Part shown: one piece after another, positions 1-59,201 of the stretch | Layout of the letters: each line of letters begins with the position of its first letter | Position numbering within the stretch: position 1 is the first letter of the stretch | Origin: an uncultured Candidatus Peribacteria bacterium | GTDB lineage: Bacteria; Patescibacteriota; Gracilibacteria; UBA1369; 2-02-FULL-48-14 | NCBI GenBank assembly: GCA_964601715.1 | Contig: CAZROM010000003.1 | Location: forward strand, 36,533 to 95,733 | Length of the DNA stretch: 59,201 nt | Reading direction: 5' to 3' | The notes under the pieces: generated by a model | What the model saw: only the letters and a program-made list of their open reading frames with translations | What the model was told of the DNA's origin: nothing | The model's database searches: none | Translations under genes and position numbers: made by a program

Positions 1-195
1 TCAGCCGTCAAAGCGGTGTGGATTTCTCAGCGCTCCGGGCCGCTAGGCCAAGTCTTGCTTTCGAATAAATCTTCAAAATGCTCAGCCGTCAAAGCGGTGT
101 GGATTTCTCAGCGCTCCGGGCCGCTAGGCCAAGTCTCACTTTCGAACAAAAGTTCTAGAATGCTTGGCCAGTCGTGGCGGTGTGAATTTCTTCTG
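1..195. repeat. Tandem direct repeat with an 81-82 bp unit: copies at 1-81 and 82-163, plus a degenerate partial third copy from 164. The array may continue upstream of the window.
   Basis: nt 1-54 and 82-135 are identical (tcagccgtcaaagcggtgtggatttctcagcgctccgggccgctaggccaagtc). The 27-28 nt unit tails are homologous but diverged (ttgctttcgaataaatcttcaaaatgc vs tcactttcgaacaaaagttctagaatgc). The third unit begins ttggccagtcgtggcggtgtgaatttcttc. Confidence 0.9.
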
Positions 196-219
196 GACAG
201 GAGGTAATTTTGATAGTGC

Positions 220-248
220 TTGCCTTACAGATTGACTACAGGTAAAAT
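220..248 (+). promoter_or_regulatory. Candidate sigma-70-type promoter (TTGCCT-17 nt-TAAAAT) for the 275..2266 gene
   Basis: ttgcct at 220-225, a 17-nt spacer, and taaaat at 243-248, about 27 nt upstream of the ATG at 275. It lies directly downstream of the tandem repeat. Confidence 0.4.
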
Positions 249-274
249 ACGGCTCAATCACACGGTTATAACCT

Positions 275-2266
275 ATGTTTCTACAACTACAACAACAGTC
301 TCTTCTATTGGGACGACGTCCTCTTGGTTTCACTGAGCACTACTATACTGAGTGGGACGACGGATTGGGGAAGGAAAAGATCGCTCTCTTCCTTTTGATT
401 TCGGTGGCCAGCACTCAAGTGCCTTCTGCTGAACTTGCGAAAGAGGCTTTCCAACTGCTTCAAGATCACTTTTTGGATGATTTGGCGGGAGATCCTTATG
501 AGCGTTTTGAAAATGCACTGCGCGAGATCAATCATATGGCTTTGGAAAAAGAAAAGGAGTTGGATGTGAAGTTCATGCCCAATGTTCACGTTTTGATTGG
601 AGTGGTTCAAAAAGACTATCTCTTCATTTCTCAACGTGGGGAAGCTCATGGCTATTTGCTCCGTAAACGTCATGTCAGCTCGATCACCGAGGGACTTTTT
701 GACGAAAAGAATAAAGAAGATCTCTTCCAAAACATTGCAAGTGGAGTTCTTGAAGTGGGGGACAACGTCGTTTTTGTGACGGGTCCTTTGGTTCAATACG
801 TGACTCCTACTGATTTGGCGAAGATTTTCTCCGAACAAAGTTTGGATGACGCAACCAAGGAGCTTGAGCAGTTGCTTCGCCACGATGTGGAAGACCAAAT
901 GGCGATGCTTTCGTTTGAAGTGTTGGAAAAAACAGAAGAAATGAAGACAGTGGCCGCTCCTGTCGCGAAGATGGGTGATGACATCGAAGAAGAAGAGGTG
1001 GAAATGGCGACTCATGCCAAAATGGAAGAAGAGGAAGAACCCCGCGTCAGCTCTAAAAGCCGTGCGAAGGCTCATCTTTCTAAGGCTGTGGAACGACTCA
1101 GGACTTTTGCTTTGAACCGAGATCGTTTTGAAGCTCTGAACAAAATCCGTGCGTGGGAAAAGAAGAAGCTTTTGAGCGCGATTGCCGCTTTGTTCATTGT
1201 GGTTGTGGGAGGCACTTATTTGCTCCAAATGACAGTGGGTGAACAAAAGAAGATCGATGATCTTCAGGCTAAATTGGATCAAGCGGAAGAGAATGTGACT
1301 TTGGCTTCCACGAAGGGAACCTTTGACAAGGCCTCTGCTGCCGTTTTGCTGGATGGAGCGAAGACGCTAGCCGTTGAAGTTTTGGATTCCGGCTATTTGG
1401 GTTCGGATGCCAGCCAAGTTTTGGACGACATTCAGGAACAAAAAGACTTTTTGGACAATGTGTTCCATGTGGATGATGAACTCAAATTGATTGCCGATTT
1501 GAGTGGGAAAATGACTACAGGTTCTCAAATCATTGGTTTGGAAAATCACGATGATAAAATTGTGGTCTTCACCGACACGCAAGCCTTTCAAGTTTTGACC
1601 GATCAAGTGCAAGATCCTAGCACTCTTGAAAGCAGTGAAAAAGTCATTGCGGCGCGCTCTTTCTCAGATTACAACGCGGTGGTTTTGCTCACATTCGGCG
1701 GCAAACTTTTGGAATACAGCGAAGGCAACAGCCAATTTGCTGACACAGCGGATGTTCAATGGAAGTCAGGAGTGGACATCGCAACGTACTCCAACAAGAT
1801 TTACATTTTGGACGCTGCCAACAATCAAATTTGGAAGTACCAAAAGGGAAACACGGGTTATGGCGCTGCCTCCGCTTACTTGCCTGAAGGGCAAGATTTA
1901 ACGGGCGCTGCATCCATTGCAGTGGATGGAAAAGTTTGGGTGCTCAAGAGCGACGGAACTTTGCTCCAATACTATGCGGGTGAGGCTGTGGATTACACCA
2001 TCAAAAAAGCGCCTTTGACCACGGTGGAAAGTGGAGTTCGTGTGCTCACGGATTTGTCCACAACACGTCTTTATGTCTTGGATTCTGTGGGTAAACGTGT
2101 GCTGATCTACGACAAGAGCACTAAGAACGATGACCTCACATATTCGTCACAATACGTTTTCGATACTTTGAAAGGCGACGTCACCGACATCTACATCGAT
2201 CAAACTCGTAATGTTTTGATGCTCACCACTACGACGGGACTTTACGAAGTTTCTTTCACTGAGTAA
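275..2266 (+). CDS. Hypothetical membrane protein: N-terminal cytoplasmic domain, acidic linker, one TM helix, and a C-terminal repeat (beta-propeller-like) domain
   Basis: 663-aa ORF. Acidic run DDIEEEEVEMATHAKMEEEEEP. TM segment LLSAIAALFIVVVGGTYLL. Recurring C-terminal strands such as IYILDAANNQIWKY, VWVLKSDGTLLQYY and LYVLDSVGKRVLIYD. No family assigned. Confidence 0.75.
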   Translation: MFLQLQQQSLLLGRRPLGFTEHYYTEWDDGLGKEKIALFLLISVASTQVPSAELAKEAFQLLQDHFLDDLAGDPYERFENALREINHMALEKEKELDVKFMPNVHVLIGVVQKDYLFISQRGEAHGYLLRKRHVSSITEGLFDEKNKEDLFQNIASGVLEVGDNVVFVTGPLVQYVTPTDLAKIFSEQSLDDATKELEQLLRHDVEDQMAMLSFEVLEKTEEMKTVAAPVAKMGDDIEEEEVEMATHAKMEEEEEPRVSSKSRAKAHLSKAVERLRTFALNRDRFEALNKIRAWEKKKLLSAIAALFIVVVGGTYLLQMTVGEQKKIDDLQAKLDQAEENVTLASTKGTFDKASAAVLLDGAKTLAVEVLDSGYLGSDASQVLDDIQEQKDFLDNVFHVDDELKLIADLSGKMTTGSQIIGLENHDDKIVVFTDTQAFQVLTDQVQDPSTLESSEKVIAARSFSDYNAVVLLTFGGKLLEYSEGNSQFADTADVQWKSGVDIATYSNKIYILDAANNQIWKYQKGNTGYGAASAYLPEGQDLTGAASIAVDGKVWVLKSDGTLLQYYAGEAVDYTIKKAPLTTVESGVRVLTDLSTTRLYVLDSVGKRVLIYDKSTKNDDLTYSSQYVFDTLKGDVTDIYIDQTRNVLMLTTTTGLYEVSFTE

Positions 2267-3407
2267 GCTCTTTTGCGATTTGAAGTTCTTCTTCCGTTGG
2301 AATGACGAGGGCTTTGATTTTGGAGTTCTTTGCTGAAATGAGTAGGGCGTTTTTCTTGTTTGCTTTTTCGTCCAGCACGAATCCGAAGGGTTTCAAGTAA
2401 TCCAGAATTTGTTTGCGGAGGTAGTAGGCGTTTTCTCCAATGCCCGCGGTGAAAACAAGGGCGTCGGGGAAGCCGCCGAGTGACGCGAAATAGCTGCACA
2501 AAAGTTTTGCCATTTGATAGCTGAAGACTTCAAAGGTGCGGAGCGTTCCTGTGCTTTTGGGCTGTGCCCAGAGTGTGCGCACGTCCGATCCTAAACCAGA
2601 TAGCCCTTTGAAACCGGATTCTTTTTGCAAAAGTTCTTCGGTTTTTTTAAGGCCGCGTTTTTTGACCAATTCCAGCACAAGTCCAGGATCCACTGTTCCG
2701 CTGCGAGTGCCCATGAGAGGGCCTTCTAAAGGCGTGTAGCCCATGCTGGTGTCTAGACACACTCCGGCACGAATCGCGGCGATGCTGACACCGTTGCCAA
2801 TGTGGCACGACAAAAGTTTTGCCTGTGGTTTTTTGAGGAGGTGCTGAGCTTGTTCGCTCACGTACTTGTGGCTCGTGCCGTGGAAACCGTAGCGGCGCAA
2901 ATGCTCTTCTTCGTACAACGAATAGGGCAAGCCATACAAGAATGCTTTGGCGGGCAAGGTCTTGTGAAAGGCGGTGTCGAAGACGGCGATGTGAGCGGCG
3001 TTGGGCAGCGCTTTTAGGCAAACTTTGATGACTTCGATGTTGGCTGGGTTGTGCAAGGGCGCGAGCGAAGAAAGTGCATTGAGCTCTTTGAGATTTTTGC
3101 GCGACACGCGCAAAGGTTTTGAAAAATATTCGCCGCCATGAACGACGCGGTGCCCCACTTTTTTAATGGCGCTCAAGTCTTTGATGATGCCGTGTTGGGT
3201 GAGTGCATTGAGCACATAGTGAATGGCGGCTTTGTGACTCTTGGCTTTGATGGGCATTTGCTCTTCGCCCTCATTTAAATAATGACGAAAGGAGCAATGC
3301 TTTTGTCCGATGGCATCGATGTGACCTTTGTAGATTTTTTGAAGTTTCGTGTTGAATACGCTGAAACGAAGCGAAGAAGAACCGGCGTTGAAAATGAGAA
3401 TGGACAT
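2256..3407 (-). CDS. ackA: Acetate kinase
   Basis: N-terminus MSILIFNAGSSSLRFSVF, internal GFHGTSH, and C-terminal VIPTEEELQIA are typical of acetate/propionate kinases. 383 aa. Confidence 0.93.
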   Translation of the reverse strand: MSILIFNAGSSSLRFSVFNTKLQKIYKGHIDAIGQKHCSFRHYLNEGEEQMPIKAKSHKAAIHYVLNALTQHGIIKDLSAIKKVGHRVVHGGEYFSKPLRVSRKNLKELNALSSLAPLHNPANIEVIKVCLKALPNAAHIAVFDTAFHKTLPAKAFLYGLPYSLYEEEHLRRYGFHGTSHKYVSEQAQHLLKKPQAKLLSCHIGNGVSIAAIRAGVCLDTSMGYTPLEGPLMGTRSGTVDPGLVLELVKKRGLKKTEELLQKESGFKGLSGLGSDVRTLWAQPKSTGTLRTFEVFSYQMAKLLCSYFASLGGFPDALVFTAGIGENAYYLRKQILDYLKPFGFVLDEKANKKNALLISAKNSKIKALVIPTEEELQIAKELTQ

Positions 3408-3497
3408 GGGCGCGAATGAATCTTTTCGTTTCTATTCTACCTGCTTTTAAATAAATCAAAAGGCGTGTATTGTTCACTCACAATTTAGTCACACGCC

Positions 3498-5864
3498 ATG
3501 ACCAAAACCGATCCAAAAGCTCTCAAGTGGCTTTCAAAATACTTGCGCTACGTGGATTACCTCGGAGCAGCTCAACTTTATTTGAAGGATAATTTTTTCC
3601 TCGAAAAAAAATTGGAGCCCGACGACATTAAGATTCGAATTTTGGGTCACTGGGGCACAGTTCCTGGACTCAATTTTATTTACGCGAATTTGAATTATTT
3701 GGTGTGGAAGCATGCCTGCGAAATGCTCATCGTCACGGGTCCTGGGCATGGAGCTCCATCCATTTTGGCAAACTTGTTTGCGGAAAAAACCATCAGCGAT
3801 GTGTACAAGGAATATCCACGAAATGGAGAGGGTATGGGTAAACTCATTCATGACTTTTCTTGGCCTCACACTTTGTTTCCAAGCCATGTGACTCCAGGAG
3901 TTCCGGGTTCGATTTTGGAGGGAGGAGAATTGGGCTACAGTCTGGCGACAGCTTATGGCGCGGTGATGGACAATCCCAATTTGATTGCGGTTGCAATCGT
4001 GGGCGATGGAGAAGCAGAAACTGGTCCCATTGCAGCAGCGTGGCACAGCAATAAATTTTTGAATCCACGCGTGTCGGGTGCCGTTTTGCCCATTGTGCAC
4101 ATCAATGGTTACAAGATCTCCAATCCCACTTTGTTTGGTCGCATGGACGATGCTGAGCTCAAGGCTTTGTTCACGGGCTATGGCTATGAACCGATGATTG
4201 TGGAGGCTCCCAATTTGGAAAAGAAAATGATGGAAACGATGGAGAAGGCGTATCAGAAAATTCGTGCGATTCAAAAGAAAGCACGCTCGAGCAAGAAGCC
4301 TTATTTAAAACCCAAGTGGCCCGTGGTTTTGCTCCGTTCTCCAAAAGGATGGAAAGGAATTAAAACCTTCAAGGGTCATGCGGTGGAAGGATCTTTTCAT
4401 GCGCATGGAGTACCTGTGGATCACCCTAAAAAAGATCCTGTGGCACGAAAAGCAATTGAAGCATGGCTCAAGAGTTACAAGATCAAAGAGTTGGTGGACG
4501 CTCAAGGACGCCCCAAGCCCGAGGTTTTGGAATTCATGCCCACGGGATCCAAACGCATTGGAATGTGCAAACATGCCATTGGTGGAAACATGATGCAGCC
4601 ACTCAAATTTCCTGCCCTTGGAAAGTATGCACTCAAAGTCACTAAGCGCGGTGCTTTGCAATCGGGAAGCACGCCGGTGGGAGGAGAATTCTTGCGCGAT
4701 CTCATCAAGCTCAATCCAAAAAACTTCCGCATGTTCTGCCCGGATGAATTGATCTCAAATATGATCAAGGCACCGTTTGAAGTCACGGGTCGTGGCTACC
4801 AATGGCCGCTCAATAAAAACGACGAGAACATGCAAGTGGACGGGCGCATTTTAGAGATGCTTTCGGAGCACACTTTGCAGGGATGGATGATGGGATACAC
4901 GCTCACAGGACGCTATGGATTCTTCTCTAGCTATGAAGCCTTTTTGATCATCATTGCGAGCATGGTGGATCAGTACGCGAAGTTCTTGAAGCAGAGTTTT
5001 AAAATCAAATGGAGGAAGCCTGTTCCGCCTTTGGTCTACCACCTTGCGAGCGTGGGATGGAGGCAAGAACACAACGGATATTCCCATCAAAATCCAAGCT
5101 TTGTGAGCAATGTTTTGCAAAAGCATGGGGAGTTCTGCCAAGTCTATTATCCTGCCGACGCCAATAGCTTTTTGGTTGCTTTGGAAGAAGCGTACAAACG
5201 TCCCAACACCATCAATGTGATCGTCGCCGATAAGCGTGAAGTTCCACAATGGCTCACACTTGCCGAAGCACGCGAACAAGCCAAGCGTGGCATTGGAATT
5301 TGGGAATGGGTGGGAGGAAAAGAAGGCAGCAAAAATCCGGATGTGGTTTTGGCTTCAGCCGGAGACTACATGACGCAAGAAGCTTTGCATGCCGTGAAAT
5401 TGTGTAAAGAATTGGTGCCCGAAATGAAAATTCGCTACGTGAATATTTCTGCGGTTACAGGGCTTTGTGTGGGGGATTATTGCTCCACGCATCACATGGA
5501 ATTGAGTGAAGAGACAGTTGTGGAATACTTCACAAAAGACAAGCCAGTGATCATCAATTATCATGGGTACACAAATGATATGGAGCAGATCCTTTGGCCT
5601 TTCATGAGCTCTAAACGTGTCAGTATCCATGGTTACCAAGAACGAGGTTCCACCACCACGCCTTTCGATTTGAAAGTCACGAATGAAGTGGACTTCTACC
5701 ATCTTTCAATGGACATGATTCGTCGTGCGTCTGTGACCAATAAAGCCGTGGCAAAAAAGAAGGATAAGCTCATCAAAATGTTGGAAGAGAAAATCGCGGA
5801 ACATCAAAAATATATCTGCGAAGTTGGGGATGATCCTGAAGAAGTTAAAGTCCTACGCTGGTAG
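3498..5864 (+). CDS. xfp: Xylulose-5-phosphate/fructose-6-phosphate phosphoketolase
   Basis: 788 aa. GHWGTVPGLNFIY and the TPP-binding GDGEAETGP motif. Length and N-terminus (YLRYVDYLGAAQLYLKDN) match the XFP family. Confidence 0.95.
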   Translation: MTKTDPKALKWLSKYLRYVDYLGAAQLYLKDNFFLEKKLEPDDIKIRILGHWGTVPGLNFIYANLNYLVWKHACEMLIVTGPGHGAPSILANLFAEKTISDVYKEYPRNGEGMGKLIHDFSWPHTLFPSHVTPGVPGSILEGGELGYSLATAYGAVMDNPNLIAVAIVGDGEAETGPIAAAWHSNKFLNPRVSGAVLPIVHINGYKISNPTLFGRMDDAELKALFTGYGYEPMIVEAPNLEKKMMETMEKAYQKIRAIQKKARSSKKPYLKPKWPVVLLRSPKGWKGIKTFKGHAVEGSFHAHGVPVDHPKKDPVARKAIEAWLKSYKIKELVDAQGRPKPEVLEFMPTGSKRIGMCKHAIGGNMMQPLKFPALGKYALKVTKRGALQSGSTPVGGEFLRDLIKLNPKNFRMFCPDELISNMIKAPFEVTGRGYQWPLNKNDENMQVDGRILEMLSEHTLQGWMMGYTLTGRYGFFSSYEAFLIIIASMVDQYAKFLKQSFKIKWRKPVPPLVYHLASVGWRQEHNGYSHQNPSFVSNVLQKHGEFCQVYYPADANSFLVALEEAYKRPNTINVIVADKREVPQWLTLAEAREQAKRGIGIWEWVGGKEGSKNPDVVLASAGDYMTQEALHAVKLCKELVPEMKIRYVNISAVTGLCVGDYCSTHHMELSEETVVEYFTKDKPVIINYHGYTNDMEQILWPFMSSKRVSIHGYQERGSTTTPFDLKVTNEVDFYHLSMDMIRRASVTNKAVAKKKDKLIKMLEEKIAEHQKYICEVGDDPEEVKVLRW

Positions 5865-5865
5865 T

Positions 5866-6786
5866 TTAACTTTGTAAGGCGGTGAATACAGTCAGATTGA
5901 TGATGTCTTCTGCGGTGCTGCCGCGGGAGACTTCGTTCATGGGTTTTTTAAGTCCTTGCAAAATGGGTCCAATGACGGTGGCGCCAGCGAGCCGTTCCAC
6001 CAATTTGTAGCCAATGTTGCCGGCTTCTAAATCAGGGAAAATCAGAACATTGGCGTGGCCCGCAATGGGCGAGCCGGGATCTTTGAGCGCGGCGACTTGA
6101 TCCATGAGCGCAGCGTCCACTTGCAGTTCTCCTTCCACCGCAAGATCGGGTCTTTGGTGTTTGATGAGTCCTGCTGCGTCGCGCATTTTTTTGGTGAGCG
6201 GATGTTCGGTGGAGCCTGCGGTAGAAAAAGAGAGGAGTGCTACTTTGGGGTCCAAGCCCAGTCCTTTTGCAGTGTCTGCCGTGTCGATGGCGATTTGAGC
6301 CAAAATTTCTACAGTGGGATCGATGTTAACGGCGCAATCGGCGAACAACAAAATGCCTCCGTTGGCAGCGTCTTTGTCCACCGTTTCAGGCATGATCATG
6401 ATCATGGCACCCGACACACGGTGGTGCTCAATTTTTGTCTTGATCAATTCCAAAGCGGGCAAAATGCGTTCTTTTGAGGTGGCAGTGGGGCCGGCGATCA
6501 TTCCATCCACTTCGCCTTCATGCAGCATCATGGTGGCAAAATAATGAGGGTCTTTCATTTTTTCCGTGGCCTCTTCGAGACTTGCGCCACGCAGTTCTTG
6601 AAAGCGCTGCACATACGCTTTGAAATTCGCCTCAGATTCGGGGTCTTTTAAAAGCACAGGAAGGCAAAGACCTTGTTCCTCCAGTTCGGCAGCGGCTTCA
6701 AGGATGCGAGGCTCTGTGCCCTCAGCAAACACGATGCGCTTTGGGTTTTGACGAGCGCGTTCGTAGAGTTTCTCGAGAAAATCCAT
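5866..6786 (-). CDS. pta: Phosphate acetyltransferase (short PTA_PTB-only form)
   Basis: 306 aa. RIVFAEGTEPRILEAA, FADCAVNIDP and FPDLEAGNIGYKL...GPILQGL, collinear with Bacillus-type Pta. Confidence 0.93.
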   Translation of the reverse strand: MDFLEKLYERARQNPKRIVFAEGTEPRILEAAAELEEQGLCLPVLLKDPESEANFKAYVQRFQELRGASLEEATEKMKDPHYFATMMLHEGEVDGMIAGPTATSKERILPALELIKTKIEHHRVSGAMIMIMPETVDKDAANGGILLFADCAVNIDPTVEILAQIAIDTADTAKGLGLDPKVALLSFSTAGSTEHPLTKKMRDAAGLIKHQRPDLAVEGELQVDAALMDQVAALKDPGSPIAGHANVLIFPDLEAGNIGYKLVERLAGATVIGPILQGLKKPMNEVSRGSTAEDIINLTVFTALQS

Positions 6787-6787
6787 C

Positions 6788-7045
6788 TTATTTTGTTATG
6801 GATTTCACGTTTTCGACGGCACTGTTCACATCCTCCACCGCATTGTTGACCGATTCCACCGCGTTGTTGACGGACTCGACGGCGCCATTCACTTGGTCCA
6901 CCTTTTTATCGACATTTTCTTTGAGGTCGCTGGCTTCGTTTTGTAAATTGGTGACCGCTTCCGTCGTCTCTTTTTTAACGTTTTCAAGTTGGCTGCAAGC
7001 TGAAAAAGCAAACAGAACAAGGGCGAGGAGAAGGAGTTTTTTCAT
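6788..7045 (-). CDS. Small lipoprotein with four tandem heptad repeats
   Basis: Signal peptide plus lipobox MKKLLLLALVLFAFSAC. C-terminal NGAVESV-NNAVESV-NNAVEDV-NSAVENV is encoded by 4 x 21 nt at about 6806-6889. Confidence 0.75.
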   Translation of the reverse strand: MKKLLLLALVLFAFSACSQLENVKKETTEAVTNLQNEASDLKENVDKKVDQVNGAVESVNNAVESVNNAVEDVNSAVENVKSITK

Positions 7046-7057
7046 GGCGTGAAAAAC

Positions 7058-7393
7058 TTAAGATTTAGATTCTTGGTCGAACATTTTGTCGAAGTTCCCG
7101 TCGAAATCTTTGAGGAAATTGTGCATGTCCAAGACTTCGTTGGCACTCACGTGACCCATGCGGGGTGCGCTGCCAAGATGGGGGAGGTCGTTGTAGAAGG
7201 ATTGAGGGTCGACTTGAACATTGATAACAGATTGAGCTTCACACTCAGAACACCAAGCGTGGAAGAAAATCTGCTCGTCGCCAAGGCTTCCGATCAGCTC
7301 GATGTCTTCATCGAGGTATTTGCCCGTGCATTTGGGGCACTTGAGCGTCTTTTTGATCTGATTGACGATGATGCGAAGGTCGTGAAAATTCAT
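7058..7393 (-). CDS. Hypothetical zinc-ribbon protein
   Basis: 111 aa with CPKC...CSEC (two CxxC pairs). No family assigned. Confidence 0.6.
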   Translation of the reverse strand: MNFHDLRIIVNQIKKTLKCPKCTGKYLDEDIELIGSLGDEQIFFHAWCSECEAQSVINVQVDPQSFYNDLPHLGSAPRMGHVSANEVLDMHNFLKDFDGNFDKMFDQESKS

Positions 7394-7468
7394 TCAAATG
7401 CTCGTTTAGAGTGAACTTATTTTAGGATAAAACCCTAAGTTTTTCCAGTCTTTCTTTAAAGGCAGTTT

Positions 7469-8239
7469 TTAAGCTGCCAATTCTTCATCATTTGGTACCT
7501 GAGCCCAATCGGGATTGTTGGCTGGATTTTGGTCCAAAACTACGCTTTCGCCCAAACTGGCGCCAATCTCCATATGCTTTTCATGTTGGGTATCGCTAAC
7601 CGCATTCGCAGATTTAACCTCGGCGCGAACCTGAGGGAGGACTTTTTCCAGAAATTCGGCTGGGGCTTCTGCAAGATGAGCAATACCTCCGATCAATTCA
7701 TGGAGTTCTTCTCCAACTTCAGGAAGGAATAAAACGAGCCAGCTGACCACTTTGAGGAATTTTGCTTTATCCTTAAGTTCACCATCGATCAATTGAGCTG
7801 TGCTTTCATCTACATTCGTTGCACCGAGAGCAATCATTCCTTTGATCTCTTCTTCATTGAAAGTGCTGAGGCTTTGCCATTCTTCAGGTAGAATCGTAGG
7901 GGCGGCCACCTTCCAAACAGTTCGCAAACCACCTGTCATATTATTCAAGAAAGCTTCCCATGTTTGATGAGTCCATTTTTGGCTGTTCTCAACGAATTCA
8001 TGTTGAGCTTCTGGAGTCATGGCATCCAAGAGTTTTGTCAGTGTGGCTTGACGAGTTCCTTCGGTTCCAGCTCGTTCACGGAGAAAACGTCCACCTTTGA
8101 TCAAAGCCAAGGTCAATTTGTGCTGAACTTCAGGTCTTTTTAAAGCTTCTTTCGTGAAACCACCATCCAAGCCTTCTTGTTTTGGCTTTGTTTCGTGGGC
8201 TTCTTGATGACCTGCGGTTGAACCATCTGCGTGTACCAT
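7469..8239 (-). CDS. Hypothetical protein (acidic, helical)
   Basis: 256-aa ORF with no competing ORF, divergent from the giant hydrolase gene. No recognisable motif. Confidence 0.6.
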   Translation of the reverse strand: MVHADGSTAGHQEAHETKPKQEGLDGGFTKEALKRPEVQHKLTLALIKGGRFLRERAGTEGTRQATLTKLLDAMTPEAQHEFVENSQKWTHQTWEAFLNNMTGGLRTVWKVAAPTILPEEWQSLSTFNEEEIKGMIALGATNVDESTAQLIDGELKDKAKFLKVVSWLVLFLPEVGEELHELIGGIAHLAEAPAEFLEKVLPQVRAEVKSANAVSDTQHEKHMEIGASLGESVVLDQNPANNPDWAQVPNDEELAA

Positions 8240-8397
8240 GGAGCTTTTGGGTTAAAGCTATATTTTAGTATACACTTTTCGACTGATTTGTCAATTCATG
8301 CCTGAAGTTTTAATAGTTTGGCTACTGACAGGAAAACGTTCTCTTCTTTATCATTTTGGATTTATGTGGTATAGTTCTTAGATTAACTGCGTATCGT

Positions 8398-11300
8398 ATG
8401 TCTGATCGTGAAATTCAAGGTAAAAACTGGCACAAAGAGGTCAAGTCTCCGAAAGATACAGTTCCTTATGAGTTGCGGCTTGATTTCTATCTGAAGCGGG
8501 CTGCGCGTAAAGCGGGACTCCAGCATTTGTCGAAAGATTTTGATGTCACAGTTCAAAGTCAGGTTGGAAGAGGCCTCTTTTTGAGTTTAGATGATTTGAA
8601 AAAGATGACAAAAAAAGAGTACCAGATTCGTTCGGGAGATACTCTGTTTAAGACATTACTTGAATATTTCAAAGAGACAACCAATCCTCTTCAGGCCCAA
8701 AAGGAAGCCTACTTGACCTTGGCCTATGTTATGAAAACGCAGTCTTCTTCCAATGTCGATAAGTTCTTTGTGGGGGGAAAAGTGATCATTGAAAATGGTA
8801 GGCTCACGGTCAAAGATGCGAAGGGACATGCTTCTTACGATCAGGCGTTGATGAGACCGGAGCTTTCAGTAAGGTCTTTGCCTGCCGTGTTGCCGATGAA
8901 AAAGCAGGAGCCGATTCTCTTTGAAACTGCTCAACCTGAAGAACCCACTGGGCGAGTTATGCTACCAGATACGGATATGAAAGTGCGGATGGATAGAAAA
9001 ACCGGTCAATACTTAAGAGAAATGAAAGGTAAGCCCGAGGCGGATCAATTTAGGCGAATAAGTGAGAAAATCGTACAAATCGAAAAGGATTATGAGGCTC
9101 TGATCCCTCAAATGTCAGATCTACCTCAAGAAACCACAAAAGTGAAAGAGCTTTTGCTTGCTACTCGTTCCGTGGTGGAAGAAGGAAGTAAACTTGCCAA
9201 GGAATCGTACCCCGCGAAGCGTATTGAGGCATTCAAGGATGAAGTGGAAGAGGATATTCGAAAAATTGAAGAAACGGTAAGGGACCCTGAGATTCATGAG
9301 CTCGCTCGAGAACTTTTGGGTAAAGATCCAACACCTCCAGTAACAGAAGTTTCACCTGTTTTTTCTGAGAGATTTCGCCATGGTGATCAAGAATTCACCC
9401 TGGGTTTTGCCAGTAAAGTTCAGACGGAGGTTAAACTTGATCCTGAAAAAGGTGATAGATACTTTTACCATTGGATTGTGCGAACCATTGAAGAACAAAA
9501 TGTGTTTGAGGGTAACCAAGGTTTTAATGATGCAGCAGTAGATGGTGAATTCTACGGTTTGTTGGTGGATCAAGTTATCGGGATCTGTAGGGATTTGAAT
9601 CCAAGCGTGGATTTGGATGAGCCTAGTTCCTTTAACGGTAAAAAACTTATTATTCCTCAACGCTTGGAGCTCAAAACTGATTCTAAACTTGTAACACCTG
9701 CACCTGATGAAAAAACCAACCTTCAGGTTGAAAAGGGGTCCATCTCCAAGCTTTTGCGCATGGGCAAAACGAACTCCTACTTCGTCTTAAATGTGCCAAC
9801 TGTGGGCGGACTGACTTCAGTTTTTGACGTGAAAAAGGTTGCCCTTATTGAAGATTTCAATCGTCGTAGTGGTATCAAAATTGAAGCGGGTAAACCTTTT
9901 AGGCTCCCCACGAGTCTTGCTGAAGATTTGGAATACCAAGGTGAAGTCCGCTTTATTGAGCTGTCCATCAAAGATCATTCACAACGAGCGGCAGTGATCG
10001 CTACGCTTACTCGTGAAGCCACTAGATCAGATCCATTGGTTAGTCTTTTTACTGAAAGTTATTTCTATAAAAAATCTGCCCCTGCAAACCATATTGTTGT
10101 TCCGCTTGCACTTTTGAAAGCAGACTGGGAGTCTTACTTGTTGGATGAATACAAGGTGCACCCTGCTGAATTTAGGTCACACAGTGTCTATGTTACTGGT
10201 GAATACGACTTATTTTTGAAGCATGCTCGAGATGTTGAAGGCTTAAAATATGAAGATAGAGATCAGATGATTAAAGATGGGAGGGTTCAGAAAGTTGTTG
10301 AAGGAGGTAGGAAATTCCGCTTTAAATCAGGCTCTGCTACTGAGAAAGAAAAATATTTAAAGCCTTATGCGGATACCGTTTTAGGTGAAATTGCTGAGAA
10401 GTTTTATACTGAAACGGGGTATATGTTGATGATCACTTCTGTGTTCCGTACACCTGCCGAACAGAAAAACTTGGCAGAAACTAATTCTGCAGCTACAACT
10501 GGGGTTTCTACTCATAGTTTTGCCAACTCATTTGATATTTCAAATGGGCGTTTTATCGCACCAGATGGTAAAGAGGTGACGTGGAGTGGAGTAACTGGGG
10601 AAGAACGGAAGAAATTGGACAGATTCCGTCCAACTATTGAGAAGATTTTGATTTCTATGCAGCGTGGAGGTAAAGCAATGGCTTTGAGAGAATTGTATGC
10701 ATGGCACGTCATGATTTCTGACCCAGCAATTGGAGATGGGACAGGTTTGACCTCAAAACAACGGCTACTCGATTCAGATAGAGAAACTCCACCTCTAGAT
10801 CTTGACCTCCTTCAAACTCAAAATCTAGATCTTTCTAGAATCCCCGAGTTTGAACAATTTAGTGCACGTCTGATTCAGACGATAAAAGATCGTAAAGACA
10901 GCGGACGTAAGATGAAGATTTCTGAAGTCCAAACTATGATTCAAGACGAGTTGATTAGTAAATTGAGTGACAGTGGGCAGAAGGACGCAGCCTTTATTTT
11001 ACAGGGAAGAACTTTTGAAATGGCTAATATGATCAATATTTTGGTGTCCACTCAAGAGAGTGGGAACTTGCATGGCAGTTATTGTATTTATGATGAACGT
11101 CCGGAAATTGAATCTGAAGTCGTTGGTTTTGAAGAATTCGCAGATAAATACGCTTTGTTTAAAGAGGCACGTACTTCTAAAACGAATAAACTCAGTCTTT
11201 TAGATTCAGACAATGAAGTGGTCGGTGACTACAATATGTATAAATTTTTGACCAAATCCAATGTTAGAAGTTTCATTGATCCCACTATTCTTATCGCCAA

Positions 11301-12114
11301 AATTGCTCAAGAGACGAATTTTACTTTCGTCAAAAATCTGACAGGTGAGGTTTCTGACTATACAGGGCAAACTGTTTTTGGATATTTCCAGATCACGAGT
11401 AAACAGGATAAAAAAACTGAAAAAAGAGCCAAAGAGATCTTTGATCAGTTAACGGGTATTCCTGGCACACGTTTTGATTTTAAAGAATTTAAAGTCTCTC
11501 ACAAGAAGGGTAAGTACTTTGTGAATCCTCGCGCGGAAATCGCTTTGGCTATTGCTATGTATGAACAAAATGCTGAGAAAATTCGTGTTGCGAATGGCGG
11601 TACTGAACATGTGGACAACGAATTATTGACCACGCTCTCTTATAACCATGGCACACTTTATATTGAAGATATTTTGAAATACGGTGTGACTGTTAGTAAG
11701 TATCAAGTGCCAGGTGGCCAAAAACTTTCGTATGTTGACGCCAAAGGCATCGTGCATGCGAAGGTTGTTACCTCAAAGGAGGAGAGTCGTATCCGAACTT
11801 ACTTGAACAGTGGCAATGTGACTGAACTTAAGAAGTATCTCAAGGATTCCTTCAATATCACTTTTGTATCTGGACGGTCAGTGGGAGTGCGTATTTCTGA
11901 AGTCGAAAAAGTGGGATCTCTGAGTAGGAATGGGAAAGGCCAACTGTACACTTCACAGGTTCTTTCTAAGAGCGTGATGTTAAAATACATCGATAGAAAC
12001 AACTATCGAGATATGGATGAAAGTGCCTTGGCTGATTCTATGATTGTTTTGTCTGCACAGAAGCCTGTCTCACAAAGTCATTTAGACAGTATTACGCCAC
12101 AAGATCGTCGTTGA
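8398..12114 (+). CDS. Giant multidomain peptidoglycan hydrolase: LysM-like segment, LAS/M15-type metallopeptidase and lytic transglycosylase (SLT) domains
   Basis: 1238 aa from the ATG at 8398 (the ORF opens at a TTG at 8356). YQIRSGDTLFKTL (LysM-like). SVFRTPAEQ...STHSFANSFD...AWHV (SxxRxxxxQ, Hx6D, H; nt ~10420-10720). AQETNF...GYFQIT...SYNHG (SLT catalytic Glu and GLMQ/AYNAG-like motifs; nt ~11280-11700). Confidence 0.8.
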   Translation: MSDREIQGKNWHKEVKSPKDTVPYELRLDFYLKRAARKAGLQHLSKDFDVTVQSQVGRGLFLSLDDLKKMTKKEYQIRSGDTLFKTLLEYFKETTNPLQAQKEAYLTLAYVMKTQSSSNVDKFFVGGKVIIENGRLTVKDAKGHASYDQALMRPELSVRSLPAVLPMKKQEPILFETAQPEEPTGRVMLPDTDMKVRMDRKTGQYLREMKGKPEADQFRRISEKIVQIEKDYEALIPQMSDLPQETTKVKELLLATRSVVEEGSKLAKESYPAKRIEAFKDEVEEDIRKIEETVRDPEIHELARELLGKDPTPPVTEVSPVFSERFRHGDQEFTLGFASKVQTEVKLDPEKGDRYFYHWIVRTIEEQNVFEGNQGFNDAAVDGEFYGLLVDQVIGICRDLNPSVDLDEPSSFNGKKLIIPQRLELKTDSKLVTPAPDEKTNLQVEKGSISKLLRMGKTNSYFVLNVPTVGGLTSVFDVKKVALIEDFNRRSGIKIEAGKPFRLPTSLAEDLEYQGEVRFIELSIKDHSQRAAVIATLTREATRSDPLVSLFTESYFYKKSAPANHIVVPLALLKADWESYLLDEYKVHPAEFRSHSVYVTGEYDLFLKHARDVEGLKYEDRDQMIKDGRVQKVVEGGRKFRFKSGSATEKEKYLKPYADTVLGEIAEKFYTETGYMLMITSVFRTPAEQKNLAETNSAATTGVSTHSFANSFDISNGRFIAPDGKEVTWSGVTGEERKKLDRFRPTIEKILISMQRGGKAMALRELYAWHVMISDPAIGDGTGLTSKQRLLDSDRETPPLDLDLLQTQNLDLSRIPEFEQFSARLIQTIKDRKDSGRKMKISEVQTMIQDELISKLSDSGQKDAAFILQGRTFEMANMINILVSTQESGNLHGSYCIYDERPEIESEVVGFEEFADKYALFKEARTSKTNKLSLLDSDNEVVGDYNMYKFLTKSNVRSFIDPTILIAKIAQETNFTFVKNLTGEVSDYTGQTVFGYFQITSKQDKKTEKRAKEIFDQLTGIPGTRFDFKEFKVSHKKGKYFVNPRAEIALAIAMYEQNAEKIRVANGGTEHVDNELLTTLSYNHGTLYIEDILKYGVTVSKYQVPGGQKLSYVDAKGIVHAKVVTSKEESRIRTYLNSGNVTELKKYLKDSFNITFVSGRSVGVRISEVEKVGSLSRNGKGQLYTSQVLSKSVMLKYIDRNNYRDMDESALADSMIVLSAQKPVSQSHLDSITPQDRR

Positions 12115-12118
12115 ATCC

Positions 12119-13564
12119 TTATTTAAAAAAGGCTACGGCTCCTCTTAGACGTTTCAAAGTGAGGGTTTTGCCCATCACGCGGCAGAGTTCAAACACTCCA
12201 GGAGAATACTCTTCGTTGGTCAGAGCCACGCGAAGGGGCCAGAGCACCTGTCCATTTTTGAGACCGAGCTTGGCGATCACTTCGACGAGGCAGGTTTTGA
12301 TCTGTTCTTCGTCGTCGTAGTTGCTCAGAGCTTCAAGTGCTGGGATGGCGTTTTCGAGTGCCAAAAGCACGGTCGCATCGTCCACTTTCATCTTTTCGCT
12401 CAAGAAAAGTTCACGTTTGTATTCGAGTGAGTCGAGCAAGAAAGGCCTGAGCATGGCGGGGCCGTCGTTCAGGGTTTTCATGCGCATTTGCACGGAAGCG
12501 ATCAATTTTTCTCTTTGATCGGGTTCAAGTGCCTCTAAAAGTTCGGGTTTGTACCAGTCTTCGGCTTCTAAACGAGAACGGATCAGTTCCAAGAGATCTT
12601 TGGGAGTTTTGGCACGAAGGTAATGTCCGTTGAGCCAGTCCAATTTTTCGAGATTGAATACGGCACCAGCTTTTTGCACACGATCCAAACTGAATCGCTG
12701 AACAAGTTCTTCGAGGCTGAAAATTTCTTCTTCGGTTCCCGGATTCCATCCTAAAAAGGCGATGAAGTTGAGCATAGCTTCTTTCAGATATCCTTTGGCG
12801 ATGTAATCTTCGGCTGCCACGTCGCCTTGGCGCTTGGAAAGCTTGCTGCGATCGGGGTTGAGGAGCAGAGGAAGGTGCGCAAAAACAGGAGGAGTCCAGC
12901 CAAAAGCTTCGTAAAGCCAGAGGTGTTTTGGGGTGGAAGGAAGCCATTCTTCGCCACGAATCACGTGCGTTACTTCCATCTCGTGATCGTCCACGACGTT
13001 GGCAAGGTGATAGGTTGGGAGTCCGTCGGATTTGATGAGCACTTGGTCGTCGATGTCTTTGCCGTGAAAGTGCATGTCGCCACGAATCGTGTCCACGAAA
13101 TCGATGTCTTTGTAAGGAATGAGTTGGCGAATGACAAAAGGTTGTCCAGCTGCCATCTTTTCGGCGATTTTTTCAGGAGCAAGTTCTAGGCAACGGCGAT
13201 CGTATTTGGGAGCGATTTTGAGTTTGGCTTGTTCTTCACGCATGGCGTCCAGTTCTTCGGCTGTGCAGAAACAACGGTAGGCTTTGCCCGACTCGAGGAG
13301 TTGAGCCGCGTATTTTTGATAAATTTCAGTGCGATGAGATTGAAAGATGGGGCCTTCATCCCAGTTGAGGTCGAAGAATTTGAGGGCATTTTGCAGGCTT
13401 TCCACGGCTCCTTCTACATAACGTTTTTGATCCGTATCTTCGATGCGCAAAATGAATTTACCCTTATTTTGACGGGCAAAAAGATAAGCGTAGAGCGCGG
13501 TTCGGAGTCCGCCCACGTGCAGGTAGCCAGTGGGGGAAGGGGCAAAACGAGTGACGACGGTCAT
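12119..13564 (-). CDS. gltX: Glutamyl-tRNA synthetase
   Basis: MTVVTRFAPSPTGYLHVGGLRTALY (HIGH-type motif) and KLSKR (KMSKS-type). Start placed at the ATG at 13564. The longer ORF (to 13666) overlaps the upstream lipoprotein gene. Confidence 0.93.
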   Translation of the reverse strand: MTVVTRFAPSPTGYLHVGGLRTALYAYLFARQNKGKFILRIEDTDQKRYVEGAVESLQNALKFFDLNWDEGPIFQSHRTEIYQKYAAQLLESGKAYRCFCTAEELDAMREEQAKLKIAPKYDRRCLELAPEKIAEKMAAGQPFVIRQLIPYKDIDFVDTIRGDMHFHGKDIDDQVLIKSDGLPTYHLANVVDDHEMEVTHVIRGEEWLPSTPKHLWLYEAFGWTPPVFAHLPLLLNPDRSKLSKRQGDVAAEDYIAKGYLKEAMLNFIAFLGWNPGTEEEIFSLEELVQRFSLDRVQKAGAVFNLEKLDWLNGHYLRAKTPKDLLELIRSRLEAEDWYKPELLEALEPDQREKLIASVQMRMKTLNDGPAMLRPFLLDSLEYKRELFLSEKMKVDDATVLLALENAIPALEALSNYDDEEQIKTCLVEVIAKLGLKNGQVLWPLRVALTNEEYSPGVFELCRVMGKTLTLKRLRGAVAFFK

Positions 13565-13577
13565 AGGTTTGAGACGA

Positions 13578-14135
13578 TTATTTGTTTTCTGGAGTCGAAG
13601 CCACTCCAAGTAGGAATTCAATGAGCTCTTCTTGTGTGACTTCTGTTCTAGGAGTCCAGATGCCATCTAAATTTTCTGGGACAGGTTCGTTGCTGAGGAT
13701 GCCAAAATCAAATTCTCGTTCATATTCATCCAAGAAAACCAATGCGTAACAAGCATAAGCTCCACCACAGGGAACCAAGTACACCTTGGCTTCTTGGTTT
13801 TGAGCGAGAGGTTCTTGATCATCGTAGGTGGTTCCTTCTGTGACTGTCATCGTGAGTTTGACGTCGTATTTAGAGTCAGGAACATTCAAAGAAGCTCTTA
13901 CGATTCCTTCTGATTCCTGCATTTCTTCGGCCACACTCCATCCTTTTGGAAGATAGAAACTGAGGTCTCCAAGTCTCAACCACATTTCGTCATAAGTTCT
14001 ATCCGTGCTTGTCTCGGAAGATGTTTCGGTGTCGACGTTTTCTTCTGTTTCTACTGGTTCAGTCTCAGTTGGTGAATTTTGGCAACTTGCCAGTATGAGA
14101 ACGCTGAGCAAGGAAAGGCTTAAAAGTTTTTTCAT
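13578..14135 (-). CDS. Hypothetical lipoprotein
   Basis: MKKLLSLSLLSVLILASC lipobox, followed by an acidic Thr/Glu-rich linker. 185 aa. Confidence 0.7.
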   Translation of the reverse strand: MKKLLSLSLLSVLILASCQNSPTETEPVETEENVDTETSSETSTDRTYDEMWLRLGDLSFYLPKGWSVAEEMQESEGIVRASLNVPDSKYDVKLTMTVTEGTTYDDQEPLAQNQEAKVYLVPCGGAYACYALVFLDEYEREFDFGILSNEPVPENLDGIWTPRTEVTQEELIEFLLGVASTPENK

Positions 14136-14180
14136 AATATTGGATGAGGTGAGTTCAAAGTACCTGTTTCAGTGTCTAAG

Positions 14181-15098
14181 TCAAGGATAGGAGAGCTCTA
14201 CGAAAATGCCTTTGTGATCTGAAATCTGAGTGGGGAAGGTGTCGAAATTGAGCACTTGAATAGAGGGGCTAACAAGGGCGTGATCGATGGGCAACCAGAA
14301 GAGGGGATTGTTGGCTTTCCAGGTTGATTTGAAGCCAAAGCCTAGACGCGAGTCGATGAGTCCGGAGTCTTGGATGAGTGTTTTGAAATAAGGGGACCAA
14401 GGAGTGCAATTGAAATCCCCGATGATGACCGTGGGCAAGTCGCTGGAGCTGGCGTAGGTGACGAGGTCGGCGAATTGCGCATTGCGATCTGTAGCCCAGC
14501 TGGGAGTGAGGGGAGCGTCGGGGTGCACGCCGAGCACTCGGTAAGAGCCATCTTCAGGAATGAACTCGAGTCCAACCTGATTGCCGAGAGGAATTTCGGT
14601 GAAGGTGCCTTCGACTTTACTGCCCATGAAGATGCCATGCACGCCGGCTTGAGTGGTGAGTGCGGTGGCAGGGTAGCCTCGTAGCACTTCACTTTGGGCG
14701 CTGCCCCAGATGGCGTTGGCCTCATTTACGACGAACACATCAGGGCTGAGCGCATCCACTTGGGCGAAAAACTCGGTACTGTCTGTGGTTTTGTAGTAGA
14801 CGTTTTGTGCGTAGACACTGAGCTTGGGTTCTTGGTTTGAGCTCGTTGCGTTGTAGACAAAGTAAGGCCAGAGGGGAATGATGTTCGTGACCATCAAACA
14901 AAACCAGCAAGCCGCCCACATCCATTCTTTTTTGATCAGTTGATGGATGCCGAAACCCAGTGCAATGAGCACATAATAAGGGGCGTAGTGAGTGAACAAT
15001 TCAAAAAACCAGTACACGCTGGCCAAGGCCACGAAACATTGAATCAGAAAGGCGAGGGCGAGAAAGAGGCGAGGCCAAGGGAGGGACTTTTTCTTCAT
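14181..15098 (-). CDS. Membrane-anchored endonuclease/exonuclease/phosphatase (EEP) family protein
   Basis: N-terminal TM helices. VFVVNEAN, IIGDFNCTPWSPYF and a C-terminal SDHKGIFVEL typical of the EEP fold. Confidence 0.8.
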   Translation of the reverse strand: MKKKSLPWPRLFLALAFLIQCFVALASVYWFFELFTHYAPYYVLIALGFGIHQLIKKEWMWAACWFCLMVTNIIPLWPYFVYNATSSNQEPKLSVYAQNVYYKTTDSTEFFAQVDALSPDVFVVNEANAIWGSAQSEVLRGYPATALTTQAGVHGIFMGSKVEGTFTEIPLGNQVGLEFIPEDGSYRVLGVHPDAPLTPSWATDRNAQFADLVTYASSSDLPTVIIGDFNCTPWSPYFKTLIQDSGLIDSRLGFGFKSTWKANNPLFWLPIDHALVSPSIQVLNFDTFPTQISDHKGIFVELSYP

Positions 15099-15144
15099 GG
15101 GTGGATTTTAAAACAGTTTGGGCTTAAGATAAAGGCTTAGATTT

Positions 15145-15597
15145 ATGGAGCAGCAATTCGACATAACTGAAGAAATCCCTTTGCCTGAAAGGCAAGTCTG
15201 GGCTTGTAGTGCTGAAAGAAAAGTGGATGGTACGCCCAGTCAATTTAGAACTACGGCATCCATTGGTAGAGACTGTCTTGAATCTAAAAAGTGGCTTGTG
15301 CAGGCTTTATTAGCGTCGTTGACATATGAGATCCCTGCTGAAAAAAGAGTCGATTTGGGTGCGAGTCTTTCAGATAAGGACCATTTGACAGAGTTCAAGT
15401 GTTTTAGTCCAGATCAGCGCTTGGTCTCCAAGATGGATTTTCAGCTGGATCAGTGTTTAGAAGGAGAGAGACCTGTTTTTCTTTTGAGATTCAATGTTGT
15501 GCTTTTCGCAGGATTGCCTTGCTCTGATTCAATTCAAGCTCGATTGGAAAGAGAACTTCACCAATTGACGACTGTTTACGGATTTGTGTTGAGCTGA
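15145..15597 (+). CDS. Hypothetical protein
   Basis: 150-aa ORF, visibly AT-richer than its neighbours. No motif recognised. Confidence 0.5.
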   Translation: MEQQFDITEEIPLPERQVWACSAERKVDGTPSQFRTTASIGRDCLESKKWLVQALLASLTYEIPAEKRVDLGASLSDKDHLTEFKCFSPDQRLVSKMDFQLDQCLEGERPVFLLRFNVVLFAGLPCSDSIQARLERELHQLTTVYGFVLS

Positions 15598-15615
15598 TAT
15601 GCTTGGCGCGAATTT

Positions 15616-17859
15616 ATGGTTAAACGACGAAAACGCCATTCTCGTAAAAAAGATTCTGCCCTCAGCTTTGAGGTGGAGACCCACATCGTCCGTGAAATTT
15701 GGGCGGTGGTGTATTTGGCTTTTGCTGCGCTCACATGGCTTTCACTCAATCAACAATTGGGCTTTTTGGGCGACCTTTGGGTTTCTTTTTTAAGACCTGT
15801 GTTTGGAGTGGGAATGTCCACCGTTCCTTTTGTGCTTTTGTTCATGGGAGCCTCGGTTTTCCTTTCCAAGAAAATTGAATGGGGACTCGCTCGACTCACG
15901 GGAATTTTTCTTTTGGCGGCAGCGATTTTGGGTTTTGTGCACATGGGTGTTGCTGAAACCGATTTGTTGGAGGCGGCGCAACGTGGGGAAGCGGGGGGCT
16001 ACATTGGCTTTGTTTCTAGCTTCATTTTGACCGCAGCTTTTGGACGCGTTGGCGCTCATGTTTTGCTCGCCGCGACTTTTTTGGTTGGGCTTTTGCTTTC
16101 CGTTCAAGTGAGTTTGGGTGACATCGTGCGCACCGTCATTCCATCCAAAAAAATGATGAAGAAAGTCATTGAGGTGGCGACGCCAGAATTTGTGACGATC
16201 GACAGAACCGGTGATGAAGACGACATTAAAATCGTGAAATTGGATGAGCCTAAGCGTCATGAAGAAACTCAGGCGTTGACCTTGCGTGAAGTGAATATGA
16301 AAGAAGTGGAAGATCGTTTGGCGGATGAAGACGATGATGTCGAAGAAGCGAAAGTGGTTCATCCTAAAGCTAAAAAAGCCGAAATTCCTGAGGATGAAGT
16401 GGTGATGGTGGATCAAGCGGTGACGGAAGAGGAAGAGACCGGCGAGTGGGCTTATCCCTCTTTGGATTTGCTCGAAAATAGCAAAGAAAGTGCAACGGTG
16501 AATCAAGCGGATTTGAAACGAAAGGCCGATTTGATCAAAGCCAAGCTCGAACAATTTGGAATCGCGGTGACCATGCAAGAAGTGCATGTGGGCCCCACCG
16601 TCGTGCAATACAGTTTGAAGCCTGCGGATGGAGTGAAGCTCTCGAAAATCGTGTCGCTCAAGAACGACATTGCCTTGGCGCTCGCAGCGCCCGCCGTTCG
16701 TATCGAAGCTCCGATTCCAGGAAAATCTTTGGTCGGAATTGAAATTCCAAGTGCGGTGCGCTCCACGGTGCATTTGCGAGAAATGATGGAAACGCAGGAT
16801 TATCTTGCTGAAAAATCCAAGCTCAAAATTGCTTTGGGTCGTGACGTTTCGGGCAAGTCCATGGTTGCGGATTTGGCAAAAATGCCTCACTTGCTCATCG
16901 CGGGAGCCACGGGTTCTGGTAAGTCCGTGGGACTCAATAGTTTCTTGCTCGCGCTCTTGTACAACAACTCGCCACGCGAGCTGAAGTTCATCATGATTGA
17001 TCCTAAACAAGTGGAACTTTCGACTTACAATGGACTTCCACATTTGCTCACGCCGGTGATCACGGATCCAGAAAAAGCAGCGACAGCCTTGCGTTGGGCG
17101 GTGGCTGAAATGAATCGTCGTTACAAAGTGTGTGCCGACGCGGGGCACCGAAACATTGCCGATTACAACGCCGACAAAAAGACGGCGGAAAAGATGCCAA
17201 AGATTGTGGTGGTGATCGATGAATTGGCGGACCTCATGATGCAAGCGCAAAAAGAAGTGGAAGCGTCGATTTGTCGCATTGCGCAAATGGCACGTGCCGT
17301 GGGAATGCATTTGATCGTGGCGACTCAACGTCCTTCGGTGGATGTTATTACGGGTCTGATCAAAGCCAACATTCCTGCTCGTATTGCCTTCACCGTGGCG
17401 TCCAATGTGGATTCACGCACGATTTTGGATGGCATTGGAGCGGAAGATTTGCTGGGGAATGGAGACATGCTGTATTTGTCTGGAACGATGGGCAAGCCGA
17501 TTCGTATTCAAGGAATTTACGTGTCGTCCAAAGAAATTGAACGTGTGACGAATCGCCTCAAGCTCACCAGCGAAGGTCCTGATTTCTCACACGATATCAC
17601 CTCCAAAGAAGTGGCTCGCACACCCGTTCAAGGCGTGCCCAATGCGCCCGACGAATCCAAGACGGATGAGGAACTCATGCAGGCGGCGCTCGACTGTCTC
17701 AAAAAGAACCGCAAGGCGGCTTCTACTTCGTCTTTGCAGCGCTACCTTCGCATCGGTTACTCACGCGCCGCCCGCATCATCGACATGCTCGAAGAAGCCG
17801 GTTACATCGGTCCTGCACAAGGCAGCAAGCCACGCGAGGTGTATGTGAGGGAAGAGTAA
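15616..17859 (+). CDS. ftsK: DNA translocase FtsK/SpoIIIE
   Basis: N-terminal TM helices, acidic linker, Walker A GATGSGKSVGLN, Walker B VVVIDELADL, and a C-terminal gamma wHTH SSLQRYLRIGYSRAARIIDMLEEAGYIGP. Confidence 0.95.
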   Translation: MVKRRKRHSRKKDSALSFEVETHIVREIWAVVYLAFAALTWLSLNQQLGFLGDLWVSFLRPVFGVGMSTVPFVLLFMGASVFLSKKIEWGLARLTGIFLLAAAILGFVHMGVAETDLLEAAQRGEAGGYIGFVSSFILTAAFGRVGAHVLLAATFLVGLLLSVQVSLGDIVRTVIPSKKMMKKVIEVATPEFVTIDRTGDEDDIKIVKLDEPKRHEETQALTLREVNMKEVEDRLADEDDDVEEAKVVHPKAKKAEIPEDEVVMVDQAVTEEEETGEWAYPSLDLLENSKESATVNQADLKRKADLIKAKLEQFGIAVTMQEVHVGPTVVQYSLKPADGVKLSKIVSLKNDIALALAAPAVRIEAPIPGKSLVGIEIPSAVRSTVHLREMMETQDYLAEKSKLKIALGRDVSGKSMVADLAKMPHLLIAGATGSGKSVGLNSFLLALLYNNSPRELKFIMIDPKQVELSTYNGLPHLLTPVITDPEKAATALRWAVAEMNRRYKVCADAGHRNIADYNADKKTAEKMPKIVVVIDELADLMMQAQKEVEASICRIAQMARAVGMHLIVATQRPSVDVITGLIKANIPARIAFTVASNVDSRTILDGIGAEDLLGNGDMLYLSGTMGKPIRIQGIYVSSKEIERVTNRLKLTSEGPDFSHDITSKEVARTPVQGVPNAPDESKTDEELMQAALDCLKKNRKAASTSSLQRYLRIGYSRAARIIDMLEEAGYIGPAQGSKPREVYVREE

Positions 17860-18357
17860 TTAATCCTTCTTCACAAACTGCCCTGTGGTTTGATGTTTTT
17901 GGACTTCGAGGGCGGAATAGACGCGGCCGTTCATGGCGATGTAAACGCCGTTTGAAACCATGTTCAATGCGCCTAGAGCGACACCCACGTTCACGTCGGC
18001 ATCGGTGTTGGCGAAACGTTCGGGACGGGCAGAACCCGTGAGCACGATGGCTTTGTTTGTGATGGCAGCAAGCACTTCTGCGGTTTGGGTCATGGTGTCG
18101 GTTCCGTGCGTGATGAGGATTTTATCTGCGTCGGTTTCTTGGCAGGTTTTCAGGATGAGAGCGCGGTCTTCGTCGGTCAAATCCATGCTGTCTTTTTTGA
18201 GGATGGAGACGATTTCGTAGTCGAAAGCGGGTTTGATCTTTTCAAGAATTCGAGTGACTGCAGGGTCGCAGATTTCAAAATTGTAGGCTTTGACGAGTTT
18301 GGGGTAGTCCTTGTCGATGGTTCCACCCGTTTGAACAAAGAGAATTTTCATGGGCAT
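17860..18357 (-). CDS. Asparaginase N-terminal-domain protein (half-size)
   Basis: 165 aa. MKILFVQTGGTIDK carries the TGGTI catalytic-Thr motif, followed by ITHGTDTM. There is no C-terminal asparaginase domain. Confidence 0.7.
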   Translation of the reverse strand: MPMKILFVQTGGTIDKDYPKLVKAYNFEICDPAVTRILEKIKPAFDYEIVSILKKDSMDLTDEDRALILKTCQETDADKILITHGTDTMTQTAEVLAAITNKAIVLTGSARPERFANTDADVNVGVALGALNMVSNGVYIAMNGRVYSALEVQKHQTTGQFVKKD

Positions 18358-18360
18358 AGT

Positions 18361-18870
18361 TTAGGATTTTTTAGCGAGTTTAACAGACATTAGTAGCGTG
18401 AAGAGCCACACTGCGAATAGTATGTATTGCACTAAGAAATAGAAAACGTTTGGTGCCTCTGCGCCGACTTGGGGACGCATGAAGGGGCCTTCATCAGAAT
18501 CGGTGCCACCCCAGTAGTCTCTCGGATCCCCTTTGATTGGTTTTAAATCGGCTTTCCAAAAAATGGAATCGGCGCGTTCCACAATGGCGCAATCGCTGTA
18601 CTCGCCCGTTTCTTCGTTGAGGATCACTTGGTAGTGGTATTCGAGGGCTTGAAAGGGGCTGAAGTAGCCAGGACGAAGACTTTCTTGCTCGCAGAGCAAA
18701 AGTTCGTTCAAGTCCACAGGTGCGTCAGTTTGAACCATCAGCGGACTCAATAGGTCACGAACAGCACCGTTTGAACGGCCTTCGTAGACACCAAGGTGCA
18801 GCCCCACCATGAGGAGGAGCAATAGATTGGAAAGAAGTACGATGGCGCGATTTTTGAGGAATTTTTTCAT
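18361..18870 (-). CDS. Hypothetical membrane protein
   Basis: Start placed at the ATG at 18870 (MKKFLKNRAIVLLSNLLLLLMVGL). The longer ORF would overlap the secA 3' end. A second TM lies at the C-terminus. Confidence 0.6.
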   Translation of the reverse strand: MKKFLKNRAIVLLSNLLLLLMVGLHLGVYEGRSNGAVRDLLSPLMVQTDAPVDLNELLLCEQESLRPGYFSPFQALEYHYQVILNEETGEYSDCAIVERADSIFWKADLKPIKGDPRDYWGGTDSDEGPFMRPQVGAEAPNVFYFLVQYILFAVWLFTLLMSVKLAKKS

Positions 18871-18880
18871 GAGGAAGTGT

Positions 18881-21550
18881 TTAAGCTCCGTGGCATTTCT
18901 TGTATTTTTTGCCACTGCCACAAGGGCAAACGTCGTTGCGTCCTGCATCCGCAAATTTTGGAGTGTCTTTGTGGGTGGGTGCAATGAGGTCGGAGTCTGA
19001 AACGATGGGTTGGCCGGTCTTTGCAGAAATCACACGCACGCTGGGTTCGCTCACGGGCATTTCGATGGCGGTGCGCTGCACAGGCGTGACAAGAGAGGAT
19101 TCCTCCAAATTCTTTTCGATTTGTTCTTCGTTGGTTTTTTGAACTTCGGCGGGAGTTGGTTTTTGAACCAACTGCACATTGATCTTCACGTGGAAGAGGC
19201 TGGTCAAAGTCGTGCGATCGATTTTCTCCATCAGCTCTTCAAAGAGGAGGAAGGATTGATTCTTGTATTCGACAAGTGGATCGCGTTGTCCGTATCCACT
19301 GAGCGAAACCGCTTCGCGCAAATCTTTGAGTTCGTCGATGTGACGCATCCAGAGCATGTCTACTGTGCGAAGGAAAATCGCACGTTCGGCGCGACGCAAA
19401 ATGCTGGCGTCGGGAAGAGCTTTTTCTTTTTCTAAATACTCGGCCTCCAAATATTTTTTGAGCGTATCGATGCGTTCCTCTTGCGTCATGGGGGAGAGGG
19501 TTTCGAGCGCAATGGGATTCACTGGGCTGCGGTGCAAGGCATTGATCGTTTCCCAGGTTTCTTTGACGTTGTCGGGATGAGAAAGTACGATTTTTTCGAC
19601 TTCATTTTCCATGAGCAGCAGGGCTTCGTTTTTGAGACTTTCGCTTTCTAAAATCGCTCGGCGTTTCTTGTAGATGATGTCGCGATGGGTGTTCATCACG
19701 GTGTCGTATTCCACGAGGTGCTTTCGCATGTCGAAGTTGTGTCCTTCTACTTTGCTTTGGGCACTTTCGAGGGAACGGCTGATGATTTTGTTTTCAATCG
19801 GCATGTCTTCGGGGAGGCCCATGCGTTCCATGAGGCTCTTCATTCGATCTCCGCCGAAAATGCGCATGAGGTCGTCTTCCATGGACACGTAGAATTGACT
19901 CATTCCAGGATCTCCTTGGCGTCCAGCACGTCCACGGAGCTGATTGTCGATGCGGCGTGATTCGTGACGTTCGCTACCGATGATCACAAGACCACCGAGT
20001 TCTGCAACGCCTTCACCGAGTTTGATGTCGGTTCCACGACCGGCCATGTTGGTGGCGATGGTCACGGCTCCACGTTGCCCTGCATTGGCGACGATTTCCG
20101 CTTCTTTTTCGTGGTACTTGGCGTTGAGCACGCTGTGCGAAACGCCTTCCTTTTGCAAAATTTCAGAGAGTTTTTCAGATTTTTCCACCGAAATGGTTCC
20201 CACAAGCACGGGTTGTCCTTTTTCGTTGAGCTCCTTCACTTTTTGAGCGATGGCAGCAAATTTTCCTTTTTCGGATTTGTAAATTGCATCCGATTTGTCC
20301 ACACGTTGCACGGGTTTGTTCGTAGGGATTTGGACCACTTGCAGTCCATAAATCGCTCCAAATTCTTCTTCCTCCGTCTTCGCCGTTCCTGTCATTCCCG
20401 CGAGTTTTTGGAACATGCGGAAGTAATTTTGGAAGGTGATGGTGGCCAAGGTTTTGCTTTCGCGTTTGATGGGCATGCCTTCTTTGGCTTCGATGGCTTG
20501 GTGCAAGCCTTGTCCATAACGGCGGCCTGTCATGAGACGTCCGGTGAATTCATCCACGATCACGATTTCGTCGTTGCGAACCATGTAATCCACATCTTTT
20601 TTGTAGACGGCGTTGGCGCGCAGCGCTTGTTCGATGTGATGCACTTCTTCAAAACCTTTTTCGGTGTAAATGTTTTCTACGCCGAGCATCTCTTCCATCT
20701 TTTTGATTCCTTCTTCTGTCAGGGTGGCGACACGTTGTTTCTCGTCCACGTTGTAGTGCACGTTCGCTTCCAACATTTTCACTAATTTGGAGTAGCTGAT
20801 GTACTTTTCGGTGGATTCTTCGGCAGGGGCAGAAATGATGAGAGGGGTGCGGGCTTCATCCACAAGAATGCTGTCCACTTCGTCCACAATGGCGTAGTAC
20901 AAATCGCGTTGAACAAGGGCTTCTTTGCTCGGAGCCATGTTGTCGCGCAAATAGTCGAAGCCATATTCGTTGTTGGTTCCGTAAGTGATGTCGGCTGCGT
21001 AGGCGGCTTTTTTTGCATCACGGGGTTGGTCGTGAGTGACCACGCCAATGCTCATGCCAAGGAATTTGTAGAGGCCTCCAATCCATTCCGCATCACGTTG
21101 GGCGAGGTAGTCGTTCACGGTGATGACATGCACTCCTTTTCCGGCGAGCGCATTCAAGTACACAGGCAAGGAACACACGAGAGTTTTACCTTCTCCTGTT
21201 CGCATTTCGGCGATTTTTCCTTCGTGGAGCACCATTCCTCCGATGAGCTGCACGTCGTAGTGCACCATGTCCCAGGTTTGTTCTATGCCACGCACCATCC
21301 ATGATTTGCCCACGAGACGGCGAGCCGCGTTTTTGACCAAGGCAAAGGCTTCGGGCAAGAGGGAATCCACACTTTCGCCAGCGGCGATTCGGTCGCGGAA
21401 TTCTTGAGTTTTTAAAGGAACTTGTTCGTCGGTCAGTTCAGTTTGGTAGCGTTCTTCGATTTTGTTGATTTCTTCTACGACCTTGCGCATGCGCTTAATG
21501 GCTTTCTGTTCGGGATCTCCGATGATGGCAGTGATGAGTTTATTGAGCAT
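18881..21550 (-). CDS. secA: Preprotein translocase ATPase SecA
   Basis: MLNKLITAIIGDPEQKAIKR start at 21550. DEVDSILVDEARTPLIIS, TNMAGRGTDIKLG, and a C-terminal zinc motif CPCGSGKKYKKCHG. Confidence 0.96.
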   Translation of the reverse strand: MLNKLITAIIGDPEQKAIKRMRKVVEEINKIEERYQTELTDEQVPLKTQEFRDRIAAGESVDSLLPEAFALVKNAARRLVGKSWMVRGIEQTWDMVHYDVQLIGGMVLHEGKIAEMRTGEGKTLVCSLPVYLNALAGKGVHVITVNDYLAQRDAEWIGGLYKFLGMSIGVVTHDQPRDAKKAAYAADITYGTNNEYGFDYLRDNMAPSKEALVQRDLYYAIVDEVDSILVDEARTPLIISAPAEESTEKYISYSKLVKMLEANVHYNVDEKQRVATLTEEGIKKMEEMLGVENIYTEKGFEEVHHIEQALRANAVYKKDVDYMVRNDEIVIVDEFTGRLMTGRRYGQGLHQAIEAKEGMPIKRESKTLATITFQNYFRMFQKLAGMTGTAKTEEEEFGAIYGLQVVQIPTNKPVQRVDKSDAIYKSEKGKFAAIAQKVKELNEKGQPVLVGTISVEKSEKLSEILQKEGVSHSVLNAKYHEKEAEIVANAGQRGAVTIATNMAGRGTDIKLGEGVAELGGLVIIGSERHESRRIDNQLRGRAGRQGDPGMSQFYVSMEDDLMRIFGGDRMKSLMERMGLPEDMPIENKIISRSLESAQSKVEGHNFDMRKHLVEYDTVMNTHRDIIYKKRRAILESESLKNEALLLMENEVEKIVLSHPDNVKETWETINALHRSPVNPIALETLSPMTQEERIDTLKKYLEAEYLEKEKALPDASILRRAERAIFLRTVDMLWMRHIDELKDLREAVSLSGYGQRDPLVEYKNQSFLLFEELMEKIDRTTLTSLFHVKINVQLVQKPTPAEVQKTNEEQIEKNLEESSLVTPVQRTAIEMPVSEPSVRVISAKTGQPIVSDSDLIAPTHKDTPKFADAGRNDVCPCGSGKKYKKCHGA

Positions 21551-21606
21551 AGTTTTTTGTGTGCTGGGAGTGTAGCACACCGAAGACGGGGTGTCTCCCT
21601 GAATTC

Positions 21607-22884
21607 TTAGGGGAAGAACAGGTCTTTTGTCCAATATGTTTTGATGTTTTCAATCAGAGGAGCGTAATCGGTAGCGAGGGTGTCGGTTTCCTCCTCGTTT
21701 AAGAGTTCATTTTGGAAAGAGTAACACAGCAGCTCTTCTTTGAAGGATTCGTCGAGAGAAGGAGAAATAAGCTCATGAGGATGTTCAAAGCTGAAGAGCT
21801 TAAAGCCGTAGGAGTCAGGATCGAAGATCCGATCTTTTCCTGAAACGGGTAGCACTTCTTCTTCAAGGTATTTGGTCTGCTCCATGAGTGTTTCGTCTCT
21901 GTAGTCGTTGATCTCGAGGAGCTGGTAACTGCCATTGAAGACAAATTCTCGAATGGACATTTCGCTTGTCGTGGGCACGCCGTTTTCGTCGATGTTGTAG
22001 GGCTGAGGTGGCATGCGGAAGACATGGCGTTCTTCTTCAGTGTCTTCATTTTGGACGGTGTGAGTGTAATTGTTTTGTTCGGATAAAAGGTCGAAGAGCA
22101 GTTTCGCTTGTTCAGGTGAAGTCGTCGCAGTGTCGATCGCTGCCCATAAGTCTAGCTCGGGGCTGGGCTCATTGGGCTGTTCGTTAGCCGTCTTTTTTTT
22201 GCGGTGATTTTGTCCGCCAATGTAGATGAGGTCACCGGTGCTGCCGCTGTGTGTGAAGGTGTAACGGTGTTTTTCTTGAGAAAAGGTGTTGAAGGCTTCA
22301 AGAGCATTGGGACTTGCCTCGAAGGCTTCTGTGGAGTGAACTATCCATTCCTCGTTTTCGTAAACCAGCTGTTGTACGCAGTAGGGTGCTTCGTTCACAG
22401 GCTGTCGGTTGGTGGCATACATGCTTGGATCTCCGTACATATAGGTGTTGCCAAAATCGTCGGTGATCACTAGGTTGCCGTCTTGAACCGCTTCGTAGAG
22501 GTCGCCCTCGATATTGGTGGTTTGCGAAAGGTAGTTCCCCTTATAGTTCCAAGTTTCCCAAGTGTAGGTGGTGTCGCTGTCATCGCCCTTTGGGTGACGC
22601 ATGTATTTTTCTACCTTTTGATAAAGGATGCCGTCGGGTTGATAAGTTGCGTAGTATTCCTTCGCGTTTGCCACGTAGTCGTCCGTGGGAGCGAAAGGAT
22701 AGAGGAGGCCGCCCACGATCGCGAGCAGGACTAAGACGGATCCATAGAGTGGAGTGAGTCGTTTCATGGTGGGATGAGTTAGGGATTGTTCTTCCCATGA
22801 ACCGGATTCGAGTAGCTTTTTGTGGAGCTTCTCGGTGAACTCGAGTGAAGGAGCTGGAGCTGAATTGTAGAGTTTTCGTTTCAT
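21607..22884 (-). CDS. Putative membrane-anchored anti-sigma factor / hypothetical extracytoplasmic protein
   Basis: Lies immediately downstream of the ECF sigma gene. Short cytoplasmic N-terminus, a single TM (LYGSVLVLLAIVGGLLYPF) and a large external domain. Assigned by context only. Confidence 0.5.
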   Translation of the reverse strand: MKRKLYNSAPAPSLEFTEKLHKKLLESGSWEEQSLTHPTMKRLTPLYGSVLVLLAIVGGLLYPFAPTDDYVANAKEYYATYQPDGILYQKVEKYMRHPKGDDSDTTYTWETWNYKGNYLSQTTNIEGDLYEAVQDGNLVITDDFGNTYMYGDPSMYATNRQPVNEAPYCVQQLVYENEEWIVHSTEAFEASPNALEAFNTFSQEKHRYTFTHSGSTGDLIYIGGQNHRKKKTANEQPNEPSPELDLWAAIDTATTSPEQAKLLFDLLSEQNNYTHTVQNEDTEEERHVFRMPPQPYNIDENGVPTTSEMSIREFVFNGSYQLLEINDYRDETLMEQTKYLEEEVLPVSGKDRIFDPDSYGFKLFSFEHPHELISPSLDESFKEELLCYSFQNELLNEEETDTLATDYAPLIENIKTYWTKDLFFP

Positions 22885-22935
22885 GGGAAGGAGAGTGTGC
22901 ACGTCTCATTGAGAGAGACGCAGAATGAAGAGATT

Positions 22936-23445
22936 TTACTGCATTGTGCGGCGCAGATTTTTGAGCGCTCGACTGAGGTTCGAGGCGACTGTTTTTTCAG
23001 AAAGGGTGAGTAGCACTGCGATTTCTTTGTTGCGAAGTCCAGAAAAATATTTAAGACTCACGACTTCCGATTGTTGAGGTGGCAGTTCACGCACAAGCGC
23101 TCGAACTCGATCTTCTTCGAGAAAACTTTTGTTGAGAGGAGTTGGGTCTTCAAGCTCTATTTCGTCGAGGGGGACTGTGTTTTTGTGTTTTCTATAATGA
23201 TCAATCACCAAATTTCGAGCCATAGTGAAGATCCATGCACGGAAGACCTCGGGCTTGGGATTTTCTAAAGTGGGGAGTCGATCGAGGATTTTCATCCAAA
23301 GGACACTCGTGAGGTCCTCCGCTTCTTCGGGTTTCACACGAAAAGCGATGAACGCATAGGTTGGCTTGAGATAACGATTGTAGAGCTGAGTGAACGCTTC
23401 AGAATTTGAAGCGGCGGCCCGTATGAGTCGAGATTCGAAGAGCAT
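22936..23445 (-). CDS. ECF-type RNA polymerase sigma-70 factor
   Basis: 169 aa. Region 2 RAWIFTMARNLVIDHYRK. Region 4 HTH LRNKEIAVLLTLSEKTVASNLSRALKNLR. Confidence 0.9.
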   Translation of the reverse strand: MLFESRLIRAAASNSEAFTQLYNRYLKPTYAFIAFRVKPEEAEDLTSVLWMKILDRLPTLENPKPEVFRAWIFTMARNLVIDHYRKHKNTVPLDEIELEDPTPLNKSFLEEDRVRALVRELPPQQSEVVSLKYFSGLRNKEIAVLLTLSEKTVASNLSRALKNLRRTMQ

Positions 23446-23533
23446 GGTGTTTAGTCTTGCTTCTGAAGACGGAGCTCCGCCTCAATTACTGCGTGGGTGG
23501 GGGCGATTTTACTTGACGATGTTTGAAAAAATT

Positions 23534-24976
23534 TTAGTCCGCTGCTTTCCCACCGAAAACGACGAAGATGGTTTTGACCAGAATTTTGAGATCAAGCCAC
23601 AGAGACCAGTGTTTGATGTAATAGCTGTCGAGGCGCACTTCCTCTTCAAAGTCGAGGTCGCTGCGTCCTGAAATTTGGCTGAGGCCGGTGATTCCGGGTT
23701 TGATGGTGAGGAGGAAGTGCGCCGAGTCTTCGTATTTCTCCACTTCTTCAGGCAGGTGAGGGCGAGGTCCCACCAAACTCATATCGCCTTTGAGCACGTT
23801 CCACAGGTTTGGGAGTTCATCCAAACTGCTGCGGCGCAAAAACTTTCCGAAGGGAGTGATGCGAGGGTCATTTTTAATCTTGAGCAGAGGTCCTTTGCGG
23901 TGACTCTTTTCCGCCAATTCCGTGAAGCGCAGATGATGCGTGTTGTGCTGCATGGTGCGGAATTTGTAAAAAGTGAAGCGCTCTCCGCTCTGGCCCACAC
24001 GTTCGGCGGGGCTGCCGTCCTCCAATTTGCTGAAGAACACGGGGCCTTTGGAGTCTTTTTTGATGCCCAGTGCGATTAGGGCGAAAACGGGTGAAAGAAG
24101 CAGCAAAGCGAGGCTGCTGAGCATGACGTCGGAGCTGCGCTTGGTGATGCGTCCCCAGCCATCCAAAGGAGTGGGTTTGAGGTGAATCACAGGGAAGCCT
24201 GCGACGGGTTCAATGTCGATGTTGGAACGTTCCACCTCCAAAATTTCGGGCACAAAACGGTACTCGATGTGGTTTTCTTGGCAGAATTGAAGGATTTGTT
24301 TGTCCTGCAGTTCCGTGAGGTTTTGATCTGTTAAGATGATGGAATCAATGGCTTTGTTTTTTGCGATGCGATGTAGGTCTTTGAGTGAGCCTAATTTTTT
24401 AAGGCCTTCGATTTCACGACTGCGTTCCGAAAGATAGCCTTTTACATTGAAATGAGGATCTTTTTGCAGACTGGTGCTGATGCGGCTGGCTATTTTATTG
24501 GATCCGATCAGCAGCACATTGCGGCGCCCGATGTTGTGTTTTAAAAAAGATCGTTCGATGCGACGGAGCAAAAGCCTAGCCAAAATCACAAAAATCAAAC
24601 TGAAGATGAATCCGTAAATCAAAACCAAACGAGAGAAAAATGTTTCATGCGTGAGGAAGAAATAGCTCATCACGACCAAAAACCAAACCACGGAATGTTT
24701 GGCCACGCGTCTGGATTCTCGAAGTGGACCTTCGGTGTTCTTCATGTCGTAAAGCCCAAAAAAAGCAAAGACCAAGACCAGCAAGCCACCAAATAAAAGA
24801 CTGACTTCGATGTAATCGCTCAAAGGAAGCAGATTGTTTGGAGTGATCACAAAATCCACACCGGGAATGAAGTCGCCTTTGGTGCGGAGCTGATATCCCG
24901 CCAAGATTCCGGCCACGGTCATGGCGAAATCCAAAGGAATGCGGAGCAGGGCGAAAGCGATTTCGGAACGTTTCAT
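23534..24976 (-). CDS. Polyprenyl-phosphate sugar phosphotransferase (WbaP/bacterial sugar transferase family)
   Basis: 480 aa. N-terminal TM bundle. C-terminal DELPNLWNVLKGDMSLVGPRPHLPEEV and LTIKPGITGLSQISGR. Confidence 0.9.
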   Translation of the reverse strand: MKRSEIAFALLRIPLDFAMTVAGILAGYQLRTKGDFIPGVDFVITPNNLLPLSDYIEVSLLFGGLLVLVFAFFGLYDMKNTEGPLRESRRVAKHSVVWFLVVMSYFFLTHETFFSRLVLIYGFIFSLIFVILARLLLRRIERSFLKHNIGRRNVLLIGSNKIASRISTSLQKDPHFNVKGYLSERSREIEGLKKLGSLKDLHRIAKNKAIDSIILTDQNLTELQDKQILQFCQENHIEYRFVPEILEVERSNIDIEPVAGFPVIHLKPTPLDGWGRITKRSSDVMLSSLALLLLSPVFALIALGIKKDSKGPVFFSKLEDGSPAERVGQSGERFTFYKFRTMQHNTHHLRFTELAEKSHRKGPLLKIKNDPRITPFGKFLRRSSLDELPNLWNVLKGDMSLVGPRPHLPEEVEKYEDSAHFLLTIKPGITGLSQISGRSDLDFEEEVRLDSYYIKHWSLWLDLKILVKTIFVVFGGKAAD

Positions 24977-24990
24977 GGTGTCATGCTAAC

Positions 24991-25014
24991 AAAAAAACCT
25001 CCCGTTGAGGAGGT
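24991..25014 (-). terminator. Rho-independent terminator downstream of rnpB
   Basis: The minus strand reads ACCTCC-tcaacg-GGAGGT followed by TTTTTTT (plus-strand A-run at 24991-24997). Confidence 0.7.
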
Positions 25015-25021
25015 CTCTTTG

Positions 25022-25400
25022 ATGGTGCTTCTTATAAGCCGAGTTCTGTATGCAGTCGGGCAAGCCCTTCCACACCGTGACCATCTCTCTGGGCGCTTCA
25101 TTGCTGAAACGCTCGTGCGGTGAGCGATTTGGGGCGACAGGCCGCCGATTCCAAATCTCCAATCTCACCTTGCAAGGGAAAGGGTTTACCGAGCCATCCT
25201 CCTTACGAAGGGGCTCCCCATGCCCGGACCCGAAGGTCCTAGCAGAGGGGGCGTTTAACGTTGCTCGTCTCTGTGGCACTTTCCCTATGCGCTGTTTTTT
25301 AGGTCAACGCACGGCCGCCGTTAGCGGCTTTCCTGCCTGATCTTGCTCGGACTTTCCTCGCTGTTCTGACCGAAGCCAAAGCAGCGCGATCACGCAGAAG
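25022..25400 (-). ncRNA. rnpB: RNase P RNA (bacterial type), ends approximate to +/-15 nt
   Basis: The minus strand contains the universal P4 halves CAGCGAGGAAAGTCCGAGC (plus-strand coordinates ~25344-25362) and ACAGAACTCGGCTTATAAG (~25031-25049). Also GGTAAACCC-type and GNRA-like loops. The region has no credible CDS. Confidence 0.88.
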
Positions 25401-25405
25401 CTTGT

Positions 25406-25747
25406 TTATTGTGCCTCATTTGTGGTTCGTTGGCAACGGGCTCGAATCTCATCCCAAACTAGTTTTACTAAGTCTGGTTTTGCTTTTGCAATCTCTGTTA
25501 AGTCTGTGACATTTTTGAAAACTCGCTTGTCGATTTGTAGAGTCTCTACAGACGTAGGTTGTGTTTCCACTTTTGGAGTTAAACCTAAATCTTTTGCCAC
25601 GCCATAAGGTAGTTGTATCTGACGGCCATCAACAATGAGATCAGGTACGATAAAGTATCGTTCTGTTTCAGGAAAAGATTGTCCTCTTGCAGTTAGATTG
25701 ACGCAAATAGCTTCGGGAGGTTCATGGTATAGTCTTTCTGGACCCAT
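25406..25747 (-). CDS. Hypothetical protein
   Basis: 113-aa ORF, AT-richer, with no motif recognised. Confidence 0.5.
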   Translation of the reverse strand: MGPERLYHEPPEAICVNLTARGQSFPETERYFIVPDLIVDGRQIQLPYGVAKDLGLTPKVETQPTSVETLQIDKRVFKNVTDLTEIAKAKPDLVKLVWDEIRARCQRTTNEAQ

Positions 25748-25759
25748 AGTATTAGGGCT

Positions 25760-25791
25760 AAAAAATAAAAAATCCCCGCTTGGTGCGAGGA
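25760..25791 (-). terminator. Rho-independent terminator (minus strand), 165 nt downstream of the 25958..26248 gene
   Basis: Minus-strand RNA UCCUCGC-ACCAA-GCGGGGA (7 bp including one G.U), followed by UUUUUUAUUUUUU. Confidence 0.6.
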
Positions 25792-25924
25792 GAAGTTTTT
25801 TGGACGTTTTGCTATTTATGCATTGTCCACTTCCACTCGCAAGGCACTCGCCTCAAGAAACTTGGGGCAGGTGAGAGGGCGAATATAAGTAATGGAAAGA
25901 CGCATGAATGTTGAAAACAGTGCT

Positions 25925-25953
25925 ATGTTAGACACGGAAGCTTAATTTGTCAA
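25925..25953 (-). promoter_or_regulatory. Candidate promoter TTGACA-17 nt-TAACAT on the minus strand
   Basis: The reverse complement of 25948-25953 is TTGACA. A 17-nt spacer follows. The reverse complement of 25925-25930 is TAACAT. Confidence 0.35.
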
Positions 25954-25957
25954 ATTT

Positions 25958-26248
25958 TTACCAGATGTCACCTATTACACGCAGGAGTCTTGCCAAAATG
26001 CTATTTCTCCGTGCTTCAACTGCAGCTCTGCGTGCTTCTCGTTCTGCTGTTTCCTTATTTTGCTGCTCAATGATTAACGCAGCCTGCTCTTCGCTTGTGA
26101 GGGGCTGATTGCCTTGTAGTTTTTGACGTGCGGTTTCTTGAAGCGTTCTCAAATTGTTCTCATCTGCTTTTACGGTGGCGATTGTTATTTTCATTCCTGG
26201 GGTGAGTTCTTGTCCCCCTAATGGAAATTTTTTGAATTCTGCAACCAT
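25958..26248 (-). CDS. Hypothetical small protein (charged, helical C-terminus)
   Basis: 96-aa ORF with an EQQNKETAEREARRAAVEARR coiled segment. No family assigned. Confidence 0.5.
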   Translation of the reverse strand: MVAEFKKFPLGGQELTPGMKITIATVKADENNLRTLQETARQKLQGNQPLTSEEQAALIIEQQNKETAEREARRAAVEARRNSILARLLRVIGDIW

Positions 26249-26296
26249 ATAAAATTTTTTTTCTTGTTCTATTCCACCGGACTCACTTTAGCAATG

Positions 26297-26887
26297 CTAT
26301 TTGCTCTCTTTGAGCTTCTTGAATTCGCGTTGGAAGAATTTGGCGGTTTCGAGGCAGTCTTTTGCCTTTTCGTTTTCAGGTTCAATGTGGAGGGCCTCCT
26401 CGAGAAGACTGATGGTGGTGTCGAATTGGCGGTCGTTGAGGTAGCACACGGCCAAATCACAGAGGATGAGGGTGTCTTTGGGAGCCATGGCTCGGGCTCT
26501 TTCTAAGATCACGAGGCCACGTTTGCGGTCCCCAGCATGGAAAATGGACCAACCGAGGCAGCGCAAGATTTCTGGATGATGAGCCTGAACACGATTGGCG
26601 AGTTCCAAGGTTTCGATGGATTTTTCAAAGTCTCCGGTGGAGGAGTACAAAAAGCCCAACAAATAGAGGGCATTTGGGCTGCGAGGGCGCAATTTGAGCG
26701 CATGTTTGAGCGCTTTCATGGCCTTGTCGTATTCTCGAAGGCTGAGGTAATTGTCTCCGACTTCTTCATAAGCTTCGGCGTAGTCCAAGTCCGACATGAT
26801 CATCTTGTTGGCTAGGGCGATGGCTTCTTGATGACGTCCCTTCAATTTGAGGGCGTCCGCTTCCTTTAAAAGGTCGTCGAGGGACAT
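26297..26887 (-). CDS. Tetratricopeptide-repeat protein
   Basis: 196 aa with successive 34-residue TPR-like units (AIALANKMI...AEAYEEVGDNYLSLREYDKAMKALKHALKLRPRSPNALYLLGFLY...). Confidence 0.8.
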   Translation of the reverse strand: MSLDDLLKEADALKLKGRHQEAIALANKMIMSDLDYAEAYEEVGDNYLSLREYDKAMKALKHALKLRPRSPNALYLLGFLYSSTGDFEKSIETLELANRVQAHHPEILRCLGWSIFHAGDRKRGLVILERARAMAPKDTLILCDLAVCYLNDRQFDTTISLLEEALHIEPENEKAKDCLETAKFFQREFKKLKESK

Positions 26888-26923
26888 ATTTGTTTTTGTT
26901 TTTGATGTATCTAGTTATTATAG

Positions 26924-26951
26924 CAAAAAAAAGCCTCCTGAACAAGGAGGC
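26924..26951 (-). terminator. Rho-independent terminator downstream of galU
   Basis: The minus strand reads GCCTCC-ttgttca-GGAGGC followed by TTTTTTTT. It lies 16 nt past the galU stop. Confidence 0.7.
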
Positions 26952-26966
26952 AGAGCTTGGCAATTC

Positions 26967-27839
26967 CTAGGAATTATTCTTGTGTATCATTTGGTCCAGA
27001 TGGTCTCTCATTTCTGGATCCTTGAGGGCGAAGGCCACATTTGCCTCCAAAAGGCCCCATTGGTTGCCGGTGTCGTAGCGAGTTCCTTCCACTTCTAGGG
27101 CGTCGATTTTGCCTCCGTTTTCGAGATGCGTGCGGAGTCCGTCGATGAGGCGGATTTCACCGTCGGGGTGGCTGGATTCACTTTCGGCGAGGTGTTTGAG
27201 CACATCAGGCGTGCAGATGTATTTGCCGATGATGCCATAATTGGAAGGCGCATCTTTAGGGGCTGGCTTTTCAACAAGTGCATTGACCTCAATGTGGCGA
27301 CCTTCTTGGTTTTGAATCTGAATAACGCCGTAGTTGGAGATGGCTTCGGGGCTGACTTTTTCCACACACAGCACGGGATTTCCGGTTTTTTCATACACAT
27401 CAAGCAACTGACGCAGGGCGGGACGAGGTCCATCCACAATGTCGTCGCCGAACAAAACTGCAAAAGGTTCTTCACCGATCACGTCTTTGGCGCACAAAAT
27501 CGCATGACCGTCGCCATGAGCATTTTCTTGACGCACATAAGCAAAACGAGCCTTTCTTTCGATGCGTTCCATGGCTTCCAGCAGATCCAGTTTGTCGCGC
27601 TTTCGCAATTCGTGCTCCAGTTCATAGCTGTGGTCGAAATGTTCCTCAATGGCGCGCTTTCCCATTCCTGTTACAATCACGATTTCTTGAATTCCTGAGT
27701 CGAGCGCTTCTTCAACAAGGTATTGGATGACGGGCTTGTCTAAAATCGGCAACATGGCTTTGGGAATGGCTTTGGTCATGGGCAAAAAACGAGTTCCAAG
27801 GCCGGCAGCCAAAATAACGACTTTTTTGATCGGTTTCAC
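26967..27839 (-). CDS. galU: UTP--glucose-1-phosphate uridylyltransferase
   Basis: KKVVILAAGLGTRFLPMTKAIPKAMLPILDKPVIQY and VEKP. 290 aa. Confidence 0.93.
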   Translation of the reverse strand: MKPIKKVVILAAGLGTRFLPMTKAIPKAMLPILDKPVIQYLVEEALDSGIQEIVIVTGMGKRAIEEHFDHSYELEHELRKRDKLDLLEAMERIERKARFAYVRQENAHGDGHAILCAKDVIGEEPFAVLFGDDIVDGPRPALRQLLDVYEKTGNPVLCVEKVSPEAISNYGVIQIQNQEGRHIEVNALVEKPAPKDAPSNYGIIGKYICTPDVLKHLAESESSHPDGEIRLIDGLRTHLENGGKIDALEVEGTRYDTGNQWGLLEANVAFALKDPEMRDHLDQMIHKNNS

Positions 27840-27850
27840 TAGGCAGGGTG

Positions 27851-28306
27851 TTATTCGTCGGCGTTCACGTGAATGATGCGCGTTTTGTAATCCTCTGTTT
27901 TAGGGATGGTGATGATCAGCACATGTTCATGGACGCGTGCTTGAATGTTTTTGCGGTCGATGTGATCGGGCAAAACAATGGAACGAGAAAACACTCCCCA
28001 AAACAGTTCTCCAACAAGGGTTTTGTGCAAATCCAAGCCGCTGACTTTTTTACGTTCGCCACGAATGGTGAGCACGTCATCTTGAAGAGAAACGCGAATG
28101 TCGGTCTTTTCCACTCCAGCAATGGGGCAGAGCACCACCATTTCATTTTCGGTGTGCAAGATGTCCACCGAAAGCTGACCTTCTTCAGGTTCTTGCTCTT
28201 CTTTTTTGGTAGCCACACTGGGGTGAGGGCGCGCATTCAAACGCACCTGAAGTTTTTCACCTTCTTTTTTTGCGAGCTTGAGTTGTCCGATTCCGACTTG
28301 AGTCAT
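27851..28306 (-). CDS. Hsp20/alpha-crystallin small heat-shock protein
   Basis: 151 aa. VDILHTENEMVVLCPIAGVEKTDIRVSLQDDVLTIRGERK is the alpha-crystallin core, and the C-terminus has VLIITIPK. Confidence 0.88.
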   Translation of the reverse strand: MTQVGIGQLKLAKKEGEKLQVRLNARPHPSVATKKEEQEPEEGQLSVDILHTENEMVVLCPIAGVEKTDIRVSLQDDVLTIRGERKKVSGLDLHKTLVGELFWGVFSRSIVLPDHIDRKNIQARVHEHVLIITIPKTEDYKTRIIHVNADE

Positions 28307-28354
28307 GAGTGCAGTTTAGTCCGACACTGCTCTCGGAGCAAGCTTTCAGATTGC

Positions 28355-28383
28355 TTGACGCATTTTCTTTTTCTGTTTAAACT
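28355..28383 (+). promoter_or_regulatory. Candidate promoter TTGACG-17 nt-TAAACT for the 28401..29027 gene
   Basis: ttgacg at 28355-28360, a 17-nt spacer, taaact at 28378-28383, and the ATG at 28401. Confidence 0.3.
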
Positions 28384-28400
28384 CACACCCATCTTTCATT

Positions 28401-29027
28401 ATGACACTTGAATACCCTACAGATCGTTTACTTGAGACAGCACAAGCGAGTTTAGATTTCTGGAGGGACAGAAATCTTGATCAAGATTTGCCCGTTGGAC
28501 TCACTGCAAAAGCACTATGTGATCGAGCGATAGCCGTTTTGGAGGCAGGTTGTTTTGGGGATGAAAAACTGCCTGGTCTTTATGCAGGAGTATTTCGTGA
28601 GGGGGCTGAAAATTCTTTAGCTGGTAAAGAGCCTCCATTTAAATTGGTGGGTGAGCTTCAAAGTCCAAAGCTTGGAGATTGGCATTTCTTTTTGACGAAT
28701 CCAGACGGCGGTATTGAGTCGCAAACTTTGTCTGAGGAGTGGGTAGCCCTTTTACAAAGGAATTTTCCTATTTATGGTGTGTCCCAACTTCCATTTGAGG
28801 CATATATGTCTATTCAAGGAACAAGTCCTGAGTCATCTTTGCATCAAAAAGGAGCGATTAGTCTTGTTACGCGTGGAGACTCGTTGGCGTTGGCTCGTTA
28901 CAATGGAACACGAGTTATGGTTAACGATTTGCCTAGCATCGAATTGCCGCAACCTGCCGATCGTCGATATGGGGCTAGCCCTTTTTATGTGGCTCGCCCC
29001 ACTCGAGTGGAAAGTCTGAGAGACTAA
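28401..29027 (+). CDS. Hypothetical protein
   Basis: 208-aa ORF whose 3' end overlaps the ftsH 3' end by 4 nt. No motif recognised. Confidence 0.55.
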   Translation: MTLEYPTDRLLETAQASLDFWRDRNLDQDLPVGLTAKALCDRAIAVLEAGCFGDEKLPGLYAGVFREGAENSLAGKEPPFKLVGELQSPKLGDWHFFLTNPDGGIESQTLSEEWVALLQRNFPIYGVSQLPFEAYMSIQGTSPESSLHQKGAISLVTRGDSLALARYNGTRVMVNDLPSIELPQPADRRYGASPFYVARPTRVESLRD

Positions 29028-30865
29028 TCCTTCTTAGCCAACTTCTTTCCTTCTAAAACCTCGACGAATTCGTCACGGGTGAGGGTTTCGCGTTCTTTGA
29101 GGGTCTTTGCGAGCAAAGTCATTTCTTTGCGGTGTTTGATGAGAAGGTCTTTGGCCTTTTTGTAGGCTTTGTCCACAAAGGCTTGGATTTCTTTGTCGAT
29201 GAGAGCGGCTTTTTCTTCGGAGTAATTTTTAACGTGACCAAAGTCGCGGCCGAGGAAAACTTCGTGATTGGTTTCGCCGTAAACGGTGGGTCCGACGGCG
29301 GCACTCATTCCAAATTCAGTGACCATGCGGCGAGCCATTTGAGTGACTTTTTGCAGGTCGTTGGAAGGTCCAGTGGACACTTGTCCGTAGACCAATTCTT
29401 CGGCAACATAACCTCCCATTCCGGAAGCCATTTCGTGTTCGAATTTCTCTTGAGTGAAGAGGTGAGAATCTTCATCGGGCATGAACCAAGTGAGCCCGAG
29501 TGCCATTCCACGAGGGATGATGGTGACTTTGCGGAGAGGATCACATTCGGACAAGAGTTGACGAACGAGGGCGTGACCGACTTCGTGATAGGCAGTGACT
29601 TCTTTTTCTTTTTCGCTCATCACATGAGATTTGCGTTCGGGTCCCATTTGTACTTTTTCTACGGCCATTTCAATGTCGTGGCTGGTGATTTCTTTGTTGC
29701 CTTGACGTGCCGTCATGATGGCTGCTTCGTTGAGCACGTTTTCTAGATCCGCTCCAGAGAAACCTGGAGTTTGTTTGGCCACGTGTTTGAGGTCCGTTCC
29801 TTTCGCAAGAGGCTTGTTTTTGGAGTGCACTTTGAGAATCGCTTCACGGTCTTCCATGCTGGGGCTGTCCACCACCACACGGCGGTCGAAACGACCTGGG
29901 CGGAGTAGTGCAGGGTCCAGCACATCGGGACGGTTGGTGGCTGCCACCACAATCACACCGGTGTTGGTTTCAAAACCATCCATTTCGGTGAGGATTTGGT
30001 TGAGGGTTTGTTCACGTTCGTCGTGACCTCCACCCACACCTGTTCCACGTTGGCGACCCACGGCATCGATTTCGTCCATGAACACGATGCAAGGCGCATT
30101 GCGTTTTGCTTTTTTGAACAGATCACGCACACGGCTGGCTCCGACTCCCACGAACATTTCTACGAATTCAGATCCACTGATGGAGAAGAAAGGCACGTTG
30201 GCTTCACCGGCCACGGCACGAGCGAGCAAGGTTTTACCGTTCCCTGGAGAACCGACGAGCATCACTCCTTTTGGAATTTTGGCGCCCATGGCGGTGTATT
30301 TGCTGGGATTTTTAAGGAAGTCCACAACCTCCACCAATTCTTCTTTGGCTTCTTTGAGTCCTGCCACATTATCGAAGGTGGTGCGTTCTTTTTCATTGTC
30401 GTGAAGGCGAGCACTGGATTTTCCAAAGGACATGGCTTGATTGTTGCTGCTTTGAGCGCCGCGCATCATGAACCATAAGAATCCAACTATGAGAAAGATG
30501 GGAATGATGGAGAGTCCAATGTTGAGCCAGAGTCCGTCGCTGGAGGTGTCAGTGATCTCGATTTTTAGGTTTTCACGAATGGCTTCGGGTACTGGTGCCA
30601 GCACTTCATCCACGGTTTGGCCGTATTCTTTAAATGCGTATTTTTGAGTGTCATCGGCAAGCACATAGTTCACGCGATTGTCCATCACGGTGACTTCGGT
30701 CACGGTTCCGCTTTCTACATCTTGAACGAAGGTGCTGAGTGCCACTTGTTCCCAAGGTTTTTCACCGAGTGGGTTCCAGATGGTGTAAATCGCCGAAATG
30801 AGCAGTCCCAAGATAAGAACCGCAATGAGTGGGCTCGGACCTTTTTTTTGAAGTGCAGTTGCCAT
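29024..30865 (-). CDS. ftsH: ATP-dependent zinc metalloprotease FtsH
   Basis: Two TM helices, Walker [18 protein letters not shown], Walker [33 protein letters not shown], and zinc motif HEVGHAL. Confidence 0.97.
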
Positions 30866-30952
30866 GCTTTGTTGGAGGGTGAAAAAGCCCAGCTATTTTA
30901 GCGGTGGAAAGGGGCATATGCAAAGGAAAGCTGAGCGCTTCGCGATTTTGAC

Positions 30953-31390
30953 TTATTTTGCTGCAATTGCAGTCACGACTCTTGAGACTGATATTTGAGC
31001 GGCTTCGATGGGGAAGGCTTCTTTTAAAGCGGCACGAAGGGCATTCAAAGCTTCAGTTGGGTTGATTTTGCCCTCATTGATCTCGCGAGCGTCTAGATCT
31101 CTTTCATAAAATAAAGTGGCTCGGCAATAAGAGAGAAACTCTTTGCACGCTGCTCTAAGCTCTTCGCTCCGCTCCCCAGACATGAGTCTTTCTGTCAAAC
31201 GTTTCGCAAGCGTTACGGCAAATTCTCTGGAATGATGATTTTTGAAATCCTCCACAGCACCTAGTAACCCTGGTTTTTTGGAAGTTCCGTAATTGATGTG
31301 ATTTGTGCGGGTGTCTTCGTTGGCCGCTCTGTCCTCCTCTTGCGCCATAATTTCTTTCGTAAAAGAATTGCGCTTCTGTTTTACAACCAT
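30953..31390 (-). CDS. Hypothetical protein occupying the slot between tilS and ftsH
   Basis: 145-aa ORF with no PRPP-binding or other recognisable motif. Confidence 0.55.
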   Translation of the reverse strand: MVVKQKRNSFTKEIMAQEEDRAANEDTRTNHINYGTSKKPGLLGAVEDFKNHHSREFAVTLAKRLTERLMSGERSEELRAACKEFLSYCRATLFYERDLDAREINEGKINPTEALNALRAALKEAFPIEAAQISVSRVVTAIAAK

Positions 31391-31423
31391 TTTAGGCTAT
31401 ATGGCAAGTGTCGTTTACCCTCG

Positions 31424-32365
31424 CTAAATCAACTTCGCCCTTTCTTTGCTCATGCTGAGGAAGCGCATTTTTTTGTTGCTGGGGTCCCACTCCGTTTTTT
31501 TGCGAGGTTCGAATTTGAGAATGGCTTCGTCCCAACGTTCTAAAGTAGCGGAGTCGGGAATGTGTTTGCCCGTGCTGTCTTGGTACCACAGCTCAAGAAC
31601 GGTGGCGCGGATGGGGAAGGCCAATTTGCTGTAGGCTGTGCGAGAAAGCCCTTCTTTTTTATCGAGGAATTCTTGCATGAAGGTGCGAGCGCCGGTTTCG
31701 AGCATCTTTTGCAGATCCAGCCAGTAGGATTTTTGCTTTTGCCAGCGTTCGGCCAGACCTGGGTAAACGTGGGTCAGCACCGGAATGATTTTGTTGCGCA
31801 AAAAGTTGCGAGCCAAAGTGTCGTCGTCGTTGGTGGGATCGTCGCGATAAGGAATTTCGTGATAGCCGATGTACGCGTTGATTTCGGCGCGAGAGGTGTA
31901 GAGCAAAGGACGAATCAGTGCCGGAGCAAAGTCGCTGCGACTGAACGCCATCCCTGACAAACCTTTGACGCGAGTGCCTCGCACAAAGTGGAGCATCATC
32001 GATTCAAAATCGTCGTCTTGATGATGAGCTGTCAAAATAAAATCCGCCTTGTGTTTTTTCGCCACCTTTTGAAAAAACTCGTAGCGCTTTTCTCGTCCCC
32101 ATTCTTCGGTGTTGCCACTGGTGGGTGGGCGAGGTTTGAAGAGTTCACAGTGCACTTCCCAGCGCAGCATCATTCCTTTGACGAATTCGGCATCGCTTTC
32201 GGCGCTGTCACGCAGTCCATGATTCATGTGGGCTGCAATCAAGGTGAGATCTTTGCGTTGGTTTTGCAAAGCATGAACCAGAGCCATGGAGTCTCTTCCA
32301 CCCGAGACACCGATGAGAACCGTGCTTTCTTTTGGGATTTGTTTGAGTTCCAAGGAGAGTTTCAT
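31424..32365 (-). CDS. tilS: tRNA(Ile)-lysidine synthase
   Basis: PP-loop VLIGVSGGRDSMALVH and TAHHQDDDFESMMLHFVRG. 313 aa. Confidence 0.92.
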   Translation of the reverse strand: MKLSLELKQIPKESTVLIGVSGGRDSMALVHALQNQRKDLTLIAAHMNHGLRDSAESDAEFVKGMMLRWEVHCELFKPRPPTSGNTEEWGREKRYEFFQKVAKKHKADFILTAHHQDDDFESMMLHFVRGTRVKGLSGMAFSRSDFAPALIRPLLYTSRAEINAYIGYHEIPYRDDPTNDDDTLARNFLRNKIIPVLTHVYPGLAERWQKQKSYWLDLQKMLETGARTFMQEFLDKKEGLSRTAYSKLAFPIRATVLELWYQDSTGKHIPDSATLERWDEAILKFEPRKKTEWDPSNKKMRFLSMSKERAKLI

Positions 32366-32673
32366 GGCGTGGGGGTTATGCTGAGTGCAATGGCGAGGTC
32401 CATATTATCATCATCTGCCAATTTATTGCGTATGGTTCGGCCACATTTTGTGCATTCATGCAAGAGGATCCATCCTTTTTTGCCGGATTGAGTGAGTCCG
32501 ATGGGGGCCATTAAACCACCACAAGTGGAGGCTCTATCACCGGGAAATTCCGCATCCACATGCCGAGAATACAAACACTCCTTGCAATGATTGCGACAAC
32601 TGCCTTTTTGAGTGGGCACTTGGGCGCCGCAGTTTAAGCATTGAAAAGGTTCGTTGATCACTATAAAGTTCAT
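32362..32673 (-). CDS. RNHCP-domain zinc-binding protein
   Basis: 103 aa. FQCLNCGA...GSCRNHCKEC...CTKCG includes the literal RNHC motif. Its stop overlaps the tilS start by 4 nt. Confidence 0.75.
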   Translation of the reverse strand: MNFIVINEPFQCLNCGAQVPTQKGSCRNHCKECLYSRHVDAEFPGDRASTCGGLMAPIGLTQSGKKGWILLHECTKCGRTIRNKLADDDNMDLAIALSITPTP

Positions 32674-32716
32674 GTCCGACGACTAGATTGTTTTAAGTTT
32701 AGTTCATCCCGCCTCA

Positions 32717-33238
32717 ATGGACAATACGATGCCTTCCGTTTATGAAGCCCCTCGAGGGCGCTTGCTTCCTACTTTGGTGCTCTTCACCTTTGTGCTTGGA
32801 TCTCTCTATGCAATGTATTTGCTCTTCAGCTCTTACAGTCTCAAACATTCGGTTTCGCAACTCGAAACTGACAAGGCTGAGGTGCAAAGAAAAATTGAAG
32901 TCCTGAACGATCAACAAATTCAAGAGCTCTACAACGCACAATTGCTCAGCGAAAAATTGGCTGAAAATTCCACGCGTTGGTCTCAAGTTTTGACGAGTTT
33001 GCAAAATCTCACTCCGGTTGGAGTGTATTTTGCGAGTTACGGTTTGAATGAAGATGGAACGATTCAAGTCACGGGATACGGAGAAAGTTACGACTCCGTT
33101 GCTGATTTGATTTCTGCCATGGAAAAAGCCGATGACTTCATCGGTGCCTTTGTTCCTTCAGTGACCGCAGGGAAGACCAGCGATGGTCAGTCCATTGCGA
33201 GCTTCAGCCTCACTATCCATTTGACCTCTGCACAATGA
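32717..33238 (+). CDS. pilN: PilN-like type IV pilus assembly protein
   Basis: 173 aa. Short cytoplasmic N-terminus, one TM (LLPTLVLFTFVLGSLYAMYLLF), a coiled coil, then a periplasmic domain. It directly precedes the pilO-like and pilC genes. Confidence 0.6.
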   Translation: MDNTMPSVYEAPRGRLLPTLVLFTFVLGSLYAMYLLFSSYSLKHSVSQLETDKAEVQRKIEVLNDQQIQELYNAQLLSEKLAENSTRWSQVLTSLQNLTPVGVYFASYGLNEDGTIQVTGYGESYDSVADLISAMEKADDFIGAFVPSVTAGKTSDGQSIASFSLTIHLTSAQ

Positions 33239-33753
33239 AAACCGGACAATCTTCACAACTCATGTCGATTTTGCTCCTGCTACTGATCATTGTGGGATCC
33301 GTGGTTTTTGTTTTGCCGATGCGCGATAAAATCACCGAATACGAAGCTCAAAAGGTGACTTTGACGACGGAACTCCAAACACTCGAAACGCAATACGACG
33401 ATCTTTCTGCCTTGGCAAAAGAAGTTTCGCAAAGTGAAACGGCCAAGCTCAAACTCCTTGCGTCGGTGCCCGTTGGTTACGATCAAGATTCTTTGATTTT
33501 AGAACTGACGAAGTTGGCAGAAGACACGGGATTCTCTCTCAATGCGATTTCGTTTTCTTTGGGTCAAAGTGAACTTTTTGGAAAGACCATTACGGTTGCC
33601 ACCAATGTGAAAGGGTCCTTCAATCAAATGGTGGATTTCTTGCAAAAGATTGAAGGAGCAGATCGTTTGATGCGAGTGACGGCGCTCAGTGTGCAACGCA
33701 TGAGTGCAACGGACGTGGGCTTTAATCTTGCTATAGAGGCGTATTACCAATAA
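33235..33753 (+). CDS. pilO: PilO-like type IV pilus assembly protein
   Basis: 172 aa. TM (LMSILLLLLIIVGSVVFVL), coiled coil, and the LASVPVGYDQDSLILELTKLAEDTGF pattern. 4-nt overlap with the upstream gene. Confidence 0.6.
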   Translation: MKTGQSSQLMSILLLLLIIVGSVVFVLPMRDKITEYEAQKVTLTTELQTLETQYDDLSALAKEVSQSETAKLKLLASVPVGYDQDSLILELTKLAEDTGFSLNAISFSLGQSELFGKTITVATNVKGSFNQMVDFLQKIEGADRLMRVTALSVQRMSATDVGFNLAIEAYYQ

Positions 33754-33757
33754 ATCC

Positions 33758-34915
33758 ATGGCGAACCCTTCTTTATCTAAACCCTCCGAAAAAGAAGTCA
33801 CCGTTGTTTATGGAATTTATAATTCAGCGGCCCAACCTTTTTCGGTGCGCATGAATGATTTTTTCATCGATAGGAAAAAAGTTTCGGTTCAAGAGAAATC
33901 CTATTTTTATCATTTGCTTGGGGTGATGATGGACGCTGGAATCCCCATCATGAAGGCTTTGAAAGTCTTGGCGAAAAAAACGGAGAACCCTCGTTTTGCG
34001 CGCATTGTGAACACGCTCGGTTACGACGTCGAACGTGGGAAATTGCTGAGTTTGTCGATGACCAAATTCCCGGATGTGTTTAAAGAATCCGAAATTGGAA
34101 TCATTCGCAGCGGAGAAAGCATTGGGAACTTGGCCAAGCTTTTGTTCAAGCTCGCAACGCAAACGCAACGTGCTCACACTTTGTATTTGAAAGTGCGCGG
34201 AGCTTTGATTTATCCAAGCACGGTTTTGATTGCGCTTTTGGTGTCTGGGGCGATTGTGGTGCGAGTGGTCATTCCACGCATCGATGAGTTCTTCACCCAA
34301 GCGCATTTTGAATTGCCCTTCATCACGCAAGTGGTACTGACCTTTGGACGCTTTGTTGTGAACTTCAGTTGGTTGCTGGTGATCTTTGCCGTTTTCCTTG
34401 GTTTGCTTTTGTCTTTTTACGTGAACACCGAAACAGGACGTCGTCGTTACGATGAATTCATGCTCAGCGTTCCTTTCTTCAGCGATGTGATTCGCAAGCT
34501 CAATGTGTCGCGCTTCGTGCAAATTTTGAGTCTGCTCATTGAAGCGGGAGTTCCCATTCATGAAGCGATTCGCATTGCATCTGGTGCGATGACCAACACT
34601 TTGTACAAAGATTATTTGCTGACTTTGAAAGCCGATGTGGAACGTGGAGAAAAGATTGCGGACAACTTGGCTGAGGCACCTTTCCTTTTTCCGGAGACCG
34701 TGGTGGCGATGATTTCGGTGGGGGAGAACTCAGGGCAAATTGCGGCGATTGCCGAAAAGTTGGCGGCGCATTATGAAGACGAAGTGGAGAGTTCACTCGA
34801 CACGTTTACGACTTTGCTCGAGCCCATTGTGATTGTGATCGTGGGAGTGGCGGTTGGAGTTTTGGCGCTCGCGCTGCTCGGACCGATTTTCTCCTTATCT
34901 TCTTTGGTTTCATGA
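33758..34915 (+). CDS. pilC: Type IV pilus / T2SS platform protein (GspF/PilC family)
   Basis: 385 aa with two T2SSF-type repeats (FYHLLGVMMDAGIPIMKALKVL... and FVQILSLLIEAGVPIHEAIRIA...) and three TM segments. Confidence 0.9.
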   Translation: MANPSLSKPSEKEVTVVYGIYNSAAQPFSVRMNDFFIDRKKVSVQEKSYFYHLLGVMMDAGIPIMKALKVLAKKTENPRFARIVNTLGYDVERGKLLSLSMTKFPDVFKESEIGIIRSGESIGNLAKLLFKLATQTQRAHTLYLKVRGALIYPSTVLIALLVSGAIVVRVVIPRIDEFFTQAHFELPFITQVVLTFGRFVVNFSWLLVIFAVFLGLLLSFYVNTETGRRRYDEFMLSVPFFSDVIRKLNVSRFVQILSLLIEAGVPIHEAIRIASGAMTNTLYKDYLLTLKADVERGEKIADNLAEAPFLFPETVVAMISVGENSGQIAAIAEKLAAHYEDEVESSLDTFTTLLEPIVIVIVGVAVGVLALALLGPIFSLSSLVS

Positions 34916-35505
34916 CGAAAAAATCTGCCTTCACTTTGATCGAAGTTTTGGTTGTCATCACCATCATTGGGCTTTTGACTTCCATTTTGGTTTTGAATTT
35001 TCAAGGCGTGAAAGAAAAACAGGAAATCGCTTTGCTCGCCGATAAAAGTTTGGCGATGATGCAGCAGGCGAAGGCCGATGTGCGCAGCGGAAAAATTGTG
35101 ACGAATGAAGATGGTTCGACGCAGTATCTTTGCGAAGGAGCTTTGTTCACGGTAGGCGCTCAGCCTCAGTACGTGACGATGCCTTTTTTGAGTTCTGGGG
35201 ATTGCGATTTTACGTCGCAAACTTTGGAAAATTATGGAATGGATTCGGGAGCTTCGTATGTGGGATCTCTTGAAGTGGATGGCACGCAGCCCGATTCTTT
35301 GCTCGCACTATTCGTTCCGCCTTCAGGCACTTTGCAGCTCTTCTCAGACGAAGGGGTGACGCTTTATAGTGGGGATGCTCAAGTGCGATTTGAAAGTGCG
35401 ACTTACGCGGTGGACGAAACTCAGATCGCTACGGTTTTGCAACTTTCTCAGAGTTCTGGTTTTGCTCAATTGGTGCTTCTTGATCCCAATGCCGATGCAG
35501 AATAA
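34912..35505 (+). CDS. Prepilin-type N-terminal cleavage/methylation domain protein (pilin/pseudopilin)
   Basis: MTKKSAFTLIEVLVVITIIGLLTSILV is a class III signal with Phe+1 and Glu+5, but Ala at -1. Confidence 0.88.
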   Translation: MTKKSAFTLIEVLVVITIIGLLTSILVLNFQGVKEKQEIALLADKSLAMMQQAKADVRSGKIVTNEDGSTQYLCEGALFTVGAQPQYVTMPFLSSGDCDFTSQTLENYGMDSGASYVGSLEVDGTQPDSLLALFVPPSGTLQLFSDEGVTLYSGDAQVRFESATYAVDETQIATVLQLSQSSGFAQLVLLDPNADAE

Positions 35506-36019
35506 ATCCGCATTCACACTCATCGAAACCATCATTGCGATCACGTTGATCACCGTGGTGATGACGGCTGTCACGGGTCTTATTTTAACGACCTTGCTTG
35601 CGAATGAACGTAACACTCACACCTTGCAGGCTACGTTTTTGGCGCAGGAAGGCTTGGAGGCGACCCGTTTTATGCGTGACTCGAATTGGCTGCAAAATTA
35701 CACGTGGGATGAAGGCTTGGATTTGTGGGGAGATGTGTTTCATGTTTCAGAAAGCAATCCTACGATCACTCGTTCTTTGGTAGACAAGCCTTGCTCCTCC
35801 TCTTCGTATTGTTTTGGTTTGTCTGCGGATGAAGCGGATGGAGTGGTGACCTTGGGCAGCTCGATGCAGTTCACTCGCAGTTTGACCTTTAGTTTGCTGC
35901 GCAATGAAGATGGTACTCCCGTAGAAGACGCTGTTTTGGTGACTGTAAATGTGACTTGGCTGGAACGCGGAGTGGATCGTTCGGTGGAATTGTCCACGAC
36001 TTTAACCGATTGGAAATGA
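35489..36019 (+). CDS. Prepilin-type minor pilin
   Basis: MPMQNKSAFTLIETIIAITLITVVMTAV. Start placed at the ATG at 35489 (or 35495), overlapping the upstream stop. Confidence 0.85.
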   Translation: MPMQNKSAFTLIETIIAITLITVVMTAVTGLILTTLLANERNTHTLQATFLAQEGLEATRFMRDSNWLQNYTWDEGLDLWGDVFHVSESNPTITRSLVDKPCSSSSYCFGLSADEADGVVTLGSSMQFTRSLTFSLLRNEDGTPVEDAVLVTVNVTWLERGVDRSVELSTTLTDWK

Positions 36020-36678
36020 GCTTAAAAACTTTCAAAAATCGAGAGGCCTTCACTTTGATTGAAATGATCATCGCGATCACCGTGTTCACCATTTTTATTG
36101 GCTTTGCTATTTCGGCTTATTTGACCTTTCATCGTGCGGATCAAGACGCGCTGACCAATCGAAGTTTGCTCATGGATGCGGAGGCGATTCTCAATGAACT
36201 CTCGGATGCCACTCGTGAAAATAAAATCAATTACGACGCTTACGCTTCTTCCAGCAGTGGAGGCAGTCGCACCATCACGCGAGGATTTTCGCTGCCCTCG
36301 ACTTTGTCGCCCACTTCTTCGTTATCTCTGTCTTTGGGCAATGAACTCAACGAGCAAAGTCTTTATTTGATCAGTCCCGATGGAGAAGAACAAACGGTCT
36401 ACTCATGGAATGCGGATGAACAAAGTTTGAGCGTGCAGCGTTTTGATGCCAGTGGCACAGCGATTTCGGACGCGCAAAATTTGAACTCCGATGGCATGGC
36501 CGTGACGTATGTGAACTTTCGCATTTTCCCGGATGAAAATCCTTATGATGCATCGAGCAGCACTTCTCAGTTCCAGCCCATGGTCACCTTTGATTTGAGC
36601 TTCAGCATGCCTGGACGCATGGACACGGAGCTCACCTTGGATTTGAAAACCACCGTCACTAGCCGCTTTTACCAATGA
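36016..36678 (+). CDS. Prepilin-type minor pilin
   Basis: MSLKTFKNREAFTLIEMIIAITVFTIFIGF. ATGA start/stop overlap with the upstream gene. Confidence 0.85.
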   Translation: MSLKTFKNREAFTLIEMIIAITVFTIFIGFAISAYLTFHRADQDALTNRSLLMDAEAILNELSDATRENKINYDAYASSSSGGSRTITRGFSLPSTLSPTSSLSLSLGNELNEQSLYLISPDGEEQTVYSWNADEQSLSVQRFDASGTAISDAQNLNSDGMAVTYVNFRIFPDENPYDASSSTSQFQPMVTFDLSFSMPGRMDTELTLDLKTTVTSRFYQ

Positions 36679-37823
36679 ATATAGAAAATTTGAAAACGCC
36701 TCTCCTCGACGCGGGTCCTGTCCGCTACGCGGCCACCCGGCTTCGTCGAGTTCGCTTTCAAATTTCCTTGGGTAGTCGGAGAGCGAGTGCTTTGCTGCTG
36801 TCTTTCTTTTTGATGAGTGTTTTGATTTTGGTGGCGATTTCGGTGTCTATTTTGGTGGTGAAAGACATGTCCACGGTGCGCACCATCGTGGGAGGGACTC
36901 AGGCGTATTATGCGGCGGAAGGAGTGACGGAGCGTGGGCTGCAAGATTTGAAAGACAATTTGCCTGGCTACGAGCCCAGCTATTTGGGCATCGAATTTTT
37001 GGATTCTGCGATTGCGACTTTGGTCAGTACGGCGCGAGGAAGTGACGAAACGAAAGTGGTTCCTTGCGAAGGGCAGGGCGAGGCGTGGCATGCTTTGGGC
37101 CCCAATGAATCGATCCAGATTCCCCTCTTTGCTCAAACGGATGCTGCGGGAACCATTGAACCTGCGGGAGGGCAGTACATGAATTTTTATGTTTCTTTTT
37201 ATGCGGGCCAAGATGATGGCAGTGTGGATTTGACCACGGTTCCCACTCAGGATGTTTTGCGTTGGAAGGTGCTGGGACGATCGGGCACGGACACGACCAA
37301 TCCCGGAGCTACCGAAGCGATGTCGGAATACATTCCTCTCTACAACGATGAGGGCTATTACAATGCGGATGCGCCCACCAAGTTTGGAACTGCGGATTTG
37401 GGTGGGCTGCCTCCAGGCTATCAAGATGGAAAATTTTCTTCGTCGGGAGCTAGTTTTGATGCGGGTTATCCCATCTCCACTTTTTTGGCGAATCACGTCT
37501 ACAATTATTTGGTTTTGACGAACATCATCACCGAAACCACGAACAACACAGTGATTTATTATCAGTTCTACTCCACCGATTATGCGCCGGTGTGTGAGTA
37601 TGTGAATTTGGCTGCGACGGCCACTTCGACCAACGGCTCGGCTCAACAGGATTTGAGCACCTTGGTGAAGGAAGGGGAAAACCTGCCGGTTTTTGACTTT
37701 GTGATTTATCACACGGGTCCTCAAGAGAGCAGCACAAGTTCAGGAGGAAGCACATCGTCTGCCACTTTTGAGGTTCCTTCTCTTACAGTTCCAGATTGGG
37801 CGGCGATTTTGCTTGGATCTTAG
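36675..37823 (+). CDS. PilX-N-like pilus-associated protein (no FTLIE motif)
   Basis: 382 aa. N-terminal hydrophobic helix ALLLSFFLMSVLILVAISVSILVV followed by QAYYAAEGVTERGL. Translationally coupled to the pilin genes. Confidence 0.65.
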   Translation: MNIENLKTPLLDAGPVRYAATRLRRVRFQISLGSRRASALLLSFFLMSVLILVAISVSILVVKDMSTVRTIVGGTQAYYAAEGVTERGLQDLKDNLPGYEPSYLGIEFLDSAIATLVSTARGSDETKVVPCEGQGEAWHALGPNESIQIPLFAQTDAAGTIEPAGGQYMNFYVSFYAGQDDGSVDLTTVPTQDVLRWKVLGRSGTDTTNPGATEAMSEYIPLYNDEGYYNADAPTKFGTADLGGLPPGYQDGKFSSSGASFDAGYPISTFLANHVYNYLVLTNIITETTNNTVIYYQFYSTDYAPVCEYVNLAATATSTNGSAQQDLSTLVKEGENLPVFDFVIYHTGPQESSTSSGGSTSSATFEVPSLTVPDWAAILLGS

Positions 37824-37865
37824 CTTTGTGTTAGGCTGCGAGCTGTATTTACCGTTTTTTAAATT

Positions 37866-39314
37866 ATGGCAAAATTTTACCTTACGAATGCGATTGCTTA
37901 TGTGAATGCGGGTCCACACATGGGACATGCGCTGGAACTTTGCCAAGGTGATGCGCTCACTCGTTACCATCGTATGATTGGGGATGATGTGCGTTTTTTG
38001 GTGGGAACGGATGAACACGGAAGCAAAATCGCTCAAGTGGCTAAAGACAAAGGTTTGGAGCCTCAAGCGTTGGCGGATCAAAACAGTGCTTTGTTTGTGG
38101 AGATGAATGAAAAATTTGGAGCGGCAAACGACGACTTCATTCGCACAACCAGCGATAGACACAAACGAGGAGCTCAAAAAGTGTGGAGCCTGATTGCTGC
38201 GGCTGGAAAATTTTATGAAAAGGAATACGAAGGAAAATACTGCACGGGGTGCGAAGCCTTTATTTTGGACAAAGATTTGGTGGACGGAAAGTGTGCCATC
38301 CATTTGCGTGAGCCTGAACTTTTGAAGGAAAGAAACATCTTCTTCAAACTTTCGGAATACACCGAGGCGATCAAGGCAAAAGTGCTTTCGGGTGAACTTG
38401 AAATCAGACCCAATTCTCGACGCAATGAGTTCCTTTCTTTTTTGGAAGAAGGTTTACAAGACGTGAGTTTTTCTCGTCCTAAAACCAGTTTGAAGTGGGG
38501 GATTCAAGTTCCTGAGTACGACGATCAAGTCATGTACGTGTGGTGCGACGCGCTCACCAATTATTTGACGGCGCTGGGTTATGCGGATGATGAGGTGAAT
38601 GTTGAGAAATTTTGGCCCGCCGATGTGCATTTGATTGGAAAGGACATCATTCGTTTTCATTGCGGAATCTGGATTGGAATGCTCATGGCGGCGGGCCTCC
38701 CTCTGCCCAAAGCAGTGTACGTGCACGGATTTGTGACGAGTGAAGGACAAAAGATGAGCAAGTCGCTCGGCAATGTGGTGGATCCTATGGAGCTTTTGAA
38801 CAAGTACGGTGCGGATCCTGTGCGTTATTATTTGCTGCGCGAAATTCCTAGTGACAACGACGGAGACTTTTCTCGCGAGCGTTTCAAGGTGGTTTATAAA
38901 GATGAATTGCAAAACACTTTGGGGAATTTGGTTCGTCGCATGCTCACGCTCGCGATCAAAAACTTTGAAGGCAAAGTTCCAGTCGGGGATGGAGCTTTGC
39001 AAGCAGCCATCGATAAAGCCTGGGCTGGATTCCACGAAGGCTTCCTTGGATTTGATATGAAGGGCACGCTCGAGTCCGTCATGGAATTGGCGCGTGCTGG
39101 GAACTTTTACGTGGATAGTGAAAAACCTTGGGAGCTGGCGAAAACGGATCGAGCGCGCCTAGAAGTCGTGCTCGGAAATTTGATTGTGCTTTGCCGCGAA
39201 CTTGGAAAAATGCTTCAACCCGTGATTCCAGAAACTTCACAAAAAATCCTCACCCAGTTGGGTGAGGAATCTTTGATTCTCGGTGAGGCTTTGTTCCCTC
39301 CTCTCGAAGATTAA
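37866..39314 (+). CDS. metG: Methionyl-tRNA synthetase (short form)
   Basis: YVNAGPHMGHALE (HIGH), a CTGCEAF...GKCAIH zinc knuckle, and QKMSKSLGN (KMSKS). 482 aa. Confidence 0.95.
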   Translation: MAKFYLTNAIAYVNAGPHMGHALELCQGDALTRYHRMIGDDVRFLVGTDEHGSKIAQVAKDKGLEPQALADQNSALFVEMNEKFGAANDDFIRTTSDRHKRGAQKVWSLIAAAGKFYEKEYEGKYCTGCEAFILDKDLVDGKCAIHLREPELLKERNIFFKLSEYTEAIKAKVLSGELEIRPNSRRNEFLSFLEEGLQDVSFSRPKTSLKWGIQVPEYDDQVMYVWCDALTNYLTALGYADDEVNVEKFWPADVHLIGKDIIRFHCGIWIGMLMAAGLPLPKAVYVHGFVTSEGQKMSKSLGNVVDPMELLNKYGADPVRYYLLREIPSDNDGDFSRERFKVVYKDELQNTLGNLVRRMLTLAIKNFEGKVPVGDGALQAAIDKAWAGFHEGFLGFDMKGTLESVMELARAGNFYVDSEKPWELAKTDRARLEVVLGNLIVLCRELGKMLQPVIPETSQKILTQLGEESLILGEALFPPLED

Positions 39315-39688
39315 TTGTTTTCAGCAGGCGCTTCGGTGTCGGTTTGAACCATAGAAGCAGCGAGGTCGGCAGCGCTCACGCCAGCCGTGGTGAGGGCATC
39401 TCCACAAGTGGATTCCATTTGAGAAGTGGCAACGCTCTTAACAGTGTCTACTTCTGCAGTTCCTTGAATGGAAGCGAGGTAAGTGTCGATGTCTTCAGGC
39501 TTGTCCCATCCGTAAGTGTTCATGATGGTTCCTGTCTTTTCAGTGATCTGATCGAAAGTAACGTTTTGGTCAAAAAGCAGACAAGCGGTTTCGGCCATAG
39601 CCATTCCAGCGTTTTCAGCTTGAGTGCCAGTGGAGCCGCATGCGCTAAGCACGAGCGTGGTGAGTAGTAAGAATGCGAATTTGCGCAT
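39311..39688 (-). CDS. Small lipoprotein, last gene of the pilin/ATPase operon
   Basis: MRKFAFLLLTTLVLSAC lipobox. 125 aa. The 3' end overlaps the metG 3' end by 4 nt. Confidence 0.7.
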   Translation of the reverse strand: MRKFAFLLLTTLVLSACGSTGTQAENAGMAMAETACLLFDQNVTFDQITEKTGTIMNTYGWDKPEDIDTYLASIQGTAEVDTVKSVATSQMESTCGDALTTAGVSAADLAASMVQTDTEAPAENN

Positions 39689-39725
39689 GGATAAAATTTA
39701 GGAATTAAACATGCGGATTCTACTC

Positions 39726-40154
39726 TTAGCTTGCAGAAGAGTCCACCTGTAAGATGATGGAAATGACTCCTTGAACGATGGAGTAGGAAACCAGAACAAT
39801 GATGAGACCAGCGAGGGACCAAAAGAGTCCACGTTTTCCGCGTTCGATGCGTTCATCTTTACCGAAGGCAAAGATGTAATTGGCTCCTGCTAAAATCACA
39901 AAAAAGATGGCGATGGTCGCCATGAAGAGCAGAATTTGACTCACCATGTTTCCTACGAAAAGAATCACAGTTTGAGTGGCGGCGGTTTCTGGATGAGCAG
40001 CGTCGGTGGCAGCGGCAGTGTCCCAATCGGGAAGATTGTCGGGGCGCAATGTGTCGGGAATTTGAATGGCGGCAAAAACGCCTTGAGTCAGCATCCAAAA
40101 CAAGGTGGCAGCCAGTGCAGTTAAGAGCAGTTTTTTAAAAATTGATTTATTCAT
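39726..40154 (-). CDS. VirB2/TrbC-like (T4SS-type) pilin paralogue 4
   Basis: Signal peptide ending GVFA|A. Two hydrophobic helices are joined by the charged loop FAFGKDERIERGKRG. 142 aa. Confidence 0.75.
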   Translation of the reverse strand: MNKSIFKKLLLTALAATLFWMLTQGVFAAIQIPDTLRPDNLPDWDTAAATDAAHPETAATQTVILFVGNMVSQILLFMATIAIFFVILAGANYIFAFGKDERIERGKRGLFWSLAGLIIVLVSYSIVQGVISIILQVDSSAS

Positions 40155-41023
40155 TGAGATTGATTTTGAGTGTCGGTGAAAAGATCATCGTTCACTGTCG
40201 TGCTGTCTTGATTCAAGTTGAGGGTTGCGATTCCGACGATGATGGCGTAACCCAAGGAAATCAAAGCGAGAGCGATGGCGGACCACATGATAATGCCTTT
40301 GGCTTTGGTGACCGCTTCTTCGTTACCGCGTTCCATCACGATCAAAGCGCCTCCGTACACGAAGGAAATGAAAATCAAAAACCCAACGAAGTACATGATG
40401 TTGGTCACGATGGCAGGAACGATTTCTCCTAAAAAGTCTCCGCTGGGGAGGGAAACGCGTCCTTGCTCATCTTGGCTTTCGATCATGGTTTGCACACTGG
40501 GCAGCAAAATGCTTGGATCGTTTTTAACGTCGACGGCGTGCGCAGTGGGAACAACCCATGAAATGAGCGAAGTGTTGGCTTGAGCACTTTGTTGAGGCAG
40601 CGCCACGGAAACCACAATCGATACGATGGCGTAGGCCATCATGACAATGATGAATCCAAAAATGCTGTAACGAAGATTCGTTTTACCACGCCCCAATTTG
40701 CTTTCGTCGCCATAGGCGGTGAGGAGTTGGATGGCCGAAACCAAAATTCCTAAAAAAGCCGTGATGCCCAAGAGTCCGATTCCGATGTTGAATGCATGAG
40801 GCACAGCGGTATTTAAAACATAATCTTGCAGGGTCCCGCCTGTGGTTCCTTCAGGAGGTCCTGGAAGAAAATCAGGTTGAAAAATTTCTGGAGCATCGAC
40901 TTTTGTCGCTTCACTCGCGGTGCTGGTGGAATCGGTTGAGCTGCTTGTAGCGTCTGCCCAAACTGGACTGGCAGAGGCCAAAACAGTGAAAGCGACTAGA
41001 AATGTGAGAATTAGTTTTTTCAT
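40151..41023 (-). CDS. Tandem double VirB2/TrbC-like pilin-domain protein
   Basis: Signal peptide ending PVWA|D. Two helix-loop-helix modules have loops TAYGDESKLGRGKTN and MERGNEEAVTKAKG. 290 aa. 4-nt overlaps with both neighbours. Confidence 0.75.
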   Translation of the reverse strand: MKKLILTFLVAFTVLASASPVWADATSSSTDSTSTASEATKVDAPEIFQPDFLPGPPEGTTGGTLQDYVLNTAVPHAFNIGIGLLGITAFLGILVSAIQLLTAYGDESKLGRGKTNLRYSIFGFIIVMMAYAIVSIVVSVALPQQSAQANTSLISWVVPTAHAVDVKNDPSILLPSVQTMIESQDEQGRVSLPSGDFLGEIVPAIVTNIMYFVGFLIFISFVYGGALIVMERGNEEAVTKAKGIIMWSAIALALISLGYAIIVGIATLNLNQDSTTVNDDLFTDTQNQSQ

Positions 41024-41838
41024 CCGCCGAAGAAGTCAGGATTAATGCTGTACAGGATCAAGGCTGCCATGAAGAGCAGCACAATTCCAGAAAGCGATTG
41101 AGTGATTTTTTGCTTGGCTTCAGAAATGTCGCCACTCACTCCCGCCACGCTGATTCGCACGCCGTTCAAAATGATGGTGGCAACGGCAATGGCACCCACC
41201 GCAAAAGCCCCGAAGGTGAAGATTTGTTTCACGTACAGTTTCAAAAGCCCCATTCCTGTTGAAGCAATGATCCATTGGCGAAGTTCACAGTTGGGGTCGC
41301 CACCCGTGACGCCGCTTCCTGTGCCGTTGGCAGCGGCAGTACACTTAACATAAGTGTCTGTGTAATATGTTCTTGTTTCGTAACAGGTTCCTGTTTCATC
41401 GTAAATCAAGCAGCAAACGCCATGATACAAATTTACAATCTTATTTGTCTTGTCATCCGTTGTTGGCGTAGCAGAACTCACGACTTCGGCAACTTCTGAG
41501 ATCACCTGACTGGTGCAATCCCCTTTTTCAATGAATTTAGTGGATGGATTTTCGATGCCACAATAAGAATCGTCAGGGATTTTGTCGTTGGCGTCTTCGC
41601 TTTTTGGATCATCCACGAAAGTTTCGGAATACTTTTCGGTGTATTTCTCTTCGATGTTTTCAAGCTCGCTCTTCACGACGTCTTGTTGGTTGTCTTCGTA
41701 AATTGTTGAAGTCTGGTAGCTTGCGGCATACCCAAAATTACAAATTCCAAGCTGCATTTTGTCGGCTGCATTGGCGAGCGGTGCCACGGTGAGTAGCACG
41801 AGCATTTGAGCGAAAAGGAGGAAGGAGAAGATGCGCAT
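41020..41838 (-). CDS. Cys-rich ectodomain protein with a C-terminal VirB2/TrbC-like pilin module
   Basis: Signal peptide ending LANA|A. Eight Cys in the about 170-aa ectodomain. C-terminal helix-loop-helix with loop AGVSGDISEAKQK. 272 aa. Confidence 0.7.
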   Translation of the reverse strand: MRIFSFLLFAQMLVLLTVAPLANAADKMQLGICNFGYAASYQTSTIYEDNQQDVVKSELENIEEKYTEKYSETFVDDPKSEDANDKIPDDSYCGIENPSTKFIEKGDCTSQVISEVAEVVSSATPTTDDKTNKIVNLYHGVCCLIYDETGTCYETRTYYTDTYVKCTAAANGTGSGVTGGDPNCELRQWIIASTGMGLLKLYVKQIFTFGAFAVGAIAVATIILNGVRISVAGVSGDISEAKQKITQSLSGIVLLFMAALILYSINPDFFGG

Positions 41839-42266
41839 CAGTAGAAGAAGGATTGAACGCCTACAGCAATGTAGTAGGCGAGGAAGGCGAAGACGAGACC
41901 TAGAATGGCGGGAACGATCATGTTTTTCCCTTTTTCGAGTTTTCCTTCGTCTCCATTTGCGGTGGTGAGAAGGACGCCACTGTAGAAAATAACGAGGAAG
42001 GCGAAGGTTCCGATGAGGAGTAAAAGCACATTGATCACGCGAGCAATGATGGCGATGATGATGTTTCCATCTGTGTTTGCTTCTGCATAATCTTGGATGT
42101 TTTTACTGATCGTGGTGCTGCCATCCACGTTGTCGGTTGCCACTCCGTCGACACTGAAAACGTCGAAAACGTCGAAATTGTCTACGGTCGAAGCTTGCAC
42201 GGGGATGGGGCTAGCGAAACTGATGCTGAAGAGCAAAAGTAGGCTGGCGAGGAGTTTTCGGATCAT
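41838..42266 (-). CDS. VirB2/TrbC-like (T4SS-type) pilin paralogue 1
   Basis: Signal peptide ending PVQA|S. Helix-loop-helix with loop TTANGDEGKLEKGKN. 142 aa. 1-nt stop/start overlap with the downstream gene. Confidence 0.75.
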   Translation of the reverse strand: MIRKLLASLLLLFSISFASPIPVQASTVDNFDVFDVFSVDGVATDNVDGSTTISKNIQDYAEANTDGNIIIAIIARVINVLLLLIGTFAFLVIFYSGVLLTTANGDEGKLEKGKNMIVPAILGLVFAFLAYYIAVGVQSFFY

Positions 42267-42276
42267 GGCGTGTGAA

Positions 42277-44331
42277 CTAATCCTTAACAGTATACCTTTT
42301 TTTCAGCTTTTCTTCAACCTGTAGACGAGGTCTTGTGAGCAATTCACGCGAATGATTTTGCAGGCGTTCTTTGTGGAGCTCCGTTTCGGGCAGGATTTTG
42401 TCCACATGCACTCTGAAAACCGCTTCCAGTTCTTGGTTTCGTAAAAAGCGGCTGTAGGCCTCAAAAGGATCGAGGGAAGTGAGGTCGTTTTCAGTGAGTC
42501 CAAAGAGTGGTGCTAAACGAAGGGCATCTTCGTTGCCGGTGCGGAAGCAAACCAAGGAACCGACATTGCCCAAAATGGCTTCTTGGATTTCTTCGGGAAC
42601 TTGGGTGAGGTATTGATTTGCGAGCGTGAGGGCGAGGCCGTATTTTCGAGATTCGGCCAGCATCGAAAGCAGTGTGGGTGTGCTGAAGTTTTGGAATTCG
42701 TCGATGCTCAAGAAAACCGTGGACCGTTGGTTTTGTGGGAGGTGGGCGCGCGCGAGCAGCGCGCTTTGAATCATTGAAAGTAAAACCATGCCTAAAAAGC
42801 GACTCGCGTCTTCGCCCAGTTTTCCTTTAGAAAGGCTAACGAGCAATATTTTTTTGTCGTTCATCAGCGAGTCGATTTTGATTTTGCTTTTGGGTTGGCC
42901 AAAGATGTTTCGCAGCAGGGGCGAGGTTAAAAATGGGCCCACTTTGTTGAGGATGGGCGCGGAATGTTCTTGGCGAGCGCGCGCCTCCAAATTCAAATAT
43001 TCGTCTTCAAAAAAACGCTTCAATTCCAAGTCTTCGAGGCGTGACATTTTTTCTCTGCAAAAGTCCGCATCCGTGAGTAGACGAGGTAGATCCAGCAGAG
43101 TGCTGTTGGGACTTTGGATCAAGGTCAGCAAACAGTTGCGCAAAATGTGTTCCAGCCGTGGACCCCAACTGTGCGCCGCCAAAGTCTGGAACATTTCTAC
43201 GAGTCCCGAGGCTTGTAAGGCGGCGCTTCTTCCCAGCGTTGGCTCCAAAGGATTCAGTGCCAACGGGAAGTCTGCATCGCTGGGGTCGATCAACAGCACG
43301 TCTTTGTGACGCTCTTGTGGAATCAAACTCAGAGCGTCTTCCACCAAGTCTCCGTGCGGGTCGATGAGTACGGTGCTGCATTTTTTGCGTAGGTCTTTTT
43401 GAAAGAGCGCCAGCAGCGCGGTGGATTTTCCCATTCCTGTTTTTCCGAGCAAATACAGATGGCGTTTTCGATCTTCCTCATCCAAATCCCACGGATTCTT
43501 AAGGGGATGGGGCAGGTAGGCGGAACTTTCCATCTTCAAAAAACCGGCGACGGCATTTGGAGTCGGTGGACTCAGCAGCGAGGCCCATTCTTCGGCACTC
43601 AGCACGAGGGTTTGAGGCTTTTGGCTCAGGCTCAATTCGCCCAAGTAGGGCAAAGAAAATCCATGAAAAAAGGAAGAGAAGGCATGCGAGGTTCGGATGC
43701 TGCCGATGAAGAGCGGGCGCGAAACTTTGTCTAAAATGGCGCGTCGTGGGTCTTCTCGCTCATGCAAGGATTCAATCTGTTCTTCCTGCGTTTTCTTGGG
43801 CAATTCGGGATGCGGAAGTTGTGCTCGAATCAAAGGTCCAAAAATGCGCCGCCACGACCAAGTGAACCAGCCTTTACTTTCCCACTGATCAAAATGTCGA
43901 TCGGGCTCGAAATGAAAGGCCTTCACTTTTTTTGCGACTTTCTCACGCTTGTGTTCGGAAATCGGTTTGAAGGAAAAGTGCACGAAGGAATGGGGCGTTC
44001 GTGCAAGCACAGGGATGAGGGCATCCAAAGGATTGATGCGCGTTTTGTTGCTGCGGTCTTCGAGTTGGCTCCATCGTTTGATGGGCAAGAGTGGGCCTTT
44101 TTTTTGCTTCACCCAAAACGCGTTCCCCTCTTTAAATTCTGAAGTGAGTGGTGCATTTCGACTTCCCATGAAATGCGGAGTCCAGTCGTCTGAAGTCAGC
44201 CACTCCACTTTGCCTTTGTTTTCTCTCAGCACGATTTCAATTTTTCCATGCTTTCTTTGCAGCGTGTGGAAGAGGTGTTCGAGCTGGCGTGGATGGTATT
44301 CCTGAGTTTGGCACAGCAAAAATGGATGCAT
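42277..44331 (-). CDS. FtsK/HerA-superfamily P-loop ATPase of the VirD4/TraD/DUF87 type, soluble (no TM segment)
   Basis: 684 aa. Walker A LLGKTGMGKST (nt ~43422-43448), followed by VLIDPHGDL. Walker B VFLSIDEFQNF (nt ~42685-42710). ESRKYGLALTLANQ is a TraG/TraD C-terminal-like motif. Confidence 0.85.
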   Translation of the reverse strand: MHPFLLCQTQEYHPRQLEHLFHTLQRKHGKIEIVLRENKGKVEWLTSDDWTPHFMGSRNAPLTSEFKEGNAFWVKQKKGPLLPIKRWSQLEDRSNKTRINPLDALIPVLARTPHSFVHFSFKPISEHKREKVAKKVKAFHFEPDRHFDQWESKGWFTWSWRRIFGPLIRAQLPHPELPKKTQEEQIESLHEREDPRRAILDKVSRPLFIGSIRTSHAFSSFFHGFSLPYLGELSLSQKPQTLVLSAEEWASLLSPPTPNAVAGFLKMESSAYLPHPLKNPWDLDEEDRKRHLYLLGKTGMGKSTALLALFQKDLRKKCSTVLIDPHGDLVEDALSLIPQERHKDVLLIDPSDADFPLALNPLEPTLGRSAALQASGLVEMFQTLAAHSWGPRLEHILRNCLLTLIQSPNSTLLDLPRLLTDADFCREKMSRLEDLELKRFFEDEYLNLEARARQEHSAPILNKVGPFLTSPLLRNIFGQPKSKIKIDSLMNDKKILLVSLSKGKLGEDASRFLGMVLLSMIQSALLARAHLPQNQRSTVFLSIDEFQNFSTPTLLSMLAESRKYGLALTLANQYLTQVPEEIQEAILGNVGSLVCFRTGNEDALRLAPLFGLTENDLTSLDPFEAYSRFLRNQELEAVFRVHVDKILPETELHKERLQNHSRELLTRPRLQVEEKLKKRYTVKD

Positions 44332-44380
44332 GAAAGCAGGCTAACTTTGCTCAGCGCCTCAGGCGAATCAGGATTTGATT

Positions 44381-45394
44381 TTACTCTTTAAAAAACGTCG
44401 TTGAACCTTCAACAACAGGGGCATCTTTGAGTTTGTCGGCTAAGCCGTGGAGCACACGTTTGGCTTCGTCTAAAGTTGAAATTTGCACCACTTGGGCGCG
44501 AGCTTCGCTCGCGCCATCAAAACCACGAATCAAATGCACGAAGTGTTTGCGCATTTCTTTCATGCCGTGTTCTTCACCTTTGTATTCCACGAGCAATTCT
44601 GCGTGGCGCAAATAGGTGGGCAACTTCTCCTGAAAGGTTTTAGGTGCGACGTAGGTTTCGCCATAAAACTCAGCGGCGATTTCTGCCATGAGCCACGGGT
44701 TGCCCATGGTTCCACGACCCACCATCACACCGTCCAAGTTGCCGAGTTTTTCTCGAGCATCCGCAGCGCTTTTGATGTCGCCGTTTCCGATCACAGGAAT
44801 TTTGAGATGACGCTTCACTTCGTAAATCGGTTCCCAGTCGGATTTGCCCGTGTACATTTGCTTGGCGGTTCGTCCATGAATGCTGAGCAGAGCCACTCCC
44901 GCACTTTCCATGTCTTTGCAGAATTGAATGAACCAAGGTAGATCCACTTTTTCAGAGCCGATGCGCGTTTTGACCGAAACGGGAAGTTTGGTTGCTTTGA
45001 CGGTGGCTTCGATCAACTCGAGAGCGCGGGTGGGATTTTTTAAGAGGGCGCTGCCGTGGTCGCTGGACACCACTTTTTTAGCGGGGCAGCCCATGTTGAT
45101 GTCGATGGCGTCGATGCCCATCTCCTCGATCATTTGTGCGGCACGCGCAAAGTTTTCAGGTCGTTTCCCGAAAATTTGAGCGACCAAAGGGCGCTCTTCG
45201 TTGGGATTGAAATCCAATTGTTTCCACGTCATTTTGCTGTTGTGCACCAAGCCGTCGGCACTTGTAAATTCGGTGAAACAAATCACACGAGGTTCAATGC
45301 CCTTGATGAGTTGGCGATAGGCGGTGTCGGTGTAACCGGCCATTGGCGCCAAAGCCAAGATTGGCCTTTTTGGATTGTTCCAGGAGAAAGCCAT
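44381..45394 (-). CDS. dusB: tRNA-dihydrouridine synthase
   Basis: ILALAPMAGYTD, DINMGCP and SIHGRT. 337 aa. Confidence 0.92.
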   Translation of the reverse strand: MAFSWNNPKRPILALAPMAGYTDTAYRQLIKGIEPRVICFTEFTSADGLVHNSKMTWKQLDFNPNEERPLVAQIFGKRPENFARAAQMIEEMGIDAIDINMGCPAKKVVSSDHGSALLKNPTRALELIEATVKATKLPVSVKTRIGSEKVDLPWFIQFCKDMESAGVALLSIHGRTAKQMYTGKSDWEPIYEVKRHLKIPVIGNGDIKSAADAREKLGNLDGVMVGRGTMGNPWLMAEIAAEFYGETYVAPKTFQEKLPTYLRHAELLVEYKGEEHGMKEMRKHFVHLIRGFDGASEARAQVVQISTLDEAKRVLHGLADKLKDAPVVEGSTTFFKE

Positions 45395-46251
45395 TATTTG
45401 CTGCTGCCAATGAAGGTCACGTTGTCTTTGGAAATGTCGCGGTAGTCGTCGTAAGTCCTCACGCTTTCACCGACATTCCATTCGTAGCCCACTCCTTTGC
45501 TGTCTTCAAAAAGAGCAGAGAGGATGTAGTACTGGTTGGATTTCCCAAATTTGCTGTCGTAAACCGCGTACATGTAGCCAAAGGGTTTGCCTTCGGCGTC
45601 CACTTCACCTTGTTTAGGATCGGCTGGCGTTTTGCTGAACTCATCGCTTTCCACCAAGACTCGAGTCAAATCGGTGGCTTCGGGGTACTTTCCTTTCTCT
45701 TTTCGATAAGCTTCGATCACGTCGGCCATTATGGTCATTTGCTTCACACGTTCTTCGTTGTCGTCCAAATAAGTTGTGTCGTGGGTGAGGCTTCCAACGC
45801 TGGAGTCACTGTTCTCTGCAATGGTGTCACTGCGTTCGCGGTTGGCGAGGTACCAGATCACGCTTCCGCCCAAAAGCACCACAATCACAGCAGGAATCAG
45901 CATGGCAAAAAACAACTGACGTTTATCGATGCGTTCGTTGAAGCTTCGTTCTTCTGCAAAAGTGGGAGCAGGAGCCGCTTCAAATCGGGGAGCCTCGGCT
46001 TTGGGTTCTTCGGTTTTTTCTTCCACTTGCAGGTTTGCAAGAGGGTCATTTGAAGTTTCGTTTTTAGGCATCACTTCTTCGTGACGGCGTTCTTCGGCCA
46101 TTTTCATCATTGCCAAGGCACGTTGATTTCCAGGTTCCAACTCCATGATTTCGGCACAGCCTTGAATCACTTTGTCGTATTCTCCTGCGTTGAACCAAGA
46201 TTGGATGTGATTCAGAGCTTGGGTGATGCTGATGGCTTTTTGGTCGTCCAT
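45394..46251 (-). CDS. Membrane protein with an N-terminal TPR-like segment and an external GspG/pseudopilin-like domain
   Basis: ATG at 46251 (a TTG at 46284 is possible). TM FFAMLIPAVIVVLLGGSVIWYL. External KGKYPEATDL...TPADPKQG...GYMYAVYD...YYILSALFE resembles the T2SS G-type globular domain. Confidence 0.6.
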   Translation of the reverse strand: MDDQKAISITQALNHIQSWFNAGEYDKVIQGCAEIMELEPGNQRALAMMKMAEERRHEEVMPKNETSNDPLANLQVEEKTEEPKAEAPRFEAAPAPTFAEERSFNERIDKRQLFFAMLIPAVIVVLLGGSVIWYLANRERSDTIAENSDSSVGSLTHDTTYLDDNEERVKQMTIMADVIEAYRKEKGKYPEATDLTRVLVESDEFSKTPADPKQGEVDAEGKPFGYMYAVYDSKFGKSNQYYILSALFEDSKGVGYEWNVGESVRTYDDYRDISKDNVTFIGSSK

Positions 46252-46322
46252 AAGAATGAAAAATTTGGCTTTAGAGTAGACCAAAACACGAGGATGATCA
46301 ATCGCACTTCTGGCGGACTGAA

Positions 46323-46889
46323 CTAGAAACTATCCGCTTCGCTGTAGGCAGCGCCACCCACATGAGGGAGTACGGCTTCTAAGGTTCCCCAGATGGATTC
46401 ACGATCCTTGGGCACGATGAGAGTCACTTCATCGCCCACGCTGCCTTTGTAATAGGTCACAGAGGCGAGCAGAACGCGGTAGGTTTTGCCATTGCTGGCC
46501 ACAACCTTGAATTGGCCGTCTTCTTTGGCCAAGGTTCCTCGCACGAATTCGCGATCGATGGGGGAGATTTGTTTGTACAAAAAGGTTCCGTTGGGCAAAA
46601 TCGTGAGTTTGAGGCGATCGCCTTCCACCAATTTGGATTTGCTGGCGTAGTTGGCGGGCACAGGATAGTTCTTTTCGTTGGGACCGATCATGTTTTGTCC
46701 GTCGAAGGTTCCTTCCACAATCTGGCTTTCGCCGGATTCGTAGCTCTTGGCATCGGTCACGTGCAAACGAGGTTCTGCGCGAATGGCATCGGGGGACAGC
46801 TCTGAGAGCAGGTCACGGGCGGACTTTAAAGAAGCCTCGGCGCTATCGATGAGGCGAAGAATTCTGGAAACTTGTTCGGTGCTCGACAT
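46323..46889 (-). CDS. Hypothetical protein
   Basis: 188-aa ORF in the ftsQ-to-dus co-directional block. No motif recognised. Confidence 0.6.
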   Translation of the reverse strand: MSSTEQVSRILRLIDSAEASLKSARDLLSELSPDAIRAEPRLHVTDAKSYESGESQIVEGTFDGQNMIGPNEKNYPVPANYASKSKLVEGDRLKLTILPNGTFLYKQISPIDREFVRGTLAKEDGQFKVVASNGKTYRVLLASVTYYKGSVGDEVTLIVPKDRESIWGTLEAVLPHVGGAAYSEADSF

Positions 46890-46917
46890 GTGATTTTTGT
46901 TAGTGTTTAAGCAAGAT

Positions 46918-47928
46918 TCACTCTTCTGAATCCTTCAACTTATATATTACTTTTTCTCCATTCTGTCCAGAAATTCGCAGGTCGACGTAGTCTAAATTCG
47001 ATTCGTAAATGTTCAAGGTGCTGAGCGATTTTTTGAGTTTTGCCAGCTGAATGTTGGTGTCTTGAGTCAGGTCAATCCAGATGGTGAAGTAGCGTTCGGT
47101 GAGCAAATGCAGTTCGCGCGCCTGTTTGAGGTAGTGAATCTCCAAAACTTGCATGTTGAATTTGCCCTCAAAATCTTTAGTGGTTTGCAGCAAGGTTTTG
47201 AGCATGTCTGCATCGATCAAACTTTCATTCAAAGCAAAGTCTGTTTTTCGCGCCGTGCTTTCTTCTGGTGGAGCTGCGGCTTCTTCCGTGACCACTGGGG
47301 CGGTGGGCGTGCTTGGAGTTTCTGGAATGGCACTGAGGTCCATGTCGGTTCCCGTCACATCCATGACCAAGGTTGGCAACTCTTCTAGGCTGGTGCCCGT
47401 GCCTGCCACGAAGCCCAGTTCATTGACCACGTACAACTGCTCGGTGCCGTTTTCGAATTCAACCTTCACGTTGGCCACATTTTCGTAGGTTTCTAGGTTC
47501 ACGCTCAATGTGTGGAAAAAGTCTCGGCTCACATCCAAACCCTTCAAATAAGGATACTCTTGGAAGAGTTCTTGCTCGAGCAGGGCAGTGTTGAATGTGA
47601 GAAGGTTTTTGCCCAGATGGTCCTGCAGGGTCTTGTTGAGGGTGCTTTGTTCGTTGGCGGTGGCTTCGTTTCCGGTCACGTTGATTTTTTGGATCTCAAA
47701 CAGTTTGGTGAAGAAGACGACGTAGGCCAAAAAGCCCATGGCAGCGAGTGTGCAGAGGATTTTGAAAATGCGTACGATCTTATACCAAGTTCCCCCGCGG
47801 CTCACTCGTTCGGAATGGCTTTGTTTGGGTTCGAAAGGTTTGCGGTTCCCACTTCTAAGCGGACGATAATTCGAAAAGTTCGAAGAATAGGTTCGAGGTT
47901 TACGCTTAAATCGCGAAAGAAATCCCAT
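46918..47928 (-). CDS. ftsQ: Cell division protein FtsQ/DivIB-like (POTRA domain)
   Basis: Basic cytoplasmic N-terminus, one TM (ILCTLAAMGFLAYVVFF), then FEIQKINVTGNEA...LLTFNTALLEQEL, a POTRA-like segment. Confidence 0.7.
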   Translation of the reverse strand: MGFLSRFKRKPRTYSSNFSNYRPLRSGNRKPFEPKQSHSERVSRGGTWYKIVRIFKILCTLAAMGFLAYVVFFTKLFEIQKINVTGNEATANEQSTLNKTLQDHLGKNLLTFNTALLEQELFQEYPYLKGLDVSRDFFHTLSVNLETYENVANVKVEFENGTEQLYVVNELGFVAGTGTSLEELPTLVMDVTGTDMDLSAIPETPSTPTAPVVTEEAAAPPEESTARKTDFALNESLIDADMLKTLLQTTKDFEGKFNMQVLEIHYLKQARELHLLTERYFTIWIDLTQDTNIQLAKLKKSLSTLNIYESNLDYVDLRISGQNGEKVIYKLKDSEE

Positions 47929-47948
47929 GGCGTGGGAGTGAAAAGGAC

Positions 47949-48101
47949 TTAATTTGCTCGAGCAAGCGCAGAGCGAAGGGCAGATTGACGAGCCGTAGAG
48001 GTCGTTTTAGCCTTTGCCTTATTGCGACGTTTCCACTGTTTAGACTTGGGTCTATCAGCAGGTTGGTCGACAATGTTGTGTGATTTACTGTTGTTGTTCA
48101 T
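47949..48101 (-). CDS. Possible small basic protein (weak call)
   Basis: 50 aa from the ATG at 48101 (a TTG at 48146 would give 65 aa). Lys/Arg-rich, KSKQWKRRNKAKAK. No SD sequence seen. Confidence 0.25.
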   Translation of the reverse strand: MNNNSKSHNIVDQPADRPKSKQWKRRNKAKAKTTSTARQSALRSALARAN

Positions 48102-48202
48102 AACGAAAGGTGAACGGATTGTAGGGGGGAAGCGGTGGGAAGTCAAGAGACTTGCTTTTTTATTAAAATGTTCTATAATTCAATGCAAAGTTTAACTTTT
48201 TT

Positions 48203-49021
48203 ATGGCGAAAGATATCGTGCGTTTGGGGAGAGGGTCAGAGGAAGTTGTTTCTGATGGAGATGTGCTTCACAAGGGGGATAAAGTTCGAGTTGTTTCAAT
48301 TTTGACTGGGCCTGTCGACGACAAGCGGAGAACTTTACCTAGACCTTCTTTTCGAGAAGTGACCTCTGCTAATGCTGATGAAGTACTCTTCGCCCCAGTG
48401 GGGTTTGATCCTGAAACTTGTGTTCATAGTACGGCTATGCCCAAATCCATTGATGATGTGAGTGACTGGGGACAGATTCCCGAACATTTTATATTACCAA
48501 TGCATTTGTTGCGTGAATTGATGCAAAATCATGGTTGGTCTGTGGTGGAGCGAGCCGATGGGACTCTAGTGGATGCAATCAGGAAAGCAGTTGGGAAAGC
48601 TGCGCAGCTTCCAGTTGTTCCTGCAGTTGGTACTGCGAGAGTTGATGAAGCAACCTGTTTCGGAAGATTGGCGGACTTGGAAAATCCTCTTGTGGGTTCT
48701 GGACCAGTTCAAGAAGCACCTTTGGCTGATGCTGCTCAGATTGAAGTGGAAGTCAAAGCCGCTGGGAGAAAATTAGAGGAAACTTTGAGGTCTTTGGAGT
48801 CGGTTCTGAATTTACGTCCTGAACAAGTTGGCGTCGCTGGAGTGCGAGGTTCTATTCAAGTTGTGCTTACGAATAAGCACTTGCTGGGTGTCGCGGGACG
48901 TAAGCGCATTGTTGCTTTGAATGGTCGTCTGACTGAAATCTACAATCGAACTCAAAAGCCTGGTGTATTGGAAGTGATCCATGCCATCAATGACCTCTTG
49001 GCACTTTTACCTAGAAATTAA
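48203..49021 (+). CDS. Hypothetical protein
   Basis: 272-aa ORF, the only plus-strand gene between 39.3 and 53.2 kb. No motif recognised. Confidence 0.6.
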   Translation: MAKDIVRLGRGSEEVVSDGDVLHKGDKVRVVSILTGPVDDKRRTLPRPSFREVTSANADEVLFAPVGFDPETCVHSTAMPKSIDDVSDWGQIPEHFILPMHLLRELMQNHGWSVVERADGTLVDAIRKAVGKAAQLPVVPAVGTARVDEATCFGRLADLENPLVGSGPVQEAPLADAAQIEVEVKAAGRKLEETLRSLESVLNLRPEQVGVAGVRGSIQVVLTNKHLLGVAGRKRIVALNGRLTEIYNRTQKPGVLEVIHAINDLLALLPRN

Positions 49022-49052
49022 AGAGAGCCCATCGTGGAGTCAGGGGCTCTCT
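49022..49052. terminator. 9-bp hairpin between convergent genes (candidate bidirectional terminator)
   Basis: agagagccc (49022-49030) pairs with gggctctct (49044-49052) around a 13-nt loop. Flanking U-runs are weak. Confidence 0.4.
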
Positions 49053-49082
49053 CTTCATAGTTGAGTTGGTTTTTGCCGAGGA

Positions 49083-52000
49083 TCAGGAGCAACCCATGCT
49101 GTTTCCACAGTTCAGACATTTGTAGCAGGTGGCGTTGCGAACGGTCACGTGTCCACAGGTGTTGCAGAGAGGGGCGTCGCCCATCATTCCGGCAAGTTGT
49201 TTGGTGAGTCCATCGTCGTCGCTGGAAGCGGCAGTTGCTGCTGGAGCAGGAGTTTCGATGGCTTCTTTCGCGGTTTCTTCGGCAGCCACAGCGCTGGCTT
49301 CGCTCATCATGGCGTCGGCAATGCGGTTGCGGGAGCGAGTTTCATCCACTTGAGTGCTCTTGGGAGCCACGTGTACAAAGTCGGTTCGTTCGAGGTACTC
49401 CATTCCAAGGACGCGGAAGATGAAGTCCACGATGGAAGTGGCGGTGCGGATGTTGGGGTGAGTGGTGAATCCAGAAGGTTCAAAACGAGTGAAGGTGAAG
49501 CTGTCGACGTATTTTTCGAGAGGCACTCCGTATTGCAAACCAATGGAGATGGCAACGGCGAAACAGTTGAGGAGACTTCGGTAGGATGCGCCTTCTTTGA
49601 AGGTGTCGATGAAGATTTCTCCGAGTTTTCCGTCGTCGTATTCACCGGTGCGGAGGAACATCTTTTGTCCTGCAATGCTGGCTTCAACGGTGATTCCACG
49701 GCGTTTAGCGGGGAGGGTCACTTTGCTGCCACGGAGGACACCTGCTGGGGCTGCAGCCACGGCTGCGGATTCCAATTCTTTGGCGTCGCTCTTGCTGGAG
49801 AGAGGTTGGGAGTGCTTACATCCGTCACGGTACAAAGCGATGGCTTTGAGGCCGAGCTTCCATGATTCGAAATAGGTTTCTTTGATGTCTTCTACAGTCG
49901 CTTCGTTGGGCAAGTTCACGGTCTTGGAGATGGCTCCAGAGAGGAAAGGTTGAACGGCAGCCATCATTTTGACGTGTCCGAGAGGTGCGATGTAACGGCT
50001 TCCTTTTCCACACTTGTTGGCGCAATCGAAGATCGCGAAGTGTTCTTCTTTGAGGTAAGGAGCACCTTCCAAAGTTTGGCTTCCTTCGATGTAGAGTTGA
50101 GCCTTTTCAACTTGGTCTCGGCTGAGGCCTTTGTTGATGAGGATTTGAGGAGTGACATGAGGAGTCCACTCATCCAAAGTCTTGGCTTTTTCAACGTGCT
50201 TGCTGGCTTCGAGGATTTGTTCGTCGGTGAAGCCGAGCTTTTTGAGGGCTTCTGGGTTCACGTGAGGAGCGTTTTCGAGAGTTCCGTGACCGAGCACGTA
50301 CTTGATCATTTCGTCGATTTGGTCTTCGTTGTAACCGAGTTTGGTGAGAGCACCTGGAATGGTCTTGTTGATGATCTTGAAGTGTCCTCCGCCGGCGAGT
50401 TTCTTCCATTTAACAATGGAGAATTCAGGTTCAACACCGGTGGTGTCGCAATCCATGAGGAGTCCGATGGTTCCGGTGGGCGCGAGCACGGTGGCTTGAG
50501 CATTGCGGTATCCATGCTTTTCTCCTTTTTCTACAGCGAGAGTGGCGTCTTCACAAGCGGCTTCGTAGAGGTCTTTAGGACAGAGCTTGGAGTCGATCTT
50601 GTAAGCAGCGGCTTCGTGCATGCGCATCACTTTGAGCATGGGTTCGCGGTTCTTTTCGTAGCCGGCGAAAGGTCCAACGGCCTTGGCGATGTCCGCAGAC
50701 ATTGCAAAGGAGTGGGTGTGCATGATGGCGGTGAGGGCGGCAGCAATGGCGCGTCCTTCGTCGCTGTCGTAAGGAATGCTCATCATCATGAGCAAGGTCC
50801 CGAGGTTGGCGTAACCGAGTCCAAGGGGACGGTAGTCGTGGCTGTTTTGAGCGATTCCAGGAGTGGGGTAGGAAGAAAGATCCACCAAGATTTCTTGAGC
50901 GAGGAAGAAGATTTCTACGGCATGGCGGTAAGCGGGAACGTCGAAGGTTCCATCTTCACGCATGAACTTCACAAGGTTGAGAGAAGCGAGGTTGCAAGCC
51001 GTGTCGTCGAGGAACATGTATTCGGAGCAAGGATTTGATCCGTTGATGCGTCCACTGTTTGGACAGGTGTGCCAGTCGTTGATGGTGGTGTCGAATTGGA
51101 GTCCAGGATCGGCACAAGACCAAGCGGCTTTGGAGATTTGGTCGAAGAGTTCTTCGGCTTCCATTTCTTCAAAAGGTTTTCCGTCGGTTCGGTTGCGAGT
51201 CCAGAATTTTTCTTTGTTCTCAACGGCTTTCATGAATTCATCCATCACACGCACGGAGTTGTTGGAGTTTTGTCCAGAAACCGTGTGGTAAGCCTCGCCG
51301 CGCCAGTCGCTGTCGTAACCGGCATCGATGAGGGCTTTCGCTTTCTTTTCAGATTCCACTTTCCAGTTTACGAAGTCCTTGATTTCGGGATGGTCCACGT
51401 TCACGACCACCATTTTGGCGGCGCGGCGAGTGGTCCCTCCTGATTTGATGGCTCCGGCTCCGCGATCGAGCACTTCGAGGAAGGACATGAGTCCAGAGGA
51501 CACACCTCCACCTGAAAGCACTTCGTATTTGGAACGAATGTTGGAGAAGTTGGATCCGGTTCCTGATCCGTATTTGAAGAGTTTAGCTTCGTTTTTAGCG
51601 AGTTCGAAAATTCCCATCAAGGAGTCGTCTACTTTTTGAATGAAGCAGGCGCTGCATTGAGGGCGAGAGTAAACGTTGGCGATTTCTACGATTTCGTTCT
51701 TTTCAAAATCCCATGCGTAGTTTCCGTTGTCTCCCATCACTTTGTATTCGTGATAGAGTCCACAGTTGAACCAAACGGGAGAGTTGAAGGCTCCACGTTG
51801 AGTCATGAGCATGAATTTGAGTTCTTGTTCGAAGGTTTCTGCGGCCTGCGCATCTGCAAAGTATCCTTTTTCTTCCCCGAAAGTGCGGATGGTGTGAGCG
51901 ATGCGGTGCACGGTTTGTTTGGCGCTGATTTCGCTGTCGGTTCCCGGCACCCCACGTTTGCGGAAGTACTTTTGAGCGATGATGTCGGTGGCGAGTTGAG

Positions 52001-52271
52001 ACCAAGAAGTGGGCACTTCCACGTGAGTCATTTCGAAAACGATTTTTCCGTTGGGTTCTTTAATGCGGGATTCGCGTACTTCGTAATCCATCATATCGAA
52101 AGCCTCCACTCCAGCTTGGGTGAAACGGCGTTTGATTTGAAGCCCTTTTAAGTCGCCTTCGTTTTTAGACTTTGCGTCTTGAGGACGACGAATTTCCGTT
52201 TTTTTAGAAGCGGAATCTTGGGTAGAAGCCTGAGCCGTCACGGGATCAGGAAGGGTGATGGATTGAGCCAT
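49083..52271 (-). CDS. nrdJ: Adenosylcobalamin-dependent (class II) ribonucleotide reductase
   Basis: 1062 aa. RPQCSACFI, NPCSEYMFLDDTACNLASLNL, ATQRPS-like cores and a C-terminal Cys cluster CNTCGHVTVRNATCYKCLNCGNSMGC. Confidence 0.93.
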   Translation of the reverse strand: MAQSITLPDPVTAQASTQDSASKKTEIRRPQDAKSKNEGDLKGLQIKRRFTQAGVEAFDMMDYEVRESRIKEPNGKIVFEMTHVEVPTSWSQLATDIIAQKYFRKRGVPGTDSEISAKQTVHRIAHTIRTFGEEKGYFADAQAAETFEQELKFMLMTQRGAFNSPVWFNCGLYHEYKVMGDNGNYAWDFEKNEIVEIANVYSRPQCSACFIQKVDDSLMGIFELAKNEAKLFKYGSGTGSNFSNIRSKYEVLSGGGVSSGLMSFLEVLDRGAGAIKSGGTTRRAAKMVVVNVDHPEIKDFVNWKVESEKKAKALIDAGYDSDWRGEAYHTVSGQNSNNSVRVMDEFMKAVENKEKFWTRNRTDGKPFEEMEAEELFDQISKAAWSCADPGLQFDTTINDWHTCPNSGRINGSNPCSEYMFLDDTACNLASLNLVKFMREDGTFDVPAYRHAVEIFFLAQEILVDLSSYPTPGIAQNSHDYRPLGLGYANLGTLLMMMSIPYDSDEGRAIAAALTAIMHTHSFAMSADIAKAVGPFAGYEKNREPMLKVMRMHEAAAYKIDSKLCPKDLYEAACEDATLAVEKGEKHGYRNAQATVLAPTGTIGLLMDCDTTGVEPEFSIVKWKKLAGGGHFKIINKTIPGALTKLGYNEDQIDEMIKYVLGHGTLENAPHVNPEALKKLGFTDEQILEASKHVEKAKTLDEWTPHVTPQILINKGLSRDQVEKAQLYIEGSQTLEGAPYLKEEHFAIFDCANKCGKGSRYIAPLGHVKMMAAVQPFLSGAISKTVNLPNEATVEDIKETYFESWKLGLKAIALYRDGCKHSQPLSSKSDAKELESAAVAAAPAGVLRGSKVTLPAKRRGITVEASIAGQKMFLRTGEYDDGKLGEIFIDTFKEGASYRSLLNCFAVAISIGLQYGVPLEKYVDSFTFTRFEPSGFTTHPNIRTATSIVDFIFRVLGMEYLERTDFVHVAPKSTQVDETRSRNRIADAMMSEASAVAAEETAKEAIETPAPAATAASSDDDGLTKQLAGMMGDAPLCNTCGHVTVRNATCYKCLNCGNSMGCS

Positions 52272-52367
52272 ACGCGTGGTTAAAAATGGGGAAATAAAGA
52301 ACGATAACCTGCGCGGAGGAGTAGGGAATCCGTTTAAGGTCTATTTTGGGTCTGAAAGGGGAGAGGA

Positions 52368-52415
52368 GCACAAGATGTTGTATGCCTTGCTCCTGTGGTG
52401 CACAAGATATCGAAA
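52368..52415 (-). promoter_or_regulatory. Two candidate NrdR boxes spaced 32 bp centre to centre
   Basis: The minus strand reads ATACAACATCTTGTGC (52368-52383, 12/16 to the published acaCwAtATaTwGtgt consensus) and TTTCGATATCTTGTGC (52400-52415, 10/16). Confidence 0.4.
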
Positions 52416-52432
52416 ATACCGAAAATGGTCAA
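52404..52432 (-). promoter_or_regulatory. Candidate nrdJ promoter TTGACC-17 nt-TATCTT
   Basis: The reverse complement of 52427-52432 is TTGACC, and that of 52404-52409 is TATCTT. The -10 element lies inside the distal NrdR-like box. Confidence 0.35.
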
Positions 52433-52534
52433 AGCATTGTGCCCCGAAATCCATTGACGGTTTTTGATTTGTTTTCCGAGTAGAAAAATTCATCAGATTG
52501 CGTGATCTGTGGCACCTATTCTAAATAGATTTTC

Positions 52535-52564
52535 TCTCAGCGCTCCGGGCCGCTAGGCCAAGTC
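52535..52564 (+). repeat. Third, isolated copy of the 30-nt core of the window-start tandem repeat
   Basis: tctcagcgctccgggccgctaggccaagtc is identical to 25-54 and 106-135, in the same orientation. Confidence 0.95.
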
Positions 52565-53264
52565 ATTTACTTGGAGTTTTTTTGAACAATCTTCGTTGCT
52601 TAGTTACTTCATAAAGTACAATTCCTGAAGTGGTGGCTAAATTTAAACTTTCTATGATCCCGAACATTTCAATATTGATACAAGCAATACTATTTTGAAT
52701 AGCTAGATCACTAATACCAGTGGATTCATTTCCGAACCAGATCGCTAGTTTTTTTTGAGTGTAATCACCTTCATGTAGTATCACATTCTTTTTCCCCTTT
52801 TTGTGTGGGGACGTCACCATAGATAGGAAATTATTTTTGTTTAGATGTTCAATGCATTCTTCTGTACTTTTGAATACTTTTATAAAACTCCATTTCACAG
52901 CTGATGCAGAAGAAGCCAATAACAGCTTTAATCCCCTCATGGTTTGCCAGTCCTTTGGCAGCCCTTGACGACTGTCTACGACATAGAGTTTTTCCACACC
53001 TAAAGCATTGATGTTTCTTATCACAGTGCCAATGTTTCTATGATCGCTAGGATTCTCTAATACAGCGATTAGATTTTTACATCTATATTTCTTAATGGCA
53101 TCAGCACGTTGCCTCAGGCTACTTTTTCCAGTAATTGTTCCCATTGGAAGGATTGTTAATTGGACAGCCAAATACTTTATAAGCATATTCGTCTTTACTT
53201 TGAGTGGGCAAGTCACTAATATTTTTACGAATTCTTTATCGATCAACCTTTCGTAAATGACCAT
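52563..53264 (-). CDS. SpoU/TrmH-family RNA 2'-O-methyltransferase
   Basis: HRNIGTVIRNINALG, IWFGNESTGIS and IEMFGIIESLNLATTSGIVLYE (SPOUT motifs 1-3). The start is uncertain (53264 or the ATG at 53186). Strongly AT-rich. Confidence 0.85.
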   Translation of the reverse strand: MVIYERLIDKEFVKILVTCPLKVKTNMLIKYLAVQLTILPMGTITGKSSLRQRADAIKKYRCKNLIAVLENPSDHRNIGTVIRNINALGVEKLYVVDSRQGLPKDWQTMRGLKLLLASSASAVKWSFIKVFKSTEECIEHLNKNNFLSMVTSPHKKGKKNVILHEGDYTQKKLAIWFGNESTGISDLAIQNSIACINIEMFGIIESLNLATTSGIVLYEVTKQRRLFKKTPSK

Positions 53265-53460
53265 TACTCTTTCTCCTAAGTTTCAGGTTGTGATCCCTAA
53301 AAAAGTGCGAGAGCAACTCAATCTCAAGGCAGGGCTCAAGTTCCAGATTTTTGCTTATCAAGGACGAATTGAATTGGTACCCGATGCGCCGATTTCTGCA
53401 CTTCGAGGGGCTTTCCCAAAGTTAACGCCAATCGTTCGCGAACCCGATCGAGAACTATGA
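53257..53460 (+). CDS. vapB: AbrB/SpoVT-family antitoxin (VapB-type)
   Basis: 67 aa. ITLSPKFQVVIPKKVREQLNLKAGLKFQI is a swapped-hairpin motif. 4-nt overlap with the PIN gene. Confidence 0.85.
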   Translation: MTITLSPKFQVVIPKKVREQLNLKAGLKFQIFAYQGRIELVPDAPISALRGAFPKLTPIVREPDREL

Positions 53461-53828
53461 ATGACATATTAGATTCATCGGCGTGGATAGCGTATTTCAC
53501 CAACGAAAAAGCAGCGGATCTTTTCGCAAAGATCGTGGAATCTTATGATTATGTCGTTCCTTCCATCACGATTTATGAGGTCTATAAAAAGTTTCTCACG
53601 CTCTATGACGAAACGACGGCGGTGACGGTGATTTCGCACATGCAAAAGGGAAGAGTCGTAGAACTCACCGACTACATGGCCATTTGGGCGAGTAAGCTTA
53701 GCAAAGACCTGAATTTGCCCATGGCGGACAGCATCATTTTGGCAACAGCTTACGCAACCAATTCAACCCTTTGGACGCTGGATGCCGACTTTAAAGGAAT
53801 AGAGGGAGTGGAGTATTGTGGGGCTTAA
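53457..53828 (+). CDS. vapC: PIN-domain ribonuclease toxin (VapC-type)
   Basis: 123 aa. N-terminal ILDSSAWIAY (Asp), an E in ITIYEVYKK, DSIILATA and TLDADF as acidic active-site positions. Confidence 0.85.
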   Translation: MNDILDSSAWIAYFTNEKAADLFAKIVESYDYVVPSITIYEVYKKFLTLYDETTAVTVISHMQKGRVVELTDYMAIWASKLSKDLNLPMADSIILATAYATNSTLWTLDADFKGIEGVEYCGA

Positions 53829-53831
53829 GTC

Positions 53832-54380
53832 TTAAGCTACTTGCTCTTCTGCTCTTACGATTTTCCATGGGTTTTCTTTGCTATCTGACGGAGCAATAAC
53901 GAAACCGGTTTTCACACCTGGGTTTTCGACAGATAGAATGGGTGCACCTTTCACTAGCTCTCGAGTGAAATAAGTAGCGCTAAAAGCCCTAGATGCTGAG
54001 ATTGGATATACTTGGCGGGATATGTATATTTCGTTCTCTGGGTTTAAGCCTTCTCTTGTATCAGGATTAGGAATCAAGTGTCCATGAGGGTCCAGTCTGT
54101 ATACACCTTGACTGGGTTCGATCACGATTTTTTTTGCTAATAATACACGGATGGCTCGCTCTGCAAGGTTGGCTGCGACTGCCCCTGGTTCTCCCTTTTC
54201 AAATCTGGCTCCGTAGCCTAGGTTGTGACGCGCATCTTTATCGGGAACTATTCCGGCTTCTTCTTCTGTGAGCAGCCAATCTTCTTTGTGCTTAAACCTT
54301 TGAAGGATTGTAGCTACACTCCCTGAAAGTAGATGATTGTCATCAATTAGATCTTCTGGCACTTGAGTGGTATCGAGCAT
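53832..54380 (-). CDS. Hypothetical protein
   Basis: 182-aa ORF convergent with vapC (3-nt gap). No motif recognised. Confidence 0.55.
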   Translation of the reverse strand: MLDTTQVPEDLIDDNHLLSGSVATILQRFKHKEDWLLTEEEAGIVPDKDARHNLGYGARFEKGEPGAVAANLAERAIRVLLAKKIVIEPSQGVYRLDPHGHLIPNPDTREGLNPENEIYISRQVYPISASRAFSATYFTRELVKGAPILSVENPGVKTGFVIAPSDSKENPWKIVRAEEQVA

Positions 54381-54464
54381 AAGGAGTTCATGTTAAAAGA
54401 GCGAGTATGATAAACCCGTTTGTACTTTTGTCAATATACTTGGTTGGATGTTGATCTTTGGGGC

Positions 54465-55082
54465 TTAATGACCTCCGCACCCGCATCCGCCTTCTTCGCC
54501 TCCTCCTGGGCCACATCCGCAACTGCCTCCACCGCCGCAGCCGCCTTCTTTTTTGCTGAAGTTGGGGTTGGTGATTTTGAAGCCGGAGCCGTAGGCGCTG
54601 TCGATGAAGTCGACTTCGGCGCCGAGTAAGTTGGAGAGGGAATCGGGAGCAATGAAAATGCTGACGCCGTGGAATTCGAAGGATTTGTCGTCCTTTTCGG
54701 CGACTTTTTGAAAGTCCATGCCGTAGGCGGGTTCTTTACCGCCGTTGTCCAAGGCTGTGATTTTGAGGCCCCAGCCTTCTTTGTCTTCGGCTTTGGCGAA
54801 TTCTTGGATTTTTTCAGCGGCTTTGGCGGTGACGTACAGTCCGTCGTCTGGAGCTTTGCGCTTTGCAGCAGCGAGTTCGTTGATTCGGACGATCATCTCA
54901 TCCACCACGGCTTCTTCGATGCCGTGACTCATGGCGCCGGCTTTGAGGGGTTCGAACACGTTCACGCTGCACGAGGTGCAGTGCAGTCCAAAATCCTGCA
55001 TGATTTCAGCAGTGTCGGGGTAAAGGTTCAGCACTTCACCGATCAGCATGTCGCCTGTGACGAGTTGTTTTTTTGTAGACAT
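54465..55082 (-). CDS. DUF1858-like redox domain fused to an IscA/HesB-like domain, with a Gly/Cys-rich tail
   Basis: N-terminal IGEVLNLYPDTAEIMQDFGLHCTSCSV. Central YVTAKAAEKIQEF...GSGFKITNPNF. Tail GGCGGGGSCGCGPGGGEEGGCGCGGH. Confidence 0.7.
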   Translation of the reverse strand: MSTKKQLVTGDMLIGEVLNLYPDTAEIMQDFGLHCTSCSVNVFEPLKAGAMSHGIEEAVVDEMIVRINELAAAKRKAPDDGLYVTAKAAEKIQEFAKAEDKEGWGLKITALDNGGKEPAYGMDFQKVAEKDDKSFEFHGVSIFIAPDSLSNLLGAEVDFIDSAYGSGFKITNPNFSKKEGGCGGGGSCGCGPGGGEEGGCGCGGH

Positions 55083-55085
55083 CGA

Positions 55086-55496
55086 TTAGAAGACTTGGGT
55101 CTCAAGATACACCATTCCCATGTAAAAAAGAATGGCAAGGAAGCCAAACATGGGCAAACGAGCTTCGGTGATGAACTTAGCGTGCCACGCAATCACACGA
55201 GGGAAGAGGTGAGCGATTCCTTTGAGGATCATGAGCACCGCGAGCCAAGAGAGGACGATTTGGGAGTTCCAATTCCACGAAACGCTAGGGAACATTTCAC
55301 CAACACTCCAGAATTTTAGATCAAAGCCGGTGCTGATCACGACGATGAGAGCGAAGAAAAACAAAAAGAGACTGCTCATGAATTGCAGGGCAGGGGACGC
55401 GAACCACTCCTTGAGGATTTTCATCATGCGAGCGGGTGAGAGCACCATCATCAAACACATGGGGAGCACGAAGAGAGCAAGAAGTTGGAGCGTCAT
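55086..55496 (-). CDS. Hypothetical integral membrane protein (about 4 TM)
   Basis: 136 aa, hydrophobic throughout, 3-nt gap to the downstream gene. Confidence 0.6.
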   Translation of the reverse strand: MTLQLLALFVLPMCLMMVLSPARMMKILKEWFASPALQFMSSLFLFFFALIVVISTGFDLKFWSVGEMFPSVSWNWNSQIVLSWLAVLMILKGIAHLFPRVIAWHAKFITEARLPMFGFLAILFYMGMVYLETQVF

Positions 55497-55547
55497 AGGG
55501 CGTGGTTAGGTGCACACACTATAACGCTTCGATGAAATTGAGACAAA

Positions 55548-55841
55548 TTAGTCCTGAGCTTCAACCATTTCTTCAGCTTCAGCGAAGGCTTCTTCGAAGT
55601 CTTCTTTTTCAGCTTCGTAAGCGGCTTGTGCTTCTTCAAAGCTTTCGTCGTCGGCTTGTTCGAGTTCGTCGAGGCTCATTTCCAAAGATTCAGCGTCGCG
55701 GCGAAGTGCGTTGATGCTTTCCATTTCGGAACCGTTTTCATCTTCATCTGCGTTGGCGAGAAGTTCTTCGAGTTCATCCAAGCGTTCGCGGTATTCTTCG
55801 AGTTTCTCACGTTGTTGTTCAATGTAGTCGGTGCGATCCAT
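55548..55841 (-). CDS. Highly acidic coiled-coil protein
   Basis: 97 aa, very Glu/Asp-rich (EELLANADEDENGSEMES...EAEKEDFEEAFAEAEEMVEAQD). Confidence 0.55.
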   Translation of the reverse strand: MDRTDYIEQQREKLEEYRERLDELEELLANADEDENGSEMESINALRRDAESLEMSLDELEQADDESFEEAQAAYEAEKEDFEEAFAEAEEMVEAQD

Positions 55842-55854
55842 ACTTATTAATGTG

Positions 55855-57087
55855 TTAACGAATAAGTGGTTTCGAACGGAAGAATATCATAAAGACAGCC
55901 CATGCCAAGAGAATTAATGCAGCGGCTGTGAGCGTGGGTAAATTTTGATCCACCGAGACTAAAAAACCTGCTGCAATGGGAGGAATGGCTTGGCCTAAAG
56001 CACGCAAGGATTGAGTGATGCCCAAAGATTCCCCTTGGTCTTCGGCGCTCGAGAGTTTTGAAACGATGCTGGTTTCGTTGGGGAAGTTGAGTCCTTCAAA
56101 AACCGCTAAGATGGGCTGGAGGAGATAAAGAATAGTGACGTTTCCAGATAAGACACTCAGGAAGAGCGAAACGCTGAGTCCGAGCATGGAAACGCGCAGC
56201 ACTTTTTCGGGTGCAAAATATTTGGAAATGTGACGAGTGAGAAAGCCTTGGCAGAAGGCGATCCAAATTCCGATGTAGCCGAACATGGCGCCAATGGCGG
56301 CTTCTTGAAAGTGGAATTTTTGAACGAGAAAAACAGGAAAGAATTGAGTGAAGAAGCAAAAGCCAAGGCTGTGCAGAAAGATTACAATGAAGATGCTGCG
56401 GAGCTTGTGCATTTTTACGGCTTTGGCCAAATGCGAGAAACCGATGAACGCGTGAATTTTTTTAGCGACGCGCGTCTTGAGAGTTTCTTTGAAGGCGAAT
56501 TCCACCAAGAGCAAGTTGATGGTCGATAAGCCTGCTGCGAACCAGAATGGAGTGGCGGAGCTGAACCAGCTGACGAGGGAAGGATCCGCGAGCAATCCTC
56601 CCAAAAAAGGTCCGATGATGAAACCGAGTCCAAAGGCCATGCCCACGAGGCCAAAGTTTTTGGTGCGTGTTTCGGGCGTGCTCATGTCCGAAATGGCGGA
56701 ATTCGCCACCCCGATGTTTCCACCCGTGAATCCATCCAGAACACGACTCACATAGAGCAGCCACAATTGATTGGTGTAGAGGCCCACGGCGAAGAGTACG
56801 TAGCCCAAAATTGTTCCCATCAGTGAGAGGCTGAGCAGTCGTTTGCGCCCGTGTTTGTCGGATAAGGTGCCCAAAATGGGTGAGCCAAAAAATTGTGCCA
56901 AAGGGTAGGCGGCGATCAAAAATCCTAGAGCAATGTTGCGCGCTTCATTGCTCCATGAGGTAGGAACAATGCTGGCGGCAGGGTCCAAAAATAACGGTGC
57001 CAAGACGGGAATCAAAATTCCCACTCCTACAAGATCGATGAAAATGATGCAGAAGAGTGTGAAAAGGTTGTTCTTTTTTTGAAACAT
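55855..57087 (-). CDS. MFS transporter (drug/H+ antiporter-like, 12 TM)
   Basis: MFS motif A GTLSDKHGRKRLL. 410 aa. Confidence 0.88.
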   Translation of the reverse strand: MFQKKNNLFTLFCIIFIDLVGVGILIPVLAPLFLDPAASIVPTSWSNEARNIALGFLIAAYPLAQFFGSPILGTLSDKHGRKRLLSLSLMGTILGYVLFAVGLYTNQLWLLYVSRVLDGFTGGNIGVANSAISDMSTPETRTKNFGLVGMAFGLGFIIGPFLGGLLADPSLVSWFSSATPFWFAAGLSTINLLLVEFAFKETLKTRVAKKIHAFIGFSHLAKAVKMHKLRSIFIVIFLHSLGFCFFTQFFPVFLVQKFHFQEAAIGAMFGYIGIWIAFCQGFLTRHISKYFAPEKVLRVSMLGLSVSLFLSVLSGNVTILYLLQPILAVFEGLNFPNETSIVSKLSSAEDQGESLGITQSLRALGQAIPPIAAGFLVSVDQNLPTLTAAALILLAWAVFMIFFRSKPLIR

Positions 57088-57093
57088 TTAGAC

Positions 57094-57564
57094 TCAGTTG
57101 AGTTGAAGGATTTGATAGGTCAGGAAGGAGGCGAATCCAATCCAAACTGCGTAAGGCAAAAGCAAGGCGCTGGCGAGTTTTGAATTTTTCCAGCTGAGAA
57201 CCATGATGGCGAGTACGGTGGCTTCGAGGACCAGCATTTCCGCAAAAGCCCATTCGATTTGGTGAAGACCAAAGAAGAGAGTGCTCCAGAAGACGTTCAA
57301 GACTCCGTTCACGAGGAAGAGGGACATGATGGCTTTGAAGCGATCGTCACGTTTGAATTTGTTCCAAATGAGCAAGGCGCTGATGGTTGCCGTGATGAAG
57401 ATGATGTTCCAAGCCACGGGGAAAACCCAGCTTGGGGGAGTGAGTTCGGGGCGAACCAAAACTGTGTTGTACCAGTCCATTCCGTTGCTGCTGAAGTAAG
57501 AACCAAGACCGGCTACAAGAACAGTGGTGAGCGGAAGGACGCTCCAATAGGGTTTGAATTTCAT
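57094..57564 (-). CDS. tspO: TspO/MBR tryptophan-rich sensory protein
   Basis: 156 aa, 5 TM. WYNTVLVRPELTPPSWVFPVAWNIIFI and LLLPYAVWIGFASFLTY. Confidence 0.88.
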   Translation of the reverse strand: MKFKPYWSVLPLTTVLVAGLGSYFSSNGMDWYNTVLVRPELTPPSWVFPVAWNIIFITATISALLIWNKFKRDDRFKAIMSLFLVNGVLNVFWSTLFFGLHQIEWAFAEMLVLEATVLAIMVLSWKNSKLASALLLPYAVWIGFASFLTYQILQLN

Positions 57565-57605
57565 GAGTTGGCGTGAAAGAATGTGGCGTCAGTATACTTT
57601 TAAAG

Positions 57606-58259
57606 ATGCCAAGAAAAAAGCTGAAACATTTTGAGGAAATGAAAACATGGACGCATGTTTTGGAGCCCGATGCACCCGGTCGTTTTAGTATTGAAAAGGC
57701 CAATTCGTATCGAGGAACTTGGGGCAAGAAAGTGATTTTGGAACTGGGTTGTGGGCGCGGCACTTACACGGTTGCTTTGGCGCAGCGTCTTTCGGACGTG
57801 CATTTGATTGGTGTGGATTTGAAAGGTTCGAGGCTGTGGCATGGCGCAAAAAAAGCCATGGATTTGGGTTTGAAGAATGTCACGTTTCTTCGCTCGCACA
57901 TCCAAGCGCTGCCCGCTTTTTTTGCGCTCCAAGAAATCGACGAAATTTGGATCACTTTTCCCGATCCGCATCCCACCGAAGGCAATGAGCGCCGCCGTTT
58001 GACCTCGCCACGTTTTTTGGCGCTCTATTTGCCTCTCCTCAAAAAAGGTGGTCGCATTCATTTGAAAACCGACAACGAAGCTCTGTTCCGTTACAGCCTT
58101 GGTTCTTTTGAAGAGATGGGGCTCAAGACGCTTGAACATTTTGAGGATGTGCATCACGAGGCGCCAGAAGGCTCCTTGCTGCGCGAGGTTCGCACGCAAT
58201 ACGAAGAGATTTACTTAAAAAAAGGCCAGCCGATCTTCTATGTGTGTGGGGAAAAGTAA
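57606..58259 (+). CDS. trmB: tRNA (guanine46-N7)-methyltransferase
   Basis: ILELGCGRGTYTVALA (SAM motif I) and WITFPDPHP...ERRRLTSPRFL. ATG at 57606 (the ORF opens at a GTG at 57573). Confidence 0.88.
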   Translation: MPRKKLKHFEEMKTWTHVLEPDAPGRFSIEKANSYRGTWGKKVILELGCGRGTYTVALAQRLSDVHLIGVDLKGSRLWHGAKKAMDLGLKNVTFLRSHIQALPAFFALQEIDEIWITFPDPHPTEGNERRRLTSPRFLALYLPLLKKGGRIHLKTDNEALFRYSLGSFEEMGLKTLEHFEDVHHEAPEGSLLREVRTQYEEIYLKKGQPIFYVCGEK

Positions 58260-58286
58260 AAAACGCTTATTGGTACGTTGTAACAA

Positions 58287-59201
58287 TTAGAGCTTTTTGG
58301 TTTTTTCTGTCGTGCTGGGCTTCTTCCCGCCGAGGGTGATGAGCTGGCCGCAGGCGGCGGCAATGTCGTCACCCATGGTTTTGCGGATCGTGATTTCGAC
58401 ACCAGCTTTTTCGACCAAATCGCGGAAGCGGTGAATTTGGTTGTTGGTGCTGCGTTCCACTCCCATGTCGGTGAAGTTGTAGGGGATGAGGTTGATTTTA
58501 ACCTGTCCGACTTCATTTGCGAATTGAGCGAGCACGTAGGCGTGGTCTTCGGTGTCGTTCACATTTTTGAGCATGACGTACTCAAAAGTAAGGTGATGAC
58601 GTCGGTTGCCGTGGACTTTTTGGTACTTCAAAATCCATTCGTGCAGGCGAGGAATGAATCCTTCAAAAGTGCTGGGCACGATCTGTTTTCGAGTTTCGGG
58701 AATGGCGCTGTGCAGCGAAATGGCGATGCGGGTGTCGGGCCAGTCGGGATCGGTGAGGATTTGTTCGAGCACAGGCAAAACACCCACGGTGGACACAGTG
58801 ATTTTGGTGGGTCCGAGGTCGGTGTGCGCAAGCCATGTTTGAATGGTCTTTTTCACATTTTCGTAATTGGCGAGAGGTTCGCCCATCCCCATGAAGACGA
58901 CGTTGCTGATGCGTTGAGGGAGGCCCGGTTGTTCGGCGAGGAAGCTTTGCCAAAAGCGGTATTGGTCCATGATTTCGTCTGCAGTCAGACTGCGGGTGAG
59001 GCCCATTTTTCCAGTGGCACAGAATCCACAACGCATGGCGCATCCCACTTGGGAGGAGACACAGATCGTCCATTGATCGCGCATGTTTTCCATCAGCACG
59101 GTTTCGACGAGGTTTCCGTCGGCGAGTTTGATCAGCACTTTGTAGGTGTCTTTGCGGCTGGAGCAGAGCACGGTTTGAGCCTCGCCACTCATCCAAGGAA
59201 G
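58287..59201 (-). CDS. rlmN: Radical-SAM 23S rRNA/tRNA A2503/A37 C2-methyltransferase RlmN, 5' end probably beyond the window
   Basis: CVSSQVGCAMRCGFCATG (CxxxCxxC), GMGEPLAN and a C-terminal AAACGQL. The frame stays open to nt 59201, and the usual N-terminal domain is missing if the ATG at 59192 is used. Confidence 0.88.
   Translation of the reverse strand, partial: LPWMSGEAQTVLCSSRKDTYKVLIKLADGNLVETVLMENMRDQWTICVSSQVGCAMRCGFCATGKMGLTRSLTADEIMDQYRFWQSFLAEQPGLPQRISNVVFMGMGEPLANYENVKKTIQTWLAHTDLGPTKITVSTVGVLPVLEQILTDPDWPDTRIAISLHSAIPETRKQIVPSTFEGFIPRLHEWILKYQKVHGNRRHHLTFEYVMLKNVNDTEDHAYVLAQFANEVGQVKINLIPYNFTDMGVERSTNNQIHRFRDLVEKAGVEITIRKTMGDDIAAACGQLITLGGKKPSTTEKTKKL

Follow-up and report, generated by a model that had tools for sequence, protein, structure and literature searches.

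An anchor-less TrwB/VirD4-like ATPase coupled to four PF18895-type hairpin proteins in Peregrinibacteria: a probable module of a dispersed patescibacterial T4SS

We analysed a 59,201-nt stretch of DNA, hereafter the window, from an uncultured Candidatus Peribacteria bacterium (contig CAZROM010000003.1, positions 36,533 to 95,733), which carries a cassette of six open reading frames (ORFs) on the minus strand at 39311-44331. An earlier note had described six linked minus-strand genes here, and its coordinates and gaps match ours. The first gene encodes a T4CP-like (VirD4/TrwB-type) ATPase of 684 aa (42277..44331) and is followed on the same strand by pil1 (41838..42266; 142 aa), pil2 (41020..41838; 272 aa), pil3 (40151..41023; 290 aa), pil4 (39726..40154; 142 aa) and a gene for a small lipoprotein (39311..39688; 125 aa), with intergenic spacings from the ATPase to the lipoprotein of +10, -1, -4, -4 and +37 nt. 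Two terminator-like hairpins flank the cassette on the minus strand, both from a consensus scan in which the regional count of such sites is not above that of shuffled sequence. One (39247..39268; 9-bp stem with six G-C pairs, then TTTTTT) lies 43 nt past the lipoprotein stop codon, within the 3' end of the convergent MetRS gene, and is probably the 3' end of the transcription unit; the other (44396..44417), in the 3' end of the upstream Dus gene and 65 nt ahead of the ATPase start codon, may be its 5' boundary. The 49-nt gap between Dus and the ATPase gene showed no promoter-like site. The site is a stable housekeeping neighbourhood, not a mobile element, and type IV pilus genes always adjoin the block. 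As the earlier note had held, the usual T4SS partners are missing from the window: Pfam scans of its ~49 further ORFs revealed no VirB4, VirB6, VirB8-11, VirB1 or relaxase, no further T4SS gene was found in the window or within +/-10 kb in seven relatives, and neither the cassette nor the window encodes a polytopic channel protein resembling CedA/VirB6.

The ATPase is a TrwB/VirD4-like coupling protein (T4CP) with intact catalytic motifs. The motifs attributed to it previously (Walker A GKTGMGKST, IDPHGDL, Walker B SIDEFQNF and ESRKYGLALTLANQ) are all present, and 28 homologues show no variation in Walker A (G296-S303) or Walker B (D544 E545). Residues 1-285 form a DUF8128-like N-domain that aligns with the DUF8128 region of the homologue P0082, and residues 286-684 form a P-loop motor with an all-alpha domain (Walker A at 296-303, Walker B at 544-545). 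In Pfam searches, the protein scores 45.1 bits against TrwB_AAD_bind (cut-off 20.5) and also matches DUF87 and TraG-D_C, the latter above its threshold. Its AF2 model (pLDDT 88) matches TrwB in Foldseek with E = 1e-11 to 1e-12 and a target-normalised TM-score (TMt) of 0.6-0.66; DotL and Cagbeta are matched as well, TrwB being the best structural match with a coherent superposition. The TraD/VirD4-like character proposed for the ATPase is thus borne out, as is its lack of a TM segment, no hydrophobic 19-mer exceeding the TM threshold. We rejected assignment as a VirB4-type ATPase, since the score against TIGR00929 is 17 bits against a cut-off of 643 and alignment with a Patescibacteria VirB4 is confined to the Walker B region, and as a generic HerA protein, since the TrwB_AAD_bind threshold is passed and the AlphaFold model superposes on TrwB. 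Matches to the NCBIfam model CedD (E = 1e-6, 27.7 bits, cut-off 600) and to CedB are partial. The motor also matches HerA models and, from the PADLOC defence set, the ATPase mad8 (E = 2e-18); no MADS or other defence genes lie beside the cassette.

Each of the four small proteins is a membrane hairpin protein of the PF18895 type. Together they carry five modules of the Pfam T4SS_pilin family (PF18895; E = 4e-10 to 1.3e-4), pil3 scoring above the 26.6-bit cut-off (40.0 bits) and pil1, pil2 and pil4 below it (25.6, 22.5 and 23.7 bits, respectively), and orthologues of all four bear precomputed PF18895 matches. Each has an N-terminal hydrophobic segment followed by one helix-loop-helix hairpin, or by two in pil3, and the five loops quoted in the earlier note are all found. 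Hydrophobicity and AxA motifs predict that the N-terminal segments are cleaved signal peptides. In pil1, the signal peptide is followed by an ectodomain of ~45 aa, a hairpin with the loop GDEGKLEKGK and an invariant QSFFY end; in pil2, it is followed by a ~170-aa ectodomain with eight conserved cysteines, a pattern seen in five orthologues, then a C-terminal hairpin (loop GDISEAKQK) and an INPxFF end. Against a custom pilin HMM built in this analysis, these two score 83 and 71 bits. Behind its signal peptide, pil3 has two tandem hairpins (loops GDESKLGRGK and GNEEAVTKAK), and so four TM helices; it matches PF18895 in two stretches, a tandem layout kept in all orthologues, and scores 27 bits against the NCBIfam Mbov_0395 pilin-like model. 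The best-conserved of the pilin paralogues is pil4, with a signal peptide, a short ectodomain bearing a conserved PETAATQT motif and the hairpin loop GKDERIERGK; most of its 74 orthologues have a precomputed PF18895 match, and its AF2 model (pLDDT 82) has helices at 3-31, 55-94 and 100-141. The proposal that these proteins are VirB2/TrbC-like stands for hairpin architecture and PF18895 membership but not for sequence homology: hhalign gave a probability of 0.5% for classical VirB2/TrbC, no PDB sequence was matched, and Foldseek matches were unspecific. The likeness to VirB2/TrbC is one of architecture only, without demonstrable sequence homology. The lipoprotein has an LSAC lipobox (Cys19) and two more conserved cysteines, and its Pfam and NCBIfam matches are at the level of the lipobox only; an orthologue lies 3' of pil4 in most loci and is absent from three (L003, L108 and L114).

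Across 14 distinct Peregrinibacteria/Gracilibacteria lineages the block keeps its chromosomal position, in a neighbourhood (RNR ... Dus-ATPase-4 pilins-lipoprotein-MetRS-T4P genes) conserved down to 44% ATPase identity, and ~19 putative shared contigs join the ATPase match list to that of pil4. Since the modules match PF18895 and the gene order recurs in these 14 lineages, the cassette is not a product of chance. Orthologous pilins are 39-59% identical, similar to the ATPase (47-60%), and paralogous pilin modules 18-34%; the pilins are a fixed orthologous set of four, not a variable array. Conservation of the cassette as a unit holds in that the ATPase lies directly upstream of pil1 in 12 of the 14 lineages, but fails in that two have lost it. 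In these two (CP064962.1 and L100), one of them a complete 1.34-Mb chromosome, the ATPase is cleanly absent and all pilins and the lipoprotein are intact, demonstrating that it is dispensable for retention of the pilin block. The core is therefore the pilin set, to which the ATPase is an accessory; this speaks against pilus assembly being driven by one ATPase alone. In-frame ATPase-pil1 fusions occur in five clusters (P0009, P0030, P0032, P0040 and P0055) at three or more separate places in the ATPase tree, and the fusion arose independently at least three times. The signal peptide and AxA site are retained at the junction in every fusion cluster, and the fusion frame in L003 is stop-free under either genetic code; the fusions could nevertheless be translated as two proteins via the retained internal ATG. 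Cassette-type ATPases all lack a TM helix; distant homologues (~33% identical) have an N-terminal TM helix in ~45 of the 53 listed and DUF8128 in 46 of the 53, and of 79 loci with a distant paralogue, 78 have no pilin gene next to it. Another Patescibacterium (L083) encodes, within 14 kb, a T4CP of the cassette ATPase family, a VirB4-like ATPase and six tandem pilins, and a profile built from the cassette modules finds this six-pilin array (E = 1e-17 to 1e-22) and nothing else.

We consider it probable, if by no means certain, that the cassette represents, in Peregrinibacteria (GTDB class Gracilibacteria), the 'VirB2-like pilin array' of the Patescibacteria T4SS with a lineage-specific anchor-less T4CP paralogue attached, and that dispersed T4SS parts assemble the fibre. 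A module of a larger or dispersed apparatus, with VirB4 presumed present, is more likely than a self-contained mini-system; of the two alternatives in the earlier note, the dispersed one is thus preferred. VirB4 occurs in 2,417 of 3,035 Patescibacteria genomes (80%), a figure that is an extrapolation for the lineage studied here, since no genome in that 2025 survey is named Peregrinibacteria or Peribacter (PMC12102498). The same survey counted 441 pilin arrays and 5,713 T4CPs, the T4CPs mostly far from virB4, and reported that T4SS components are dispersed and VirB6 homologues absent in Gracilibacteria. It also found the T4CP of S. epibionticum to be non-essential, its authors suggesting that T4CPs were possibly exapted for other functions. 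Patescibacterial pilin arrays and scattered T4CPs are thus known already, from descriptions of 2023-2025, and a stripped-down standalone system, as originally put forward, is not upheld, both gene families being known parts of the Patescibacteria T4SS (PMC12102498). The tight coupling of T4CP and pilins appears to be a new variant, and we agree with the earlier note in knowing of no experimental description of the mechanism of such a cassette.

In our model, the four pilins would be exported by Sec, with their two termini outside and their short basic loop on the cytoplasmic side, and would make up a heteromeric pool in the membrane from which a short fibre or conduit is built, with the Cys-rich ectodomain of pil2 and the lipoprotein on the outer face. 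Pil1 would hold an ATPase hexamer at the membrane, non-covalently in the window organism and, in the fused forms, through a covalent link or via the retained signal peptide as a tail anchor. The membrane-held ATPase may then feed or gate a substrate, DNA or protein; alternatively, by analogy with T4CPs in conjugation systems, it might switch the apparatus between fibre-building and transfer. Fibre assembly would most likely require T4SS parts from other genomic loci, a VirB4-type ATPase among them. The constant position of the block beside type IV pilus genes could also point to a different partnership.

Another possible explanation, though an unlikely one, is a DNA import module of the Ced/Ted kind, in which a pilin-like conduit admits DNA that the VirD4-like ATPase pulls from a host or neighbouring cell, on the model of CedD with CedA1/CedA2 in Sulfolobales. 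This explanation fits the ATPase's signature of a T4CP DNA-binding domain, its partial CedD (E = 1e-6) and CedB matches and the adjoining type IV pilus genes, and in Saccharibacteria the T4SS has been proposed to take part in acquiring nucleotides (PMC11665869). However, 27.7 bits against a 600-bit cut-off for CedD denotes similarity at the level of the motor only, a CedA/VirB6-like channel protein is lacking from the cassette and window, and sequence cannot tell direction or substrate. Moreover, freshwater members of the class Gracilibacteria (order UBA1369, former Peregrinibacteria) reportedly encode the synthesis of PRPP and of purines from IMP to ATP (PMC9166423), making DNA less necessary as a source of nucleotides.

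Quite improbable, in our estimate, is an autonomous minimal pilus machine, in which the soluble T4CP-like ATPase takes the role of VirB4, extracting the four pilins from the membrane and polymerising them into a heteromeric filament unaided by further T4SS components. Strict operon linkage, recurrent ATPase-pil1 fusion, the lack of other T4SS genes in the window and around the locus in seven relatives, and the reported absence of VirB6 from Gracilibacteria (PMC12102498) all speak for it, and the earlier note had offered such a system, one soluble ATPase assembling a multi-pilin filament. Against it stand the two lineages that retain the four pilins and lipoprotein without the ATPase and the T4CP-type, rather than VirB4-type, identity of the latter (17 bits against the TIGR00929 cut-off of 643); in systems studied to date, VirD4 is required for transfer, not for pilus assembly, although it modulates piliation, and T4CPs are unneeded for pilus biogenesis (PMC13463995). 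Least probable is that PF18895 is a misleading label and the locus no secretion or pilus device, its hairpin proteins organising the envelope or membrane and an exapted HerA/FtsK-type ATPase serving in DNA handling or defence: three of the four small proteins fall just under the cut-off, solved pilins show no significant similarity, mad8 and HerA models match the motor and the neighbourhood is a housekeeping one, yet the orthologues of pil1-pil4 carry precomputed PF18895 matches, the module profile singles out the L083 array beside VirB4 and a T4CP, no MADS or defence genes adjoin the cassette, and TrwB is the best coherent structural match of the ATPase.

The closest known system is the Patescibacteria T4SS with VirB2-like pilin arrays (Southlakia epibionticum ML1; Wang et al. 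2023; Quinonero-Coronel et al. 2025, PMC12102498; review PMC12857230), which shares with the cassette tandem divergent PF18895 paralogues (~25% identity), VirD4-type T4CP homologues, a chromosomal location, the absence of a relaxase and monoderm, host-dependent bacteria as bearers. Those arrays adjoin virB4, whereas the cassette array lies directly behind a TM-less T4CP paralogue, sometimes fused to the first pilin, and is a fixed orthologous four that includes a tandem double pilin and one with a Cys-rich ectodomain, followed by a lipoprotein. With TrwB (R388), VirD4 and TraD, the ATPase shares the fold of P-loop motor and all-alpha domain (TMt 0.6-0.66) and the ESRKYG...ANQ motif region; it differs in lacking their N-terminal two-helix TM domain, in its extra ~285-aa DUF8128-like N-domain, in having no relaxase or T4SS channel genes nearby, and in being genetically coupled to pilins, classical T4CPs being uncoupled and dispensable for pilus assembly. 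The Ced/Ted systems of Crenarchaeota (CedA, CedA1/A2, CedB, CedD) are likewise chromosomal T4SS derivatives without a relaxase in which a VirD4-like ATPase occurs together with small VirB2-like hairpin proteins, and a TM domain is likewise missing from some CedD orthologues (PMC11823120). Ced, however, needs a VirB4-like ATPase (CedB) and the polytopic CedA, both missing from the cassette, and its pilins lack signal peptides (PMC11823120), which are predicted in those of the cassette.

The best NCBIfam match of all four small proteins (12-27 bits, below the 40-bit cut-off) is the Mbov_0395 pilin-like protein of a Mycoplasma ICE, which is accompanied by Mbov_0397 VirB4 (NF045849 / NF045975) and whose model describes a monoderm 'pilin-like conjugal transfer protein'. 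There the pilin-like gene travels with VirB4 on a mobile element; here the pilins are chromosomal and accompany a T4CP. Gram-positive plasmids also encode TM-less T4CPs, among them TraJ of pIP501, and a small membrane protein is said to recruit these. The cassette ATPase resembles TraJ in idea, as a soluble coupling ATPase that a separate small TM protein would bring to the membrane, but its candidate tether belongs to the pilin family, and gene fusions support the link.

The ATPase of the cassette (42277-44331, minus strand; 684 aa) is a type IV coupling protein (T4CP), neither a VirB4 nor a generic HerA, as judged from its profile scores, its fold, the relationship of its N-terminal domain and the little that it shares with a VirB4-like protein. 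In Pfam it scores above the thresholds for TrwB_AAD_bind (PF10412; 45.1 bits, cut-off 20.5) and TraG-D_C (PF12696; 24.0 bits, cut-off 22), falls marginally below that for PF02534 (20.0 bits, cut-off 20.1) and also exceeds that for DUF87. Its NCBIfam matches are VirD4/TraD/CedD-type models, all far under their equivalog cut-offs (including CD1115 and TraD), and we therefore place it in the T4CP superfamily without assigning it to a named subfamily. An AlphaFold2 model built from 28 homologues (pLDDT 88) contains the RecA-like nucleotide-binding domain and the all-alpha domain of TrwB, on which residues ~286-684 superpose (Foldseek E = 1e-11 to 1e-12; target-normalised TM-score 0.59-0.66; ~410 columns); DotL (6sz9) and Cagbeta (8dol) were further matches, and HerA and VirB4 looser ones. 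The earlier note had described an FtsK/HerA-superfamily protein with TraD/TraG-like features and an unassigned N-terminal domain. The TraD/TraG likeness holds, the generic FtsK/HerA label gives way to the T4CP indicated by profiles and fold, and the N-terminal domain, from residue 81, aligns with the part of the homologue P0082 (916 aa) that precedes the motor. This alignment (34% identity, 659 columns) continues as a single stretch through the motor, and the N-terminal Pfam domain of P0082 is DUF8128 (PF26449). A VirB4 identity was rejected at 17.4 bits against TIGR00929 (VirB4_CagE; cut-off 643) and 11 bits against AAA_10; hhalign against the VirB4-like protein of L083, a locus in a Patescibacterium of another class, aligned the Walker B region alone (probability 39%). 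The motor (window 42277-43476, minus strand) is also matched by the PADLOC defence ATPase mad8 (E = 2e-18) and by several HerA defence models. We rejected a defence-system reading, since these matches cover the motor alone and no partner defence genes are adjacent, and we read them as similarity at the level of the motor.

The N-terminal transmembrane (TM) anchor of T4CPs is missing from the cassette ATPase, in which no hydrophobic 19-mer reaches 1.6 in a hydropathy scan (maximum 1.52). T4CPs without a TM segment are known, so this does not bar it from the superfamily. No cassette-type protein among the best 120 ATPase homologues carries its own TM helix; an N-terminal one is present in ~45, and DUF8128 in 46, of 53 listed homologues that are more distant (~33% identity, mostly 780-950 aa). 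In five cassette-type clusters (P0009, P0030, P0032, P0040 and P0055), represented on several independent contigs, the ATPase is fused in frame to pil1, the first pilin. The fused clusters occupy at least three separate places in a neighbour-joining tree of the ATPase, and the Met-Lys/Arg-Lys signal peptide of pil1, with its AxA site, is retained at every junction. The fusions provide Rosetta-stone evidence of a physical partnership between the ATPase and pil1, and they suggest that the missing TM domain is replaced by pil1 or by its signal peptide in the role of a tail anchor. Of 79 loci of distant paralogues and T4CP relatives across Patescibacteria, 78 have no pilin gene within 10 kb. A wider linkage of T4CPs to pilins was rejected on this count and on that of P0067 and P0111, T4CPs from outside the lineage that lack a TM segment and are not flanked by pilins either.

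The four small proteins encoded behind this ATPase all match the Pfam T4SS_pilin family, PF18895. Against the family cut-off of 26.6 bits, pil3 (40151-41023, minus; 290 aa, two modules) scores 40.0, while pil1 (41838-42266, minus; 142 aa), pil4 (39726-40154, minus; 142 aa) and pil2 (41020-41838, minus; 272 aa) fall slightly under it at 25.6, 23.7 and 22.5; orthologues of these last three have precomputed PF18895 matches. Searches with a profile of the five window modules recover every orthologue at 70-88 bits, as well as the six-gene pilin array of L083, and nothing besides, and profile comparison unites the modules and that array in one coherent family. The architecture is that of PF18895, a signal peptide and two hydrophobic helices with a short charged loop: a hydropathy scan gives each small protein an N-terminal hydrophobic segment followed by one helix-loop-helix hairpin (two in pil3), and an AlphaFold2 model of pil4 (pLDDT 82) consists of a signal helix and then a long hairpin (helices 55-94 and 100-141). 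The hairpin loops are kept in orthologues. The best NCBIfam match of the four, under its cut-off, is a Mycoplasma ICE 'pilin-like conjugal transfer protein'. Sequence homology to the classical VirB2/TrbC pilins could not be shown, there being no match to PF04956 (MPF-T) at E <= 1, an hhalign alignment with seven bona fide VirB2/TrbC sequences that is in register at a probability of 0.5% (E = 0.11), and no PDB chain matching the pilin profile at E <= 10. Foldseek with the pil4 model returned generic helical hairpins (best E = 0.63, no pilin in the top 50), short hairpins carrying little signal. VirB2/TrbC-type pilins, as first proposed from the sequence, are thus upheld in architecture and in the PF18895 assignment and not in sequence or profile homology to the classical proteins; the label 'VirB2-like' has as its basis that architecture, the PF18895 assignment and the genomic company of the family in other Patescibacteria.

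All six minus-strand ORFs read in the earlier note were recovered at the coordinates given, along with the motifs it quoted from the ATPase and all five of its loops. From the ATPase to the lipoprotein, the spacings are +10, -1, -4, -4 and +37 nt. The ATGA overlaps have TGA as a stop, indicating that the organism uses the standard genetic code. An artefact of genetic code 25, considered for both the fusions and the window genes, was rejected on the same stops and because the ORFs are identical under both codes. The lipoprotein (39311-39688, minus; 125 aa) has a lipobox and a position in the locus compatible with a VirB7-like T4SS lipoprotein, has no family match in Pfam or NCBIfam, and is missing from three of the loci examined. 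Its gene overlaps that of MetRS (37866-39314, plus) tail to tail by 4 nt. A terminator-like bidirectional hairpin (39247-39268) lies 43 nt past the stop codon of the lipoprotein gene, within the 3' coding end of MetRS, and a second is found where the upstream Dus gene ends, both as consensus matches only.

The closest homologues of the ATPase form 66 clusters (44-99% identity) from metagenomes, the named sources being Candidatus Peregrinibacteria or Gracilibacteria. Across look-ups and scans, 14 distinct lineages could be assessed. In all 14, pil1-pil2-pil3-pil4 occupy the same chromosomal place, with Dus on one side and, on the other, MetRS and type IV pilus genes (PilN/O/C with minor pilins); the lipoprotein lies downstream of the pilins in most. 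About 19 contigs, equated by nucleotide count, are common to the match lists of the ATPase and pil4. Conservation of the cassette as a unit holds for gene order and, in 12 of the 14 lineages, for an ATPase directly upstream of pil1; from two the ATPase is gone. Orthologues of the pilins (39-59% identity) and of the ATPase (47-60%) are similarly conserved, whereas paralogous pilin modules share just 18-34%. The orthologue groups carry distinct signatures: a terminal QSFFY in pil1, eight conserved cysteines within the 170-aa ectodomain of pil2, and a tandem layout without exception in pil3. These identities and signatures, set against the low identity of paralogues, argue that pil1-pil4 are a fixed heteromeric set rather than a hypervariable array. 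An ORF of 227-233 aa without a Pfam match occupies the Dus-ATPase gap in two relatives (L003 9241-9924; L089 5118-5813), and a similar one lies between Dus and pil1 in L100 (297-998); the window is without it, its Dus-ATPase gap being only 49 nt.

The pilin block persists without the cassette ATPase. CP064962.1, a complete chromosome of 1.34 Mb, represents the closest relative among those examined (identity 89% for Dus, 82% for MetRS); in its segment 440411-460839, 31 nt separate Dus from an intact block of pil1-pil4 and the lipoprotein. No trace of the ATPase was found there by tblastn, and none of the homologues listed could be assigned to this chromosome as a cassette-type ATPase. The second lineage without the ATPase, L100, is unrelated (58% identity between its Dus and that of CP064962.1) and likewise has four intact pilins and the lipoprotein. 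That the pilins were kept through two losses of the ATPase indicates that the block is independent of it for its upkeep. The lipoprotein of CP064962.1 is unusually diverged, at 39% identity as against 48-55% in three relatives from among the more distant.

Pfam scans of ~49 further ORFs in the 59-kb window found no VirB4, VirB6, VirB8-11, VirB1, relaxase or polytopic candidate, which bears out the claim that the usual T4SS partners are absent from it. They describe an ordinary chromosome (SecA, FtsH, FtsK, tRNA synthetases, RNR, phosphoketolase/Ack/Pta, type IV pilus genes). The protein of the first window gene had an exact match on one 20-kb contig only, which stops at the same point as the window. 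The type IV pilus set (32717-37823, plus) comprises PilN, PilO, PilC (T2SSF) and four to five N_methyl minor pilins, among them a PilX-like ORF of 382 aa, and is convergent to the pilin cassette across MetRS in every relative examined. Proteins of 663 aa (275-2266, plus) and 431 aa (21607-22902, minus) have one TM segment and no Pfam match, and one of 1252 aa (8356-12114, plus) matches DUF5715 only. A PIN-domain protein, possibly the toxin of a toxin-antitoxin pair (53457-53828, plus), lies where G+C is lower (0.42 at 52-54 kb). Acetate kinase, phosphoketolase (XFP) and phosphate acetyltransferase are clustered at 2256-6786; among freshwater CPR classes, pta has been reported from Gracilibacteria only (PMC9166423), with which its presence here is consistent, supporting the taxonomic placement. 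In L083 (4687-18649), a VirB4-like ATPase of 621 aa (P-loop_TraG, AAA_10), a T4CP from the family of the window ATPase and six tandem PF18895-like pilin genes lie together within 14 kb. Since both families accompany a VirB4-like ATPase there, the T4CP and the pilins belong elsewhere to one gene set. The VirB4-like protein of L083 had no match in viral contigs.

The family identities, topology, conserved order, missing anchor, fusions and losses observed lead us to propose the following mechanism as the most probable. The four small proteins would be exported by Sec as hairpins, with their basic loops toward the cytoplasm, and would form a heteromeric membrane pool from which a short fibre or conduit could be built, pil2's ectodomain and the lipoprotein lying on the outer face. 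A T4CP hexamer would dock on pil1 and either deliver or gate substrate, or toggle the apparatus between fibre building and transfer, and assembly would rely on a VirB4-type ATPase encoded elsewhere. A Ced-like DNA importer is functionally possible, yet we consider it unlikely, given that CedA and CedB have no counterpart here and that the resemblance is confined to the motor. With two losses of the ATPase and its identity as a T4CP, it is quite improbable that the cassette is an autonomous pilus machine, with a pilin-tethered VirD4-like ATPase as the only motor of a VirB4-independent apparatus made from four VirB2-like proteins; if it were, this two-component 'conjugative-type' fibre or conduit would be the simplest T4SS derivative known and, in genomes without VirB4, the simplest T4SS-type machine. 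Least likely is a non-T4SS membrane complex with an exapted ATPase, against which stands the PF18895 coherence of the modules with the L083 array.

The proposed VirB4-dependent arrangement can be set beside what is known of related systems. A 2025 survey of Patescibacteria centred on virB4 found VirB4 in 2,417 of 3,035 genomes and counted 441 pilin arrays (2-11 genes each); of its 5,713 T4CP homologues just 148 lie near virB4, the components are dispersed in Gracilibacteria, and the T4CP of S. epibionticum proved non-essential (PMC12102498). It makes no mention of T4CP-pilin linkage, and the genomes listed in the accessible part of its dataset include none named Peregrinibacteria or Peribacter (PMC12102498). 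In the only species tested, epibiotic growth requires the Patescibacteria T4SS, whose function is described as completely unknown (PMC11665869). By CARD-FISH, cells of the order UBA1369 have been observed on small prokaryotes, to which they were attached (PMC9166423). The assignment of the cassette to T4SSs in the first reading was right, with a T4CP-type ATPase and PF18895 pilins; its headline of a minimal system is unsupported, because both components are in families already described for Patescibacteria. Two features appear to be new: in the Peregrinibacteria lineage a T4CP paralogue without an anchor is strictly coupled to, and has recurrently been fused with, a fixed four-gene pilin set, and the cassette ATPase has been lost repeatedly. 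The lineage thereby offers a natural experiment in three states, the ATPase being without its own anchor, fused to one pilin, or lost. Ced/Ted differs in having a VirB4-like CedB and a polytopic CedA, and no polytopic membrane protein is encoded in the cassette or window; the window ATPase scores 27.7 bits against CedD (NF053655; cut-off 600) and 12.5 bits against CedB. Classical VirD4 is required for transfer and not for pilus assembly, in agreement with an accessory, losable ATPase, and when engaged it suppresses piliation (PMC13463995). The direct T4CP-pilin contact predicted by the fusions, with the pil1 cytoplasmic loop or signal-anchor as candidate contacts, fits this control of piliation by VirD4 proteins in classical systems.
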